Below are positions 1 through 64,000 of a stretch of 64,000 nucleotides of DNA, piece by piece. Position numbers and translations under genes: made by a program. Below the pieces are notes generated by a model. It saw only the letters and a list, made by a program, of their open reading frames with translations. It was not told where the DNA came from and did no database searches. The stretch comes from Leptospiria bacterium (GTDB lineage: Bacteria; Spirochaetota; Leptospiria; Turneriellales; CBDBES01). Where the stretch lies: NCBI GenBank assembly GCA_965261485.1, contig CBDHCY010000005.1, positions 333,813 through 397,812 of the forward strand, read 5' to 3'. Numbering within the stretch: the first letter of the stretch is position 1; each line of letters begins with the position of its first letter.

Positions 1-112
1 TTTAAGACAGGGAATTCAAGAATATACATCAATCGATGAGTCAAGGCAAGCTCTTAAAAAAATTTATGATGCTATTCAACATGATTCTCAAAGTTTTAGA
101 CAAACAGGTTAA
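1..112 (+). CDS. fliI: flagellum-specific ATPase FliI, C-terminal end (partial, runs off the window start)
   Basis: Frame 2 reads ...LRQGIQEYTSIDESRQALKKIYDAIQHDSQSFRQTG with a stop at 110-112. This resembles the FLQQG...E.S..AL tail of FliI proteins. A FliJ-sized ORF starts 5 nt downstream. Confidence 0.45.
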   Translation, partial: LRQGIQEYTSIDESRQALKKIYDAIQHDSQSFRQTG

Positions 113-117
113 TTTTT

Positions 118-567
118 ATGAAAAAATTTAGATTTAAATTAGAAAAATATTTAATTTATAAAAAACTTGAAAAAAAAATTTGTATGACTAATTTAGCCAA
201 AGCTATGGAACCGATGAATCGTTATCAAATGAGTGTAAATAAATACTTTTCTTCACTTAATAATAGCTCTCTTTATTTGAGTGATAAAATGAAAAATGGA
301 AACCTCAGCCTTAAAGAATTATCCTTTTATAATAATTATTTTGTTCATCAAAAAAAGAATCAGGAAATTTATTTTTCTGAAGCACAAAAAATAAAACACA
401 AGGTTGCTGAAGAAAGAAAAAAATTGCAAGTTATTCATAATAAGGTTCGAGTTCTTGAATTAATTCGTGATAAAAAATATCATGAATATTTACTTGAACA
501 AAATAAAGCAGATGTGCATGAAGTTGATGAATTAAATATGCGTGAATACCAAAAAAAGATGGTTTAG
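118..567 (+). CDS. fliJ: flagellar export chaperone FliJ-like coiled-coil protein
   Basis: 149 aa, highly charged and helical, with no TM segment. Sits immediately after the fliI tail, matching FliJ in size and position. No strong sequence motif. Confidence 0.4.
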   Translation: MKKFRFKLEKYLIYKKLEKKICMTNLAKAMEPMNRYQMSVNKYFSSLNNSSLYLSDKMKNGNLSLKELSFYNNYFVHQKKNQEIYFSEAQKIKHKVAEERKKLQVIHNKVRVLELIRDKKYHEYLLEQNKADVHEVDELNMREYQKKMV

Positions 568-632
568 TGAGTCAAAATAATGACTTGATTGCTTGTTTAT
601 AGAAAAAAATATTTATAAAGCTTGCTCTTATC

Positions 633-1238
633 ATGAAAACTAAAATCTTATTTCTACTTTTTACTATTCTCTTCCTTACTTTGCTACTTTTCTACTTTCT
701 TGATTTTTCAGGTACCATTAACATTTCTGAAAATTTTAATTTTTTATCTGAGTCGAATCCACTTGTGATAGCAGATAAAGAATACCCTACTGAGGTTGAT
801 AAACTTGCAATGGAAAAACAGAGAGAAAAGTTAATCGAATTAGAGGAACAATTAGCTACAAAAGAACTTAATTTAGAAACGAAAGAAAACCTTTTGGTGC
901 AAAAGGAAGAGAAAATTAAAGAAATACGCAAGGGAATTCAAGAAGAAAGAAAACGACTTATGTTGATTGCCCGTGATCTCCAAGATCGGCAACAAAAAGT
1001 TAAAGATTTAGCCACAAAAATTAGAAAGATGCCCCCTCAAAAAGCGGTTAAAATAATGGAAAATTGGAAGCATTTTCAAATTATTGAAATTATTCGACAA
1101 ATTGATATTGACTCTGACAAAGAAGGTGTTTCTAGCGTTAGTCCTTATTTATTGGCTTTATTTCGGCCAGAAGAGTCTGCAGAAATTACTAGAAAAATGT
1201 TGCTTCAGCCCATCGATTTGGATAATGAAGACGAATAA
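633..1238 (+). CDS. MotE/FlbB-like flagellar-operon protein (N-terminal TM, coiled coil, MgtE_N-like C-terminus)
   Basis: Has an N-terminal hydrophobic anchor and a long E/K-rich coiled coil. The C-terminal PPQKAVKIMENW...EIIRQID...ESAEITRKML resembles the MgtE intracellular N-domain seen in MotE/FlbB. Confidence 0.4.
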   Translation: MKTKILFLLFTILFLTLLLFYFLDFSGTINISENFNFLSESNPLVIADKEYPTEVDKLAMEKQREKLIELEEQLATKELNLETKENLLVQKEEKIKEIRKGIQEERKRLMLIARDLQDRQQKVKDLATKIRKMPPQKAVKIMENWKHFQIIEIIRQIDIDSDKEGVSSVSPYLLALFRPEESAEITRKMLLQPIDLDNEDE

Positions 1239-1248
1239 TTTTTTTATT

Positions 1249-2193
1249 TTATATTATATTAAGTTTTTGTATTATATTTAATGTTGCTTCAGTTTCCATT
1301 TTTATTCGGCAGTCAATAGAGCATGAACCCATATGTGAAGTTAGAAGAATATTATTTAATTTTGTAAATTTACCATGATAAGGTTCATTTTCAAATACAT
1401 CTAAAGCAGCCCCTTTAATCTTTTTTTTATTTAGGTGTTGATATAAAGCTTCTTCATCTATAAGAGCTCCTCTTGCCTGATTGATTAAAAAGGAATCTTT
1501 CTTAAAAAGCGATAGAGTTTTTTCATTAATCATTTTTTTTGTATCAAAAGTAAGTGGAGTGTGGAGAGATATTATATCAGAAGATTGATATATCTCTTCT
1601 TTAGTTGTTTGCTTTATTTCTCCTTTAAAATTTATTTGATTTTTTTTAATAAAACTTGATTTGTCAAGGATATCGTTAAGCAATATTTTTTTTGGCTGAA
1701 AATTTAAGAGTAATTTGATAAGACCTCCTCCAATTCTACCTGCCCCTATAATGCCGATTATTGATTTTTCAAGTCTTTTACCAACAAACCTTTCCCAAAC
1801 GCCTTTTTTAATTAGGGCATCGGCTTGGTGAATAAAGCGAGTTATATTAATCATGACACCTAAAGTAAGCTCAACGACGGCTTCTGTCATTGCATCTGGT
1901 GTATTTTTTACAATTATATTTTTTTGCTTACATAAATCTAGAGGCACTGAATCAAGCCCAATACCTACTCTTGAGATAATTTTCAAATTTTTAGAGTTCA
2001 TAATGAGTGGAGTTAAATCTTCTGTTCCAGCTATAATTCCATCACAATCGATAGAATTTATCATAGTTTCTTCAGGTTTTAGTTTTCTTTTTAAAGTATT
2101 AATTTTATAATCAATTTTTTTTTCTTTTAATATATTAAAGGGAGCGGGGTCGATGGCTCCAAATGGGTATACTGATATAAAAATTTTAGGCAA
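1249..2193 (-). CDS. D-isomer-specific 2-hydroxyacid dehydrogenase (phosphoglycerate/glyoxylate reductase family)
   Basis: NAD fold GIIGAGRIGGGL; catalytic-region motifs INQARGALIDEEAL and AALDVFENEP...SHMGS. Confidence 0.8.
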   Translation of the reverse strand: MPKIFISVYPFGAIDPAPFNILKEKKIDYKINTLKRKLKPEETMINSIDCDGIIAGTEDLTPLIMNSKNLKIISRVGIGLDSVPLDLCKQKNIIVKNTPDAMTEAVVELTLGVMINITRFIHQADALIKKGVWERFVGKRLEKSIIGIIGAGRIGGGLIKLLLNFQPKKILLNDILDKSSFIKKNQINFKGEIKQTTKEEIYQSSDIISLHTPLTFDTKKMINEKTLSLFKKDSFLINQARGALIDEEALYQHLNKKKIKGAALDVFENEPYHGKFTKLNNILLTSHMGSCSIDCRIKMETEATLNIIQKLNII

Positions 2194-2222
2194 TTTGGTA
2201 TAAACTTTAGGAGAGAAATCAG

Positions 2223-2981
2223 TTAAAAAGAATTTATATACTCTAAGACTAGAACACGACTTGTTTTACCTTGGAGGTCAATTAAAAAATTAAATTCGAA
2301 TGAAAAGTTTTCGACAATATTTAATTTTATACCTATATTAAAAAGTATCTCTTTCCATCTATTGTCTGAAAAATAAATATGGTTGATTTCAAACATTGGT
2401 ATAAAAAAACCAATTGGAAAGTCAAAACTAAAATAAAGAGCTGTATCTTCTGGTATATAATTGGGTTGAATAGGCATTCTAGCTCCCAAGTGAAGGTGTT
2501 GTTCGAGATTAAATAGAAAAATAGGTCGACTGATTGCTATATAGGGGCCATAGATGATTGAATCAAGTAAACTAAGACTTCCTAGTGTTCTTTGATTTTT
2601 TCCTGAATAAAAAGAATCATAGCCAAAGGCTATTAAAAGAGGAAACCTCTCCCAACCATCTGTAAGTTTAAACTTTGCAATGACACCCGGTATATTTACT
2701 TGTATGGTGCTATTGCCAATTAGATTTTTTGCATCGAAAGAAGCTCCTAAATAGATATTGTCATGTAGACCCAAAATAGCCTTTATTTGAAGGCTACCAT
2801 TAGCGTAAGTAGAAAGTGCTATATCATAATTTGCACGAGGAAGGGTGACAGCAGTAATTGAATCAATAATATCTAAATTAGGCACGACCGCTATCAAAGA
2901 TTTAGACGATAAACCAATAAAATAGAAAAGGTAAGCTATAAAAAAAATAAGTTTACTTGACACGTTATTTAATCTCGGCAC
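2223..2981 (-). CDS. hypothetical protein, possible outer-membrane beta-barrel
   Basis: N-terminal hydrophobic signal-like segment, alternating hydrophobic pattern, and a C-terminal ...VLVLEYINSF ending in Phe, as in OMP beta-signals. No family recognised. Confidence 0.3.
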   Translation of the reverse strand: MPRLNNVSSKLIFFIAYLFYFIGLSSKSLIAVVPNLDIIDSITAVTLPRANYDIALSTYANGSLQIKAILGLHDNIYLGASFDAKNLIGNSTIQVNIPGVIAKFKLTDGWERFPLLIAFGYDSFYSGKNQRTLGSLSLLDSIIYGPYIAISRPIFLFNLEQHLHLGARMPIQPNYIPEDTALYFSFDFPIGFFIPMFEINHIYFSDNRWKEILFNIGIKLNIVENFSFEFNFLIDLQGKTSRVLVLEYINSF

Positions 2982-3090
2982 AATCTCATGATTTTGTGCA
3001 ATGTTTTATTTTCTTTACTAAAGTTATTATGTCTTTCTAAGTTTTATGGTTTGATCTTTTTATTTTAGTGATTTTAGTAGTGTATTCTTC

Positions 3091-4188
3091 TTGAATAAAA
3101 ATTTATATTCTCATAAAATTTTAGAACCAAGTAAGTATGGATATATTATCTTTTTTTTACTTTGTTGCTATATTTGTTTATCATTGGTAACATGCAATAC
3201 TTTTCACATTCCCAAAGATAATATTTTTATAAATAAAAGTAATTGGAAGAGACCTTCTTATAAGACTCTATTTTTACCTAGTAAATATGTAAATTTATTT
3301 TTACATGCCGAAAATTTTTCTCAGGGTAAGGCCGTTTATATTGAAATATTATTTGTTGAGATGCTTACAGAAGATAAAGTAAAAAATAAAAAAAAAAATA
3401 AAAAACTCGATTCTATTTATTTGAGTATTGGTAAAAAAAAAGGTTTAAAAATTATTTTAAGTTATATGGGGTGGGGGTATCGTGGTTTTTGGGGAATTCA
3501 TCCAAATGCTAAAATAGGAAATTATGATCTTACTTTGCGTTATCAATATAAGGGAAGTAAAGTTCAAAATATTTATCATATGAATATTACTCGAACTAAA
3601 TTTTCGACATATCGAAAAAGTAAGAAACTGAGTTTCTCTAAATATTCTAATGTTGATCAGAGCAAACGACAAAAAATTTATGATTTTATTATGTCATCAT
3701 CAAAGAAAAAAAAAGAAATGTTTCGTATATTAAATAAAACAACGATTAATAATATAATCGCTCATCCTAGAAATGAACACTTTATTACTTCTAAATTTTG
3801 GACAAAGCGAGTATATTTGAAATATCGAATTAAGAATAAAAAAAGAGTTTATTTAAAGCCAAAGATAAGTATGCATAGAGGGCTTGATCTTCATGGTTCT
3901 GTGGGTAAGCCAATATATGCAATGGCTTCTGGCAAGGTTGTTATTGCTGAAAAATTATATTTTGAAGGTAATTTTACCTTAATTAATCATGGGAGTCGTA
4001 TTTTTTCTGGCTACATGCATCAAAGTAAAATATTTGTGGAAGAAGGGGATAAGGTGGACGCTGGAGAAGAGATTGGTAGTGTTGGTTCAACTGGCCGTGC
4101 AACAGGACCTCATTTGCATATATTTTTTAAAATTGATGGTGTTTATGTTGATCCTTTGAGTTTAATTTCTTTACCCATTCGTTACTAA
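3091..4188 (+). CDS. M23 family metallopeptidase (LytM/NlpD-like)
   Basis: C-terminal HRGLDLHG...GxxxxHQS...GSTGRATGPHLHIFF matches the HxxxD and HxH zinc motifs of peptidase M23. TTG start and an N-terminal TM segment. Confidence 0.8.
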   Translation: MNKNLYSHKILEPSKYGYIIFFLLCCYICLSLVTCNTFHIPKDNIFINKSNWKRPSYKTLFLPSKYVNLFLHAENFSQGKAVYIEILFVEMLTEDKVKNKKKNKKLDSIYLSIGKKKGLKIILSYMGWGYRGFWGIHPNAKIGNYDLTLRYQYKGSKVQNIYHMNITRTKFSTYRKSKKLSFSKYSNVDQSKRQKIYDFIMSSSKKKKEMFRILNKTTINNIIAHPRNEHFITSKFWTKRVYLKYRIKNKKRVYLKPKISMHRGLDLHGSVGKPIYAMASGKVVIAEKLYFEGNFTLINHGSRIFSGYMHQSKIFVEEGDKVDAGEEIGSVGSTGRATGPHLHIFFKIDGVYVDPLSLISLPIRY

Positions 4189-4241
4189 ATTTAAAAAATA
4201 TATTATTGTGTTTATACTAGGTGAAAACCGATGTGATAAAC

Positions 4242-5192
4242 TTATTTTTTTATATTCCAAGTTGACCATATCTCATCTTCATTTTGAGGTTGATTTTTCC
4301 ATCGATTATGAGCCCAAAAATAATCAGCAGGATGTGCTCTAATTTTTGTCTCGAGTAGTCTAACCCAATTATATGTAAATTCTTTAGACCAGTCAATTTG
4401 TGAAGCTGTAGAATAAGATTTTTTGGGTAGGGCAATTTTATCAATTTCTAGAACGAGCTTACCATTTTTATCGCGATAAGAGGAGGCAAAATATATTGGA
4501 GTGGAACAAAGTTTGGCAAAATTGGCAGGCCCTAAATATGTAGAAGCCAATCTATTCATAAAAGGAACATACTCACCATCGGGTGCGTATTGGTCACTAA
4601 TAAAGGCAAGTATTTTATTTTTTTTAATTAGAGATACTGCTTTTAATATTGGTAGTTCATCTATATATAATAAATGTATTCCTGCTTGATTTCTTGATTT
4701 TTCTATATATCGATTGACCCATGGGTTTGATAGTTTTTTTGCAAAAGTATAAATATTTTCACCCAATAGGATGGCTCCTATTTGTCCATTCCATTCCCAC
4801 GAACCAATATGACCCATAATGAAAATACCTCCTTTTTTTAGAATTGCTCTATATTTTTCAGTACTGGGTTTAATTTCGACCCAACGTTTAAAAAAAAATT
4901 GATTTTGTAATCGTTGACTTGCTGTAATTTCTGCAATGAGCCTAGTTGTTTGAATAAAGTTTTGCCGTGATATTTTCTGAATCCATGCTTTTGATTTTTC
5001 AGGAAATGCATATTTTAAATTATTTTCTACTAGTGTTCTTCTTTTTGAAAAAAAATTATATAATATTAATCCAAGAATCTTGGTTATTTTTAAGTTGACT
5101 TCAAAAGGGAGAGATTTTAAAAAGAAGATACAACATCTCAGGCAAATATATTCTATTAATTTAATAATCCAACGAAATTTAGTCAGTTTCAA
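4242..5192 (-). CDS. lipid A biosynthesis (LpxL/HtrB-type) late acyltransferase family protein
   Basis: About 316 aa with an N-terminal anchor. GHIGSWEW provides the H-x4-E/D acyltransferase motif. Length and overall layout fit the LpxL/LpxM family. Confidence 0.6.
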   Translation of the reverse strand: MKLTKFRWIIKLIEYICLRCCIFFLKSLPFEVNLKITKILGLILYNFFSKRRTLVENNLKYAFPEKSKAWIQKISRQNFIQTTRLIAEITASQRLQNQFFFKRWVEIKPSTEKYRAILKKGGIFIMGHIGSWEWNGQIGAILLGENIYTFAKKLSNPWVNRYIEKSRNQAGIHLLYIDELPILKAVSLIKKNKILAFISDQYAPDGEYVPFMNRLASTYLGPANFAKLCSTPIYFASSYRDKNGKLVLEIDKIALPKKSYSTASQIDWSKEFTYNWVRLLETKIRAHPADYFWAHNRWKNQPQNEDEIWSTWNIKK

Positions 5193-6204
5193 GTTTGTAG
5201 TCTCTAGCCATTAATTCTACCAAAATCTGTTTTGGTGATTTCTGCTCATATAAAATTTTATAAACACCATCAATGACAGGAGTGCTCACTTTTTGATTTT
5301 TGCTAATAGTATAGGCACTTTTGGTTGTAGGAATACCTTCAGCAACCTGTTGCATCTCTTTTAAAATAGTATTAAATTGCATACCTTCAGCAATTTTTAT
5401 TCCAACGGTTCGATTTCTTGATAGGTTTCCTGTACAGGTGAGAACAAGGTCTCCCATACCAGCGAGCCCCATAAAAGTTATGGGATTTGCTTTCATTGTT
5501 TTTCCTAAGCGGGCAATTTCGGCAAGCCCTCTTGTTATGAGAGCGGCTTTTGAATTATTACCCATATTTAATCCGTCACTTATTCCACATGCAATAGCGA
5601 TTATATTTTTTAATGCTCCAGATAGCTCTACTCCAATAACATCGTCGGTACCATAAACTTTAAAGTAGTTAGATCTAAATATACTTTGTATTTTGATAAT
5701 TTTATCTTTTGCATATCCAGCCATTGTAACGGCTGTAGGAATTTGCTGAGCGATTTCTTGTGCAAAGCTTGGACCAGAGAGAAAGAATAATTGATTTTTA
5801 TAGTCTTTACCCAAAACATCCAAAAAAATATCGCATACTAATTTATTTGTTCCAATTTCAATACCTTTTGAACAAACCACAATAGGGATACCTTGTTTGA
5901 TGTGGTGTTTTGATCTCTCTAAAACTTCTCTAGTTACTTGAGTTGGAAGAACAAAAAGAATTATATTTGCTTGTAAAAGAGCTTTTACAAGGTCATTAGT
6001 TGAGCTTACAGTTTTAGGAAGTTTGAAGTGAGGTAGATATTGTTTGTTTTCATGGTGTTTATTAATTGAATCTGTTACCTCTTTATTGCGAGCCCAAATG
6101 AGCACATTGCATCCATTTTCTGCTATGAGTTTTGCTAACGACGTACCAAAGGAGCCAGAGCCTATGATTGCGACATTCACAATTCTACATTCATCCAATG
6201 TCAC
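5179..6204 (-). CDS. gpsA: NAD(P)H-dependent glycerol-3-phosphate dehydrogenase
   Basis: N-terminal VAIIGSGSFGTSLA Rossmann motif. GALKNIIAIACGISDGL and LSRNRTVG are hallmark GpsA motifs. Confidence 0.9.
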   Translation of the reverse strand: MTLDECRIVNVAIIGSGSFGTSLAKLIAENGCNVLIWARNKEVTDSINKHHENKQYLPHFKLPKTVSSTNDLVKALLQANIILFVLPTQVTREVLERSKHHIKQGIPIVVCSKGIEIGTNKLVCDIFLDVLGKDYKNQLFFLSGPSFAQEIAQQIPTAVTMAGYAKDKIIKIQSIFRSNYFKVYGTDDVIGVELSGALKNIIAIACGISDGLNMGNNSKAALITRGLAEIARLGKTMKANPITFMGLAGMGDLVLTCTGNLSRNRTVGIKIAEGMQFNTILKEMQQVAEGIPTTKSAYTISKNQKVSTPVIDGVYKILYEQKSPKQILVELMARDYKLETD

Positions 6205-6342
6205 ATTCTGTGAAACACAGGCTAAAGAGTAAAGTATTAATTTTATTTAAGACGCTTATTGATTAAAAAATGGCTCATTAAATAATTTTTGCGAATGTCA
6301 GTCAAGGTGATAGATAAACTTTTTAATCATTATATATTTTTA

Positions 6343-7344
6343 TTATATTACTTCTTGAATTATCGAACATATCGCTTGAATCCATTGAGGATCATTATTT
6401 AAACAAGGTAGAAGGTACATTTGATGTCCTCCTGATTCTATAAAGCTTTTGCGAGCCCTGATACCAATCTCTTCAAGTGTTTCGAGGCAATCAGATGTGA
6501 AAGAGGGGCAGACTACGACTAAATTTTTAATGCCTTTTTCAGCAAGTTTTGGAATTATATGATCTGTAAATGGTTTGAGCCAGGGGGTTGCTCCTAATCT
6601 AGATTGAAAAGATATACTATATTTACTCTCAGTCAGATTTAATTGGGAGGCAGTAAGTTTTGTTGTCTTGATTACTTGAGCTCGATAGCAAGTATCATGG
6701 GGTACTAATAAATTTTCGCAGCAGTTTTGATTAATTTTACATAAACCTGTTTTATCTACTTTTTTAATATGTTTTTCTGGGATGCCATGGTAACTAAAAA
6801 GAATATGGTCATAAGATTTTGGTAAACATTTTTTAATTAGGCTACTTAAAGCTTTAATATAGGTTTTATGATTATAAAAAACTGGAGAAAATTTTAAATA
6901 AATATTGGGGTATTTTGAACAAACTCTTAGCACTTTTTGTCGCATTGCTTCGTAACTAGAGAGAGCATAATGAGGATAAAGAAGAAAGCATATAATTTCG
7001 TTAACCCCTTGTTGTTGTAGTTTCTCTATTGCATTTTGAATGTTTGGCTCACCATAGTTCATGGCAAGAGCAACAGGAATTTTTAAAGTTTTTTCCAGAG
7101 CTTTTTTTTGTTCATTACTATAATAAAGGAGGGGGGAGCCTTTTTTTGTCCAAATAGATTGATATGCTTTTACCAACCTTCTTAAACGAAGAGGTATAAT
7201 TATTAGATTTACTAAAATCCATCTTAAAAGCCAATGAATATCAATGACAAATGGGTCCATTAGAAACTCTTTCAAATATTTTGCTATTTCATTTTTATTT
7301 GGCTGTTGTGGAGTTCCTAAATTACCGAGTAAGATACCTTTCAT
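6343..7344 (-). CDS. hemH: ferrochelatase
   Basis: MKGILLGNLGTPQ N-terminus, LLYPHYALSSY, SYHGIPEKH, and a C-terminal VVCPSFTSDCLETLEEI motif typical of HemH. Confidence 0.85.
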   Translation of the reverse strand: MKGILLGNLGTPQQPNKNEIAKYLKEFLMDPFVIDIHWLLRWILVNLIIIPLRLRRLVKAYQSIWTKKGSPLLYYSNEQKKALEKTLKIPVALAMNYGEPNIQNAIEKLQQQGVNEIICFLLYPHYALSSYEAMRQKVLRVCSKYPNIYLKFSPVFYNHKTYIKALSSLIKKCLPKSYDHILFSYHGIPEKHIKKVDKTGLCKINQNCCENLLVPHDTCYRAQVIKTTKLTASQLNLTESKYSISFQSRLGATPWLKPFTDHIIPKLAEKGIKNLVVVCPSFTSDCLETLEEIGIRARKSFIESGGHQMYLLPCLNNDPQWIQAICSIIQEVI

Positions 7345-7360
7345 AATTTAATGATAAAAT

Positions 7361-9685
7361 TTATAGAAAAGTACCAATTGACTGGCCTAATTGAACAATT
7401 TGTTTTTCTTTTAGGTCGTGCCATTTTGCTTGTCCTGCTTCAATAAATAATATTACAGTGGAGCCCATCTCAAAACGAGCCAACTCTTCTCCCTTTTTTA
7501 TTGGTAAAGCCGTTTCATATTTATGCTCCTTGGCTGAACGGACCCAATTATTAGTATTTACAGTAGTATTATAAGCTAATTTGATATTACCAACATTAGT
7601 AGCAGCGATTTTGCTTAGGGCAATTAAGCCAAATTCTGTTTGGATGTATGTGGTCAAACGTTCATTTTTTGAAAATAAATTTGTAATTAAATTCACAGCA
7701 AATTCGTTGACGGGTAATAATCTGCCGGGAGAGTAAGAATGAGCGATAATCTCACCTGTTACAGGGGAATGAATTTTATGGTAGTCGACGGGGGCCAAAT
7801 AGATTGTCATCCATATTCCCTCTTTAAATTTTGCATGTAATTTGTGATTACTTAATATTTTTTTTACTTCAAGATGAATCCCTTTAACTTGAATCATTGT
7901 TCCTTTAGAAATTTTACCAAAATTTAAAATTCTGCCATCTACTGGAGATACAATAATCTGTTGTCGGTGGTCAATCTTTCTAATTCCTTTTTTTAAATTT
8001 CTGATAAAGAATGCATTGAGAGATGAATATTGTTTTAATGAAAATTCTGCCTCTTCAAGTTTTATTGAATATGTTTTAGAAAAAACTTTTAGAATAGGTA
8101 GCATTAAAAATTTAGGAAATTTAAATCTAGCAAAATAGCCAAAAAGTCTTGATATTAAATTTTTAGGTATGATATATAAAAAAATTAAATAAAATTGAGA
8201 GAATAGATCAAAACGCTTATGGTGTTGATATAAAAAATCTTTTGTTTCTTTAACAACAACATAGGACAGTAGAGATATGGCCACTAAATTTGGAAGTGCC
8301 ATAAAACCATTTGCTATATCTGAAAAAAGCCATATTAGGCTTATCTCAGAAGTATATGCTCCCATAAATGTGAGTGATATCCATAAAATACGGTAGTATA
8401 AGGAATATTTTTGTAAACCTAGATAGATGAGTGCTCGGTCAGAATAATAAAACCAACCAATTATTGTTGAAATTGAAAAGAAAATAATTCCCCATGTTAC
8501 GATAGTTTTTCCAAATCCTCCTAAATAGTGATGAAAAACGGAAGAAACCAAAACATCTTGTATATTTTCTGCCTGAGTTCCCCAGTGATTAATGATTCCT
8601 GACCAAACAGATGGAAATTCTGTTAAAATACTGGGTAAAGTAGAAGTCATTTCTTTTGCAATTGGCAAACTTTTTGAAGTAACAGCTTTACTTAATATCG
8701 CGCTAGGGTTTTCTTCTATTCCAATCAATATAACAAAGGCTGTTAGAGTGCAAATAATAATTGTGTCAATAAAAGGGCCTAACATAGAGACGAGACCCTG
8801 CTGACTCGGGTGAGTTGTTTTTGCTGCGGCGGCGGCAATGGGAGCTGAGCCTAGACCTGCTTCGTTAGAGAAAAGTCCTCTTTTGATGCCTATCATTATA
8901 GAAGTTTGCCAAAAGCCAATTGAAGAACCTATGATTGCTGGTAAGGGTTCGAAGGCAAATTTTAAAATCATTGAAAATATTGTAGAAATACTTTCTATAT
9001 TTTGACCAATAATATATAACGAACCCATGAGGTAAAAAATCCCCATGAAGGGTACAATAATACTGGTAACTCTACCAATTCGACGAATACCTCCTAATAT
9101 TACTAAGCCTGTAACAGTGGAAATCAGTAGAGCACTTAACCCTCGTGGGATTTTCCAATGGGTTGAATAAAGTTCCCCAGCTACTGCATTTGCCTGAGTC
9201 ATATTTCCGATGCCCAATGCTGCTATTAATGTGCTCAAAGCGAAAAAGATGGCTAACCACTTCATGTGCAAGCCTTTTTCGATATAATACATGGGGCCTC
9301 CTGAAAATCCGAAAGGTGTTGATTCCCTATATTTTACAGCGAGGAAACATTCACTATACTTCGTAGCCATTCCTAAGAGAGCTGTTATCCACATCCAAAA
9401 AACAGAGCCTGGGCCTCCAATTAAAATGGCACCGGCAACACCGACAATATTACCAATACCAATAGTCGCACTCAAGGAAGTTGTGAGTGTCTGAAAATAG
9501 GAAATATCTCCTTCTATTTTTTTATTTTTGTTTGATTTAAAACCGCAAGTAATGCGAAAGGCCAAATAGAGATAACGAATTTGTATGAAAGCCAAACGGA
9601 GGGTCATAAAAGCACCAAGACCAATGAGAATAAATACAGTGGGCTTGCCCCAAATATAGCTTGATATCTCTTTTAAAATTGTCAT
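7361..9685 (-). CDS. fusion protein: alanine/glycine:cation symporter (AGCS family) N-terminal part plus phosphatidylserine decarboxylase C-terminal part
   Basis: Residues about 1-485 are a polytopic AGCS-like transporter (GIGNIVGVAGAI, GLFSNEAGLGSAPIAAAAAKT). Residues about 490-774 carry PSD motifs (VSPVDGRI, YLAPVDYHKIHSPVTGE, and FEMGSTVILF containing the GST self-cleavage site). One uninterrupted ORF. Confidence 0.75.
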   Translation of the reverse strand: MTILKEISSYIWGKPTVFILIGLGAFMTLRLAFIQIRYLYLAFRITCGFKSNKNKKIEGDISYFQTLTTSLSATIGIGNIVGVAGAILIGGPGSVFWMWITALLGMATKYSECFLAVKYRESTPFGFSGGPMYYIEKGLHMKWLAIFFALSTLIAALGIGNMTQANAVAGELYSTHWKIPRGLSALLISTVTGLVILGGIRRIGRVTSIIVPFMGIFYLMGSLYIIGQNIESISTIFSMILKFAFEPLPAIIGSSIGFWQTSIMIGIKRGLFSNEAGLGSAPIAAAAAKTTHPSQQGLVSMLGPFIDTIIICTLTAFVILIGIEENPSAILSKAVTSKSLPIAKEMTSTLPSILTEFPSVWSGIINHWGTQAENIQDVLVSSVFHHYLGGFGKTIVTWGIIFFSISTIIGWFYYSDRALIYLGLQKYSLYYRILWISLTFMGAYTSEISLIWLFSDIANGFMALPNLVAISLLSYVVVKETKDFLYQHHKRFDLFSQFYLIFLYIIPKNLISRLFGYFARFKFPKFLMLPILKVFSKTYSIKLEEAEFSLKQYSSLNAFFIRNLKKGIRKIDHRQQIIVSPVDGRILNFGKISKGTMIQVKGIHLEVKKILSNHKLHAKFKEGIWMTIYLAPVDYHKIHSPVTGEIIAHSYSPGRLLPVNEFAVNLITNLFSKNERLTTYIQTEFGLIALSKIAATNVGNIKLAYNTTVNTNNWVRSAKEHKYETALPIKKGEELARFEMGSTVILFIEAGQAKWHDLKEKQIVQLGQSIGTFL

Positions 9686-9931
9686 AATTTTAGTATAATA
9701 TTGTCATAATTATGATCGTGATCTTATTAAATCGCTTTTTTCTAGTTTTCACAAAATTTTTTATTTTGACATAAATAAATTTTAGATTTAGTTAGTGAAG
9801 GGAAAAGATAATGTTTATTAACTATCTTTGATGGGAGTGTTATTTGGCATAGTATAAAAAAATTGAATTCTATTTGTAAGTGTTAATAACAATTTGGCTA
9901 TTCTTTGAATTATTTTAATGAATTTATACTG

Positions 9932-10372
9932 TCAAATTGGACGTTCGAAGGCATGGTTTAAAATAATTGTGCATAAATTTAGAAAAAGAATATAAACAAA
10001 AAAGCATAATAGGTAATTTTGGAGAGATTTAGATTTTTTTTTGATTCCAAGTTTTTCAATAGAAAATTTTTCAATTTGCGAAAATAAGATCGCCCAACCA
10101 ATCCAAAAAAATGATGAAACGATTAAATTTGACATATCATTTGAACTAAAGCGGTTTGTGAATATTTTATAACAAGCATGGATATAATTTGGTTCTAAAA
10201 AATAATTAAAACTAATACCTACGAGAGATACAGCAACAAAATAGTAAAGTATATTTGGCCAGGTGCTTTTCCATATTTTTTCTTTAAGTAAATATGAATA
10301 AGTAAAATAGATAAAAAGTAAACTTAGCCCATAAAATAAATTAGTACGTACCCATTCAAAGAAAAAAAACAT
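9932..10372 (-). CDS. hypothetical integral membrane protein
   Basis: 146 aa with four or more hydrophobic segments. No recognisable family. Confidence 0.3.
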   Translation of the reverse strand: MFFFFEWVRTNLFYGLSLLFIYFTYSYLLKEKIWKSTWPNILYYFVAVSLVGISFNYFLEPNYIHACYKIFTNRFSSNDMSNLIVSSFFWIGWAILFSQIEKFSIEKLGIKKKSKSLQNYLLCFFVYILFLNLCTIILNHAFERPI

Positions 10373-10489
10373 AACTCAATGACTATAATCTAGTAATTAT
10401 AGTGAAAATATAGTCAAAATGTCAAACTTAATTAAAAAATAATATCTTAAATATTTGAGATCATTTTAGAAATCTCCGATATTCTAAGA

Positions 10490-11629
10490 ATGTGGTTGAC
10501 CCGTTCTATTCTTTTATTGTCTGGTTTATTTAGTCTTTATGTCAGTATGACTTGCACTTTAGTGCCTAATCTTTTGGGCATACCATTTTCAAAGAATAAT
10601 AGTTTTAGAAAGAGTAGTCTTGTTAGTATTGGCAGTGAAGAATTTCAGAAAAGAAAAGAGAATACTAAACTAAAACTTGATAATGGCATAGGCTCTAATA
10701 GTGGTGTTGGAAGTACCTTTGATTTAGAAGCTGTTTCTTCAAATTTTTTGGGTGCAATGGCTTTTATAGATATTCCTACCCCTGTTTATACGCGGGGTAT
10801 TTATATTACCAATTCAACCGCTCAATCTGAAGAGAGAATAAAATATTTTTTAGAAAAAGCCAATTTTTATGAACTTAATACTTTTGTAATTGATGTTCAA
10901 AAGCAAATGGTCTCTAAAGAGATTATTGGTATGCTTAAAACTTCTAAAATATTCCCGGTGGCTCGTGTTGTAGTTATGGAAGGAGGTTTGCGACAAAAGG
11001 AATTTTCAAATAAACGTGTTCATACAATACTCAAATTAATTGAAGATGCCTCCGCTCAAGGTTTTTCTGAGGTACAACTTGATTATATTCGCTATGCAGA
11101 TATTGATAGGTTATTAGGTTTGCCTTTATCTTATAAATATAATATTATTCGTTCTCTTCTCTCAAAAGCAAAAAATATTGCTGAGCAAAATAATATTCAT
11201 CTTTCTGCTGATCTATTTGGTCGCATTACTTTAAATCAAAATGATCAGATTGGTCAAAAATTAGAAATTTTCGGAAAATATATGCGAACAATCTATCCGA
11301 TGTTATATCCCTCCCACTATACTAATGACAATAATCGCATATCGAAACCTTATATGACGGTAAAAGAGGGCATCGAAAAAAGTAAAGAACGTTTACCTGA
11401 GCATAGAATTGTCGCTTATATTCAAGGTTTTAATATAAAAGTGAAGCCAAGTCGATTAAATTTTGTTAACTATATAAAAGCACAAATTAAGGCCTGTGAT
11501 GATAGTTTTTCTGATGGTTGGGTTATCTGGAACGCGCGCAATGAGTATGGGCCGTCTTTTCAGGCGATTAAACAGTATAGGGAAGAAAAAACAGCACTTA
11601 AAAATCAAACTTTTAGTAATCGTCTGTGA
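10490..11629 (+). CDS. putative glycoside-hydrolase-like TIM-barrel protein (DUF4015-like), secreted or lipoprotein
   Basis: Signal peptide; FVIDVQK...VVVMEG...EVQLDYIRYAD pattern as recalled from the putative glycosyl hydrolase domain family. Assignment is tentative. Confidence 0.35.
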   Translation: MWLTRSILLLSGLFSLYVSMTCTLVPNLLGIPFSKNNSFRKSSLVSIGSEEFQKRKENTKLKLDNGIGSNSGVGSTFDLEAVSSNFLGAMAFIDIPTPVYTRGIYITNSTAQSEERIKYFLEKANFYELNTFVIDVQKQMVSKEIIGMLKTSKIFPVARVVVMEGGLRQKEFSNKRVHTILKLIEDASAQGFSEVQLDYIRYADIDRLLGLPLSYKYNIIRSLLSKAKNIAEQNNIHLSADLFGRITLNQNDQIGQKLEIFGKYMRTIYPMLYPSHYTNDNNRISKPYMTVKEGIEKSKERLPEHRIVAYIQGFNIKVKPSRLNFVNYIKAQIKACDDSFSDGWVIWNARNEYGPSFQAIKQYREEKTALKNQTFSNRL

Positions 11630-12318
11630 ATTTTTCTAAATTGGGCACCTTATTTTCGGTGGCTCTTCCTATTGGTAATGTAGAAGATATTAGTTTGCGT
11701 GCGAAGAAGGTTCTTGAATATTCTGATTTTCTAGCTTGTGAAGATACTCGTAGAGCTGGAATATCTTTAAGTATGATGAATATTAAAAGACATGGTAAAC
11801 TGCTTTCTTATCATTCATATAATGAGGCTCATTCGGCTGCTGGCCTAATTAAGCTACTTTTAGATGGTAACAATATTTCTTTGATTACTGATTCAGGCTC
11901 TCCTCGTATTTCTGACCCTGGGTATCATATAATCAAGCAATGTTGGGAGCATCAGATCAAGGTTGTTCCTATTCCGGGGAGTTCTGCTTTGAGTTCACTT
12001 TTAAGTATTTGCCCATTTCGTGTAGAGCCTCTTTTATTTTTAGGGTTTATATCACCCAAATCAGGAAGACGTTGCAAAATATTTGAAAAATATAATAATT
12101 TTTTGGGTTCAGTATGTTTTTTTGAGTCAGTTCATCGAATTCAGCAATTTTTGAATGATATTTATAATACTTGGGGAGATCATACCATTTTAATTGGTCG
12201 TGAACTTACCAAAAAACACGAGGAGATATTTTTAGGGAGGGTGGCAGAGGCACTCAATTGGTCGAATAAAAAGAAAGGTGAATTTATATTTTTAATAGAT
12301 AAAACAGAAACGCCCTGA
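11626..12318 (+). CDS. rsmI: 16S rRNA (cytidine1402-2'-O)-methyltransferase
   Basis: ALPIGNVEDISLRAKKVL...LACEDTRR, PGSSAL, and ESVHRI...TILIGRELTKKHEE are typical RsmI motifs. GTG start overlaps the upstream stop. Confidence 0.85.
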   Translation: MNFSKLGTLFSVALPIGNVEDISLRAKKVLEYSDFLACEDTRRAGISLSMMNIKRHGKLLSYHSYNEAHSAAGLIKLLLDGNNISLITDSGSPRISDPGYHIIKQCWEHQIKVVPIPGSSALSSLLSICPFRVEPLLFLGFISPKSGRRCKIFEKYNNFLGSVCFFESVHRIQQFLNDIYNTWGDHTILIGRELTKKHEEIFLGRVAEALNWSNKKKGEFIFLIDKTETP

Positions 12319-12364
12319 ATATAGTTTTGTGAGCATAGGTTGGCAATGTAGCCATTAAAAAAGG

Positions 12365-12391
12365 TTGACAATATCTGCAGTATATTAGAGT
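12365..12391 (+). promoter_or_regulatory. candidate sigma70-type promoter of GLUG paralogue 1
   Basis: TTGACA at 12365-12370 and TAGAGT at 12386-12391 (15-nt spacer, suboptimal). The same arrangement is retained in all three duplicated units. Confidence 0.3.
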
Positions 12392-12430
12392 TTTGTGCGT
12401 GCTCCGTCTGAAGGGTAGTTAAGGGGTCGA

Positions 12431-15013
12431 ATGCATTTTTGGAGAGGTAATCAGATGAAACAAATGAAACAAATGAAAAAAAATAAATATTTAAGCTTTG
12501 GGTGCTTTATTTTTAACTATTTTTCCAAAATTAATTTTAGTAGTAGAGTATGCATTTTAGTTATTTTAAGCTCTCTATTTTTACCCTTTTGTGCCGGAGG
12601 CTCAGAAGATCCCGGTACTAAAGTAGTAGATCCCGGTACTAAAGTAGTAGACCCCGGTACTAAAGTCGTAGACCCCCCACCGGGGGGGCCAGAGACAATC
12701 ACCAAAGTAGGCGTTCAATCATATTTTTGCACGAATGGTGTCAAAAAAGATCCTGTGAATCTAGCAGTAGCTAGTGCTTCCACCCCTGATAAACAGGGCT
12801 GTGCGAGCTGTGATCGGCACTATCGTGTAGCAAGTGGCTCCTTCTTAGATGATGGTAGCACTTGTGTGGCTCGTACTTGTGCGGTAGAGGGAGAAGAGCC
12901 ATGTTCAACTTGTTATGCCGGCTCTGTGCGTAGTGGTCATACATCCGACGGGTTGCCTACCTCAGTTCCTTCTGAGAGTACGTGTGTTCAAGTTGATAGT
13001 GATAATAATAAACTTATTGATATAACAACGCTCACTCAATTACATAATATGAGGTATAATCTTGCGGGAACCTCTTATAAAACAGATGCATCCACTGTGG
13101 CTGGGGAGTGCGGCACCTATGGCGATGCCGACGGTATCTATGAGATTGCTTCAGATAGCTGTATAGGCTACGAGCTTATGAATGACTTAAACTTTGATTC
13201 TGATGATCAGGATGATGATAGTACTTACACGCCTTCTACAACCGGAGGAGTAACAACTTATATCCTAGATAATGATGATAATGCTGCACCTTATTTTGTA
13301 GTAACAGGGGTAACAGATAATGGCGTCACTAGTTACAGTGGTGGTTGGGATCCAATTGATGATTTTGCAACTACCTTTAATGGTAATGATAATACTATTA
13401 CTGGTCTTGCTATTAGTCGTGGTGATTCTGATGATACTCGTATTGGTATGTTTGGTACTATAACAGCTGATGCAATGATCCATAATATTAATTTAAATTA
13501 CAATCTGTCTGAATATACTGGCTCAGCAACAGATGATGTTCAAATTGGTGGTTTGGTGGGGTTTAGTTTGGGCACTATTACTACCAGTTCGGTCATTGAT
13601 GGGAAGGTTAGGAGTCCTGCTCTTGCAGGTGGTTTAGTGGGTTTCCAACAGGGCAAAAAAATTAATGCCTCTATTGGTATTGCTACTGTTAGTGGTAGTA
13701 TTGCCGGTGGTTTAGTAGGTCAGTCGATGGATAGCCAAATTGCGACTAGTTATGCTACTGGTGATGTTAACGGCGGAACCGGTGATAATAAATTAGGTGG
13801 TTTAGTGGGTCAGTCCATTAATAGCAAAATTAGAATTAGTTATGCTACTGGTGCTGTAATAGGCGGGGCTGGTGCTGATCACTTAGGTGGTTTAGTGGGC
13901 GAATCTGAAAATAGTCAAATCATCACTAGTTATGCTACTGGTGCTGTAACAGGCGGGGCTGGTGCTGATCGCTTAGGTGGTTTAGTGGGCGAGTCTATAA
14001 ATAGCCAAATTATCGCTAGCCATGCTACTATTGGTGCTATAACTAGTGAGGCTGGTGCTAATTACTTAGGTGGTTTAGTGGGTAATTTTGAAGTTCTAAA
14101 TAAGGCGAATAATAATAAGAAGGGTATTATTGTCGCTAGTTATGCTACTGGTGCTGTAGCTGGCGGAATCGGTACTGATGGGTTAGGTGGTCTGGTTGGT
14201 CAAATTTGGATTACTGGTGATACTACTGTTAGTAATCCTCGTCCTGTTAGTGAAGTTATTGTCACTGTTATCGCTAGTTATGCCACTGGTAATTTAATGG
14301 GTGGTGATGCGAGCGATAACTTAGGCGGCCTAGTGGGTTATGTTGATGACAATTCTAGTGAAAAGGTTACTATTACTGCTAGTTATGCTACTGGTGCTAT
14401 AACTGGTGAAGGTGGTCAAGATACGTTAGGTGGTCTGGTAGGTTACTTTGGGGATAAGTCTTCTGTTGTCCTTACGAAGGCTCACATTACTGCGAGTTAT
14501 GCTAATAATGTAGAGCTTACAGATGATACTGATCCGCTCCAACATCTGGGCTCGTTAGTAGGTAATTTAAGTAATGGAAACGTTCAGATTACTGATAGCT
14601 ATGGTTTTGCCACTCTTGAAGGAGGTACTAATCCTCAAATTGCTACATTTGCAAATGAAGTTGGGGATTTAGTAGCTGTAGGTGTCACTCCAAGTGGTGT
14701 CAGTGCTGCAGCTGATTTAACCCTTACAACGGCTATTACTACCGTTACTGATGCTTCAGATACAAATGCTATTAGTAGGAAAGATACTACATTAGGGGAA
14801 ATATGGAATAAGGCTAAACTGAATACTCTTGGTGCTTGGTTCTTTGAGACGGGTGTCGCTCCTACACTCAAATTTAATGATTACGATGGTCCTGTTGTTG
14901 GTACTACTGGCGATGTTTATAGTTGCTCCCCCTCTGACAATTACTTCACGATCACCATAGGGAGCAACACTATCGACACCATGCGTTCTTGTGGTGGTTC
15001 GATAACACAGTAG
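12431..15013 (+). CDS. GLUG-repeat surface lipoprotein, tandem paralogue 1 (probable true start is ATG 12455, after GGAGAGG)
   Basis: Signal peptide ending LFLPFC-AGGS (loose lipobox). Cys-rich N-domain, then a IDITTLTQLHNMRYNLAG core. At least 12 repeats of about 28-31 aa of the form GGLVG....I..SYATG.V.G....D.LGGLVG, which I recall as the GLUG motif family. Confidence 0.7.
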   Translation: MHFWRGNQMKQMKQMKKNKYLSFGCFIFNYFSKINFSSRVCILVILSSLFLPFCAGGSEDPGTKVVDPGTKVVDPGTKVVDPPPGGPETITKVGVQSYFCTNGVKKDPVNLAVASASTPDKQGCASCDRHYRVASGSFLDDGSTCVARTCAVEGEEPCSTCYAGSVRSGHTSDGLPTSVPSESTCVQVDSDNNKLIDITTLTQLHNMRYNLAGTSYKTDASTVAGECGTYGDADGIYEIASDSCIGYELMNDLNFDSDDQDDDSTYTPSTTGGVTTYILDNDDNAAPYFVVTGVTDNGVTSYSGGWDPIDDFATTFNGNDNTITGLAISRGDSDDTRIGMFGTITADAMIHNINLNYNLSEYTGSATDDVQIGGLVGFSLGTITTSSVIDGKVRSPALAGGLVGFQQGKKINASIGIATVSGSIAGGLVGQSMDSQIATSYATGDVNGGTGDNKLGGLVGQSINSKIRISYATGAVIGGAGADHLGGLVGESENSQIITSYATGAVTGGAGADRLGGLVGESINSQIIASHATIGAITSEAGANYLGGLVGNFEVLNKANNNKKGIIVASYATGAVAGGIGTDGLGGLVGQIWITGDTTVSNPRPVSEVIVTVIASYATGNLMGGDASDNLGGLVGYVDDNSSEKVTITASYATGAITGEGGQDTLGGLVGYFGDKSSVVLTKAHITASYANNVELTDDTDPLQHLGSLVGNLSNGNVQITDSYGFATLEGGTNPQIATFANEVGDLVAVGVTPSGVSAAADLTLTTAITTVTDASDTNAISRKDTTLGEIWNKAKLNTLGAWFFETGVAPTLKFNDYDGPVVGTTGDVYSCSPSDNYFTITIGSNTIDTMRSCGGSITQ
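12608..12670 (+). repeat. 3 x 21-bp in-frame tandem repeat (DPGTKVV) directly after the lipobox Cys
   Basis: GATCCCGGTACTAAAGTAGTA occurs three times (third unit has 2 substitutions). Paralogue 2 has a single unit. Confidence 0.9.
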
Positions 15014-15025
15014 CGTAGTAAAATA

Positions 15026-15060
15026 AAATTTATCTCTTGCTTGCAGTGAGAGATAAATTT
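15026..15060 (+). terminator. hairpin downstream of paralogue 1
   Basis: AAATTTATCTCT (15026-15037) pairs perfectly with AGAGATAAATTT (15049-15060), with an 11-nt loop. No clean T-run follows, so terminator function is inferred from position and conservation after all three genes. Confidence 0.5.
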
Positions 15061-15105
15061 GAATTAAACTTTTGAATGGTTGAACTATTTGAAAATCTAA
15101 GCTCC

Positions 15106-15196
15106 TTTTTAAGGAGGGCGATTAGAGGCATTTAATTGGTCGAATAAAAAGAAAGGTGAATTTATATTTTAAATAGATGAAACAGAAACGCCCTGA
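15106..15196 (+). repeat. duplicated fragment of the rsmI 3' end (non-functional gene fragment), copy 1
   Basis: Aligns by eye to rsmI 12228-12318, including the ...NWSNKKKGEFIF... coding sequence and the stop, with a few substitutions and indels. Confidence 0.8.
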
Positions 15197-15261
15197 ATAT
15201 AGTTTTGTGACTATAGGTTGGCAATATAGCCATTGAAAAATATTAATATTTCTAAAAAAGA

Positions 15262-15288
15262 TTGACAATCTCTACAGTAAATTAGGAT
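15262..15288 (+). promoter_or_regulatory. candidate promoter of GLUG paralogue 2
   Basis: TTGACA at 15262-15267 and TAGGAT at 15283-15288 (15-nt spacer). Homologous position to 12365-12391. Confidence 0.3.
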
Positions 15289-15349
15289 TGGATGTGTGCT
15301 CCGTCTGAAAGATAGTGCGGGGTAGAATAAATTTTGAAGAGGTAATCAA

Positions 15350-18166
15350 ATGAAACAAATAAAAAACAATAAATATTTAAGCTTTGGGTACTTTATTTTT
15401 AACTATTTTTCCAAAATTAATTTTAGTAGCAGAGTATGCATTTTAGTTATTTTAAGCTCTCTATTTTTACCCTTTTGTGCCGGAGGCTCAGAAGATCCCG
15501 GTACTAAAGTCGTAGACCCCCCCGTAGTAGCCCCCCCCACCGGTGAACCAGAGACAATCACCAAAGTAGGCGTTCAATCATATTTTTGCACGAATGGTGT
15601 CAAAAAAGATCCTGTGAATCTAGCAGTAGCTAGTGCTTCCAGCCCTGATAAACAGGGCTGTCAGAGTTGTAATGCACGCTATCGTATAGCAAGTGGCTCC
15701 TTCTCAGATGATGGTAGCTCTTGTGTGCGTCGTACTTGTGCTGATAATGGTGATGATGCTGTTGCTCCTGCTGCTGTTACTGCTCTTGCCGGATCTCCTT
15801 TGGCATGTCCTCGAGTGACTAGTTCGCCTAATACCTACGATGGCTGTTATTTCGACTATATGCGTAGTGGTCATGAACCCGCATCCGAGGGAATGCAGGG
15901 TAAACCCACTGAAGAACTTTATAATAGTGAGTGTGTTCAGGTTGATAGTGATAATGATAAACTTATTGATATAACAACACTCACTCAATTATATAATATG
16001 AGGCATAACACTTTTGGAGACTTTTATCACGTAGCTACCTCAACTGCAGCTGGAGCGTGCGGCAGCTACGGTGGTGCCGAGGGTGATGTATATACTCGTG
16101 CAGCTTGTGCTGGCTATGAGCTTATGAATAACCTAAGCTTTGATAAAAATAAGAATGGTATTACTTACGATAGCAATGGTCTAGATCCAGGTGATGATGC
16201 CGTACCTTATTTTGTAGTAGATTCTACTGATTCTAGTAATATTATTGGTGGTTGGGAGCCAATAGTTAATTTTGCAAGTACCTTTGATGGTAATGGTAAT
16301 ACTATTACTGGCCTTGCTATTCGTAAGACTAGGACTGGTACTGGTACTGGTACTGTCAGTATTGGTATGTTTGGTTCTATAAGACATGCACCAGCACGTT
16401 CTGCAGTGATTCGTGATATTAATTTAGTTGATAATCTAGCTGAATATTATTCAGCCCCAAGTACAGCTCCAAGTGGTCGTATTCATGTTGGCGGTTTGGT
16501 AGGTACTAGTCTTGAGAACGTTATTACTGGAAGTAATAGTGTGGGCACTATTACCGGAAGTTCTACCAGTGGAGAGGCTAAGGGTCCTTTTGCTACAGGT
16601 GGTTTAGTAGGCTTCCAAGAGGACTTAAAAATTGAAAGTAGTCATGCTACTGGTTCTGTGAGTTATGTTAGTAGTTCTGCTAATTTCTTTGGAGGTGGTT
16701 TAGTAGGGCGTTCTAAGAATGGCAAAATTATCACTAGTTATGCTTCTGGTGCTGTAACAGGCGGGGCTGGTGATGATCGCTTAGGCGGTTTAGTGGGCGA
16801 GTCTCTAAATGGCCAAATTATCGATAGTTCTGCTACTGGTACTGTAACTGTAACTGTAACAGGTGGGGCTGGTAGTGATTACTTAGGTGGTTTAGTAGGG
16901 CGTTCTAGGAATGGCGAAATTATCACTAGTTTTGCTACTGGTGCTGTAACAGGTGGGGCTGGTGATGATCTCTTAGGCGGTTTAGTGGGCGAGTCTAAGC
17001 TTAATAGCCAAATCATCACTAGTTATGCTACTGGTACTGTAAGAGGTGCGGCTGGTAATGATTACTTAGGTGGTTTAGTGGGCAAGTCTTCCAGTAGCCA
17101 AATTATCGATAGTTTTGCTTCTGGTGCTGTAACTGGTGGGGCTGATAATGATAAGTTAGGTGGTTTAGTGGGCGAGTCTCTAAATAGCCAAATCATCGCT
17201 AGTCATGCTACTAGTGATGTAACAAGCGAGGCTGGTGCTAATTACTTAGGTGGTTTAGTGGGTTATTTTAAAGTCGATCTAACGAAGAGTGGTACTATTG
17301 CCGCTAGTTATGCTATTGGTGCTGTAACTGGTGGAGCCAATATTGATCGTGCCGGTGGTCTGGTTGGTGATATTATAGCTCAACTTGATGGTATGGGGGG
17401 GAGTACTAATGGGGCTGTCACTGTTATCGCTAGTTATGCTACTGGTGCTGTAAGTGGTCTTGCTGACGATGATGTTTTAGGTGGTCTGATTGGTCGTATT
17501 GATAACACTACTATTCCTCCTGGTAATACAGGTCAAACTCATGGGGGGAGTTCAGTTGTCTTTACTGCCACTTATGCTACTGGTGCTGTAACTGGTGGTG
17601 CTGGTTCAGATAGCTTAGGTGGTCTGATAGGTATTTTAAATGGGGCTGCCATCATTGCGAGTTATGCTACTAACAGTGGGGGGCTTAATGCTGCTAGCGG
17701 TAGCAGGCAGTTTGTTGGTCGGTTAGTAGGTATTCCAGGTACTCCTCGGATTACTGAGAGTTATGGTTTTACGGTACCTACAGGTATTGATGCTGATGAG
17801 GCTAATGTAGGTATAGCACCAAATGGTATCGCTGCTGCAACTGGTTTAACCTCTGCTGGTTTAATCTCTGCTATGGTTGGTAATGCAGGTGATAAATGGG
17901 ATAAGGTTGTTGCATTTGTTCCCCCCGAGCAGGGGAGCAGTACGGGTACAGCCGCTATTCATACTTCTGGTGCTTGGTTCTTTGGGACGAGTGCCGCTCC
18001 TACACCCCAATTTAATGATTACGATGGTCTTGCTGCTGGTACTACTGGCACTATTTATAATTGCTCCGCTCCATCCACTCCAGCTATGAATTTTTTCGAG
18101 ATCAAGCTTCCAAATATCGATAAGATCACAACCACACGTTCTTGTGGTAGTTCGATAACGCAGTAG
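15350..18166 (+). CDS. GLUG-repeat surface lipoprotein, tandem paralogue 2
   Basis: The first ~105 residues are near-identical to paralogue 1 apart from the post-lipobox repeat/linker segment (signal peptide, LFLPFC lipobox, ETITKVGVQSYFCTNGVKKDPVNLAVASAS). It has a divergent Cys-rich region and more than 14 GGLVG/SYATGAVTGGAG repeats. SD GAAGAGG lies 7 nt before the ATG. Confidence 0.7.
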   Translation: MKQIKNNKYLSFGYFIFNYFSKINFSSRVCILVILSSLFLPFCAGGSEDPGTKVVDPPVVAPPTGEPETITKVGVQSYFCTNGVKKDPVNLAVASASSPDKQGCQSCNARYRIASGSFSDDGSSCVRRTCADNGDDAVAPAAVTALAGSPLACPRVTSSPNTYDGCYFDYMRSGHEPASEGMQGKPTEELYNSECVQVDSDNDKLIDITTLTQLYNMRHNTFGDFYHVATSTAAGACGSYGGAEGDVYTRAACAGYELMNNLSFDKNKNGITYDSNGLDPGDDAVPYFVVDSTDSSNIIGGWEPIVNFASTFDGNGNTITGLAIRKTRTGTGTGTVSIGMFGSIRHAPARSAVIRDINLVDNLAEYYSAPSTAPSGRIHVGGLVGTSLENVITGSNSVGTITGSSTSGEAKGPFATGGLVGFQEDLKIESSHATGSVSYVSSSANFFGGGLVGRSKNGKIITSYASGAVTGGAGDDRLGGLVGESLNGQIIDSSATGTVTVTVTGGAGSDYLGGLVGRSRNGEIITSFATGAVTGGAGDDLLGGLVGESKLNSQIITSYATGTVRGAAGNDYLGGLVGKSSSSQIIDSFASGAVTGGADNDKLGGLVGESLNSQIIASHATSDVTSEAGANYLGGLVGYFKVDLTKSGTIAASYAIGAVTGGANIDRAGGLVGDIIAQLDGMGGSTNGAVTVIASYATGAVSGLADDDVLGGLIGRIDNTTIPPGNTGQTHGGSSVVFTATYATGAVTGGAGSDSLGGLIGILNGAAIIASYATNSGGLNAASGSRQFVGRLVGIPGTPRITESYGFTVPTGIDADEANVGIAPNGIAAATGLTSAGLISAMVGNAGDKWDKVVAFVPPEQGSSTGTAAIHTSGAWFFGTSAAPTPQFNDYDGLAAGTTGTIYNCSAPSTPAMNFFEIKLPNIDKITTTRSCGSSITQ

Positions 18167-18184
18167 CGGTAGTTGTAAAATATA

Positions 18185-18220
18185 AAATTTATCTCTTGCT
18201 TTGCAGTGAGAGATAAATTT
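18185..18220 (+). terminator. hairpin downstream of paralogue 2
   Basis: AAATTTATCTCT (18185-18196) pairs with AGAGATAAATTT (18209-18220), with a 12-nt loop. Confidence 0.5.
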
Positions 18221-18264
18221 GAATAAATCTTTTGAGTGGTTGAACTATTTGAAATCTGAGCTAC

Positions 18265-18354
18265 TTTTTAGAAAGGGCGTCAGAGCCACTCAATTGATCG
18301 AATAAAAAGAAAGGCGAGTTTATGTTTTTAATAGATAGAACATAAACGCCTTGA
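18265..18354 (+). repeat. duplicated fragment of the rsmI 3' end, copy 2 (more diverged)
   Basis: ...CAGAGCCACTCAATTGATCGAATAAAAAGAAAGGCGAGTTTATG...AACGCCTTGA aligns to the last ~90 bp of rsmI. Confidence 0.7.
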
Positions 18355-18417
18355 ATATAGTCTTGTGAGCATAGTTCGGCAATGCAGCCATTAAAAAAGA
18401 TTGCCAGTATCTAAAGA

Positions 18418-18445
18418 TTGACAATATCTGCAATATAATTAGAGT
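18418..18445 (+). promoter_or_regulatory. candidate promoter of GLUG paralogue 3
   Basis: TTGACA at 18418-18423 and TAGAGT at 18440-18445 (16-nt spacer). Homologous to the other two units. Confidence 0.3.
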
Positions 18446-18509
18446 TGAGTGCGTACCTTAATTTGAAGGGCAGTATAGAGATAAGATATATTTTTGAAGA
18501 GGTAATCAA

Positions 18510-20795
18510 ATGAAGCAAATGAAAAACAATAAATATTTAAGCTTTGGGTGCTTTATTTTTAACTATTTTTCCAAGATTAATAGTAATTTTAATAGTAAAA
18601 TATGTATTTTAGTTATTTTAAGCTCTCTATTTTTACTTTTTTGTGGTGGAGGCTCCAAAGTAGCCGGCCGCAAAATAGTCAGCTCCGAAGTAGCCCATGA
18701 ACAATCATATGTTTGTACGAATGGTACCCCAAAAGAATCTATTACTTTACCAATAGGTATGGATCCCGTTGCTGATAAAAAGAGTTGCAATAGATGTGAT
18801 GTACACTATCGTGTAGCAAGTGGCCCAGAACTTACTGAGGTTGGTAGCACTTGTGTGACTCGTACTTGTGCGGTAGAGGGAGAAGAGCCATGTTCAACTT
18901 GTTATGCCGGTTTTGTGCGTAGTGGTCATACATCCGACGGTATGTCTACGTCAGTTCTTTCTGAGAGTACGTGTGTTCAGATTGATAGTGATAATGATAA
19001 ACTTATTGATATAACAACACTCACTCAATTACATAATATGAGGAATAATCTCGCTGGAACCTCTTATAAAACAGATGCATCCACTGTGGCTGGGGAGTGC
19101 GGTACCTATGGCGATGTCGAGGGTGAATATACTACAGCTTTAGGTAGCTGTATGGGCTATGAGCTTATGAATGACCTAAGCTTTGATACTGATACAGATG
19201 GTACTCACGACAGCGATGGTCTAGATACGGCTGATAAAAATTTAGTTTATTTTCCAGTAGGTTCTAATAAGGATGGTGGTTGGGAGCCAATAGTTGGTTT
19301 TGCAACTACCTTTAATGGTAATGGTAATACTATTACTGGCCTTGCTATTCGTCGTCCCAGTGCTCGTATTGGTATGTTTGGTAATATAACAACTGATGCA
19401 GTGATCCGTAATATTAATTTAGCTGATAATCTAGCTGAATATTATATCGTCTCAGGAAAAAATATACCTAACAGTGTTCATGTTGGCGGTTTGGTGGGTA
19501 ATAGTAAGGGCACTATTATTGGAAGTTCTACCAGTGGAAAGGCTAAGGGTCCTCTTATTACAGGTGGTTTAGTAGGCTTCCAAAAGTCCTTAAAAATTGA
19601 AAGCAGTCATGCTACTGGTACTGTGAGTTATATTAGTAGTTCTACCACTCCTACAACTAATTTCTCTGGAGGTGGTTTAGTAGGGCGTTGTAATGCTGGC
19701 AAAATTATCACTAGTTCTGCTACTGGTGCTGTAACAGGTGGGGATGGTAAGGATCTCTTAGGTGGTTTAGTAGGGCGTTTAGTTGAGAATGGCGAAATTA
19801 TCACTAGTTCTGCTACTGGTGCTGTAACAGGTGGGGATGGTAATGATCAGTTAGGTGGTTTAGTGGGCGAGTCTCTAAATAGCCAAATTATCACTAGTTC
19901 TGCTACTGGTGCTGTAACAGGTGGGGATGGTACTAATTACTTAGGTGGTTTAGTGGGTAATTTTAGGGTCGATCGTGATAAGAGTGGTATTATTGTCGCT
20001 AGTTATGCTACTGGTGCTGTAACAGGTGGAGCCGATGTTGATAATGCCGGTGGTCTTATAGGTCGTATTGAGACTCTGCGTACTGGAAGCGTGATTTTGG
20101 GAGGAGTTGCTTCTATTGTTACTGTTATAGCTAGTTCTGCTGCTGGTGCTATAATTGGTGATGCTAGTGACGATTTTTTAGGTGGTCTGGTTGGTAATGT
20201 TGATGGGGACTCTGGTAAGCGAGTTACTATTACTGCCAGTTATGCTACTGGTGATGTAACTGGTACTGGAAGTGGTGGTACTAATTCTGATGTTTTAGGT
20301 GGTCTGGTAGGTTTTTTAGGGGGATCTAGCAAAATTATTGCAAGTTATGCTAATAATAATAACCTTCTTCCTGGTGGCGGCGGTAATCAAGGTTTTGGTA
20401 GCTTAGTAGGTTCTGGTTCTGGAGCTGACCGGGTTATTGAGAGTTATGGTTTTTTTTCATTTAGTAGTGGTACACCAAATTTACTTGGTGGTACACCATC
20501 AAGTAGTATCACTACTGCAGCTGGTTTAATCTCTGCTACCTCTGGTAATGCAGGTGTCAAATGGAATCAGGTTACTCCCGCTACTGCTACTGAGCCTGCT
20601 ATTCATACTCTTGGTGCTTGGTTCTTTGAGACGGGTGTCGCTCCTAAACTCCAATTTAATGATTACGACGGTGGTGGCACTGTTTATAGTTGCTCCTCTT
20701 CTGGAAATTATTTTACGATCACCATAGGGGGCAACGATATCGAAACCACGCGTGTTTGTAGTACTGAAGATAATCCGAGTCTGATAACACAATAG
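18510..20795 (+). CDS. GLUG-repeat surface lipoprotein, tandem paralogue 3
   Basis: Signal peptide with LFLLFC-GGGS. The Cys-rich and LIDITTLTQLHNMRNNLAGTSYKTDASTVAGECGTYGD region is nearly identical to paralogue 1. GGLVG repeats are present, and the C-terminal LGAWFFETGVAP.L.FNDYDG is shared with paralogue 1. Confidence 0.7.
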   Translation: MKQMKNNKYLSFGCFIFNYFSKINSNFNSKICILVILSSLFLLFCGGGSKVAGRKIVSSEVAHEQSYVCTNGTPKESITLPIGMDPVADKKSCNRCDVHYRVASGPELTEVGSTCVTRTCAVEGEEPCSTCYAGFVRSGHTSDGMSTSVLSESTCVQIDSDNDKLIDITTLTQLHNMRNNLAGTSYKTDASTVAGECGTYGDVEGEYTTALGSCMGYELMNDLSFDTDTDGTHDSDGLDTADKNLVYFPVGSNKDGGWEPIVGFATTFNGNGNTITGLAIRRPSARIGMFGNITTDAVIRNINLADNLAEYYIVSGKNIPNSVHVGGLVGNSKGTIIGSSTSGKAKGPLITGGLVGFQKSLKIESSHATGTVSYISSSTTPTTNFSGGGLVGRCNAGKIITSSATGAVTGGDGKDLLGGLVGRLVENGEIITSSATGAVTGGDGNDQLGGLVGESLNSQIITSSATGAVTGGDGTNYLGGLVGNFRVDRDKSGIIVASYATGAVTGGADVDNAGGLIGRIETLRTGSVILGGVASIVTVIASSAAGAIIGDASDDFLGGLVGNVDGDSGKRVTITASYATGDVTGTGSGGTNSDVLGGLVGFLGGSSKIIASYANNNNLLPGGGGNQGFGSLVGSGSGADRVIESYGFFSFSSGTPNLLGGTPSSSITTAAGLISATSGNAGVKWNQVTPATATEPAIHTLGAWFFETGVAPKLQFNDYDGGGTVYSCSSSGNYFTITIGGNDIETTRVCSTEDNPSLITQ

Positions 20796-20810
20796 CGGTA
20801 GTAAAATATA

Positions 20811-20845
20811 AAATTTATCTATTGCTTGCAGTGATAGATAAATTT
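20811..20845 (+). terminator. hairpin downstream of paralogue 3
   Basis: AAATTTATCTAT (20811-20822) pairs with ATAGATAAATTT (20834-20845). Relative to the other two copies, a C:G pair is replaced by A:T on both arms. Confidence 0.5.
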
Positions 20846-21077
20846 GAATTAAGCATGTAATGACTGATAATTTTCATTATACTTTAAATTTAGATTATTT
20901 TTTGTAAATCAGTTAAATTATTCTTGCAAATATAGATCCACTCTTATAAGCTGGAGGTTGAGTGTGAATGTTTATAAAAATAATAAAAAGATAAATCTTA
21001 AATTGAAGTTTAATAATAGAACGAATTAATTTGAATTAAAACAGGTCCAGCTTTGTTATACTTCCAGTAAAATATAA

Positions 21078-22655
21078 TTGAAATTACATCCACCATTAAA
21101 ATCTCAAAAAAAAAGAGATCGCTTATATATTTTTGACACGACCCTTCGTGATGGTGAGCAATGCCCTGGAGCATCTATGAACGAAGAAGAGAAAATAGCG
21201 ATCGCTCATCAACTACTTAAATTAAAAATTAATATTATTGAAGCTGGTTTTCCAATTTCATCTCCAATTCAATTTAACGCGGTCAAAAAAATTTCTGAAG
21301 AGATTGAAGGTCCTATTATTACCGCTTTAGCAAGGGCCACTAAAGGTGATATTGAGTCGGCCTATCAGGCACTTAAATCAGCTAGAAAAAAAAGAATTCA
21401 TACATTTATTGCAACTAGTCCCATTCACATGAAACATAAATTAGGTAAAAAACCTGCTGAAATTTTAAAAATTGCTGTTGAATCTGTTAAAAGAGCAAAA
21501 AATTTAATTAATGATGTGGAGTTTTCGGCAGAAGATGCCACTCGTAGTGAATCTAATTTCTTAATAGAGATTATTGAAGCAACTATTCAGGCGGGTGCCA
21601 CAACAATTAACCTTCCGGATACTGTTGGTTACACAACTCCTGAAGAATATGGTCAACTTTTTAAAATGGTGAAAAAAAAAGTAACAAATATTAACTCTGC
21701 TGTTCTTTCAGCACATTGTCATAATGACTTAGGTCTTGCTGTAGCGAATTCATTGGCAGCTATTCAAAATGGAGCACGGCAAGTTGAATGTACTATTAAT
21801 GGAATTGGCGAAAGAGCTGGTAACACAGCAATGGAAGAAATTGTCATGGCCATTAAAACCCGCTCCCATAATTATCCAGTTGAAGTTGATATTGATACTG
21901 GTATGATTTATAAAACATCTAAAATGGTTGCTAAGTTTTCTGGCCTTATGGTACAACGAAATAAGGCGATTGTAGGTGGGAATGCTTTTGCTCATGAGTC
22001 AGGTATTCATCAAGACGGTATGTTGAAAAATCGCCTAACCTATGAAATAATGACTCCTAAATCGATTGGTCTCAACAAAAGTCAAATTATATTAGGTAGA
22101 CATTCTGGGCGTTCTGGCTTTAAAAGTCGAATTAAAGAATTTGGTTTTGATTTATCTATAAAACAATTTGAACGTATCTACGAACAATTTTTAGAATTGG
22201 CTGACCAAAAAAAAGAGGTCTTTGAAGAAGATATAATGGCACTTTTACATGAGAGTTCCCTACCTCCTGAGAAGAAAACCTATATTTTGTCTAAATTTGA
22301 TATATCTTCAAGCTCGCACGCTGAATCTAAAGCAAATGTTACTATCTATATTATGGGAGATGATAGCTCAAAAAAGGAGGAATCTTTAGCGACGGCGACA
22401 GGGAGTGGTCCTATCGCTGCTTTATTTTGTGCCTTAGAAAAGGCGAGTGGTACGCAAACTACCCTTGATGTATTTACTATTCTACCAACCTCCAGAGGTA
22501 AAGATTCTTTAGGCGAAACCAAGGTTGGCTTAAAGGTTGGAGAACAAGTTTTTTATGGTCGTGGAGCTTCTACAGATATTGTAGAAGCCTCAGCCAAGGC
22601 TTTTATTGATGCTTTAAATCGATCGGCTGTAGCTACAAAAATATTGAAAAAGTAG
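21078..22655 (+). CDS. leuA: 2-isopropylmalate synthase
   Basis: IFDTTLRDGEQ, HCHNDLGLAVANSLAA, and AHESGIHQDG motifs. Has a C-terminal LeuA regulatory domain and a TTG start. Confidence 0.9.
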   Translation: MKLHPPLKSQKKRDRLYIFDTTLRDGEQCPGASMNEEEKIAIAHQLLKLKINIIEAGFPISSPIQFNAVKKISEEIEGPIITALARATKGDIESAYQALKSARKKRIHTFIATSPIHMKHKLGKKPAEILKIAVESVKRAKNLINDVEFSAEDATRSESNFLIEIIEATIQAGATTINLPDTVGYTTPEEYGQLFKMVKKKVTNINSAVLSAHCHNDLGLAVANSLAAIQNGARQVECTINGIGERAGNTAMEEIVMAIKTRSHNYPVEVDIDTGMIYKTSKMVAKFSGLMVQRNKAIVGGNAFAHESGIHQDGMLKNRLTYEIMTPKSIGLNKSQIILGRHSGRSGFKSRIKEFGFDLSIKQFERIYEQFLELADQKKEVFEEDIMALLHESSLPPEKKTYILSKFDISSSSHAESKANVTIYIMGDDSSKKEESLATATGSGPIAALFCALEKASGTQTTLDVFTILPTSRGKDSLGETKVGLKVGEQVFYGRGASTDIVEASAKAFIDALNRSAVATKILKK

Positions 22656-22701
22656 AGCGATATTGACTAGACAAAATATTTAATTCTTAGATTTTAATTT
22701 T

Positions 22702-24453
22702 ATGATATTTAAAAAAAATAGTAGCTTAAAGTCAGGCTCTAAAGTTATGATTGATATTCTTCTTGAGAATAATATTGATACTTGTTGGGGATATCCTGGA
22801 GGGGCAATTTTACCGTTTTACGATGTTCTATGTCGTTCTTCTCTAAAGCATATGTTGGTGCGTCATGAGCAAGCTGCAGCTCACGCAGCAGAAGGTTATG
22901 CTAAGGCCAGTGGTCGATTAGGAGTTTGTGTCGCCACATCAGGCCCTGGTGCTACCAATCTTATGACAGGTATTGCTGACGCTAAAATGGATTCAGTACC
23001 CATACTTGCTATTACTGGTCAGGTTCCTACCACAGCGATTGGTAGTGATGCTTTTCAAGAAGTTGATACTTATGGTATGAGCATCCCAATTACAAAATAT
23101 AATGCACTAATTAAATCTGCCGACGAGGTGGCACGTATCACTCAAGAAGCCATTACCTTAGCCTTATCAAAAAGACCAGGCCCTTCCCTCATTGACTTTC
23201 CTAAAGACTGTCAAACAGCCCTTACTAAAAATTTTAAACCAGGGGCCTTTAACTTTTTAGATGAGCATTATAAAAAAACACCAATAAAAGGAGATATTGA
23301 TCAGCTTATCTCTTATTTTGAGCAATCAAAAAAACCCTTGCTCTATGTAGGAGGAGGGGCAATTTTATCAGAGTCTTCTTTCAATATTCGACAATTAGCA
23401 GAGAAAACTCAAACACCGGTTGTCTCAACACTTATGGGATTAGGTGCTTTCCCCGGTAATCATAGACTTAGTCTAGGAATGATGGGTATGCATGGAACAG
23501 CCTACGCTAATAAAGCAGTTATGGAATGTGATTTTATCTTGGCACTAGGTGCTCGTTTTGATGATCGAGTTGCTTTAAATACCTCTGATTTTGCTAAAAA
23601 TGCAATTAAGGCTCAAATTGATATTGATTCGGCAGAGATTAATAAAAGAGTAGGTGTAAATATTTCTATTGCAGGTGATCTCAATGATGTATTGGAAAAT
23701 TTATTAAAATATATAAAAGGAACAAAACAAAGGAATTGGGTAAACAGAACTGATCAACTCAAAGAGGAAAATCCTCTTCGTTTTAACCAAAATAAAAAAG
23801 AAATCAAACCACAGTATGTAATCAGACGACTTTGGGAATTAACCAATGGAAATGCAATTATTGCAACAGATGTAGGTCAGCACCAGATGTGGGCGGCTCA
23901 GTATTATCTTTTCAATAAACCTCGAAAGTGGCTTACTTCAGGTGGTTTAGGGACGATGGGTTTTGGTTTCCCAGCAGCTCTCGGGGCTAAAATAGCAAAA
24001 CCTGAGGAAGAAGTGTTTGTTATTTCAGGTGATGGCTCTTTTCAGATGTGTATTCAAGAGCTAGCCACGGCACGTATGTATAATATTACTGTTAAAATTT
24101 TACTTTTTAATAATGGTTTTTTAGGCATGGTGAGACAATGGCAAGAATTATTTTATGATAACCACTTTGCCGGATCTGATATAAATTATAATCCTAATTT
24201 TGTAAAGATTGCCTCTGGTTTTGATATCCCGGCAAAACGAATTACAGACCCTAGTGATATTGAAAGTGGTTTAAATTTTCTCATACAGACAAATGACTGT
24301 TGTATTCTTGAAATTGTTATTCCAGAGGGAGAAAAGGTCTACCCTATGATTTCTTCTGGTTCTAAATATGAAGAAATGGTTGATTATGATCATAAATCTG
24401 AAAAAGGTATTCCCTTTTCCATTATACCCAATATAGATAAAGAAAAGAGTTGA
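22702..24453 (+). CDS. ilvB: acetolactate synthase (acetohydroxyacid synthase) large subunit
   Basis: ThDP enzyme motifs: GYPGGAILPFYD, ATSGPGATNL, and GLGTMGFGFPAALGAK...GDGSFQM. Followed by the small-subunit gene. Confidence 0.9.
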   Translation: MIFKKNSSLKSGSKVMIDILLENNIDTCWGYPGGAILPFYDVLCRSSLKHMLVRHEQAAAHAAEGYAKASGRLGVCVATSGPGATNLMTGIADAKMDSVPILAITGQVPTTAIGSDAFQEVDTYGMSIPITKYNALIKSADEVARITQEAITLALSKRPGPSLIDFPKDCQTALTKNFKPGAFNFLDEHYKKTPIKGDIDQLISYFEQSKKPLLYVGGGAILSESSFNIRQLAEKTQTPVVSTLMGLGAFPGNHRLSLGMMGMHGTAYANKAVMECDFILALGARFDDRVALNTSDFAKNAIKAQIDIDSAEINKRVGVNISIAGDLNDVLENLLKYIKGTKQRNWVNRTDQLKEENPLRFNQNKKEIKPQYVIRRLWELTNGNAIIATDVGQHQMWAAQYYLFNKPRKWLTSGGLGTMGFGFPAALGAKIAKPEEEVFVISGDGSFQMCIQELATARMYNITVKILLFNNGFLGMVRQWQELFYDNHFAGSDINYNPNFVKIASGFDIPAKRITDPSDIESGLNFLIQTNDCCILEIVIPEGEKVYPMISSGSKYEEMVDYDHKSEKGIPFSIIPNIDKEKS

Positions 24454-24459
24454 AATTTA

Positions 24460-24945
24460 GTGAAACATATTTTATTAATTACTGTTAATAATTCTTCTGG
24501 AGTTTTAAGCCATCTTGTTGCCCTTTTTACTCGCAGAGGCTATAACATTGATTCTTTATCAGTAGGAGAAACCCATGATAGTTCAAGGTCGGTGATCACC
24601 TTGATGCTTAATGAAAAAGAAGATATTGTAAAACGAGTAAAAAAACAAGTTTCAAAATTAATTGATGTAATCAAAATTGATGACTTAACAGGCGAAGGCT
24701 CTTTCAAGAGAGAACTTATTCTTTTAATGGTTGATGCGAATGATAAAAATCGAATGGAGATCACTTCTTTGGTAGATTCTTTTCAAGGTCGAATAATTGA
24801 TGTTTCTGATGAAACAATGATGATTGAGTTTAATGGGATACCTCGTGTTGTCACCTCTTTCTTAAAAATATTTAGCAAGTATGGTATTCGTCAAGTTGCA
24901 CGAACAGGCACAATTGCCTTAAATTATCATCCTTCAGAAAAATAA
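24460..24945 (+). CDS. ilvN: acetolactate synthase small (regulatory) subunit
   Basis: ACT-domain N-terminus (LLITVNNSSGVLSHLVALFTRRGYNIDSLSVGET), about 160 aa, GTG start, 6 nt after ilvB. Confidence 0.85.
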   Translation: MKHILLITVNNSSGVLSHLVALFTRRGYNIDSLSVGETHDSSRSVITLMLNEKEDIVKRVKKQVSKLIDVIKIDDLTGEGSFKRELILLMVDANDKNRMEITSLVDSFQGRIIDVSDETMMIEFNGIPRVVTSFLKIFSKYGIRQVARTGTIALNYHPSEK

Positions 24946-24952
24946 CGATATT

Positions 24953-26302
24953 TTAATTTTTTTTGATCATATTGATTGTTTTGTTCTTTGTAAGTATTAT
25001 CGCTGGTATCATAGAAGAGAACCCCGTAAATAAAATAGTCGCTACTATTAAATAAAGTTGTTCTTGAAAAGAAAGAGAAAAATTTAAAGTTGACCACTCA
25101 GAGTAAGTTGCTGTGAAAGTGAAATTTTCTTTAAAATAGCTAAAAAGAGTTTTTGCAATTTTTAAGCTTAAAAAAGCATGAATACAACCCCAAATTACTC
25201 CTTCTATGAACATCATAACCCAAATAAAAATTGATGAAGATCCAAATATCACGTATAAACCAAATTCATATTTTTTTTCAATCGTCAGTAGGGCAAAAGA
25301 GTTTATTAAGCTAATTCCACTAAGTATTATTAATATAAAAGCGATCGCCCAAAAAATATAATCAATTTTTGTGATCCATTGCATAAGTTTATCATATTTT
25401 TTTGTTTGGCTATGGCTAATGAGCCCAAACTTTTTAACTCTATTTTTAATTTTATTGACATCTTTGAAGTTTTTAATGCGGACAAATATTTGATTATATG
25501 AATTAGCAGCTAAATACATATTTTGTGATTTATGATATTTCTCCACCCATTTAAGAGGAACTCCTAGTGTTGTGACAAGACCCTCAGGAACAAATCCACA
25601 AATTTTACCTAATATTCTTGTGCCTTTATTAAAAGCTTTGGGCTTTAATATACTGCGTCCAACTAGCATATTTAAATTAATGCCATTAAATGCACCTATT
25701 TTAATCATAGGTAAATTATTCACACTTAACCAAACTTGAGCAATACTCATATATATCTCAGGTATTACTACGGGAAGAATCACTATAAATTTATTATTAC
25801 CAATTTTTTTCTTTTGTGGTTTAAAGTTTTTCATACAAGAAAGATATGGTTTTATCAAGCTAGGTTCTACACCCTGCATTAAAATATCAAATTTTAGACC
25901 TCCTCCGAGGTTAGTGAGCAGTGGATGTTTTAAATGAGTGAATACTGGCCTTTGGAGAATTTGGCTGCGATGAAGACTTTCTATCTCTTTCCATGATTTA
26001 ATTTGTAGCAGCTGTTTCTTATTAATACCAAATTGAATATCTGGCTTCTCTTGAAAGAGAGCGAGAGGGCTGGCATTATCAGTTATTTCTTTTGGGTGTA
26101 GTTTCAGAAGTTCTCCAGGAAGATTACCCTCTAATTTTTTAGTAAAAATATTTTTAACAGGACGCATAATCCCTAAAAATAAAATAACTAAGATTAAAGT
26201 AATTAAAAGGGATATTGAAGAAGCAGCAACTTTAAAAAAATGCTTATACCATAAAAATAAAATTATGTAACTTCGGTGAATAATAAAAAAAAACCAAGTC
26301 AT
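24953..26302 (-). CDS. ABC transporter permease, FtsX/MacB-LolE-like
   Basis: N-terminal TM, a large extracytoplasmic domain, then three C-terminal TM helices. Directly downstream of an ABC ATPase gene. Confidence 0.55.
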   Translation of the reverse strand: MTWFFFIIHRSYIILFLWYKHFFKVAASSISLLITLILVILFLGIMRPVKNIFTKKLEGNLPGELLKLHPKEITDNASPLALFQEKPDIQFGINKKQLLQIKSWKEIESLHRSQILQRPVFTHLKHPLLTNLGGGLKFDILMQGVEPSLIKPYLSCMKNFKPQKKKIGNNKFIVILPVVIPEIYMSIAQVWLSVNNLPMIKIGAFNGINLNMLVGRSILKPKAFNKGTRILGKICGFVPEGLVTTLGVPLKWVEKYHKSQNMYLAANSYNQIFVRIKNFKDVNKIKNRVKKFGLISHSQTKKYDKLMQWITKIDYIFWAIAFILIILSGISLINSFALLTIEKKYEFGLYVIFGSSSIFIWVMMFIEGVIWGCIHAFLSLKIAKTLFSYFKENFTFTATYSEWSTLNFSLSFQEQLYLIVATILFTGFSSMIPAIILTKNKTINMIKKN

Positions 26303-26306
26303 TATT

Positions 26307-27029
26307 TTATTTATTTATTTTTTTTGTTAAAACTTTTGGCTTCTTTATTCTTTCCTTCTTTATTAATTTTTTAGTTTTAACTAAAATTGCATCTTTTAAA
26401 GTCCAAACTTCATCAGCTTGTTCCATTATATAGTGGCTATGAGTGATACAAACAATAGTCAATTTATTTTTTTTACGAAATTTCATTAAATATTCAATAA
26501 TTATTTTTTCTGTCGTAGCATCTAAATTGCCAGTTGGTTCATCCAAAAGTAATAACTTTGGCTGTAAAATTATGCTACGAGCAATTGCTGTTCTTTGTGC
26601 CTCACCTCCTGATAAGTCTTTGGGATAAGCTTTTTTACGGTGGCTAATTTTTAGTTCATCTAAAAGGTGATTAACTCTATTTTTATTTATTTTTTCAGAT
26701 AAAAAATAAAGTGGAAGTTTTATATTTTGCTGAGTTGTTAAAAATGGAAGTAATCTAAAATCTTGAAATAATATTCCAATATTATCTCTACGAAATTTTG
26801 CCATTTTAAATTTACCCATTTGATGTACTGGTTTTTTTGAAAGAAAATATTCACCACTTTTGGGCTTTAGTAGGGCAGCTAAAATATAAAGTAGAGTGCT
26901 TTTTCCTGACCCTGATGTACCTGCGATTGTAATAAATGATTTTTGATAGATATCTAAATTAATATTTTCGAGTATCTTCTTTTTATGATATGAAAACGAG
27001 AGTTTGTTGAGTTTTACTAGAGGGTGCAT
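26307..27029 (-). CDS. ABC transporter ATP-binding protein (MacB/LolD-like)
   Basis: Walker A GTSGSGKST, signature LSGGEAQR, Walker B LLLLDEPT, H-loop ITHS. Confidence 0.9.
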   Translation of the reverse strand: MHPLVKLNKLSFSYHKKKILENINLDIYQKSFITIAGTSGSGKSTLLYILAALLKPKSGEYFLSKKPVHQMGKFKMAKFRRDNIGILFQDFRLLPFLTTQQNIKLPLYFLSEKINKNRVNHLLDELKISHRKKAYPKDLSGGEAQRTAIARSIILQPKLLLLDEPTGNLDATTEKIIIEYLMKFRKKNKLTIVCITHSHYIMEQADEVWTLKDAILVKTKKLIKKERIKKPKVLTKKINK

Positions 27030-27040
27030 TATTTTTATAC

Positions 27041-28060
27041 TTATTCTATTTCAAATACTGATATATTTTTATAAACAGTATCATGTTTTTTATTGTAAAG
27101 ACAAATGATTTCTGTTTTATGATTTTTCTTGATATTTACAATTAGGCTGGTCAACCGCTCTCTTAGTAAAAAAAAACCACGTCCATGAGAATCATATAAA
27201 CCATTTGGAAGTCCGGTTTTAGCATTAATTGTGATGTGTCGCTTCAGGCGATAAAGTATTTCTTTTCTTCTTAGTGTACCATGATGGTCTTGGCAAACAA
27301 GAATCATAAAATTATTATACATTCCATATTGTATAATAAAATAATCTTCTTCGCTAAATTGAATATTTTTTTTAGAGATTAGATGATCAATACCTTCTAC
27401 CTTTTCTTGAAATTTATAAGTTTGGTCATCATAGCGAGCTGCTTTGAGCATAGCATTGATTGTTATTTCTTCCAAAATTAGCTTTGTAAATGTTTTTGGG
27501 ATATTCATAATAGTGTGAAATATATTTGTGATTTTATTTACCCAATAAATTCTATCTTCAGGAGAATGAATAGTAACACTGAGTAGTTCTTTGTTATTAG
27601 GGCTCTTATTCGTTGGTATCTCTAAAGGGTAATACACCTTCATGTTAGAAAAATATTTTTGAATGCCAAATATGTCAGATGTAAGTATTTTATTTAGCAT
27701 AGCGTGAACATATTTTAGGCTTAAGTTTGACTGTTTAGATATAATATGGTTTATTCCTTCTTCATAAATCTGTTTGATATAATTATTAATGTTGTGAGAA
27801 GTCATAAGTGTCATTATTGTTTTTGGTGAATATTCTCTGCAATACTTGATTAGAGAAAAAGCAGTACCATCAGATAAGTGTATGTCAGAAAGAATTAAGT
27901 GAAAATAAAAACTTTTTTTTCTATTTTCTTGAATAATTTTTTTTGCTGATGAAAAATTTGGGGCGATCGAAACGTCAAAATAGGTGTTAAAATAATTATA
28001 AAAGGCTGTTAAAATGGATTTTGTCTCTTCGATAATAAGGATTTTATATTGTTTATCCAT
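27041..28060 (-). CDS. response-regulator receiver domain protein with an unassigned C-terminal domain (possibly GHKL/anti-sigma-kinase-like)
   Basis: N-terminal REC pattern (KILIIEE...LILSDIHLSDG...K). The C-terminal ~200 aa ends in DSHGRGFFLLRE, reminiscent of the G-box of HATPase-type domains. Weak. Confidence 0.45.
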   Translation of the reverse strand: MDKQYKILIIEETKSILTAFYNYFNTYFDVSIAPNFSSAKKIIQENRKKSFYFHLILSDIHLSDGTAFSLIKYCREYSPKTIMTLMTSHNINNYIKQIYEEGINHIISKQSNLSLKYVHAMLNKILTSDIFGIQKYFSNMKVYYPLEIPTNKSPNNKELLSVTIHSPEDRIYWVNKITNIFHTIMNIPKTFTKLILEEITINAMLKAARYDDQTYKFQEKVEGIDHLISKKNIQFSEEDYFIIQYGMYNNFMILVCQDHHGTLRRKEILYRLKRHITINAKTGLPNGLYDSHGRGFFLLRERLTSLIVNIKKNHKTEIICLYNKKHDTVYKNISVFEIE

Positions 28061-28171
28061 TTTTTACATAGTGAAATATCCTTTGACAGCATACACCTTA
28101 ATTTTTTCACATACTCTTGTGTGTACTTAATTATAAAAATTAAGTTAAATTAGGGGACAGACATATACTAA

Positions 28172-28193
28172 ACTCCAAAGAGATCTTTGGAGT
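28172..28193. terminator. 9-bp-stem hairpin in the intergenic region
   Basis: ACTCCAAAG-AGAT-CTTTGGAGT, followed on the + strand by TCATAATTTTTTT. Lies about 80 bp below the end of ORF 28271-29008. Orientation of function is unclear. Confidence 0.3.
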
Positions 28194-45973: not shown

Positions 45974-47881
45974 TTAAGGTATTAAAATTTCTCTAGGCTT
46001 TGAGCCAATTTGTGGTCCAACATAACCCCGTGCCTCGAAGGCTTCAATAAGTCTTGCAGCCTTATTATAGCCAATACGTAATCGTCGTTGAAGATAACTA
46101 GCTGAGGCTTTTCCACTTTCAAGTATGATCTCCCACGATTCTTTAAAAAGTCTTTCTTCTTCAACCCCTAACTTTGAACCTTTTTCTTTTTCATCTTCTA
46201 ATATAATATAATTAGGCTTTGCGAAATGAATTACCGTATCAACCACACGCTCCACTTCACTGTCTTTTATTAAGGGAGCCTGTACCCTGATTAATTGCCC
46301 TTGAGTGGGGTGTTTGAAAAGTGAATCTCCCTGACCTAGTAATTGTTCGGCTCCATTTGAATCTAAAATAGTACGAGAGTCTGTTTTTTGAGCGACTTGA
46401 AGAGCTATTCGTGCTGGGCAATTAGCTTTAATAAGGGCGGTAATTACATCAACAGAAGGGCGTTGAGTGGCCAGAATTAAGTGAATTCCAACAGCTCTGG
46501 CCTTTTGAGAAAGTCTAATAATTGAAGATTCAACTTCTTTGCCCGCAATCATCATTAAATCGCCCAACTCATCCACTAAAATTATAATATAAGGCATATG
46601 CAATTTAGATATTTCATCTTCAGAAAGTGAGCTTTCTTGAATTTTATCGTTATAACTATTAATATCACGAACACGAACTTCAGCAAGATCTTCATATCGC
46701 CTTTCCATCTCTTCAACCGCCCAGTTCAAAGCTGCAATAGATTTTTTGGAATCAGTGATGACAGGATGTAAAAGATGTGGAATATCATTATATTGAGACA
46801 ACTCAACCAATTTAGGGTCAATCATGATAAAACGAATCTCTTTAGGAGTCTTATTTATAATAAAATTAATGATGAAAGAATTTATAGATACTGATTTTCC
46901 AGCTCCAGTTGCTCCTGCAATCAAGAGATGTGGTAATTTTGTCAGGTCAGCAATAACAAGGTTTCCAGCGATATCTTTTCCTATAGGTAGAGGTAGCTTT
47001 CCATCAAAATCTTGAAAGCTCTCAGCACGAAGTATGCCTCCTAAAAGTACTTTAATTCGTTTTTTATTAGGAATTTCAACTCCAACGGTTGAACGTCCGG
47101 GAATAGGAGCCTCAATACGCACTCGTAAAGCCTCAAGAGCCATGGCAAGCTCATCTGTTAAACTTAATATTTTACTGACTTTAATACCTGGAGCAATTTT
47201 AAGTTCAAACCGAGTGATGATTGGACCTCGTTGAATTCCAACAACCTTACCATCTACATTAAACTGTTGAAGTGTTTCTTCAAGAATAGTAATAATTTTT
47301 TTAATCTCTTCAGGGTTATTATAGGGATATACCTGTTCTTCCTCATCAAGTAGATCAGTGCTAATATTATATGGTACGTTACAAAAAACTTTAGGAGTAA
47401 TCGATGCTACTTCATCAAATTTTAATGAATGTTTTCTTCTATTAGAGGTTAAAGGAGAAGGAGCTGAATTAGTAGACTCTTCTTGGAATTTTGCCAACTC
47501 ATTAGCGGGAGGAGTGTGATTCTGTGATTGTTTTATCTCTAGTTTTGTTGATTTATTTTTATTAGATATGTCAATATTATGATGAGTTTTTAAGTTTGAA
47601 ATTACTTGTTGCTTATTTAATGAATTCTCAGAAGCCTCTATTTCTATTTTTTCTTCTTTTGTTGGATGTCCCGAATTTGTCTCAGTTTGAAATTGAAAAA
47701 ACAAGGTTTTATCTTCTTCTATCGCCACCTCATTAATCTTTTTTTGACTAAGACTCAATGGATCTCTTTTTGTAACATCTTGAATTTCTTGTTTTGTATA
47801 AATAGGTATCTCTTCTTTAACTAGAGTGCACTGAGCTTTTTCTTTGTGATTTGTCTTCGAGATTTTTTTTGTTAAATTCAT
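45974..47881 (-). CDS. ftsK: FtsK/SpoIIIE-family DNA translocase (no N-terminal membrane domain in this ORF)
   Basis: HLLIAGATGAGKS (Walker A), IILVDELGDLMM (Walker B), ATQRPSVDVIT, and a C-terminal winged-helix gamma domain (ASASYLQRRLRIGYNKAARLIE). Confidence 0.85.
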   Translation of the reverse strand: MNLTKKISKTNHKEKAQCTLVKEEIPIYTKQEIQDVTKRDPLSLSQKKINEVAIEEDKTLFFQFQTETNSGHPTKEEKIEIEASENSLNKQQVISNLKTHHNIDISNKNKSTKLEIKQSQNHTPPANELAKFQEESTNSAPSPLTSNRRKHSLKFDEVASITPKVFCNVPYNISTDLLDEEEQVYPYNNPEEIKKIITILEETLQQFNVDGKVVGIQRGPIITRFELKIAPGIKVSKILSLTDELAMALEALRVRIEAPIPGRSTVGVEIPNKKRIKVLLGGILRAESFQDFDGKLPLPIGKDIAGNLVIADLTKLPHLLIAGATGAGKSVSINSFIINFIINKTPKEIRFIMIDPKLVELSQYNDIPHLLHPVITDSKKSIAALNWAVEEMERRYEDLAEVRVRDINSYNDKIQESSLSEDEISKLHMPYIIILVDELGDLMMIAGKEVESSIIRLSQKARAVGIHLILATQRPSVDVITALIKANCPARIALQVAQKTDSRTILDSNGAEQLLGQGDSLFKHPTQGQLIRVQAPLIKDSEVERVVDTVIHFAKPNYIILEDEKEKGSKLGVEEERLFKESWEIILESGKASASYLQRRLRIGYNKAARLIEAFEARGYVGPQIGSKPREILIP

Positions 47882-48326
47882 TAACTGATGCGAAAAAAAT
47901 AAATTTTTTGAAGAAATAAATGGAGAAGAGAACTCCTCTTTATTTATTTCTAAAATTGTTTGTTCTTGTTTTATATTTTTTTCTTGATCAGCTATACTTT
48001 GAATTTCTTGCCACTCAAAAGGTGATATTTTTTGAAAAAATGGAGGCGGAGACGAGGTATTCTTAATAGAATACCCCCTTATTTAGTAATCTCTGCCATA
48101 AGACTATAAAATTAAAAATGACTGTAAAATTTTTTTTTTTTTGATTTTTTATTTTTTAAAAAAAAATTTGAATAATTATTCATGTACTCAATTAAATTCG
48201 GTAAATTTTAATAATTGAATAGCATAAAAAGATTGACAAGTTTAGAATATTTAAATTCTTTGAAGAGATGGTGTTTAGATACCCAGATGAAGCAATGGTT
48301 CATTCTTTTCTATTATAGAATATTGT

Positions 48327-50051
48327 ATGTTTTACTTTAATATTATTCAATCTCTAGTTGTTTTTTTATTTTTCAATTCCCTGATATTTGCTCAGATAAC
48401 CCCTACCTATAATTATAAAGAAACTGTTCATCCGATTTTAGCTAAAAAGGGTATGGTTTCAACTCAAAACAAATTAGCGACTTACGTAGGTCTAAATATA
48501 CTCAAAAAAGGTGGGAATGCCATCGATGCAGCCGTTGGAGTTGGTTTTGCACTTGCCGTAACTTTACCTAGGGCTGGAAATTTAGGAGGAGGTGGGTTTA
48601 TGTTGGTTTATCTAGCCTCTAAAAAAAAGGTAATTACGATTGATTATCGGGAAAAAGCTCCTCTAAAAGCAACACGTGATATGTTTCTTGACAAAAAAGG
48701 AAAGCCTGATTCCGTAAAATCAAGACATAGCTATTCAGCAGTAGGGGTACCGGGTACAGTTGCTGGGCTTACTTTAGCTTTAAAAAAATATGGGACAATG
48801 AGTCTTAAAGAAGTTATAAAACCAGCCATTCAGTTAGCTAAATTTGGTTTTCCTGTTGACTATGACCTTGCACAATCTTTGCGTTCAGTCTCTAAAGAAA
48901 TGAAGAAGTATCCAGCAAGCAGAGCTATTTTTTTCAAAAAGAATGGTAAGCCATACAGTAAAGGAGAAATTTTAGTACAAAAATCACTCGCCTCCACATT
49001 GACAAAAATCAGTAAAAAAGGAGCTTTTGCTTTTTATGAAGGTCTAATCGCTCATCTGATCTTATTAAATATGAGACAAAATGGTGGTTTAATTAGTCTT
49101 GAAGATCTAAAATACTATCAACCTATAATTAGAAAAGCAGTATCTGGTAATTATCGTGGTTATGAGGTGTTTTCAATGCCACCTCCCAGTTCAGGTGGAA
49201 TCCATCTTATACAGATGCTTAATATTTTAGAAGGTTATGATCTAGCTTCAATGAAGCATAATTCAGCTAAGAGTATTCATCTTCTTAGTGAAGTTATGAA
49301 AAGAGCTTATGCTGATCGATTTAAATACTTGGGTGATAGTGACTTTGTTCAAGTACCAATGAAAGAATTAATTTCAAAAAAATATGCAGAGAAATTACGA
49401 CTAAAAATTAATTTAAATCAGATAACCCCATCCAAGGTCGTTTTTCCTGGTAAACCGCATCAATTAAACGAAGGAAGAGAAACAACTCATTTTTCAATTG
49501 TTGATCGATACGGTAATGCTGTCTCCAATACCTATACTCTCAATTTTAGTTATGGGATGAAAGCAGTTGTTCGAGGAACTGGTATTTTACTAAATAATCA
49601 GATGGATGATTTTACGGCTAAAGTAAATGCAGCAAATGCTTATGGTTTGATAGGTGGTGATAAAAATTCGATTGAGCCTCAAAAAAGAATGCTTTCTTCA
49701 ATGAGTCCTACAATTGTGCTTAAAAATGGATCTTTCTTTTTAGCTACAGGCTCTCCTGGAGGTAGTCGAATTATTACAACTGTTTTACAGATACTTTTAA
49801 ATGTTATTGACCACAATATGAATATTGCTGAGGCCACTTATGCTACACGGGTGCATCATCAATGGTTTCCTGATATTTTGATGTTTGAAAAAAATTCGAG
49901 TTTTGATACAATGGAAATTTTAAGGCAAAAAGGCCATTCAATTAAAATAATCCATGGGATGGGAAGTAGTCAAAGTATTTTAAGAAATAATAATTTTCTG
50001 CAAGGAAGCTCTGATCTCAGAAAACCAGGTGCCCTTACTTTAGGGTATTAG
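48327..50051 (+). CDS. ggt: gamma-glutamyltransferase
   Basis: Signal peptide, GGNAIDAAV, LGGGGFML, catalytic ETTHFSIVD (autocleavage Thr), GSPGGSRII. Confidence 0.9.
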   Translation: MFYFNIIQSLVVFLFFNSLIFAQITPTYNYKETVHPILAKKGMVSTQNKLATYVGLNILKKGGNAIDAAVGVGFALAVTLPRAGNLGGGGFMLVYLASKKKVITIDYREKAPLKATRDMFLDKKGKPDSVKSRHSYSAVGVPGTVAGLTLALKKYGTMSLKEVIKPAIQLAKFGFPVDYDLAQSLRSVSKEMKKYPASRAIFFKKNGKPYSKGEILVQKSLASTLTKISKKGAFAFYEGLIAHLILLNMRQNGGLISLEDLKYYQPIIRKAVSGNYRGYEVFSMPPPSSGGIHLIQMLNILEGYDLASMKHNSAKSIHLLSEVMKRAYADRFKYLGDSDFVQVPMKELISKKYAEKLRLKINLNQITPSKVVFPGKPHQLNEGRETTHFSIVDRYGNAVSNTYTLNFSYGMKAVVRGTGILLNNQMDDFTAKVNAANAYGLIGGDKNSIEPQKRMLSSMSPTIVLKNGSFFLATGSPGGSRIITTVLQILLNVIDHNMNIAEATYATRVHHQWFPDILMFEKNSSFDTMEILRQKGHSIKIIHGMGSSQSILRNNNFLQGSSDLRKPGALTLGY

Positions 50052-51483
50052 TGAATAATTTTTTTAGTAAATAAATAAATTTGTTTTTATTTGTTTGTTG
50101 GCTGCGGGACACTTGAGCGGGGTAATCATTACTGAAATTATTATGCGATGATCTTGTTGCAGGTTTTTTAATTTTATGTGGGCTTGGGCTTGCTTTTGTT
50201 CTGTTTATCTCTTTCTTTTTGTAATTTCGTTCCGAAGTTGTTTTTACGGCCTGATTTTTGTTTATATTTTTGTCTGAGTGATAATATTGATTTGACCTAA
50301 TATTTCTTCTAATTGAATTAAGTTGGCTAATTATGGTTGGGTCGGGCTCTGCAATAGGTATTTTATAAGAGAGATAACTTTCAATTCTTTCTAGTGAGCT
50401 ATAGTCCCTTTCAGAACAAATAATCAAGCTGCTCCCTGTGTTGCCCGCTCTGGCTGTGCGTCCAATACGATGAACATAGCTTTCTGGATCTTGAGGCACA
50501 TCATAATTAATTATCTTAGTAATATTATCCACATGAATACCTCTACTTGCTAAATCAGTCGCCACTAATAGATTAAATTTATTTTTTTTAAAATCTTCAA
50601 GTATATTGAAGCGTCGTCCTTGACTAATGACTGATGAAAGGCCTTTTGCAATAATTCCATATCTTGTAAGTGCATTGGCAAGAATATCTACCATATCTCG
50701 AGTGTTCGTGAAAATAATCATAGACTCTTCTTTAAGAGTATTACAGTAATTTAATGTATAGGCTAATTTCTCATCGCTGCCCAGATGAAGAACTTCCTGA
50801 GAAACTTTATCTCTATCAATTGATTCAGGGTTGATGAGAATTTCTTTGGGTTCATTCATGTAAGACCATATTGAATAAAATACAGTATAATCCATAGTGG
50901 CTGACCATAGAGAAATATTTTCAATTTGTTCCATTGAAGATAATATATACTTGACATCATCAATAAATCCCATATCAAGCATTCTATCTGCTTCATCTAA
51001 AACGATGTATTTTACCTTTTCAAGAAACAGCTCTTTTGATTTGAAGAAATCTAGAAGACGACCCGGAGTTGCTACTAGAAGATCGGCACCATTTTGTACT
51101 TCTTTTCTTTGTTTTTCGTAATCTTTTCCACCATAGGCATTTGCTAAGCTTATATTTAAATTTTTTGAAAAATAAACTGCTTCGTTATAAATTTGTACGG
51201 CAAGTTCTCGTGTAGGTACTAAAATAAGGCTTCGAATAATTTTTTTAGGGCACGCATTCACTTCTTCTGAAAGAAGGTTAATTAGAGGTAGAACGAAAGC
51301 AAGAGTTTTTCCTGAGCCCGTTTTAGCACATGCAATCAAATCTTGTTTTTTTAAAATTATAGGTATTGTTTTTTCTTGAATAGGTGTACTTTTATCTAAA
51401 CCTCTCTCATCTAATTGTTTTAAAATAGTTTGTTTAAGCTGAAAATCTGAAAAATTCATATTATCAATAAGATTAATAGTCAA
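50035..51483 (-). CDS. DEAD-box ATP-dependent RNA helicase
   Basis: Q-motif region, AKTGSGKT, PTRELA, DEAD, SAT, and HRIGRTARAG. Has a basic C-terminal tail. Confidence 0.9.
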   Translation of the reverse strand: MTINLIDNMNFSDFQLKQTILKQLDERGLDKSTPIQEKTIPIILKKQDLIACAKTGSGKTLAFVLPLINLLSEEVNACPKKIIRSLILVPTRELAVQIYNEAVYFSKNLNISLANAYGGKDYEKQRKEVQNGADLLVATPGRLLDFFKSKELFLEKVKYIVLDEADRMLDMGFIDDVKYILSSMEQIENISLWSATMDYTVFYSIWSYMNEPKEILINPESIDRDKVSQEVLHLGSDEKLAYTLNYCNTLKEESMIIFTNTRDMVDILANALTRYGIIAKGLSSVISQGRRFNILEDFKKNKFNLLVATDLASRGIHVDNITKIINYDVPQDPESYVHRIGRTARAGNTGSSLIICSERDYSSLERIESYLSYKIPIAEPDPTIISQLNSIRRNIRSNQYYHSDKNINKNQAVKTTSERNYKKKEINRTKASPSPHKIKKPATRSSHNNFSNDYPAQVSRSQQTNKNKFIYLLKKLFTNTLK

Positions 51484-52051
51484 GAGTTGGTAAGCTTTTT
51501 AGAAAAACTTTGATATCATCTTTTATCTTATCATCATTATCTTTTTTTGGTAAGGGCAAAGATCTTTTACTGATGGGAGACTGAATATTTGAAAAGTATT
51601 TATTTTGATTTGACTCTGGTTCTGTTGTTATAGGCAAAGTGGTGGTATTAGTTAATTTTGAAAAAGTTTGAGTAATTTGTGGAGAGAAAGTTTGTTGTGC
51701 TCTAGTTTGTTCGAAAGTCTTTGTCTCTTTTGGAGTAATTGCTTGCTCTAACAACCTAGGTAAATATTGTTCTTCATGATTATCAAAATCAAAAAGTCTT
51801 TCATCATTAGCGTATAATTCTTGGTCATCATTAATCTTTTTCAAGCCGTGTGGTGGATTTTCAATTTTTAATTCCATCAGTTTTATGCGTTCATTGAGTA
51901 GATTATTAATTTGTAGTTCAAGAGATATACGGATTGTATCTGAATAAGCCCTATTATTTATAAGTACTTCTTCTAATTTACGTAACTCATTGACATCACG
52001 GTCAATCAGCTCAAGGTGTTTAATTATATGTACTAATTTAATGGAAGACAC
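51473..52051 (-). CDS. hypothetical coiled-coil protein
   Basis: 192 aa with a helical N-terminal half and a low-complexity C-terminal half. The stop overlaps the helicase start. Confidence 0.3.
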   Translation of the reverse strand: MSSIKLVHIIKHLELIDRDVNELRKLEEVLINNRAYSDTIRISLELQINNLLNERIKLMELKIENPPHGLKKINDDQELYANDERLFDFDNHEEQYLPRLLEQAITPKETKTFEQTRAQQTFSPQITQTFSKLTNTTTLPITTEPESNQNKYFSNIQSPISKRSLPLPKKDNDDKIKDDIKVFLKSLPTLDY

Positions 52052-52307
52052 AAGAATACTTTATTTCATCATCAATAATTCTAGGGTTAGATGTCAAGCC
52101 CATTTTCATTTAGTTATTAAGTAATCGTTTAACCTTGAATAATAGTACACTTGGTTAGAAATTTTATATTCAAAAGAGATTTTATATATTAATTTTAGCA
52201 TATTTTGCTTGATATCACAATGGATATAGACAAAATTTTTAAAATTGAAACCTATAAAATTTTGGAAATGTAGGTTTAGTGTTTTCTAAAAATAAAAAAA
52301 AATATTA

Positions 52308-53060
52308 TTAGAAAATAGTATGTCCGTATATAGGTAAAAAATCTTGTATTTCAACTTGCATATTTTTAATATTATTTTCTTTTAAGAATATTGGAATAAA
52401 TTTTTTTTTTACTTTAAATTTTTTTTCAAGACTTAGTTCTTTTATTTTAGAAGAGTTTTTAAATATTTCAGAAATTGCACGATTTCTTTCAATTATTTTA
52501 TTTTGATTATTTTTTTTAACCGTGCGTTTTTGCCAAGGTTCTTGCCACAAAAAAATTTCTTTATTAATATTTTTTTCTGAAAATTCAATGAGTTGGTGGG
52601 TCGTCATTACCGTAAAAGAGCCTGTTTTTGACTCTCCTGTGTCAACGTAGTATAAATTTTGATTTACTCTTAAGGCAAATAGAGCTTTATTTTTTATATC
52701 AAAAAATTCACGCCAAAATAAAAGCGATGGAAAGTGAATAGTCTTGCTTTCCCATAATAAAGCCAAAGTGGCACAGGTTGTATGAGCAACCCTCAAAGAA
52801 GTAAAAAAACCAGGTCCTTTGCCTAGTACAATATAGTTAAATCGTTTAGATTTTTCTTTGATTAATAAATATCGAATTAATTCAGATAACCATTGATCTC
52901 CATTTAATGATAGAGTATTTTGAGCTTTTCCAAATATTTTTTGTTCTGCCAATGAAATTAAAATTTCAGATTTTTTAGACCAAGAATTATTTTTGTTATC
53001 AAAATAAGCCGCATAGCTAAATAAAGTTGAAGCTTCTAATAACAAAAGATTTTCTGCCAT
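52308..53060 (-). CDS. tsaB: tRNA threonylcarbamoyladenosine biosynthesis protein TsaB-like (YeaZ family)
   Basis: LLLEAST... N-terminus and VLGKGPGFFTSLRVAHTTCATLAL, which resembles the GPGSFTGLRIG motif. Lies next to tsaE. Confidence 0.5.
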   Translation of the reverse strand: MAENLLLLEASTLFSYAAYFDNKNNSWSKKSEILISLAEQKIFGKAQNTLSLNGDQWLSELIRYLLIKEKSKRFNYIVLGKGPGFFTSLRVAHTTCATLALLWESKTIHFPSLLFWREFFDIKNKALFALRVNQNLYYVDTGESKTGSFTVMTTHQLIEFSEKNINKEIFLWQEPWQKRTVKKNNQNKIIERNRAISEIFKNSSKIKELSLEKKFKVKKKFIPIFLKENNIKNMQVEIQDFLPIYGHTIF

Positions 53061-53315
53061 ATTATTCTAAAATTTAAATTTTATATTATGATTAACAAAA
53101 GGTATTACCAACATACTCTAAACTTTAGTGTACACACAGGGCTGATGTTTACAGCTGAGAAGTAAACATTTAATTTATAAATAAATTGAAGATCAAAAAA
53201 AGAAAAGTGATGATTAATGTTTAATTATTAAATCGAGACTGTAAGTATTTTTAGTTTATAGCTAAAAATTTTCTATATTTCATCAAACCTTATTATCCCC
53301 CCAAAAAATATAAAA

Positions 53316-53798
53316 TTATTTATTACGATTACTATTAATTTCAACAATTCGTTGCATTTCATGGGCACCATATGTAAAAAGAAGATGTTGAATTGTTGCT
53401 CCCAGCTGTCCTGCAAGTTTACTCCAATTAACATTAAATAGGTTAGGCCATTCAATTAAACAAATATAATTTTCTTCTTGAATATCAAATAATTCTTCTA
53501 GTTGAGGTTCTTTACTTGATTTCAATCTATAAAGGTCAATATGATAAATCTTAACGTCTCCCGATGTTGAATTGTTCAATTGATATATATTTAATAAATT
53601 AAAGGTAGGTGAGGTCACAAATTCTTTTACTCCCAAGTGTTTACAAAAATATTGAACAAAAGTTGTTTTACCTCCTCCCAACTCTCCTTCCAAAAGAATA
53701 ATAACAGGAAGTGATAACTTTTTAAAAAAAGAATCTACTAATTTACCCATATTCTCAGGACTATCTAACACCCAGAGACTTTTTGAATTTTGTTTCAA
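53316..53798 (-). CDS. tsaE: tRNA threonylcarbamoyladenosine biosynthesis ATPase TsaE (YjeE)
   Basis: LEGELGGGKTTFVQ (P-loop), VTSPTFNLLNIY, and HIDLYRL motifs. Confidence 0.8.
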   Translation of the reverse strand: MKQNSKSLWVLDSPENMGKLVDSFFKKLSLPVIILLEGELGGGKTTFVQYFCKHLGVKEFVTSPTFNLLNIYQLNNSTSGDVKIYHIDLYRLKSSKEPQLEELFDIQEENYICLIEWPNLFNVNWSKLAGQLGATIQHLLFTYGAHEMQRIVEINSNRNK

Positions 53799-53897
53799 GT
53801 ATCTTATAATAATTTGTTAAAATTATATAAAATTCTAATTATCATTATTTGTGAGTAAATGTACTATTATTAGTGCAGAACAAATAATAGAGGTGAT

Positions 53898-54887
53898 TCA
53901 TAATGATTGATTTTTTAAATATTGTGCGTACTCTTTAGCAAAGTAGCTAATAATGGCATCAGCACCAGCTCTCTTTATAGAACAAAGAGTTTCTTCTATC
54001 GCTTCTTTTGGTTGAAGCAAACCACTATCAATCGCTAATTTGAGCATAGCGTATTCCCCGCTCACATGATAGCCAATAATTGGTATTGTGAAATTTGTTT
54101 TTAATAGATGAATAATATCTAGATAATGAAGAGCAGGTTTTACCATAAGAAAATCTGCTCCTTCTTCATAATCTAGTTTTGCTTCGACGAGTGCTTCTTT
54201 TTGATTATATGGTGACATTTGATATGTTCTCTTATCCCCTTTTAAAGGAGTGGAGTCAAGAGCTTTACGAAATGGACCATAAAAAGAACTTGCATATTTC
54301 ACTGAATACGACATAATTCCTATATTCTTAAATCCATTTTTATCGAGTTCAGTGCGAAGATATTGTACGCGGCCGTCCATCATATCAGAAGGAGCTAAAA
54401 TATCAGAACCAGCCCTTGCTTGTGCTAGTGACATTTTGGCTAATATCGGTAAAGTTTCATCATTAAGTATTTCATTATTTTTAACAAGGCCGTCATGCCC
54501 ATCTGAGCTATAGGGGTCCATTGCAACATCAGTAATAATACATATTTCTGGAAATTTTTGTTTGAAAAGATGAATCGCTTGAATATAAAAATTATTTTCA
54601 GTATAACTATAACTAGCTTGAGAATCTTTAAATTTATTAGCTACTATTGGAAATAAAATAAAAGAATAAATATTATTTTTCATACAATTTTCAATTTCTT
54701 TTATCGCCATGTCAGCGGAGAATTTATATTGATTAGGCATTGAGTTTATTGGTCTTTTTATTTTATTACCGTCTAGTAAGAAAATAGGAGATATTAAATC
54801 TTGAGGTAACAGAGTCGTTTCTTCTGTCATTCGGCGGATTGATTTTAATCTTCGATTGCGACGTGGCCTACGCAACATTAGTGACAA
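53898..54887 (-). CDS. hemB: porphobilinogen synthase (delta-aminolevulinate dehydratase)
   Basis: RPRRNRR N-terminus, DVAMDPYSSDGHDG, SDMMDGRV, SYSVKYASSFYGPFR, and the active-site Lys context MVKPA. Confidence 0.9.
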   Translation of the reverse strand: MSLMLRRPRRNRRLKSIRRMTEETTLLPQDLISPIFLLDGNKIKRPINSMPNQYKFSADMAIKEIENCMKNNIYSFILFPIVANKFKDSQASYSYTENNFYIQAIHLFKQKFPEICIITDVAMDPYSSDGHDGLVKNNEILNDETLPILAKMSLAQARAGSDILAPSDMMDGRVQYLRTELDKNGFKNIGIMSYSVKYASSFYGPFRKALDSTPLKGDKRTYQMSPYNQKEALVEAKLDYEEGADFLMVKPALHYLDIIHLLKTNFTIPIIGYHVSGEYAMLKLAIDSGLLQPKEAIEETLCSIKRAGADAIISYFAKEYAQYLKNQSL

Positions 54888-55046
54888 TTCAGTTTGATTT
54901 AGTGAGAAGGCAAGTAATTAATTTTATATATGAATCTCATCAATGTCTTTTGTGTCACATATCAAAATAATAAATTTATATAATTTATTATTAGAAAGAG
55001 ATCACGATTACGCTTCGTCTATTTTTGTATTACTTTTATTAACTAT

Positions 55047-56618
55047 TTATTGCATAAATAATCCTGATAAAAGTCCTAATGTTATTGTGATCGTTACAAG
55101 TAAAGTTACTGAAACCCAAGAAGCAAAATCAAACAATTGCACCTTCTTTTTAGAAGAATCGGTATCATCTGATTTAAACCAATAGGAGTAAAAGAAAATA
55201 CGCATGTAATAACAAATTGCAATAAGACTGTTCACACTCACTAATATGGCTACTATATGCATTTTAGCATTTATTAATATTTTTAAAATATAAAATTTCC
55301 CATAGAAACCAACGAGAGGGGGTATGCCAGCAAAAGAAAACATAGAAATTGATAATAAAAATGCCACATAAGGTCGTCTTTCAAAAAGCCCTTTAAGGGT
55401 ATTTAAATTAATAACTTTTCTTTGATTTTTAGATGTTTGTTCTGATAATTCTAAGAAAGATATTACACCAAAGCTTAATGTTGAGCTAATTGCATAACCA
55501 ACCACGTAGAATAATAAAATAGTCGAGGCCTCGTCAGCATATTCTTTTAAGAAAGCTAAGGGAAATAAAGAGGCCATATAGCCCGTATGAGCAATTGAAG
55601 AGTAGGCTAAGAGACGTTTGATATTTTGCTGTGTTAAAGCTGTAATATTTCCATAAAACATGGAAGCAACTGACAGGGTTATTAATATTAAAGAAATAGG
55701 TGATTTAATTATCGATGGATCTACTGGAAGAGAAAATACAAAAATTTTCAATAATTTAAAAATAACACCAATTGAGGCAATTTTTATGAGAGCTGCCATG
55801 AAGGTAGTAACAATTGTAATACTTCCTTCATAAACATCAGCTACCCATGCATGTGAAGGGAATAAGGCAATTTTAAAGGCAAGACCAAAAATTAAAAGAA
55901 GAAAACCAGCTCTTAAATAATTTATATTATTTAGTAAATTTTCTTGTTCAAAGTACTGAGAAATTGCAGTAAAGTTAATACTTCCACAAGCCCCATAGAT
56001 AAAAGCAATACCTAGAAGAATAAAGGCAATAGAGAAGGAACTCAGTAAAAAGTATTTGATTCCAGCTTCATTACAAGATTTCATTTTTCGATCCCAGCCT
56101 GCCAGAACAAAAATTGGAAGTGATGAGAGTTCCAAAGAAATAAAAAAAATAATTAAATTATTTGAGCAAATAAATAAAATCAAACCAGATATGCTAAAGA
56201 GCATCATTTGGTAAGCTTCTACTAAATTAAGCTTAAGCTGTGACAATACTTTTCGAGCCATGAGTAAGATTAACAAGGAGACAGAGACTATTGCAAATGC
56301 ATAAAGAGCTTGCTCTCTTCCCCAGCTGATTTGTCCACCAAAGGCTGTAATCTCGGTGGAAGAGGCTGAAATAATCATGTTTGAAAAAGATGACAGAAAA
56401 ATAATAAAGTCGTTTGAAAGTATATTTTCAAACCATCCGAGACTCAAAGTGATTATGAAAAGATTAAGAGATAAAAAGAATAATGAAAGCCAATAGCTGA
56501 TGGAAGAGCGATATTTTGGTAAACTGACTTGAAGTAGTAGAATACACAATGCTCCAATACAAGGAATTATTGCTGGCAATAAAGTAAAGAAGTCACTACT
56601 AGTAATTAATAAGTTCAT
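55047..56618 (-). CDS. nuoN: NADH-quinone oxidoreductase subunit N
   Basis: Polytopic antiporter-like subunit, last gene of the nuo block. Its start overlaps the nuoM stop by 4 nt. Confidence 0.8.
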   Translation of the reverse strand: MNLLITSSDFFTLLPAIIPCIGALCILLLQVSLPKYRSSISYWLSLFFLSLNLFIITLSLGWFENILSNDFIIFLSSFSNMIISASSTEITAFGGQISWGREQALYAFAIVSVSLLILLMARKVLSQLKLNLVEAYQMMLFSISGLILFICSNNLIIFFISLELSSLPIFVLAGWDRKMKSCNEAGIKYFLLSSFSIAFILLGIAFIYGACGSINFTAISQYFEQENLLNNINYLRAGFLLLIFGLAFKIALFPSHAWVADVYEGSITIVTTFMAALIKIASIGVIFKLLKIFVFSLPVDPSIIKSPISLILITLSVASMFYGNITALTQQNIKRLLAYSSIAHTGYMASLFPLAFLKEYADEASTILLFYVVGYAISSTLSFGVISFLELSEQTSKNQRKVINLNTLKGLFERRPYVAFLLSISMFSFAGIPPLVGFYGKFYILKILINAKMHIVAILVSVNSLIAICYYMRIFFYSYWFKSDDTDSSKKKVQLFDFASWVSVTLLVTITITLGLLSGLFMQ

Positions 56619-58300
56619 AATTTTGCTTGTTCATTCATTATTCTTTTTGACTCTTTTTCTATTTTAAGAGTTTCAGTATATTTTTTATCTTTTTTATCAG
56701 CGATTGATTTATTTGTTCTAACTTCAGCATCTTTTTTGGCTTCAATGGTGGCTTTTGAGACGAGTTGTTGAATTCCCATTTTAGCCGAATTGAGTACTAA
56801 TCCAGGGTTCAAACCTAGGGTGAAAATTAGAATCACAAAAGGAAGTATCATCAATATTTCTCGTATTTTGAGTTTAAATATATTATGTTTATTAAGTGCT
56901 AAAAGTTTTTCAGAAGGCTTGCCCCAAAAAATTTCTTTATAGAGGTGTAGCATGTAAACAGCACCAAAAATTACTCCTGTGACAGCAAAATAAGAAAAAA
57001 TTGGATTTTTTAAATAGACGCCCATAAGAATCAAAAACTCGCCAATAAAACCATTTGTCCCTGGAAAACCAATGGAACTTAAGGTTGCAATCATAAAAAA
57101 AAGAGCAAACAAAGGAGAAAGTTTAGCTAAACCTTGATAATCTTCTAATTTACGAGTATGGGTTCGGTCATAGAGCATACCTACCAAAAGGAATAATAAA
57201 CCGCTAGATATTCCATGATTAATCATCTGTATATATGCTCCTGAGATTCCTTCATAATTACCTGAAAATGCACCGGCTAAAATATAACCCATATGAGAGA
57301 TAGAAGAGTAAGCAATCAATTTTTTAATATCTGTTTGTGACCAAGCTAACCATGCACCATAGATGATATTTATTATGCCAATAGATAAAAATAGAAAAGA
57401 AAATTCGTAAGAAATATGAGGAAATAAGTTAAGAGAGAAGCGAAATATTCCGTAAGAACCCATTTTTAGTAATATTCCTGCTAAAATAATAGAGCCGACG
57501 GCAGGTGCTTCGGTATGAGCGTATGGAAGCCATGTGTGGAATGGAAAAGCCGGTAATTTAATCAAAAAACTAAGTAAAAAAGCCCAGAAAATTAAACGGC
57601 GAATTTCTATATCAATTTGACTCAAATCACTATTCATAATACGGGTTATATCAAAAGTTATTTCTCCTGTTGAAGTATAAAGAGCCAACGTAACAATACC
57701 CAAAATTAAAAAAACGGAGCCAGCAAAAGTATAAATAAAAAATTTAGTAGCTGCATATTTACGATTCTCTCCTCCCCAAATTCCAATTAGAAGAACCATA
57801 GGAATGAGCATGAGTTCCCAAAATATATAAAAGGCAATAAGATTTGATGCTAAAAAAACACCAATGATACTTGATTCTAGAATAAGTAAACTAATCCAAA
57901 AAAGTTTTTGTTTAGAAATATGAGAAGAAGTATTAGAAGACATCATAAAACTACTATACGAAAAACTAATACCAATAGGAAAAAGAAATGTAGTGAGGAG
58001 ATATAAGCTTAGGTTGAGATTATCTATACCATAAGACCATTGCAACCAACTTCCCTGTTGTGATAATCCTACTTCTTTCATTTGAAATGTCGCTAAATTA
58101 GGGTCAAAGTGAAAAGCAACACCCAGAGAAATAATTAGAGAAATTAAACTAGCTGTGAGTGCGATAGAAAATAAGATTGTCTGTAATTTGTTATTTTGTC
58201 TAATAGGGATAAGGCCGATTAATAAGCTACCAATTAAGGGAGCAAGAATACTTAAGCTCAACATTATAAAAAACCTCCTACCATAATAATTAACATGCAT
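56615..58300 (-). CDS. nuoM: NADH-quinone oxidoreductase subunit M (true start probably Met at 58264)
   Basis: Antiporter-like subunit with WLPYAHTEAPAVGSIILAGILLKMG. Position between nuoL and nuoN. Confidence 0.85.
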   Translation of the reverse strand: MHVNYYGRRFFIMLSLSILAPLIGSLLIGLIPIRQNNKLQTILFSIALTASLISLIISLGVAFHFDPNLATFQMKEVGLSQQGSWLQWSYGIDNLNLSLYLLTTFLFPIGISFSYSSFMMSSNTSSHISKQKLFWISLLILESSIIGVFLASNLIAFYIFWELMLIPMVLLIGIWGGENRKYAATKFFIYTFAGSVFLILGIVTLALYTSTGEITFDITRIMNSDLSQIDIEIRRLIFWAFLLSFLIKLPAFPFHTWLPYAHTEAPAVGSIILAGILLKMGSYGIFRFSLNLFPHISYEFSFLFLSIGIINIIYGAWLAWSQTDIKKLIAYSSISHMGYILAGAFSGNYEGISGAYIQMINHGISSGLLFLLVGMLYDRTHTRKLEDYQGLAKLSPLFALFFMIATLSSIGFPGTNGFIGEFLILMGVYLKNPIFSYFAVTGVIFGAVYMLHLYKEIFWGKPSEKLLALNKHNIFKLKIREILMILPFVILIFTLGLNPGLVLNSAKMGIQQLVSKATIEAKKDAEVRTNKSIADKKDKKYTETLKIEKESKRIMNEQAKL

Positions 58301-60204
58301 AGTAAAAGAGTAACCATATAAAGAGCATAGTGACCAACTTTACCGGTTTGTAGTTGTTTAAATAGTGAACTCAATGTGAGAGCAACTTCAGCTAGACCAT
58401 CAATTATTGTATCAATAATTTGACGATCTATAACATTATATGTAAAATTGGCTAATCGCCTTATAGGCTTGAGAAATAAATATTGATATAATTCGTCGAC
58501 ATAAAATTTATGAAAACTGATACGAACAAAACTTTTTCGATAAGCACCATCAGCAACAGGCACTAATTGAGAACGATGATATCGGAACCAAGCAAAATAA
58601 AGGCCAATGCAAGCGGCACCAATGGAAAGAATCAGTAGGTATATTTCTGTTTGCTGAGAAATTTGGATGTGCCATGAGTGGGCAAGTTCTGAGGGACGAA
58701 CAGGAAGAATTGAGTCAAAATACTTTACAATGGATGATGGTTCATGGGTAAATAATTTTGGTAAACCGATGTACCCTCCTAAGATTGAAAAAATCGCTAA
58801 AACTAATAAGGGAAATTTCATACTCCAACCAATATCATGAGGTTTCTGAGAACCTCGATAGTTTTTTCCGTGAAAAACTAAGAAAATTAATCGATACATA
58901 TAGATACTAGTAAGTAAAGCGGTGATTAGACCGAGAGAAAAAAGAAAGGTTCCTCCATTTTTGAAACTAAAAGTTTGCTCTAAAATCATATCTTTTGAGA
59001 AAAAACCAGAAAAACCAGGTATACCTGAGATTGTAATCGCTCCTATCCAAAAAATCCAAGCAAGAAATTTGATAGAAGAGTATAGGTTGCCCATTTTTCT
59101 TATATCTTGCTGATGGTGTAGAGCAATGATAACGGCACCTGAACCCAAAAATAAAAGGGCTTTAAAAAAAGCATGGGTCATGAGGTGAAACATTCCAGCT
59201 CCATAAGCTCCGACACCCATGGCTAAAAACATATAACCGAGTTGAGAAACTGTTGAATAGGCAAGAATCTTTTTGATATCAGTTTGAGACAATGCAATAA
59301 GTGCTGCAAAAAATGCTGTAAATGCACCGATATAAGCTATAAAAGTAGATACTTCTGGAGCTCCCAAAAATATAGGAGAAAGCCGTGTAATCATGAAAAG
59401 TCCTGCCGTAACCATCGTGGCGGCATGGATAAGTGCGGAGACAGGAGTAGGTCCTGCCATTGCATCAGGCAACCAGACGTGAAGAGGAATTTGTGCTGAT
59501 TTTCCCATTGCCCCAATAAAAAATAAAATTGCAATTAAATTTAAAACATCTGGGGATATATTTGTTGTAGATAAATGAGCATAAATTTCATTATAGTTTA
59601 AACTACCGATCTCTTTGTAGAGTAAAAATATCGCTAATAAAAATCCAGCATCTCCTATACGATTGGTGATGAAAGCTTTTTTACCGGCTGAGGTGGCACT
59701 TTCTTTATCATAGTTAAAGCCAATGAGGAGATATGAGCAGAGACCTACCCCTTCCCAACCCATAAACATTAGCACCAAATTATCAGCAAGAATTAAGTGT
59801 AGCATGAAAAAAATAAATAAATTTAGATAAGTAAAAAAACGGGCAAAGTGCTCTTTTTCCTCTTTCATATAGCCTATTGAGTAAATATGAATTAGACTTC
59901 CAATTCCGGTAATGATCCAGACCATAAAAATAGATAAACCATCTAAACGATAAGAAAAATTGATCTTTAAATCACCAACTTGAATCCATTCAAATAGTAT
60001 TGTTTGAATGCCATGTACAGAAGTCACATCTTGATTAAAGGCTAAAGTGAGGTAAGCAAAAATACTAAAAGATAGGAGTATAGAACCTGCTCCTATGTAC
60101 GAAACAAGGGGTTGATTATATTTATACCAAAATGATAATAAGCCGTTCAATAAAAAACCTGCAAAAGGTAGCCATGCGGCGATAATTATTAAATTATTAG
60201 TCAT
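58264..60204 (-). CDS. nuoL: NADH-quinone oxidoreductase subunit L
   Basis: 646 aa with WLPDAMAGPTPVSALIHAATMVTAG and a long C-terminal extension with a terminal TM, as in NuoL. Confidence 0.9.
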   Translation of the reverse strand: MTNNLIIIAAWLPFAGFLLNGLLSFWYKYNQPLVSYIGAGSILLSFSIFAYLTLAFNQDVTSVHGIQTILFEWIQVGDLKINFSYRLDGLSIFMVWIITGIGSLIHIYSIGYMKEEKEHFARFFTYLNLFIFFMLHLILADNLVLMFMGWEGVGLCSYLLIGFNYDKESATSAGKKAFITNRIGDAGFLLAIFLLYKEIGSLNYNEIYAHLSTTNISPDVLNLIAILFFIGAMGKSAQIPLHVWLPDAMAGPTPVSALIHAATMVTAGLFMITRLSPIFLGAPEVSTFIAYIGAFTAFFAALIALSQTDIKKILAYSTVSQLGYMFLAMGVGAYGAGMFHLMTHAFFKALLFLGSGAVIIALHHQQDIRKMGNLYSSIKFLAWIFWIGAITISGIPGFSGFFSKDMILEQTFSFKNGGTFLFSLGLITALLTSIYMYRLIFLVFHGKNYRGSQKPHDIGWSMKFPLLVLAIFSILGGYIGLPKLFTHEPSSIVKYFDSILPVRPSELAHSWHIQISQQTEIYLLILSIGAACIGLYFAWFRYHRSQLVPVADGAYRKSFVRISFHKFYVDELYQYLFLKPIRRLANFTYNVIDRQIIDTIIDGLAEVALTLSSLFKQLQTGKVGHYALYMVTLLLCMLIIMVGGFL

Positions 60205-60505
60205 TAATTTTTAGTTCATCAATTTTAGCTAAATCAACTGTTTTAAAATTCCTGTGTAAGGAGATTACAAGGGCTAAGCCAATTGCCGCTTCGGCCGCAG
60301 CTACTGCCATGACAAAAAATACAAAAATTTCTCCGTGAATATCATTTCTCATACGGGCAAAAGTAATAAAAAGTAGGTTGACTGAATTTAACATAATCTC
60401 TACTGACATCAATACAATTATTATATTGCGTCTGGTTAAAACGCCGAGAATACCAATTGAAAATATGATAAGTGTGAGTATGACAATATTTTCGCTTGGA
60501 ATCAT
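60197..60505 (-). CDS. nuoK: NADH-quinone oxidoreductase subunit K
   Basis: 102 aa, 3 TM. MSVEIMLNSVNLLF and AAAEAAIGLALV motifs. Confidence 0.9.
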   Translation of the reverse strand: MIPSENIVILTLIIFSIGILGVLTRRNIIIVLMSVEIMLNSVNLLFITFARMRNDIHGEIFVFFVMAVAAAEAAIGLALVISLHRNFKTVDLAKIDELKIND

Positions 60506-61149
60506 TGAAGTTTTCTCCTATCTTTTTTAGCTAGCATTACAGCACCTATAACAGCCACAAGAAGTAAAATTGAAACGACTTCAAAAGGTAATAAATAAAA
60601 TTTAAATAGAGAGTAAGAAACAATTTCAGTATTCCCTTTGATCATTTTATCTTGAGAAATATTGATAGAAGAATTAATGGATTGGCTAATTGATGTTTGA
60701 TTGTGATGACCAGCATTAATTAGCACAAAAAATTGTAACAAAAAAGCAACCACTAAAAAAAAGATTAATAAGCTTCTGGGAGCATTTAAGCCAAAATTTT
60801 CAAAATTAGTGTCTCTGATTGAAATAAGCATAATTACGAAAAGAAATAAAACCATAATGGCACCTACATATATTAAAATTTGTAGAGTAGCTAAGAAATC
60901 CGCACCAATTAACGCATAGGTTGCAGCCAAAGTTACAAAAAAAATGACTAAAAATAATGCTGATTTTATCGGATTTCTATGCCAAATTACGCCGAAAGCT
61001 GCTCCAATCATAACAAAAGAAAAAGTATAGAAAAGAGCTAATTCTACAGTAATATTAGACATCATAAAGATATCCTTGTTTATTGATACCAGACATATAT
61101 TCCTCCAATAAATACTTGAAAAAGTGCGAGAGGGGTTAAATATTTCCAT
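60502..61149 (-). CDS. nuoJ: NADH-quinone oxidoreductase subunit J (true start probably MMSNIT at 61065; the longer ORF overlaps nuoH)
   Basis: Small polytopic subunit with the pattern NPIKSALFLVIFFVTLAATYALIGADFLATLQILIYVGAIMVLFLFVIM. Confidence 0.8.
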   Translation of the reverse strand: MEIFNPSRTFSSIYWRNICLVSINKDIFMMSNITVELALFYTFSFVMIGAAFGVIWHRNPIKSALFLVIFFVTLAATYALIGADFLATLQILIYVGAIMVLFLFVIMLISIRDTNFENFGLNAPRSLLIFFLVVAFLLQFFVLINAGHHNQTSISQSINSSINISQDKMIKGNTEIVSYSLFKFYLLPFEVVSILLLVAVIGAVMLAKKDRRKLQ

Positions 61150-62138
61150 CCAAGATTCATTAATTGATCATAACGAAAACGTGGAAGGCTCCATCGCACC
61201 CAAACAAAGAAAAACATGAAAAAAATAGCTTTAAGAATAAGAAAACCAGTACCAATGAGAGGAGTCCACCAATGAATTTTAAAAATATTTTCGATGAAAG
61301 CAGGAGTATTCCAACCACCTAAGAATAAAATTGAAATTAAAAAAGAGAGAGTGATCATGTTCATATATTCGGCAATAAAAAACAGGGCAAACTTGAAGGC
61401 TCCATATTCTGTATGAAATCCAACGACTAATTCACTTTCTGCTTCGGCCAAATCAAAAGGAAGTCGATTTGTTTCAGCAAAGATGGATATCAAAAATATA
61501 AAAAAAGCTAAAAAACCAGGGATTGTAAAGATAAACCAGACATTTTTTTGTGCGAGAATAATTTGATTTAAATCAAGATGTCCAGTCATCAAAATTATAC
61601 CCACTACACTAAGCCCCAAACTGAGTTCATAACTAATCATTTGAGCAGAAGCTCTAATTGCACCAAGCAAAGAATATTTATTATTACTAGACCAACCAGC
61701 TAGAAGAATACCGTAGACAGAGAGGGATGATATTGCAAAAATCAATAAAATACCCGTATTAACATTGGCGACTTGAAGCGAAATTTTTTCTCTACCTAGT
61801 ACTTCAAATGGCAAATGAAGAATTGGTGTAAAAGGTATGCTCCCCCAAAGTAAAATAGCGGTTATTACAGAAATAGCTGGAGCCATAAGAAATAAGTAAA
61901 TATCAGCATTACGTGGTATGGTCTCTTGTTTCATAAGAAATTTAACTCCATCCGCAAGTGGCTGAAAGATTCCCCAAAAACCAGCTCTATTCGGTCCGTA
62001 ACGATCTTGAAAATAGCCTGCCCATTTTCTTTCCATTAGTGTGTAGTAAGCCGCACCTGTAATAATTAACATAAAAAGAACAAGAATTTTAATAATTGTC
62101 CAAAACCAATCTGTTTGGTACCACATATTATATTCCAT
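61080..62138 (-). CDS. nuoH: NADH-quinone oxidoreductase subunit H
   Basis: ERKWAGYFQDRYGPNR, ETNRLPFDLAEAESELVVGFHTEY, and FFIAEY are hallmark NuoH/ND1 motifs. Confidence 0.9.
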   Translation of the reverse strand: MEYNMWYQTDWFWTIIKILVLFMLIITGAAYYTLMERKWAGYFQDRYGPNRAGFWGIFQPLADGVKFLMKQETIPRNADIYLFLMAPAISVITAILLWGSIPFTPILHLPFEVLGREKISLQVANVNTGILLIFAISSLSVYGILLAGWSSNNKYSLLGAIRASAQMISYELSLGLSVVGIILMTGHLDLNQIILAQKNVWFIFTIPGFLAFFIFLISIFAETNRLPFDLAEAESELVVGFHTEYGAFKFALFFIAEYMNMITLSFLISILFLGGWNTPAFIENIFKIHWWTPLIGTGFLILKAIFFMFFFVWVRWSLPRFRYDQLMNLGWKYLTPLALFQVFIGGIYVWYQ

Positions 62139-62147
62139 TCTGGTTAA

Positions 62148-63458
62148 TTAAATTGGCGTAAGTTGTTTGGGCACTAAATTTTTTATACGGGATTCGAATT
62201 CTGATCTAAATTTTTTAATAATAGGGGTTACTCCCATTACTACAGCATCTGAAAATGGACAAATAGTCGTGCCATTTGTCATATTATTTGTGAAATTAAA
62301 TAGTGTATCTAAGTCAGATATTTTTGCCTTTTTTTCACGGATACGAAAAATAATATCTTTTATCCAACGAGAGCCTTCTCGGCAGGGAGTGCATTGTCCG
62401 CATGATTCATGTGCATAAAAATAAGCTATGCGGTAAGCAAATTCAACCATATCAACCGAATCGTCCAAAATTATGAGGCCGCCAGAGCCTAAAAAAGTAC
62501 CCTTCTCTACCATTCCTTCGTAGTCCATAATTGCTTCATCTTCAACTTCTTGATGTGTTAAAATAGGCGTTGAGCTACCACCGGGGACAACGGCCTTGAG
62601 TTTACGACCATCAGGAACTCCTCCTGCGATATCATTAATAATATCAATTAATTTAACGCCTAAAGGCACTTCATATACGCCTGGATTTTTTATATTGCCG
62701 GATATCGAATAAACCTTTGTACCTCCTGATTTTTGAGGTCTTAGTCCGAGATTGGCATAAAAGTCACTCCCTTTATTTATAATATGAGGTATGGCACAAA
62801 ATGTCTCTACATTATTAACAACAGTCGGAGATCCGTAAAGTCCTTTAAGTGCTGGGAAAGGAGGTTTTAATCGAGGGTGACCTCGTTTACCTTCTAAACT
62901 TTCTAATAATGCAGTCTCTTCACCACAAATATACGCACCTGCACCTCGAAAAGTGCTCAAATGAAAAGAGTAGCTACTTCCTAAAATGTTATTACCTAGG
63001 TATCCTTTTTGATAAGCTTCTTCAATAGCTGCTTCAACAACTTCCCATCCATGATAAAATTCTCCTCGAATATAAATAAAACCATGATGACTTTTGAGAG
63101 CGATCCCACAAATAATCATACCTTCAATCATACCGTGTGGAATTTTTTCTAGAATTACTCGATCTTTGAAAGTACCTGGTTCCGCCTCATCAGCATTACA
63201 AACCACGTATTTAGGTTCTACTGAATCTTTGGGAACAAAACTCCATTTCAGACCAGTTGGAAATCCTGCTCCACCTCGTCCACGTAGATTTGATTTTTTA
63301 ACCTCTTCAATTATAGCGTTTGAATTCCATTTTAATGGCTCATCAACAAGAATTTTTTTTAATGATTGATAACCACCTCCTTTCTCATATGTTTCAATCT
63401 TTTCTGATTTCTTTTTACCTAAATCTTGTAGAATAATTCGCTTTTCTTTGATTGGCAT
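62148..63458 (-). CDS. nuoF: NADH-quinone oxidoreductase subunit F
   Basis: GRGGAGFPTGLKW (FMN), CNADEAEPGTFKDR, and ESCGQCTPCREG (N3 4Fe-4S). Confidence 0.92.
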   Translation of the reverse strand: MPIKEKRIILQDLGKKKSEKIETYEKGGGYQSLKKILVDEPLKWNSNAIIEEVKKSNLRGRGGAGFPTGLKWSFVPKDSVEPKYVVCNADEAEPGTFKDRVILEKIPHGMIEGMIICGIALKSHHGFIYIRGEFYHGWEVVEAAIEEAYQKGYLGNNILGSSYSFHLSTFRGAGAYICGEETALLESLEGKRGHPRLKPPFPALKGLYGSPTVVNNVETFCAIPHIINKGSDFYANLGLRPQKSGGTKVYSISGNIKNPGVYEVPLGVKLIDIINDIAGGVPDGRKLKAVVPGGSSTPILTHQEVEDEAIMDYEGMVEKGTFLGSGGLIILDDSVDMVEFAYRIAYFYAHESCGQCTPCREGSRWIKDIIFRIREKKAKISDLDTLFNFTNNMTNGTTICPFSDAVVMGVTPIIKKFRSEFESRIKNLVPKQLTPI

Positions 63459-63484
63459 CGTTAAATTAAAATAAACACTGATAT

Positions 63485-63982
63485 TTATTTTTCTTTGAGT
63501 TCATCAATTAATTCTGTTACTTTTTTGGGATCTAAATTTTCATGATAATCATGATTTATTAACATAACCGGAGCTTTATCACAACCTGCCAAACATTCTT
63601 GAGTATGAGTATAAGTAAATTGTTTGTCTGATGTAGTTTCTCCTGATTTGAGCTTTAGTTTTTTTTGTATACATTTTTCTATCTCGTCAGAACCCATCAT
63701 CCAACAAGTGGCATTATAACAGACTTGAAGGTGATATTTTCCGATAGGTTTTTCTCGAAAAGCTTCATAAAAACTAATGACACCAGAAACCCACGCTGGG
63801 GATACCTCCGCTTTTTGAGCGATATATCTTATGGCTTCAGGTGGAATATAACCTTTATCTTCTTGAACGAGGTGTAGACCCCAAATGACCAAAGAGCTTT
63901 TTTTTGGGAATTTTTTTTCAAGCTCTTTAAATTTGCTTGCTTGTTCTGAAGGAAATGTATAGTCCATTTTTACGTCAACCAT
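63485..63982 (-). CDS. nuoE: NADH-quinone oxidoreductase subunit E
   Basis: Thioredoxin-like 2Fe-2S subunit: cysteine pattern C...C (VCYNATCWMMG) and ECLAGCDKAP. An upstream ORF open to the window edge ends 8 nt inside the nuoE start and is presumably nuoD. Confidence 0.85.
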   Translation of the reverse strand: MVDVKMDYTFPSEQASKFKELEKKFPKKSSLVIWGLHLVQEDKGYIPPEAIRYIAQKAEVSPAWVSGVISFYEAFREKPIGKYHLQVCYNATCWMMGSDEIEKCIQKKLKLKSGETTSDKQFTYTHTQECLAGCDKAPVMLINHDYHENLDPKKVTELIDELKEK

Positions 63983-64000
63983 CTAGCTCACCAGCGATTA

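Follow-up and report, generated by a model that had tools for sequence, protein, structure and literature searches.

A likely in-situ tandem array of diverged genes for predicted GLUG-motif lipoproteins at the 3′ end of rsmI in an uncultured Leptospirales-like spirochaete

Organisation of the array

Three diverged paralogues for predicted lipoproteins (W1, W2 and W3), all on the forward strand, lie head to tail between rsmI and leuA, and dead copies of the rsmI 3′ end stand at the internal junctions. Very likely, this is an old tandem array of diverged, self-contained transcription units that arose in situ by an illegitimate founding duplication, was later altered by exchange and conversion between units, and has evolved fast.

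The window, meaning the whole stretch of 64 kb that was analysed, comes from an uncultured Leptospirales-like spirochaete with a small genome (2.13 Mb). Repeat units start at 12229, 15106 and 18265, the repeat families D7–D20 are spaced 2.6–3.2 kb apart, and alignment agrees with this spacing (Table 1). The first-pass annotation had described a tandem triplication of a unit consisting of rsmI tail, promoter, gene, hairpin and 45 bp, and such head-to-tail repeats on one strand are confirmed by the alignment. Every unit has a promoter-like TTGACA and a Shine-Dalgarno (SD) sequence, encodes a GLUG beta-helix body with a putative signal peptide and lipobox cysteine, and includes a terminator-like hairpin. 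The proteins are 45–52% identical to one another and differ in repeat number; high-identity GLUG repeats of 90 bp number about four in W1 and about six in W2, and the 5′ part of W1 has additional tandem repeats of 9 bp (3 copies) and 21 bp (3.3 copies). The W1 reading frame is open from 12431, which had been taken as the start of the gene, but the likeliest start is 12455, to which homology with the other two paralogues, W2 and W3, and the database gene call (P0002, 852 aa) both point. G+C is higher in the array (0.37–0.47) than in the flanks (0.25–0.38) because of Gly-rich codons of the GGT type.

Table 1. Features of the array and its left flank (positions in the window).
Feature	Position	Strand	Details
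rsmI, 16S rRNA C1402 2′-O-methyltransferase, intact, 230 aa	11626..12318	+	PF00590, E 4.5e-17
Native rsmI 3′ tail (final 29 codons and stop, 90 bp), left end of unit 1	12229..12318	+	Source of the duplicated fragment
W1 promoter/leader (predicted)	12319..12454	+	TTGACA 12365–12370; SD GAGAGG upstream of ATG 12455
W1, GLUG-motif beta-helix lipoprotein (predicted), paralogue 1	12455..15013	+	852 aa; PF07581, E 4e-16; gene call P0002
Terminator-like hairpin 1	15026..15060	+	16-bp stem; -16.7 kcal/mol, z -3.4
Post-hairpin junction segment, copy 1 (about 45 bp)	15061..15105	+	Repeat and alignment comparison
Pseudo-rsmI tail 1	15106..15196	+	82/90 (91%) identical to native tail; 1-bp insertion, in-frame stops
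W2 promoter/leader (predicted)	15197..15349	+	TTGACA 15262–15267; SD GAAGAGG
W2, GLUG-motif lipoprotein (predicted), paralogue 2	15350..18166	+	938 aa; PF07581, E 8.5e-24; gene call P0001
Terminator-like hairpin 2	18185..18220	+	-17.7 kcal/mol, z -3.7
Post-hairpin junction segment, copy 2	18221..18264	+	96% identical to the sole L008 junction
Pseudo-rsmI tail 2	18265..18354	+	78/90 (87%) identical to native tail; in-frame stops
W3 promoter/leader (predicted)	18355..18509	+	TTGACA(18418)-16-TAGAGT; SD GAAGAGG
W3, GLUG-motif lipoprotein (predicted), paralogue 3	18510..20795	+	761 aa; PF07581, E 2.5e-11; gene call P0003
Terminator-like hairpin 3	20811..20845	+	Compensatory C:G to A:T change (20821/20835) relative to hairpins 1, 2 and L008
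Right edge of the array	20846..20869	+	Paralogue homology stops at about 20851; final strain-to-strain mismatch cluster ends at 20869

Copies of the rsmI tail at the unit junctions

The first-pass annotation had reported rsmI tail and promoter repeats ahead of paralogues 2 and 3, and had staked its account on their homology to the rsmI 3′ end; alignment over the 90-bp tail finds both segments to be homologous (Table 1). The block of tail and promoter at 12229–12376 repeats at 15107–15254 (83% identity) and 18265–18412 (87%), and a 39-nt core of the tail, with up to three mismatches allowed, occurs exactly three times in the window compared with none expected from 100 shuffles.

Examination of RsmI shows an intact ORF with a TP_methylase domain and a C-terminal KKGEF motif that is conserved in an alignment with nine orthologues; RsmI orthologues carry the name 16S rRNA (cytidine1402-2′-O)-methyltransferase. 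The tail-encoded part (EAL.W...KKGEF..L) aligns with RsmI orthologues of 48–74% identity whose loci have no GLUG genes, and its residues W212, K216, G218, E219 and F220 are invariant in orthologues without the array. Since the tail is conserved where there is no array, the junction copies are best read as derived pseudo-fragments, and the expansion as having taken place in situ. Each block of the upstream region has 2 changes private to the W1 copy, compared with 10–11 private to W2 or W3. The dead tails form an unusually clean molecular fossil, which records the place and direction of the family's expansion. Conservation of the pseudo-tails for a function of their own was considered and rejected: their divergence (13–24%) does not fall below the synonymous level seen in the genes (pS 0.24–0.31), so no constraint need be invoked.

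Promoters, leaders and hairpins

Each copy has its own TTGACA and SD, as stated in the first-pass annotation, with positions that can be read from the sequence; an SD-type GAGAGG or GAAGAGGTAATCA lies ahead of every ATG. Consensus-like spacing is restricted to the W3 promoter (TTGACA-16-TAGAGT), while the same -10 element stands 15 nt from the -35 in W1 and W2. A promoter scan called W3 only, and overall counts of promoters and terminators were not above shuffled expectation. The -35 region of W3 contains a 17-bp tandem duplication (18396–18429, with TTGACA at 18418–18423), and the W2 leader has an insertion of about 25 bp that is also found upstream of the first copy in the sister strain L008. 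Promoter activity and terminator function are predictions from these elements, and on such signals it is plausible that all three copies are expressed.

A hairpin is found 3′ of all three genes, and folding gives it a stem of 16 bp rather than the 12 bp of the earlier description. The hairpin with its following 45 bp or so is repeated after paralogues 1 and 2, as had been noticed, and this holds for the two internal junctions only, where 15041–15094 and 18201–18254 are 94% identical. Beyond W3, just the hairpin and GAATTAA are kept, homology ends about 8 bp past the hairpin, and the 45-bp segment that would continue the unit end is not present 3′ of this last copy. A blastn-short search for the source of the segment in the window and in the rsmI loci of relatives (L008–L011) returned chance 9–12-mers only. 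Its absence after W3 and lack of a detectable source leave a simple duplication model incomplete; the missing 45 bp may reflect either filler DNA at the founding join or a later replacement downstream of W3.

Encoded proteins

The three proteins score 58.6, 82.7 and 43.7 bits against PF07581 (Pfam gathering cut-off 20.5) and show a profile match to the GLUG domain of IgA1 protease (E 2e-12). An AF2 model of W3 is a beta-solenoid with regular strands over residues 160–650 or so and pLDDT mostly above 90, following a Cys-rich N-terminal region of low confidence that is common to the W proteins. Foldseek comparison of this model gave 3n6z as the best match (E 8e-4), together with IgA1 protease matches at probability 0.8–1.0. 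By both profile and structure, the proteins resemble the GLUG domain of streptococcal IgA1 proteases (PDB 6xja, 7uvl) and Bacteroides BACOVA_03286 (PDB 3n6z). Unlike IgA1 proteases, they have a predicted N-terminal lipid anchor in place of LPXTG, and Pfam and NCBIfam profile searches detected no metalloprotease or other catalytic domain. No NCBIfam model matches the W proteins, and a full-text literature search on 'GLUG' returned nothing relevant.

The N-termini, as read from the sequence, have a K-rich N-region and a hydrophobic VCILVILSSLFLPF, followed by C-AGG (W1, W2) or LFLLF-C-GGG (W3). The W proteins are predicted to be surface-exposed lipoproteins and are probably ligand-binding or adhesive. 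Other paralogues in the same genome are P0022, P0027, P0029 and P0063.

Comparison with a sister strain

L008 has the same synteny and the same junction (96% identical to the W2|W3 junction), yet it carries two copies, both frameshifted; it is the sole comparator strain and a metagenome contig of 2x coverage, so that mis-assembly of the array or sequence errors are possible there. A comparison of copy number in related strains, as suggested in the first-pass annotation, gives two copies in L008 against three here.

Flanking genes of the two strains differ by dS 0.050 and dN 0.006 (omega 0.12 over 1686 codons). For the W copies against L008 copy A, dS is 0.33–0.41, dN 0.33–0.40 and omega about 1 (55–59% amino acid identity), so that dN in the array is about 60 times the flank value, in alignments whose many repeats inflate the divergence estimates. 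The distance of the L008 copies from each W paralogue matches that among the W paralogues themselves. Up to 12186 the two strains differ at about one site per 100 bp; from 12222 to 20869 mismatches are closely packed, and from there to 21070 none occurs. The left limit of this divergent zone lies within about 7 bp of the point in rsmI where the repeat unit begins, and its right limit about 20 bp past the last homology; the rsmI tail marks the exact limit of the zone.

RsmI of L008 stops 3 aa earlier (227 vs 230 aa) at a TAA, a state shared with the pseudo-tails, and seven of the eight differences between the native rsmI tails of the two strains are states that are also present in pseudo-tails. 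Indels of the promoter region are scrambled between the W copies and L008. The states shared between native and pseudo-tails indicate that gene conversion extends into the native rsmI 3′ end, and the locus is a tangible case in which conversion among paralogues has spread to a housekeeping gene. Conversion of the L008 alleles from other paralogues of the window genome was rejected as a source, as identity is at most about 40–56% (aa).

No GLUG gene lies downstream of rsmI at the more distant loci L009–L011 (74, 71 and 68% aa identity), which therefore provide no ancestral single-copy state. RsmI scans of genome and metagenome contigs, and a contig scan with the conserved DNA pattern of the tail, recovered only distant RsmI (29–38% identity) or nothing, and yielded no further strains.

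Age, mosaicism and selection

Synonymous divergence between the paralogues is about 0.28–0.39, far above the 0.05 of the flanking genes between strains, so the array is old and not a recent triplication. Omega between paralogues is 0.80–1.04 overall and 0.2–0.35 in the signal peptide. Relaxed constraint and diversifying selection would account equally well for an omega near 1.

Runs of consecutive variable sites shared by W1 and W2 only (27 and 17 sites) or by W1 and W3 only (19 and 15) exceed the longest runs in 5000 permutations (11–13; p<0.0002), and these significant mosaics point to gene conversion between copies, in tracts that are 87–97% identical by sliding identities. The 5′ end of W2 is closer to W1, and its sequence towards the 3′ end closer to W3. 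The possibility that W2 is the hybrid product of one unequal crossover from two copies to three was discarded, since such a hybrid would have the opposite polarity; several conversion events are needed.

Origin of the array

Growth in situ by unequal crossing-over, rather than by import of separate genes, had been the proposal of the first-pass annotation. Growth in situ is upheld by the dead rsmI tails and the L008 junction, whereas crossing-over fails for the founding join: its ends (rsmI codon 202 or thereabouts, and about 45 bp past the terminator) are without homology, so the join was not made by homologous unequal crossing-over, which can explain only the later steps in copy number.

Judged from its anatomy, the array would have begun when an illegitimate join produced a second, head-to-tail copy of a segment of about 2.9 kb, reaching from 90 bp before the rsmI stop to about 45 bp past the gene terminator; the join would have left a dead rsmI tail at the junction and the real rsmI intact. 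Homologous exchange between units then altered the copy number, giving three here and two in the sister strain by events whose exact course is conjectural, and gene conversion moved patches among the copies and into the real rsmI 3′ end; the strain comparison and the mosaic statistics show this stage. The array has evolved far faster than its surroundings (omega about 1 vs 0.12 in the flanks) into a strain-specific repertoire of predicted surface beta-helix lipoproteins, the most likely cause being selection, either diversifying or relaxed, on proteins that are exposed at the surface and probably bind ligands or are adhesive.

If the hypervariability came chiefly from allelic replacement between strains, drawing through conserved flanks on an old balanced allele pool with intra-array conversion as a minor process, then the depth of the L008 copies, which at dS 0.33–0.41 from the W paralogues is some 7–8 times that of the flanks and is unlikely to have come from local mutation alone, would be explained, as would their not being close to other paralogues of the window genome. 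Imports should end arbitrarily, however, and the divergent zone matches the unit boundaries; the within-genome mosaics and the states shared by real and pseudo-tails, moreover, demonstrate exchange inside the genome. Replacement in this leading role is rather unlikely, although the two processes are compatible and not mutually exclusive. Programmed antigenic variation of the vls, tprK or msp2 type, where one expressed copy is rewritten from neighbouring donor cassettes, is improbable: there are three full-length ORFs, each with TTGACA, SD, putative signal peptide and terminator-like hairpin, the array has no promoterless or truncated cassettes, both L008 copies are frameshifted, and the tracts, at 87–97% rather than full identity, mark old events and not ongoing switching. 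These count for more than the features that such a system would share with the array, namely mosaic paralogues with permutation-significant conversion tracts, omega of about 1, predicted lipoproteins in a spirochaete, and conserved unit ends as possible recombination handles.

The direction could also be reversed, a mobile or imported lipoprotein cassette with the 90 bp having inserted in rsmI and supplied its C-terminus. Conversion from pseudo-tail to real tail does seem to occur (the early TAA of L008 RsmI), but the tail residues include positions that are invariant among RsmI orthologues (48–74%) at GLUG-free loci, and stops and an indel disrupt the junction copies, making this highly improbable. 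Hardly credible is the acquisition of three separate homologues side by side, or an assembly artefact of a single gene: pseudo-rsmI tails and a shared 45-bp segment come only from duplication at this site, copies with 45–52% aa identity and differing repeat numbers do not stem from the collapse or expansion of reads from one gene, and the higher G+C of the array, which might favour such an origin, is accounted for by the Gly-rich codons.

Within the favoured history of in-situ founding duplication, exchange and conversion, the array might further serve as a dedicated diversification locus, though this is doubtful. Its recombination handles would be the internal 90-bp GLUG repeats and the conserved unit ends, with the pseudo-rsmI tail, promoter and signal peptide upstream and the C-terminal 100 or so codons and hairpin downstream; through them, a strain-specific repertoire would be continually reshuffled and resized. 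As a side effect, the 3′ end of rsmI, a housekeeping gene of essential type, would be rewritten, so that RsmI has 230 aa here and 227 aa in L008.

Relation to known systems

The closest analogue of the array, in function only, is the lpl cluster of tandem lipoprotein paralogues in the nuSa-alpha island of S. aureus (Tsuru & Kobayashi 2008, PMC2568036). Within a species, strains differ in the number and arrangement of lpl copies; homologous recombination between paralogues has left different parts of one ORF with conflicting phylogenies, and the intergenic region evolves together with the ORF ends beside it (PMC2568036). The two systems share tandem paralogues (predicted to be lipoproteins in the array), significant incongruence along the ORF and an arrangement that differs between strains (three vs two copies here). 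The lpl proteins are unrelated and are not GLUG beta-helices; lpl has a conserved central recombination region and variable ends, whereas the array has conserved unit ends and internal 90-bp repeats in an otherwise variable body. In addition, and unlike lpl, the array junction holds part of a housekeeping gene, from which the founding event can be dated and placed.

In the duplication-amplification model (the Roth/Andersson literature), an illegitimate founding join is followed by RecA-dependent unequal exchange. The array resembles this in having a novel join common to all internal junctions, and in its three vs two copies, as expected from later exchange. Classical amplifications are young, near-identical and unstable; in contrast, the units of the array are old and diverged (dS about 0.3 from one another) and are kept as intact ORFs. 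Among spirochaetes, the tpr genes of Treponema pallidum and the partial duplication of ligA/ligB in Leptospira are cases of surface-protein paralogues shaped by gene conversion. Like these, the array encodes (predicted) outer-surface proteins of a spirochaete and combines duplication, partial or in tandem, with mosaic tracts of conversion among paralogues, but there is no sequence relationship, and no evidence of donor cassettes or an expression site in the array. Clearly, it is a further, ordinary case of the fast-evolving surface-protein arrays of bacteria and reveals no new mechanism.

The GLUG beta-helix lipoproteins are a probable variable surface repertoire of this uncultured, small-genome lineage, and are thus candidate factors for attachment to a host or to particles and candidate markers for typing strains. 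A related 1.92-Mb genome has, at a different locus, an independent tandem pair of this family.

Repeat anatomy and direction of duplication

Three tandem paralogues encoding putative GLUG-motif lipoproteins (W1, W2 and W3, in repeat units 1–3) lie between rsmI and leuA. The first-pass annotation had described the rsmI tail (the last 90 bp of the gene) and the promoter region as repeated ahead of W2 and W3, and the repeat finder recovered these copies, together with those of the hairpin and ~45 bp that follow W1 and W2. In a four-way alignment, unit homology begins at the run TTTTTAG (12229, 15106 and 18265) and, past W3, ends ~8 bp beyond the hairpin. Alignment confirmed that the junction segments (pseudo-tails) are homologous to the rsmI 3′ end (82/90 and 78/90 identical), and a 39-nt tail core occurs at exactly three sites in the window at ≤3 mismatches (0 in 100 shuffles). 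Over the array (12500–20500) G+C is 0.37–0.47 (flanks 0.25–0.38) and GC skew is strongly positive, rising to +0.38; both can be put down to the Gly-rich, GGT-type codons of the repeats.

Features of the array and of other loci in the window
Feature	Position	Remark
rsmI	11626–12318	left neighbour of array
W1 ORF	open from 12431, likely start 12455, end 15013	same strand as W2, W3
W2 ORF	15350–18166	same strand as W1, W3
W3 ORF	18510–20795	same strand as W1, W2
leuA	21078–22655	right neighbour of array
Tail and promoter region	12229–12376	
Copies of the same	15107–15254; 18265–18412	83%; 87%
Hairpin and following bases	15041–15094	
Copies of the same	18201–18254; 20826–20879	94%; hairpin part only
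W1=W2 block	~12421–12870	
W1=W3 blocks	~12883–13125; 14938–14983	
W2=W3 blocks	~13538–14183; 14705–14816	
TTGACA	12365; 15262; 18418	one per copy
Promoter-like element (−)	12346..12318; 15224..15196; 18382..18354	just past rsmI stop
Terminator-like hairpin (−)	15116–15102	unit 2 only
16S rRNA; 5S rRNA	31061–32592; 42233–42349	
Symporter–decarboxylase ORF (−)	7361–9685	774 aa
Distant GLUG relatives (+)	34429–36414; 39372–41390	
YhgA-like transposase ORF (+)	37733–38782	PF04754

The tail translates as ...EALNWSNKKKGEFIFLIDKTETP*, in which W212, K216, G218, E219 and F220 are invariant across nine RsmI orthologues (48–98% identity), and a GLUG gene is absent downstream of rsmI in 3/3 of the nearest orthologues outside the species (74, 71 and 68%). 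Translation of both pseudo-tails meets in-frame stops, with a 1-bp insertion as well in copy 1. Across the upstream portion of the unit, the real copy has few private changes (2 per 25 variable sites), against 10–11 for W2 or W3. The tail thus belongs originally to rsmI, and the pseudo-tails are non-functional derivatives of it, which settles that duplication occurred in situ and excludes separate import. The initial observation and its core interpretation, expansion in place, are thus upheld.

Promoters, hairpins and small repeats

Each copy has, as first reported, its own TTGACA and Shine–Dalgarno sequence, the latter in the arrangement GAGAGG/GAAGAGG-TAATCA-N-ATG, but only the W3 promoter has a consensus-like spacer (16 nt); in W1 and W2 a −10-like TAGAGT/TAGGAT sits 15 nt from the −35. 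The hairpin stem is 16 bp rather than the 12 bp originally given, with a folding energy of −14 to −18 kcal/mol. Hairpin 3 differs from hairpins 1 and 2, and from those of the sister strain, by a compensatory pair of substitutions, C:G to A:T (20821/20835), which supports a functional stem, probably that of a terminator. Hairpin 3 has no classical T-run and was not called by the terminator scan.

In W3 the −35 region is duplicated (17 bp, 18396–18429). A 9-bp repeat in W1 (ATGAAACAA, three times at 12455–12482) gives three in-frame start codons, and a 21-bp repeat (3.3 copies, 12607–12676) encodes DPGTKVV in the W1 linker, with one copy in W2. Such short tandem repeats might adjust the length of the linker or the level of expression.

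All three units, and both units of the sister strain, retain a promoter-like element on the minus strand (TTGCCA/TTGCCG-17-TATATT), which would drive transcription antisense to the tail and pseudo-tails; in unit 2 a terminator-like hairpin follows it. This probably reflects chance conservation within the repeat.

Comparison with a sister strain

The sister strain is represented by L008, a 34.7-kb ENA metagenome contig labelled 2x, with the gene order of the window (Na/Ala symporter, DUF4015, rsmI, leuA-ilvB). Flanking genes of the two strains differ little (dS 0.050, dN 0.006, omega 0.12; 1686 codons). L008 carries two GLUG units to the three of the window, parted by the same junction (hairpin, ~45 bp, pseudo-tail), which is 96% identical to the W2|W3 junction and 87% to W1|W2. 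The founding duplication therefore preceded the divergence of the strains; their difference in copy number either arose afterwards or stems from allele exchange. The L008 copies A (9711–12115) and B (12457–14786) contain one frameshift and at least four frame changes, respectively, while flanking genes on the same 2x contig are mostly intact; the cause is either genuine pseudogenisation or misassembly of repeats.

In the window the symporter reads as the N-terminal part of an ORF that continues into a C-terminal phosphatidylserine decarboxylase, an unusual fusion; its L008 counterpart was called at 561 aa, with both Pfam families present.

Mismatches between the strains occur at 11931, 12080 and 12186, are dense over 12222–20869, and are then absent until 21070, so that the hypervariable zone is the repeat array itself, within ~10–20 bp at each end. 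The W copies share 55–59% amino acid identity with copy A (dS 0.33–0.41, dN 0.33–0.40, omega ~1), a divergence equal to that among W1–W3, and neither L008 copy closely resembles any of the four further paralogues in the genome of the window.

Mosaicism and mechanism

The three-way alignment of W1–W3 comprises 2470 ungapped columns with 824 variable sites, along which the state-sharing partner switches in blocks. Runs of consecutive sites reach 27 and 17 for W1=W2 and 19 and 15 for W1=W3, against a permutation maximum of 11–13 (n=5000). Sliding identity peaks at 97% (W1–W2), 96% (W1–W3) and 91% (W2–W3), over a background of 60–70%. After a single 2-to-3 unequal crossover the middle copy should resemble W3 at the 5′ end and W1 at the 3′ end; the polarity seen is the reverse, and several conversion events are therefore needed. 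Exchange between units reaches the real rsmI gene: 7/8 differences between the real tails of window and L008 are states also found in pseudo-tails. One of these, CATAAAC in place of CAGAAAC, gives L008 an earlier TAA and a 227-aa RsmI. A ~25-bp promoter-region insertion is present in window unit 2 and L008 unit 1, and not in window unit 1 or L008 unit 2.

The first duplication must have been an illegitimate join, since its ends (rsmI codon ~202 and ~45 bp past the terminator) share no homology. The unequal crossing-over originally proposed does not fit this founding step; homologous unequal exchange or conversion could account for later events only. The ~45 bp following hairpins 1 and 2 are missing after the last copy in both strains, and blastn-short against the window, L008 and three more distant rsmI loci (L009–L011) detected no source for them. 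Either they entered as filler when the founding join formed, or they are native sequence whose counterpart past the last copy was subsequently replaced.

Divergence between the strains may stem from intra-array shuffling with selection, as suggested by the divergent zone starting and ending at the boundaries of the repeats, or from import of old alleles, for which the depth of the divergence speaks; both may act. Paralogue omega is 0.80–1.04 overall, up to ~2 in segments of the mature protein and 0.2–0.35 in the signal peptide. That ORFs of 2.3–2.8 kb are intact at a genomic G+C of ~35% speaks against pure neutrality in the window strain. The frameshifted L008 copies indicate that loss of GLUG copies is tolerated. 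Pseudo-tails and promoter regions diverge by 13–24%, about the synonymous-site level, so no function of the pseudo-tails need be invoked.

The closest described system is the tandem lipoprotein (lpl) cluster of S. aureus, where paralogue recombination shuffles ORF parts and alters the arrangement among strains (PMC2568036), although its proteins are not related to W1–W3 and the layout of conserved and variable parts differs. A vls/tprK-type cassette system is ruled out, as each W gene is complete and has signals of its own. The array adds a new, well-documented case to a known evolutionary pattern and is not a new kind of element.

Encoded proteins

W1–W3 match PF07581 (GLUG motif) well over threshold, with no other domain found, no NCBIfam model and no catalytic domain. 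Their N-termini (a K-rich segment, a hydrophobic stretch and a cysteine, …LFLPF-C-AGG or …LFLLF-C-GGG) read as predicted lipoprotein signal peptides. High-identity internal 90-bp (30-aa) repeats number ~4 in W1, ~6 in W2 and ~3 in W3. The family profile matches the N-terminal GLUG domain of streptococcal IgA1 proteases (E 2e-12). An AlphaFold2 model of W3 is a regular beta-solenoid over residues ~160–650 (pLDDT mostly >90), preceded by ~155 Cys-rich residues of low confidence; the structure that matches it best is 3n6z, a GLUG protein of Bacteroides, with N-domains of IgA1 proteases and generic right-handed beta-helices next in rank. We infer a surface-exposed protein with a binding or adhesive role.

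Host and related loci

The W1–W3 proteins are on record together on one 2.13-Mb contig. The nearest named RsmI relatives (~48%) are from 'Leptospiraceae bacterium' and 'Spirochaetia bacterium', and FlaA and LIC10012_N genes occur on related contigs. About 10 kb with intervening protein-coding genes separates the 16S and 5S rRNA genes, which are hence unlinked in the window as in Leptospira; the 23S gene is absent from the window. These features indicate that the host is an uncultured, small-genome, Leptospirales-like spirochaete.

The sample that yielded L008 also contained a related circular genome of 1.92 Mb, which has a tandem pair of the family at a different locus (L023; 10001–12055 and 12701–14872), downstream of a class-I tRNA synthetase. 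The two copies share patches of 98–99% nucleotide identity, with duplicated upstream and downstream flanks, and the second was called without the signal-peptide region. This pair is independent of the window array, so the family has repeatedly undergone tandem duplication and subsequent conversion in this clade. Two more distant GLUG relatives in the window (27–33% amino acid identity, tblastn), one with a sub-threshold PF07581 match, may be a second, older and dispersed part of the family; a YhgA-like transposase ORF sits between them.

Follow-up and report, generated by a model that had tools for sequence, protein, structure and literature searches.

Mosaic evolution of surface proteins by gene conversion is textbook knowledge in Treponema, Borrelia, Neisseria, Helicobacter, and Streptococcus. 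The tpr family of Treponema pallidum contains the tprC/D/F/I and tprG/J chimeras, and its subfamilies exchange sequence by gene conversion. In Leptospira, gene conversion keeps the N-terminal halves of ligA and ligB identical, and mosaic alleles occur between species. Streptococcus pyogenes carries the tandem M-like genes emm, mrp, and enn in the mga regulon, and the Chlamydia Pmp proteins form a multigene family, encoded partly in tandem clusters, with a parallel β-helix, a GGA[ILV] repeat, and recombination hot spots. Borrelia vlsE/vls, Neisseria pilE/pilS, and Anaplasma msp2 pair one expression site with promoterless, truncated silent cassettes and act within one infection.

We analyzed a 64,000-nt stretch of DNA (the window) from an uncultured spirochete of the class Leptospiria. 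It holds a tandem array of three genes encoding proteins with the GLUG motif (PF07581), and these genes are mosaics of one another. The process is already known; what is new here is its occurrence in the GLUG β-helix family, which has almost no literature, and literature searches combining GLUG with gene conversion were uninformative.

Like the tpr genes, the array genes are spirochete paralogs for putative surface proteins that form mutual mosaics, with conserved ends, a variable center, and strain-specific chimeras. Tpr proteins, however, are MOSP-type outer-membrane proteins encoded at mostly dispersed loci, whereas the array proteins are predicted GLUG β-helices, and the dedicated silent donor cassettes of tprK are absent from the array. 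The lig genes are comparable in lineage (Leptospira-related) and in kind (lipoprotein adhesins of tandem repeats), and in both systems a leader-containing stretch is near-identical between paralogs while the remainder has diverged; Lig proteins are made of Big (immunoglobulin-like) domains and come from two dispersed genes, whereas here a tandem triplet is accompanied by a dispersed subfamily. The emm/mrp/enn region shares one to three tandem surface-protein paralogs per strain, recombination between neighbors that yields chimeras and copy-number changes, and a hypervariable region inside conserved flanks, but its products are coiled-coil, LPXTG-anchored proteins of a Gram-positive vertebrate pathogen. 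Pmp proteins are likewise a β-helix family with a short Gly-rich repeat (GGA[ILV] as against GGLVG in the array), yet they are autotransporters with a C-terminal β-barrel, while the array proteins have a lipoprotein-like leader and no barrel domain. The likeness to vls, pilE, and msp2 is that a surface protein becomes diverse as related sequences convert one another segment by segment.

The tandem array and its duplicated unit

The three paralogs (P1, P2, and P3) are the database proteins P0001, P0002, and P0003, with P0001 100% identical to P1, and all match the GLUG Pfam model (58.9, 82.7, and 43.7 bits, respectively; cut-off 20.5). The array comprises the following features.

12230-12318, + strand: 3′-terminal part of the rsmI-like TP_methylase gene upstream of the array; it forms the left edge of the duplicated unit, and the spacer relics derive from it
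12455-15013, + strand: P1, complete ORF, 852 aa from the database start, with alternative ATGs at 12431 and 12464
12607-12676, + strand: in-frame repeat of 21 nt in tandem (DPGTKVV; copy number 3.3), located in the P1 linker 3′ of the putative lipobox
13706-14082, + strand: 90-nt (30-aa) GLUG repeat array of P1, 4.2 copies (repeat finder, D1-D4)
up to 15349, + strand: spacer 1, with a hairpin (15026-15060), a methyltransferase-tail relic (~15107-15215), a TTGACA box, and an RBS
15350-18166, + strand: P2, complete ORF, 938 aa
16693-17262, + strand: 90-nt GLUG repeat array of P2, 6.2 copies (repeat finder)
18167-18509, + strand: spacer 2, with a hairpin (18185-18220), a methyltransferase-tail relic (~18265-18372), a TTGACA box, and an RBS
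18510-20795, + strand: P3, complete ORF, 761 aa
19670-19954, + strand: 90-nt GLUG repeat array of P3, 3.1 copies (repeat finder)
20811-20845, + strand: hairpin 3′ of P3, with a compensatory change in both arms (CTCT/GAGAG to CTAT/GATAG) relative to the other two copies

In the P1-P3 alignment, the GLUG arrays differ by indels of entire repeats. The copy number of the 21-nt DPGTKVV repeat varies among paralogs and also among strains, as judged from the alignment and from the ORF on L001, a metagenome contig of a sister strain. P2 carries a long Cys-rich insert that is present in both array genes of that strain as well. Neither the N-terminal Cys-rich segment nor the C-terminal AWFF..DYDG..C..ITQ module gave a Pfam, NCBIfam, or PDB-sequence match.

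The methyltransferase-tail relics, which mark the unit that was duplicated, match 12230-12318 at 91% identity in spacer 1 and 86.5% in spacer 2; in translation they read ..NWSNKKKGEFIF*IDETETP*, interrupted by internal stops. We propose that a ~3-kb unit, consisting of the last ~90 bp of the methyltransferase gene, a promoter-like region, a GLUG gene, and a terminator-like hairpin, was duplicated in tandem, which would have produced the three-gene array. With only 80% identity between the two spacers, the duplication predates several of the coding blocks that the genes share; the sister strain has one spacer, which is closest to spacer 2 (87%, D8).

Each of the three genes has an intact ORF with start codon, leader, RBS, upstream TTGACA box, and downstream hairpin, which sets the array apart from the vls, pilE, and msp2 systems. 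The promoter-like regions are putative and are suggested by conservation of the TTGACA box; a scan for promoter and terminator consensus sequences gave no more matches than the shuffled expectation. A programmed cassette system of the vls, pilE/pilS, msp2, or tprK type was considered and rejected, as all three array copies appear to be complete expression units and silent truncated donors are lacking. A search of the array for conversion-promoting cis elements returned no G4 except a proline-codon C-run inside P2, another difference from those systems, and the repeat finder detected no flanking direct repeats beyond the paralogous sequence itself. We also rejected the array as a diversity-generating retroelement target, because substitutions in the near-identical blocks are not A-biased and no RT-like ORF adjoins the array.

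Mosaic blocks and changes of closest partner

Along the nucleotide alignment, the closest partner among P1, P2, and P3 changes at least eight times, and HMM segmentation of the triplet alignment yielded nine segments. The blocks are as follows.

P1 12469-12853 = P2 15355-15712, + strand: P1=P2 block covering leader, linker, and first Cys motif (68/85 informative sites)
P1 12860-13147 = P3 18849-19136, + strand: P1=P3 block covering the Cys-rich segment and LIDITTLTQLHNMR..GECGTYGD (91% nt identity)
P1 13205-13365, + strand: block of short-subfamily type in P1, aa 248-300, DDDSTYT..YILDNDDNAAPYFVVTG..SYSGGWDPIDD (protein level only)
P1 13543-13778, with P2 16486-16766 = P3 19481-19743, + strand: P2=P3 block with P1 as the outlier (60/77 informative sites)
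P1 14735-14822, with P2 17855-17960 = P3 20520-20604, + strand: second P2=P3 block (41/55 informative sites)
P1 14828-14983 = P3 20610-20750, + strand: C-terminal P1=P3 block, GAWFFETGVAP..FNDYDG..NYFTITIG (informative sites 28 vs 8 and 7)
14987-15349, + strand: P1=P2 end, made up of the final 24 nt of P1 (RSCG.SITQ) and spacer 1, similar to the P2 end with spacer 2

A preliminary description of the sequence had noted that P1 resembles P2 over the signal peptide and the ETITKVGVQSYFCTNGVKK stretch, joins P3 at 90% identity or more in the Cys-rich/LIDITTLTQLHNMR segment, where P2 is distinct, and divides its C-terminus between the two; each of these likenesses was recovered. Across the first block, P1 and P2 are 93-99% identical at the nucleotide level in 90-nt windows, and 100% over 12699-12780, with P3 at ~65%, and the repeat finder independently returned a 96% match over 177 nt (D5). 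Beyond it, P1 12848-13147 and P3 18837-19136 are 91% identical over 300 nt (D7), compared to ~62-73% for P2, which reaches 80-86% over the LIDITTLTQL core common to all three. The 90-nt sliding windows show this switch of partner, and the breakpoint alignment places it at ~12854-12870, within the conserved GS(T/S)CV.RTC motif. At the C-terminus, P1 follows P3 over 14828-14983 and P2 over its last 24 nt, and the likeness to P2 continues into the downstream spacer.

Over aa 248-300, protein windows of P1 are 79-83% identical to P0006 and P0035, compared to 36-45% for P2 and P3. In the block at P1 13543-13778, P2 and P3 are ~90% identical, with a repeat-finder match of 90% over 146 nt (D13). Both P2=P3 blocks were absent from the preliminary description. 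No partner is favored in the central GLUG-repeat region (~13779-14734), which also aligns ambiguously, and blocks cannot be counted reliably in this part.

The 701 informative sites are clustered (z=10.8), with 0/10000 permutations as extreme, and a maximum-excursion (3SEQ-like) statistic gave 0/10000 with each gene in turn as the "child". Longest concordant runs (Sawyer-type) were significant for P1-P2 and P1-P3 (P<0.0005) and for P2-P3 (P=0.002); these per-pair tests are independent of the orthologous flanks. The PHI test, which the preliminary description had suggested, is impossible with three sequences, and on a five-gene alignment it gave z=-29, a value inflated by the orthologous flanks in that alignment.

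Synonymous sites show the same switches: P1-P2 has the lower dS in the first block (0.155 vs 0.447 for P1-P3), P1-P3 in the second (0.148 vs 0.344 for P1-P2), and P2-P3 in the block at P1 13543-13778 (0.064 vs 0.32-0.45). With sharply bounded partner switches and agreement at synonymous sites, the earlier reading of the patchwork as a product of recombination among family members holds.

The sister strain and the origin of the mosaic

The strain comparison was with one other strain, L001, a contig of 2x coverage with probable indel errors. Its flanks are 97.8% and 98.4% identical to the window (pS 0.04-0.055, pN/pS 0.04-0.22), while its array has two genes (A and B) rather than three, each 62-75% identical to any of P1-P3. 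The divergence begins just past the signal peptide (~12616) and stops at the P3 stop codon. Gene A is P1-like in its 5′ flank and P2-like in its 3′ flank and spacer, and A and B have an internally homogenized block of their own: identity in the LIDITTLTQL region is 85-98% among P1-P3 and 86-100% between A and B, but only 42-87% between P1 and A. In this comparison with one relative, identity is higher within than between genomes, which is the hallmark of concerted evolution. Relatives with a leuA gene 75-78% identical have no array at the corresponding position, and thus there is no outgroup for polarity. In a search for further strains, a scan of genome contigs gave a best match of 44% identity and a scan of metagenome contigs distant relatives only (≤35%).

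Exchange appears to extend beyond the triad to dispersed members of the family. A dispersed short paralog of the sister strain (L002) is 91-92% identical at the nucleotide level to P1 12857-13085 and P3 18836-19074. In protein comparisons, the P1/P3 block type also occurs in P0006, P0011, and P0017 of the same genome as the array, and P0017 is a patchwork of P0006 and P0035 types; the role assigned to these same-genome paralogs draws on protein identity together with the L002 copy. Whole array genes have a pN/pS of 0.84-1.04, and with values near 1, amino acid change in their products is essentially unconstrained or favored. For P2-P3 over 16118-16780, pN/pS is 1.81 (one-sided P=0.01, uncorrected, region picked post hoc), which is suggestive of positive selection.

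We consider homologous recombination across the multigene family, comprising ectopic gene conversion and unequal crossing-over, to be the likely origin of the mosaic. Non-reciprocal ectopic conversion would act among the tandem copies and with the dispersed short paralogs, and unequal crossing-over would change both gene number (3 vs 2) and how many 90-nt GLUG repeats a gene has. Exchanges would begin and stop in short conserved anchors between variable segments (GS(T/S)CV.RTC, LIDITTLTQL, GYELMN, and GGLVG), so that each gene would be a different combination of segment types. The outcome would be a strain-specific repertoire of chimeric proteins rather than switching at a single expression site. 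We infer a RecA-type mechanism, as we do the direction of transfer, the surface location of the proteins, and the selective agent. The shared tracts are not identical (dS 0.06-0.15), so the events are old, dating from about the time of the strain split (pS ~0.05) or earlier; this age, too, distinguishes the array from vls, pilE, and msp2.

Uneven selective constraint along the protein, acting without recombination, was the competing explanation named in the preliminary description. Conservation of the anchors LIDITTLTQL, GGLVG, and FNDYDG in all family members is in line with it, but constraint shifts all three pairwise identities together and cannot change which pair is closest. Because partner switching extends to synonymous sites and the significant permutation tests condition on variable sites, we give this explanation essentially no credence. 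Hardly more credible is an assembly artifact, in which a metagenome assembler would have built a chimeric consensus across 3-kb repeats. The genome does appear to be metagenome-derived (a single 2.13 Mb contig), but most shared blocks are 88-96% rather than 100% identical, ORFs of 761-938 aa are kept open through in-frame indels and differing repeat numbers, and L001, an independent assembly from another sample, has a similar block-wise likeness between its two genes.

Staggered partial duplications with unequal crossing-over alone, without non-reciprocal conversion, would account for three genes vs two, for GLUG arrays of 3.1, 4.2, and 6.2 copies, and for the P1-like and P2-like ends of gene A. 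At least eight switches in one gene, several of them <300 nt apart, would, however, alter gene number every time, blocks common to paralogs at other loci could not arise in this way, and the spacer divergence puts the duplication before several of the shared blocks; we judge this explanation improbable. A stronger contender, though still the less likely one, is inter-strain recombination of the kind seen at capsule or O-antigen loci, in which array segments or whole alleles are imported via conserved flanks. Near-identical flanks around a strongly diverged interior of different gene number fit this explanation, and the limits of the divergence (~12616 to the P3 stop codon) are those expected of a hypervariable cassette that can be replaced between conserved anchors. 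Import leaves unexplained why the homogenized pairs differ between genomes (A-B in L001 but P1-P2 and P1-P3 here) and why a shared block matches dispersed paralogs. It is compatible with exchange across the family and probably contributes, and imported recombinant alleles of other strains are not cleanly distinguishable from intragenomic conversion.

Predicted proteins and meaning for the GLUG family

In an AF2 model of P3, residues ~160-650 form a parallel β-helix with three-strand rungs, mostly at pLDDT >90. Foldseek matched this model best to 3N6Z (E=1.5e-3, probability 1.00), and its top matches, 3N6Z and IgA1 protease domains, have weak E-values of 1.5e-3 to 0.1. 3N6Z is Bacteroides ovatus BACOVA_03286 and 6XJA is the N-terminal domain of pneumococcal IgA1 protease, both GLUG-domain proteins; the PF07581 motif and the predicted β-helix are alike, but the array proteins have no protease domain. 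In all family members, L-x-F-C-[AG]-G-[GS] comes directly after a hydrophobic core; its Phe at -1 is atypical for a canonical lipobox. The array proteins are probably lipid-anchored β-helix surface proteins. A role as surface antigens might be read from the lipoprotein-like leader ending in L-x-F-C and from the predicted β-helix, which resembles the IgA1 protease GLUG domain.

The same genome contains at least five dispersed short paralogs plus two more remote genes that have 8-bp microsatellites (34059-34196 and 38989-39138) ahead of them. Besides the array genes, the family includes P0006, P0011, P0017, P0035, P0036, P0053, and P0054. Relatives are also plentiful in MAGs from several phyla, of which some bear sponge-symbiont names. 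The spirochete is probably host-associated with an invertebrate. We tentatively suggest, as a rather speculative extension, that the whole GLUG lipoprotein family may be a combinatorial segment-exchange system, possibly with slipped-strand on/off switching. The anchors could then serve as recombination joints that reshuffle a few segment types into strain-specific β-helix repertoires. If so, a symbiont whose host has no adaptive immunity would possess antigenic-variation-like machinery, and the driving force might be phage or innate recognition by the host.

For annotators, the mosaic means that orthology cannot be assigned inside the GLUG family, and the locus should be a useful marker for strain typing. 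The array is among the parts of the genome that diverge fastest between conspecific strains, at 62-75% identity vs 98% in its flanks, and its proteins are therefore likely determinants of strain-specific interaction with the host, phages, or other cells.

Array genes and mosaic blocks

Three tandem paralogous genes, P1 to P3, encode proteins that are 59–62% identical in alignment and that each exceed the cut-off for Pfam GLUG (PF07581), their sole Pfam match; searches of NCBIfam and PDB sequences gave no match. A DUF4015 gene and a TP_methylase gene lie upstream of the array and leuA-ilvB downstream. LeuA puts the organism with uncultured spirochaetes, its nearest named matches being in Spirochaetia and Leptospiraceae MAGs (56–63% identity). 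The same genome holds at least seven more family members (P0006, P0011, P0017, P0035, P0036, P0053 and P0054).

Features of the window
12431/12455–15013, + strand: P1, ORF of 852–860 aa (two starts)
15350–18166, + strand: P2, ORF of 938 aa
18510–20795, + strand: P3, ORF of 761 aa
34429–36414 and 39372–41390: two more distant GLUG-like genes
15107–15215 and 18265–18372: methyltransferase-tail pseudogene relics (source, 12230–12318)
15026–15060, 18185–18220 and 20811–20845: 16-bp-stem hairpins, one after each stop codon (z=−2.4 to −3.8)
12607–12676: DPGTKVV repeat (P1, 3 copies; P2, 1)
34059–34196 (x17.1) and 38989–39138 (x18.8): perfect 8-bp microsatellite ACAGAACT

In a codon alignment of P1–P3, with 701 informative sites sorted by the pair they unite, sliding windows show the closest partner alternating sharply. 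Over 12464–12830, the signal peptide and the stretch that follows, P1 and P2 are 93–99% identical in nucleotides, with P3 at ~65%. P1 then switches to P3 in the Cys-rich segment (91–94% over 12845–13115), where P2 reaches ~62–73%, but 80–86% over the conserved LIDITTLTQL core. At the C-terminus, P1 pairs with P3 in the GAWFF..FNDYDG..NYFTITIG segment and with P2 in its final 24 nt and the adjoining spacer. The preliminary description had reported these pairings, and its coordinates are correct to ~20–30 nt; absent from it were two P2–P3 stretches, at P1 positions 13544–13730 (~90%) and 14684–14800. An independent repeat finder recovered the main blocks (D5, P1–P2, 96% over 177 nt; D7, P1–P3, 91% over 300 nt; D13, P2–P3, 90% over 146 nt).

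A four-state HMM divided the alignment into nine segments, with breakpoints (P1) at 12853/12860, 13241, 13264–13271, 13538/13543, 13778, 14734, 14822/14828 and 14983/14987; one switch, at 12854–12870, falls inside the conserved GS(T/S)CV.RTC. The 90-nt GLUG repeats that form the central part of each gene (4.2, 6.2 and 3.1 copies in P1, P2 and P3) align ambiguously, favor no partner in the HMM and were left out of the block claims.

The AF2 model of P3 (mean pLDDT 73.7) shows a predicted long parallel beta-helix at residues ~160–650, which mostly score >90; confidence is low for residues 1–155 (leader, linker, Cys-rich) and ~690–761. The best Foldseek matches were the GLUG domains of two IgA1 proteases, one putative (3N6Z, E=1.5e-3) and one pneumococcal, followed by tailspikes and Ag43-type beta-helices. 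A conserved L-x-F-C-[AG]-G motif closes the leader of family proteins, which thus appears lipoprotein-like. Right after this lipobox-like motif are in-frame short tandem repeats whose copy number differs among paralogues and strains: besides DPGTKVV, these include DPGPKVE (2 copies in gene A of the sister-strain contig L001, 9711–9953) and MNPDS (~9 copies at the P0008 N-terminus versus 2 in P0017). Between paralogues, pN/pS is 0.84–1.04 over whole genes and, for P2–P3, 1.81 over 16118–16780 (P=0.01, region picked post hoc), indicating that amino-acid change outside the anchors is unconstrained or favored.

Duplication unit and more distant family genes

Within both spacers is a degenerate duplicate of the final ~90 bp of the methyltransferase gene upstream (91% and 86.5% identity to the source), which translates to ..NWSNKKKGEFIF*IDETETP* (asterisks, stops); the sister-strain spacer has the same relic. 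Together with the hairpin after each stop codon, these relics define a duplicated unit that starts inside the methyltransferase gene and ends past the hairpin, and they mark the boundary of an ancestral tandem duplication. The hairpins lack the U-tract typical of intrinsic terminators; that of P3 retains its stem through a compensatory double change, one per arm. As every array gene also has its own conserved TTGACA box and GAAGAGG RBS upstream, P1–P3 are complete units rather than silent cassettes. At only 80%, identity between the two spacers is below that of several coding blocks, which were therefore homogenized later than the duplication.

Each 8-bp microsatellite precedes one of the distant GLUG-like genes by ~230 nt, inside duplicated 5′ regions. 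An ATG directly ahead of the repeat starts a frame that crosses it (YRTTELQN...), enters a degenerate family-leader copy (KKNRSCLRGIF..GLLFCFFRG) and stops past the annotated start. As 8 is not divisible by 3, slippage could switch this frame, making the repeat a candidate phase-variation switch; it is absent from all retrieved loci. Directly downstream of the two genes are GC-rich tandem arrays with a period of ~46 bp (36452–37621, 25.6 copies; 41419–41851, ~9 copies; 76–78% matches), which explain why GC peaks locally at 0.53, against ~31% for the genome. Between the genes, a 349-aa ORF (37733–38782) ends in a C-terminal 24-nt tandem repeat encoding MTKGRAEG ~7 times (38510–38677).

MAGs of unrelated phyla carry numerous copies of family relatives at 28–44% identity (L003–L078); these MAGs are labelled Dehalococcoidia, Latescibacterota, Ca. 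Porisulfidus, Ca. Poriferisocius, Oxydemutatoraceae and Spirochaetia, with sponge-symbiont names in several cases. These record titles suggest that the family is enriched in, or horizontally spread among, host-associated bacteria. In a more distant relative (L079, 1–6651; leuA 78% identical), two GLUG genes adjoin an IS66 transposase/TnpB pair near leuA on the opposite strand, a possible dispersal route for family members.

Patchwork beyond the array and strain comparison

The P1/P3 Cys-rich and LIDITTLTQL block also occurs in a dispersed short-subfamily gene of the sister strain (L002; 92.1% and 91.2% nucleotide identity to P1 and P3). At the protein level this block type is that of P0006, P0011, P0017 and P0008, with a longer insert type instead in P2 and both sister-strain array genes. 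P1 residues 248–300 are 79–83% identical to short paralogues versus 36–45% to P2 and P3, and P0017 is a patchwork of P0006 and P0035 types. The patchwork is thus family-wide, and the P1–P3 likeness may stem in part from transfer of the segment out of short paralogues into each of the two genes.

The conspecific metagenome contig L001 (34.7 kb, ERZ26693861, 2x coverage) is collinear with the window, with flanks 97.8% and 98.4% identical and flanking genes at pS 0.04–0.055 and pN/pS 0.04–0.22. Its array, between the conserved flanks, consists of just genes A and B, where the window has three. Frameshifts interrupt A (one) and B (several) over 9711–14775, reflecting indel errors of a 2x contig or pseudogenization. 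High identity stops just past the signal peptide (~12616) and returns at the P3 stop codon; against any of P1–P3, A and B reach only 62–75% identity, about the distance among the paralogues themselves. Precisely in the LIDITTLTQL region, A and B are 86–100% identical versus 42–87% for P1–A, indicating that each genome homogenized its own copies, a pattern that is the signature of concerted evolution. Gene A is P1-like in its 5′ flank and P2-like in its 3′ end and spacer, consistent with unequal crossing-over altering gene number. More distant relatives (leuA 75–78% identical) lack an array at this site, and the genome and metagenome contig collections scanned contained no further close relatives.

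Explanations for the mosaic

Adjacency of like sites exceeded that under permuted informative-site order (z=10.8, 0/10000), and the maximum excursion of a 3SEQ-type walk lay above all 10000 permutations with each gene as recombinant. Longest concordant runs (Sawyer-type) gave P<0.0005 for P1–P2, P1–P3 and A–B and P=0.002 for P2–P3; PHI over five genes gave z=−29, a value inflated by inclusion of the flanks. Synonymous divergence likewise changes partner among blocks.

Synonymous divergence (dS) by block
Block 1: closest P1–P2, 0.155; P1–P3, 0.447
Block 2: closest P1–P3, 0.148; P1–P2, 0.344
P2=P3 block: closest P2–P3, 0.064; other pairs, 0.32–0.45

Since the tests condition on variable sites, rate heterogeneity cannot yield the signal; with the dS switching, this rejects uneven selective constraint, the alternative that the preliminary description had itself named. 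Its reading of the patchwork as exchange between family members is borne out by the site-permutation, run and PHI tests together with dS, and now extends beyond the triad.

We regard homologous recombination among family members as the best explanation, and a quite probable one. Ectopic gene conversion would lay down short non-reciprocal tracts, dispersed loci included, and unequal crossing-over would change gene and repeat number; the joints fall in conserved anchors. Crossing-over by itself cannot have made the mosaic, as it leaves eight switches unaccounted for and cannot produce blocks common to other loci. Alleles imported from other strains probably contribute as well, a source that two genomes leave inseparable from intragenomic conversion. 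An assembly artefact is unlikely given that the blocks are 88–96% identical, not 100%, keep their reading frames and behave the same in an independent assembly. A diversity-generating retroelement was ruled out by a substitution spectrum without A bias and the lack of a reverse transcriptase next to the array, and a vls- or pilE-type programmed system by the lack of its defining silent cassettes; there is also no G4. Tract dS (0.06–0.15) against pS between strains (~0.05) indicates that the events are not fresh, so that the signal speaks for past exchange.

The tpr, lig, emm-like and pmp families are well-known examples of mosaic formation by recombination. The present analysis documents this known process in an uncultured spirochaete, for a GLUG beta-helix family whose locus is hypervariable between conspecifics.

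Follow-up and report, generated by a model that had tools for sequence, protein, structure and literature searches.

Short poly-C and poly-G tracts behind the signal peptides of GLUG-repeat proteins in a Leptospira-like spirochaete: a putative ON/OFF switch

Do short runs of C and G just downstream of the signal peptide switch the synthesis of putative surface proteins on and off, or are they traces of the way in which a repetitive linker evolves? The question is raised by a 64,000-nucleotide stretch (the window) of the chromosome of an uncultured, Leptospira-like spirochaete of 35% GC, probably a host-associated organism, in which two of three neighboring paralogous genes carry such runs.

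GLUG-repeat paralogues and their 5' tracts

The genes concerned, the sites at which their products may be lipidated and the promoter-like boxes before them are as follows.

12361..12382, forward strand: promoter-like box containing TTGACA, ~85 nt upstream of the start codon
12455..15013, forward strand: paralogue 1, a GLUG-repeat beta-helix protein of 852 aa (open reading frame; Pfam GLUG PF07581, E=4e-16; this exact product is annotated)
12590-12592, forward strand: putative lipidation Cys46 of paralogue 1, after the signal peptide
15258-15279 and 18414-18435, forward strand: further copies of the TTGACA-containing box, ~85 nt upstream of the paralogue starts
15350..18166, forward strand: paralogue 2, a GLUG-repeat protein of 938 aa (open reading frame; Pfam GLUG, E=8.5e-24)
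15476-15478, forward strand: putative lipidation Cys43 of paralogue 2, after the signal peptide
18510..20795, forward strand: paralogue 3, 761 aa, with a signal peptide of the paralogue 1/2 type, a short linker (CGGGSKVAGRKIVSSEVAHEQSYVC) and no G/C tract

With GLUG scores of 58.6, 82.7 and 43.7 bits, all three paralogues exceed the Pfam gathering cutoff for PF07581 (20.5 bits), and an AlphaFold model of paralogue 3 shows a right-handed beta-helix of regular short strands at residues ~260-650, where pLDDT is mostly >90. NCBIfam and PDB sequence searches with the paralogues returned no match. The best Foldseek matches, all of them weak, were the putative IgA1 protease 3n6z (E=1.3e-3) and streptococcal IgA1 proteases. 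An assignment as IgA1 protease, a zinc metalloprotease, was rejected: only the beta-helix module is common to both, and Pfam and NCBIfam searches detected no protease domain, the catalytic metalloprotease domain included.

The n- and h-regions of the signal peptide are clear, and the Cys that follows them is succeeded by AGGS or GGGS. A lipobox typically reads [LVI][ASTVI][GAS]-C, with looser forms in spirochaetes. Here Phe stands at position -1 of the Cys (LPF-C, LLF-C), outside the canonical set, and paralogues 1-3 are therefore labeled only as probable lipoproteins; along with this status we infer that the GLUG proteins are exposed on the surface. The TTGACA-containing box, for which a pattern search gave 3 matches against 0 expected and which is also seen in the alignment of the paralogues, is conserved before each gene, which suggests that the three are transcribed separately. 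Across the paralogue region, scans for sigma-70 promoters and terminators did not rise above background.

The family extends beyond the window, with six further members on the chromosome (P0001-P0005 and P0018), of which P0001-P0005 are carried by the same 2,133,161-bp contig as the window and are therefore paralogues. Five of the six are annotated from an internal Met just past the expected signal peptide. A profile search with the N-terminal 80 aa for separately called, out-of-frame signal-peptide reading frames returned only an 80-aa frame in the sister strain L076 (see below), and two scans of JGI metagenomes, one with protein patterns and one with a 28-nt conserved signal-peptide sequence, gave no match.

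The longer homopolymers of paralogues 1 and 2 are the following.

12673..12678, forward strand: C6 tract of paralogue 1, homologous to the C8 tract of paralogue 2; a ±1 change gives 84 or 106 aa
12682..12688, forward strand: G7 tract of paralogue 1 (CCG GGG GGG), homologous to GGTGAA of paralogue 2 and 1 nt longer
15517..15523, forward strand: C7 tract of paralogue 2 (GAC CCC CCC); a ±1 change gives 58 or 65 aa
15531..15538, forward strand: C8 tract of paralogue 2 (GCC CCC CCC), the longest G/C run of the window; a ±1 change gives 72 or 65 aa
17395..17401, forward strand: another G7 tract, within the C-terminal third of paralogue 2; frameshifting would truncate the product at ~685-700 aa

The first four lie in the 5' coding region, 13-32 codons beyond the putative lipidation Cys, and with 6-8 nt they are at the low end of the lengths usually called phase-variable. 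They occupy codons 73-78 of paralogue 1 (GAC CCC CCA CCG GGG GGG, encoding D73-P-P-P-G-G78) and codons 56-63 of paralogue 2 (GAC CCC CCC GTA GTA GCC CCC CCC, encoding D56-P-P-V-V-A-P-P63), where only GTAGTAG stands between C7 and C8. Beyond the G7 at 17395, paralogue 2 holds G6, G6 and C6 at 17543, 17678 and 17921; paralogue 3 has no G/C run of at least 5 upstream of 20319. The original prediction had named the four 5' tracts and noted their absence from paralogue 3, and reading the coordinates from the sequence confirmed every position and length exactly. It had further held that a ±1 change would truncate the protein just after the signal peptide; in agreement with this, every ±1 or ±2 change made in silico at the 5' tracts leaves a product of only 58-106 aa, and the reverse length change arithmetically restores the frame. 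As they stand, all three paralogues are in frame through the linker, with intact reading frames of 852, 938 and 761 aa. The C6 and G7 of paralogue 1 can also pair as a 6-bp G-C hairpin (RNA fold -16.9 kcal/mol, z=-2.5); as paralogue 2 has no counterpart of this hairpin, we rejected the idea of an RNA structure conserved at the tracts.

Chance, codon choice and slippage

Such runs had been described as improbable in so AT-rich a genome. For a single tract this was an overstatement, because the 4 G/C runs of at least 7 seen in 64 kb compare with 1.4 expected under a first-order Markov model (p ~0.06), and a run of at least 8 is present in 24% of the simulations; the excess over base composition alone is modest, indeed marginal. 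The clustering and the codon choice of the runs are nevertheless well beyond chance. All four runs of at least 7 fall inside paralogues 1 and 2, and 10 of the 13 runs of at least 6 in the window fall inside three genes of the GLUG family. CCC accounts for 15.5% of Pro codons and GGG for 8.9% of Gly codons in the other genes, and outside the paralogues none of 16 Pro-Pro pairs is written CCCCCC and none of 77 Gly-Gly pairs GGGGGG. Against this strong genomic preference, the synonymous choices made at the tracts (GAC, GCC, CCC, CCG and GGG) all lengthen the runs. Random synonymous back-translation of paralogues 1 and 2 predicts 0.18 runs of at least 7 where 4 are observed, and the run pattern of the linker was reproduced in none of 20,000 such back-translations. 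The tracts of paralogues 1 and 2 are homologous, however, and thus not independent events. A relative sequenced at 32x coverage has C9 in rplI and G7 in gyrA, so that such runs are not confined to contingency genes.

The linker around the tracts also records slippage, both in and out of frame. Two tandem repeats were found in paralogue 1.

12455..12482, forward strand: 9-nt tandem repeat ATGAAACAA, 3.1 copies, at the start of paralogue 1 (MKQ-MKQ-MK; TRF and alignment)
12607..12676, forward strand: 21-nt tandem repeat, 3.3 copies, encoding DPGTKVV three times in the linker after the Cys (TRF score 119, 95% matches)

The 9-nt repeat creates three in-frame ATGs and is present as one unit in paralogues 2 and 3; the 21-nt repeat leads directly into the C6 tract and is likewise a single unit in paralogue 2. 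Other paralogues of the same genome have a DSMNP unit in 1-3 copies, and in every copy the linker consists of in-frame tandem repeats, its length ranging from 21 to 57 aa. Out-of-frame change is visible in the comparison of paralogues 1 and 2. Between the shared landmarks GTAG, ACC and CCAGAG, paralogue 1 has 7 nt and then 7 nt, and paralogue 2 has 8 nt and then 6; that is, the C tract of paralogue 1 is 1 nt shorter than the C8 of paralogue 2 between the common GTAG and ACC, and its G7, one nucleotide longer, compensates for this. The two genes are thus separated by a compensated pair of 1-nt indels (+1C/+1G) at the C and G tracts, and they translate the common ACC/ACCGG 3' of the C tract in different frames.

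Tracts in related genomes

In the sister strain L076 (from ERZ26693861), whose flanks are ~95% identical to the window and whose LeuA is 99% identical, the first paralogue matches paralogue 2 codon for codon except that C10 replaces C8. Its signal-peptide frame ends after 80 aa and the mature domain goes on in another frame; the run at the site of the paralogue 2 C7 is C6 followed by T, and the linker holds an 18-nt repeat. Of 922 homopolymers in the L076 flanks, 915 have the length seen in the window, among them 29 of the 30 A/T runs of at least 7. The L076 contig has only 2x coverage, however, and shows 1-nt insertions in housekeeping genes as well as in a 16S motif that is universally conserved; its C10 could therefore be an error and is no more than suggestive of a real difference in tract length.

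L077, a more distant spirochaete (14x coverage; LeuA 75% identical), has C16, C21 and C21 in three paralogous lipoprotein genes, 1-3 codons past an LAGC lipobox; one of the three is in frame, encoding five consecutive prolines, and two are out of frame. These genes belong to a protein family other than that of the GLUG paralogues. A closer relative, L078, was uninformative, since its GLUG genes begin with another N-terminus and lack a tract; the leuA loci of L077 and of two further relatives (L079 and L080) hold no family member.

The family itself can be followed further through a common N-domain (D-x-D-G-LIDI...LHNMR.NL.G.Y...GYEL...GGW.PI...F.GNG.TI.GL), found in at least three phyla: Spirochaetota, Latescibacterota and Chloroflexota/Dehalococcoidia. 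Two distant members lie in the window.

34429..36414, forward strand: distant family member without a G/C tract, with the N-domain motifs and the C-terminal motif of the member at 39372..41390
39372..41390, forward strand: distant family member with a canonical lipobox (FGASC), G6 at 39593-39598 in the linker after the lipobox (MPGPGGVE) and C6 at 40073-40078

Across 75 loci with distant homologues there are 14 G/C tracts of at least 15 nt against ~0.01 expected, and 13 of the 14 lie at the 5' end of a family gene. These homologues come from metagenome-assembled genomes (MAGs) of three phyla, many with sponge-specific names; their 5' tracts span 15-26 nt, and the lengths differ (C15-C23, G16-G24) between paralogues with conserved flanks. 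The position of the tract can be in the leader, ahead of the signal peptide or downstream of the lipobox; in Latescibacterota C9-C23 lies in the 5' untranslated leader, between a conserved leader segment and the ribosome-binding site. We tentatively consider that the short tracts of the window may be the AT-rich-genome version of a wider, undescribed phenomenon, a GLUG family regularly bearing 5' G/C homopolymers; on this reading, for which we would claim somewhat less than even chances, the stochastic control of surface proteins, whether ON/OFF or by volume, which is known mainly from pathogens, would be in general use among symbionts of animals.

A putative switch, its rivals and known systems

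We suggest, with a probability of roughly 0.55, that the tracts are slippage-prone homopolymers in a hypervariable tether segment, which joins the export signal with its Cys to the folded part of large GLUG beta-helix proteins, and that they form a translational ON/OFF switch operated by slipped-strand mispairing. During replication a C or G run would gain or lose one base; the ribosome would then be out of frame and meet a stop within 2-30 codons, leaving only the signal peptide and a stub (OFF), and a second slippage in the same or the neighboring tract would restore the frame (ON). Given a promoter-like box for each paralogue, the copies would switch independently, and a population would show differing combinations of GLUG surface proteins. 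All this presupposes a switching rate at 6-8 nt that is high enough to matter and is selected for, which we infer.

The original prediction had already called these tracts slipped-strand switches, and the proposal is supported in part. It is favored by the 5' position in a multigene family of secreted proteins, the codon choice, the concentration of the runs in the family, the immediate stops, the compensated indels and linker repeats, the C10 and broken frame of L076, the longer tracts of the relatives, the five chromosomal paralogues annotated from an internal Met and the precedent of Treponema pallidum. Against it stand the three window copies, all in frame, tract lengths of 6-8 nt that are at or below the usual prediction thresholds, and the C9 and G7 in a relative's housekeeping genes, as well as the marginal excess of runs of at least 7 over base composition. 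The G7, G6, G6 and C6 of paralogue 2 lie far from the 5' end and suggest that the family may simply tolerate runs; L078, a closer relative, has GLUG genes without a tract, and the C10 of L076 may be an error at 2x coverage.

Several of these points would be accommodated if the runs were a by-product of a Pro/Gly-rich, repeat-built spacer that drifts by replication slippage, with runs left behind by codon duplication and frameshifts that are deleterious and purged. Intact window copies, in-frame repeats making up every linker between 21 and 57 aa, runs of 6-7 in the C-terminal part of paralogue 2, the housekeeping C9 and G7 and the marginal excess all fit this view, which is nonetheless rather unlikely in our judgment: it does not account for synonymous choices that lengthen runs against the genomic codon preference, the compensated frameshift that separates paralogues 1 and 2 implies states with a broken frame that lasted until they were rescued, and relatives' tracts of 15-26 nt at equivalent sites, in ON and OFF states, are hard to understand as drift. 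The same long tracts enter into a further possibility, which we regard as improbable, that the window holds a decayed switch, an ancestral long poly-C directly after the lipobox having been interrupted and shortened in this AT-rich lineage to C7 and C8 or to C6 and G7, which would leave the genes effectively locked ON with a slightly raised frameshift rate. The C16-C21 tracts of L077 at the equivalent place would then represent the ancestral state, the GTAGTAG that alone separates C7 from C8 and the C6+T of L076 at the C7 site would be interruptions (the latter by substitution), and in paralogue 3 the tract would be wholly lost. The L077 genes belong to a different protein family, however, so that homology of the tracts is only presumed, the C10 of L076 suggests that the tract is still able to expand, and the runs remain highly pure at the codon level.

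That codon-level purity also bears on explanations in which the nucleotide runs are incidental. Pro-Pro-Pro, Pro-Pro-Gly, Asp-Pro-Pro and Ala-Pro-Pro are strong ribosome-stalling motifs, and DPPPGG, DPP and APP could form a rigid polyproline spacer, or could make the ribosome pause, in an EF-P-dependent way, once the signal peptide has emerged; the in-frame L077 copy has five prolines in a row. Exclusive use of the rare CCC and GGG would be left unexplained, as would tracts in the untranslated leaders of Latescibacterota and in out-of-frame copies, and we consider a function at the peptide level very improbable. A sequencing or assembly artefact in the window is the least credible explanation. 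Long-read consensus sequences err mainly in homopolymers, but the three reading frames are intact through the tracts, and the tracts recur at homologous sites in the independent L076 assembly.

Should the tracts switch as we propose, the spirochaete would vary a set of nine or more large surface proteins, and the GLUG family in unrelated symbiont phyla would vary with far longer tracts. Pathogens such as Neisseria, Campylobacter, Helicobacter and Treponema provide the textbook cases of phase variation by repeat slippage; to our knowledge there is hardly any record of it from uncultured symbionts of marine animals, and our searches of the literature available to us turned up no report that connects phase variation with sponge symbionts or with the GLUG family. 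If true, the proposal offers a concrete test, at the level of reads, of the ways in which symbionts handle their recognition by phages or host cells, and on the wider reading switching might for instance protect against phage or against phagocytosis by the host. For annotators there is also a practical warning: family members that look 'N-terminally truncated' in such MAGs may be genes in the OFF phase and not pseudogenes.

Among known systems, the CTCTT repeats of Neisseria Opa, and the repeats of Helicobacter pylori outer-membrane proteins and Mycoplasma variable lipoproteins, lie in the signal-peptide or N-terminal coding region. These are multigene families of surface adhesins, as the present family putatively is, in which OFF leaves only a leader peptide and expression is combinatorial, as proposed for the window; the window differs from the Opa type in that the repeat follows the lipobox Cys and is not in the leader, is a homopolymer and not a pentamer or dinucleotide, and belongs to a protein with a GLUG beta-helix fold. 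Poly-C tracts in a promoter or leader are known from the Bordetella fim genes. For Neisseria opc, a poly-C tract is cited in PMC7864442. The opc/fim arrangement matches the Latescibacterota homologues, with poly-C before the ribosome-binding site, and not the window.

For contingency genes of Campylobacter jejuni and for Neisseria hmbR/hpuAB and pgtA, translational phase variation at intragenic poly-G/C is reported (PMC8355987, PMC3786947, PMC2193922). There a G/C homopolymer likewise lies in the 5' part of the reading frame, in genes for a surface or host-interaction function such as is putative in the window, a ±1 change likewise leads to a premature stop, and several loci per genome switch independently. 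Their tracts are usually 8-13 nt or longer and proven variable, whereas those of the spirochaete are 6-8 nt and only putatively variable. Reversible frameshifting at short homopolymers, with rates that greatly exceed those of point mutation, is reported for the 5' poly-A of Listeria inlA (PMC2831843) and for tracts of Mycobacterium tuberculosis such as that of glpK (10.1101/717272, PMC10334774). These tracts of ~7 nt near the 5' end resemble those of the window, but inlA and glpK are single loci in other organisms and not tandem surface-protein families. Among spirochaetes, Treponema pallidum has poly-G tracts of 7-11 nt (the tprE/G/J/L promoters and tp0126) whose length varies within isolates in vivo (PMC7864442). 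There, as with the putative surface proteins of the window, G/C homopolymers are associated with outer-membrane protein genes; the T. pallidum tracts lie mostly in promoters and affect transcription, whereas those of the window are intragenic and would act by frameshift.

G/C tracts in tandem genes for putative surface proteins

The tracts lie in a tandem array of three genes whose 5' leaders and signal-peptide coding regions are nearly identical in alignment, and each of which has a conserved TTGACA box ~85 nt upstream of its ATG:

12455-15013, +, paralogue 1 ORF
15350-18166, +, paralogue 2 ORF
18510-20795, +, paralogue 3 ORF

Sequence inspection confirmed exactly the runs named in the original prediction, namely C6 (12673-12678) and G7 (12682-12688) in paralogue 1 and C7 (15517-15523) and C8 (15531-15538) in paralogue 2, as well as their absence from paralogue 3, which has no G/C run of at least 5 in its first 1.8 kb. 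Situated 13-32 codons past the Cys that follows the hydrophobic leader, they read in frame GAC CCC CCA CCG GGG GGG (DPPPGG) in paralogue 1 and GAC CCC CCC GTA GTA GCC CCC CCC (DPPVVAPP) in paralogue 2, and all three window copies are ON, with the reading frame intact. The C6, ACC and G7 of paralogue 1 (12673-12688) are self-complementary and predicted to form a 6-bp G-C hairpin (-16.9 kcal/mol, z=-2.5), an equivalent of which was absent from paralogue 2 by RNA fold comparison. The start of paralogue 1 (12455-12482) holds three copies of a 9-nt repeat, ATGAAACAA, giving three in-frame ATGs, and upstream of paralogue 3 (18396-18429) two copies of the 17-nt AAAGATTGACAATATCT double the TTGACA box.

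All three proteins contain repeated GLUG motifs (Pfam PF07581), and residues ~260-650 of paralogue 3 are modeled by AlphaFold as a regular right-handed beta-helix (pLDDT mostly >90), for which the best Foldseek matches, all weak, are beta-helix modules of IgA1-protease-like proteins. Searches of Pfam, PDB and NCBIfam with the paralogue proteins brought up neither a protease domain nor a PDB sequence match nor an NCBIfam model. That they are lipoproteins is likely without being certain: both leader and Cys-Gly-Gly context agree with it, but Phe precedes the Cys.

The housekeeping neighbors are rsmI, leuA, ilvB and ilvN. LeuA shares 56-58% identity with Leptospira proteins and 60-63% with proteins of 'Spirochaetia bacterium' MAGs, which makes the organism (window GC 34.9%) an uncultured spirochaete near Leptospirales. 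On the 2,133,161-bp contig bearing the window's proteins there are at least six further paralogues (P0001-P0005 and P0018). In five of these (P0001, P0002, P0004, P0005, P0018) the annotated start is an internal Met (MNPD...) directly past the site of the signal peptide and Cys of P0003, which is intact; these five may be out-of-frame (OFF) copies. The window also holds two distant family members, which flank a YhgA-like Transposase_31 gene (37733-38782):

34429-36414, +, distant family member
39372-41390, +, distant family member with a canonical lipobox, G6 in the post-lipobox linker (39593-39598) and C6 (40073-40078)

Elsewhere in the window, a 16S gene (31061-32592) without adjacent 23S and a lone 5S (42233-42349) ~10 kb off indicate dispersed rRNA genes, an arrangement known from Leptospira. 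In a single 774-aa ORF (7361-9685, -), residues 12-484 are an AgcS-type amino-acid carrier and residues 508-773 a phosphatidylserine decarboxylase, so that either two genes are fused or a stop was missed; the counterpart of this ORF in the sister-strain locus L076 is broken by three 1-nt insertions. The longest A/T runs are A11 at 3388-3398, inside an ORF (3091-4188) and 297 nt from its start, and the intergenic A11 at 45316-45326 and T13 at 48130-48142.

Chance, frame and traces of slippage

By base composition alone the excess of runs is only marginal. A first-order Markov model predicts 1.4 G/C runs of at least 7 per 64 kb, and four are observed (p ~0.06); since a run of at least 8 also arises in 24% of simulations, calling such tracts improbable in an AT-rich genome was too strong for any single one. 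The distribution of the runs and their codon usage are, however, far from random. All four window runs of at least 7 fall in paralogues 1 and 2, and 10 of 13 runs of at least 6 in three family genes. Other genes encode 15.5% of their Pro residues with CCC and 8.9% of their Gly residues with GGG, and outside the paralogues none of 16 Pro-Pro pairs is written CCCCCC and none of 77 Gly-Gly pairs GGGGGG. Random synonymous back-translation of paralogues 1 and 2 gives 0.18 runs of at least 7 against the four observed, and none of 20,000 trials regained the linker pattern; the codons preceding the runs (GAC, GCC, CCG) are also rarer synonyms that lengthen them. Homology between the tracts of the two paralogues means that they represent fewer than four independent events.

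As had been proposed, a frame change at these sites would truncate the protein soon after its signal peptide: in silico, lengthening or shortening any of the four 5' tracts by 1 or 2 nt brings a stop at codon 58-106, so that the product is the leader and a stub. No other part of the family varies as much as the stretch from the Cys to the first Cys of the mature domain. It is built of repeats, with a 21-nt unit (DPGTKVV) three times in paralogue 1 and once in paralogue 2, DPGPKVE twice in one L076 paralogue, an 18-nt GNGEPG unit about six times in the other, and a DSMNP unit one to three times in other paralogues of the window's genome. From the shared GTAG to the shared ACC the interval is 7 nt (A+C6) in paralogue 1 versus 8 nt (C8) in paralogue 2, and from ACC to CCAGAG it is 7 nt (G7) versus 6 nt (GGTGAA), so that ACC is read in different frames. 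The two genes thus differ by a compensated pair of 1-nt indels exactly at both tracts, which implies that a frame-broken intermediate once existed and that a second slippage rescued the frame.

Tracts in the sister strain and in more distant genomes

The sister-strain locus (L076; ENA ERZ26693861, contig ctg127418_2x_l) is syntenic with the window (rsmI, family genes, leuA), with LeuA 99% and flanks ~95% identical. Aligned codon for codon, its first paralogue reads GTA GTA G-C10-ACC AAT AAA CCA GGT... where paralogue 2 reads GTA GTA G-C8-ACC GGT GAA CCA GAG..., and C10 for C8 is the sole frame-breaking difference, on a contig whose name suggests 2x coverage. Translation from the ATG ends at 80 aa, and a separately called 704-aa ORF in another frame holds the mature domain. 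This is the expected look of an OFF allele, suggestive but not proof, as housekeeping genes of the locus, and a 16S motif that is universally conserved, also contain single-base insertions; homopolymer lengths in its flanks equal those of the window in 915 of 922 cases, including 29 of 30 A/T runs of at least 7. Compared with window positions 7776-32329, the housekeeping genes of L076 have about a dozen 1-nt indels that no second indel compensates, its 16S gene has two insertions, and its second family paralogue has in-frame stops; these could reflect low-coverage error or a decaying genome.

In a related spirochaete (L077; LeuA 75% identical, 14x coverage, 50% GC), leuA-ilvBN has beside it three lipoprotein genes that are paralogues of one another and belong to a different family (Pfam 'Decapeptide' match). 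Each has the leader MKVNKIKNM...FGFLAGC and then a poly-C tract 1-3 codons past the LAGC lipobox:

L077:15261-15276, gene on -, C16
L077:16870-16890, gene on -, C21
L077:18762-18782, gene on -, C21

The C16 copy is in frame (464-aa ORF). In both C21 copies the frame is broken: the leader is a 41-aa ORF and the body a separate call. Loss of one C would restore them.

Distant homologues were surveyed at 75 loci (469 kb) from species-representative genomes, mostly MAGs, many with sponge-specific names. This set has 14 G/C tracts of at least 15 nt, against ~0.01 expected from composition, and 13 of the 14 lie at the 5' end of a family gene. Homopolymers of 15-26 nt occur there in Latescibacterota, Dehalococcoidia and Spirochaetia MAGs.

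5' G/C tracts of distant homologues
L005:1799-1821
L007:1331-1345
L010:2905-2920
L013:2874-2896
L014:1178-1193
L018:1929-1943
L025:2874-2896
L031:1874-1897
L038:1793-1811
L049:2879-2896
L056:2880-2899
L058:2816-2841
L074:772-788
L002:1854-1864, shorter, C11
L060:2891-2899, shorter, C9

Their placement differs: in Latescibacterota, C15-C23 follows a conserved 110-nt leader and precedes the ribosome-binding site (C9 in a second such MAG); in one Dehalococcoidia genome, G16-G24 is located 1 nt before the ATG; and in another Dehalococcoidia genome and a Spirochaetia MAG, C11-C26 falls within N-terminal coding sequence ahead of the hydrophobic leader. Of these coding tracts, those of L005, L007 and L058 are in frame and that of L002 is out of frame. 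Tract lengths vary among paralogues with conserved flanks, which looks like a signature of slippage. Given these long tracts, 5' G/C homopolymers recur in the GLUG family and, more broadly, among the lipoprotein genes of this lineage of spirochaetes; those of the window are the shortest.

A proposed switch and its relation to known systems

We consider a slippage switch the best explanation of the paralogue 1 and 2 tracts, with a probability of roughly 55%. Replication slippage at a C or G run would shift the frame, which in silico meets a stop within 2-30 codons; the beta-helix protein would then go unexported (OFF), and ON could be regained by slippage at the same or an adjacent tract, as the compensated indel pair suggests. 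Separate promoter-like boxes would allow at least three, possibly nine or more, copies to switch independently. The original prediction of such a switch is supported in part, by tract position, frameshift consequence and over-representation, as in contingency loci; the marginal compositional excess counts against it. So do the ON state of all three window copies, the tract lengths of 6-8 nt, and similar G/C runs far from the 5' end of paralogue 2. Also telling against it are the tract-free GLUG genes of a closer relative, and another relative (L079; LeuA 76% identical, 32x coverage, 39% GC) with C9 near the 3' end of rplI (L079:2142-2150) and G7 in gyrA (L079:5988-5994), so that G/C runs of 7-9 are not confined to surface-protein genes in the lineage.

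In the chief rival reading, a Pro/Gly tether, the repeat-built segment past the Cys, evolves by slippage and the runs are a by-product of this; a second reading takes them for what is left of a longer tract after decay. A role at the peptide level, as a polyproline spacer or pause site, explains neither the rare-codon purity of the runs nor the tracts in untranslated leaders.

No description of the cross-phylum pattern of 5' G/C tracts in this family was found in the searchable literature; it appears undescribed and is a more interesting lead than the window tracts. The working principle of the proposed switch would be classical translational phase variation at an intragenic homopolymer, as in the contingency genes of Campylobacter and Neisseria. 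Other comparators are Opa and the Helicobacter adhesins, with repeats in leader-coding regions, and the Mycoplasma lipoproteins. Reversible inactivation by short 5' homopolymers is described for Listeria inlA (PMC2831843) and for M. tuberculosis genes such as glpK (10.1101/717272, PMC10334774). Among spirochaetes, the poly-G tracts of Treponema pallidum, 7-11 nt long, vary in length within isolates in vivo (PMC7864442), which makes such a switch plausible here; what is new is the host lineage and the protein family, the working principle being already known.
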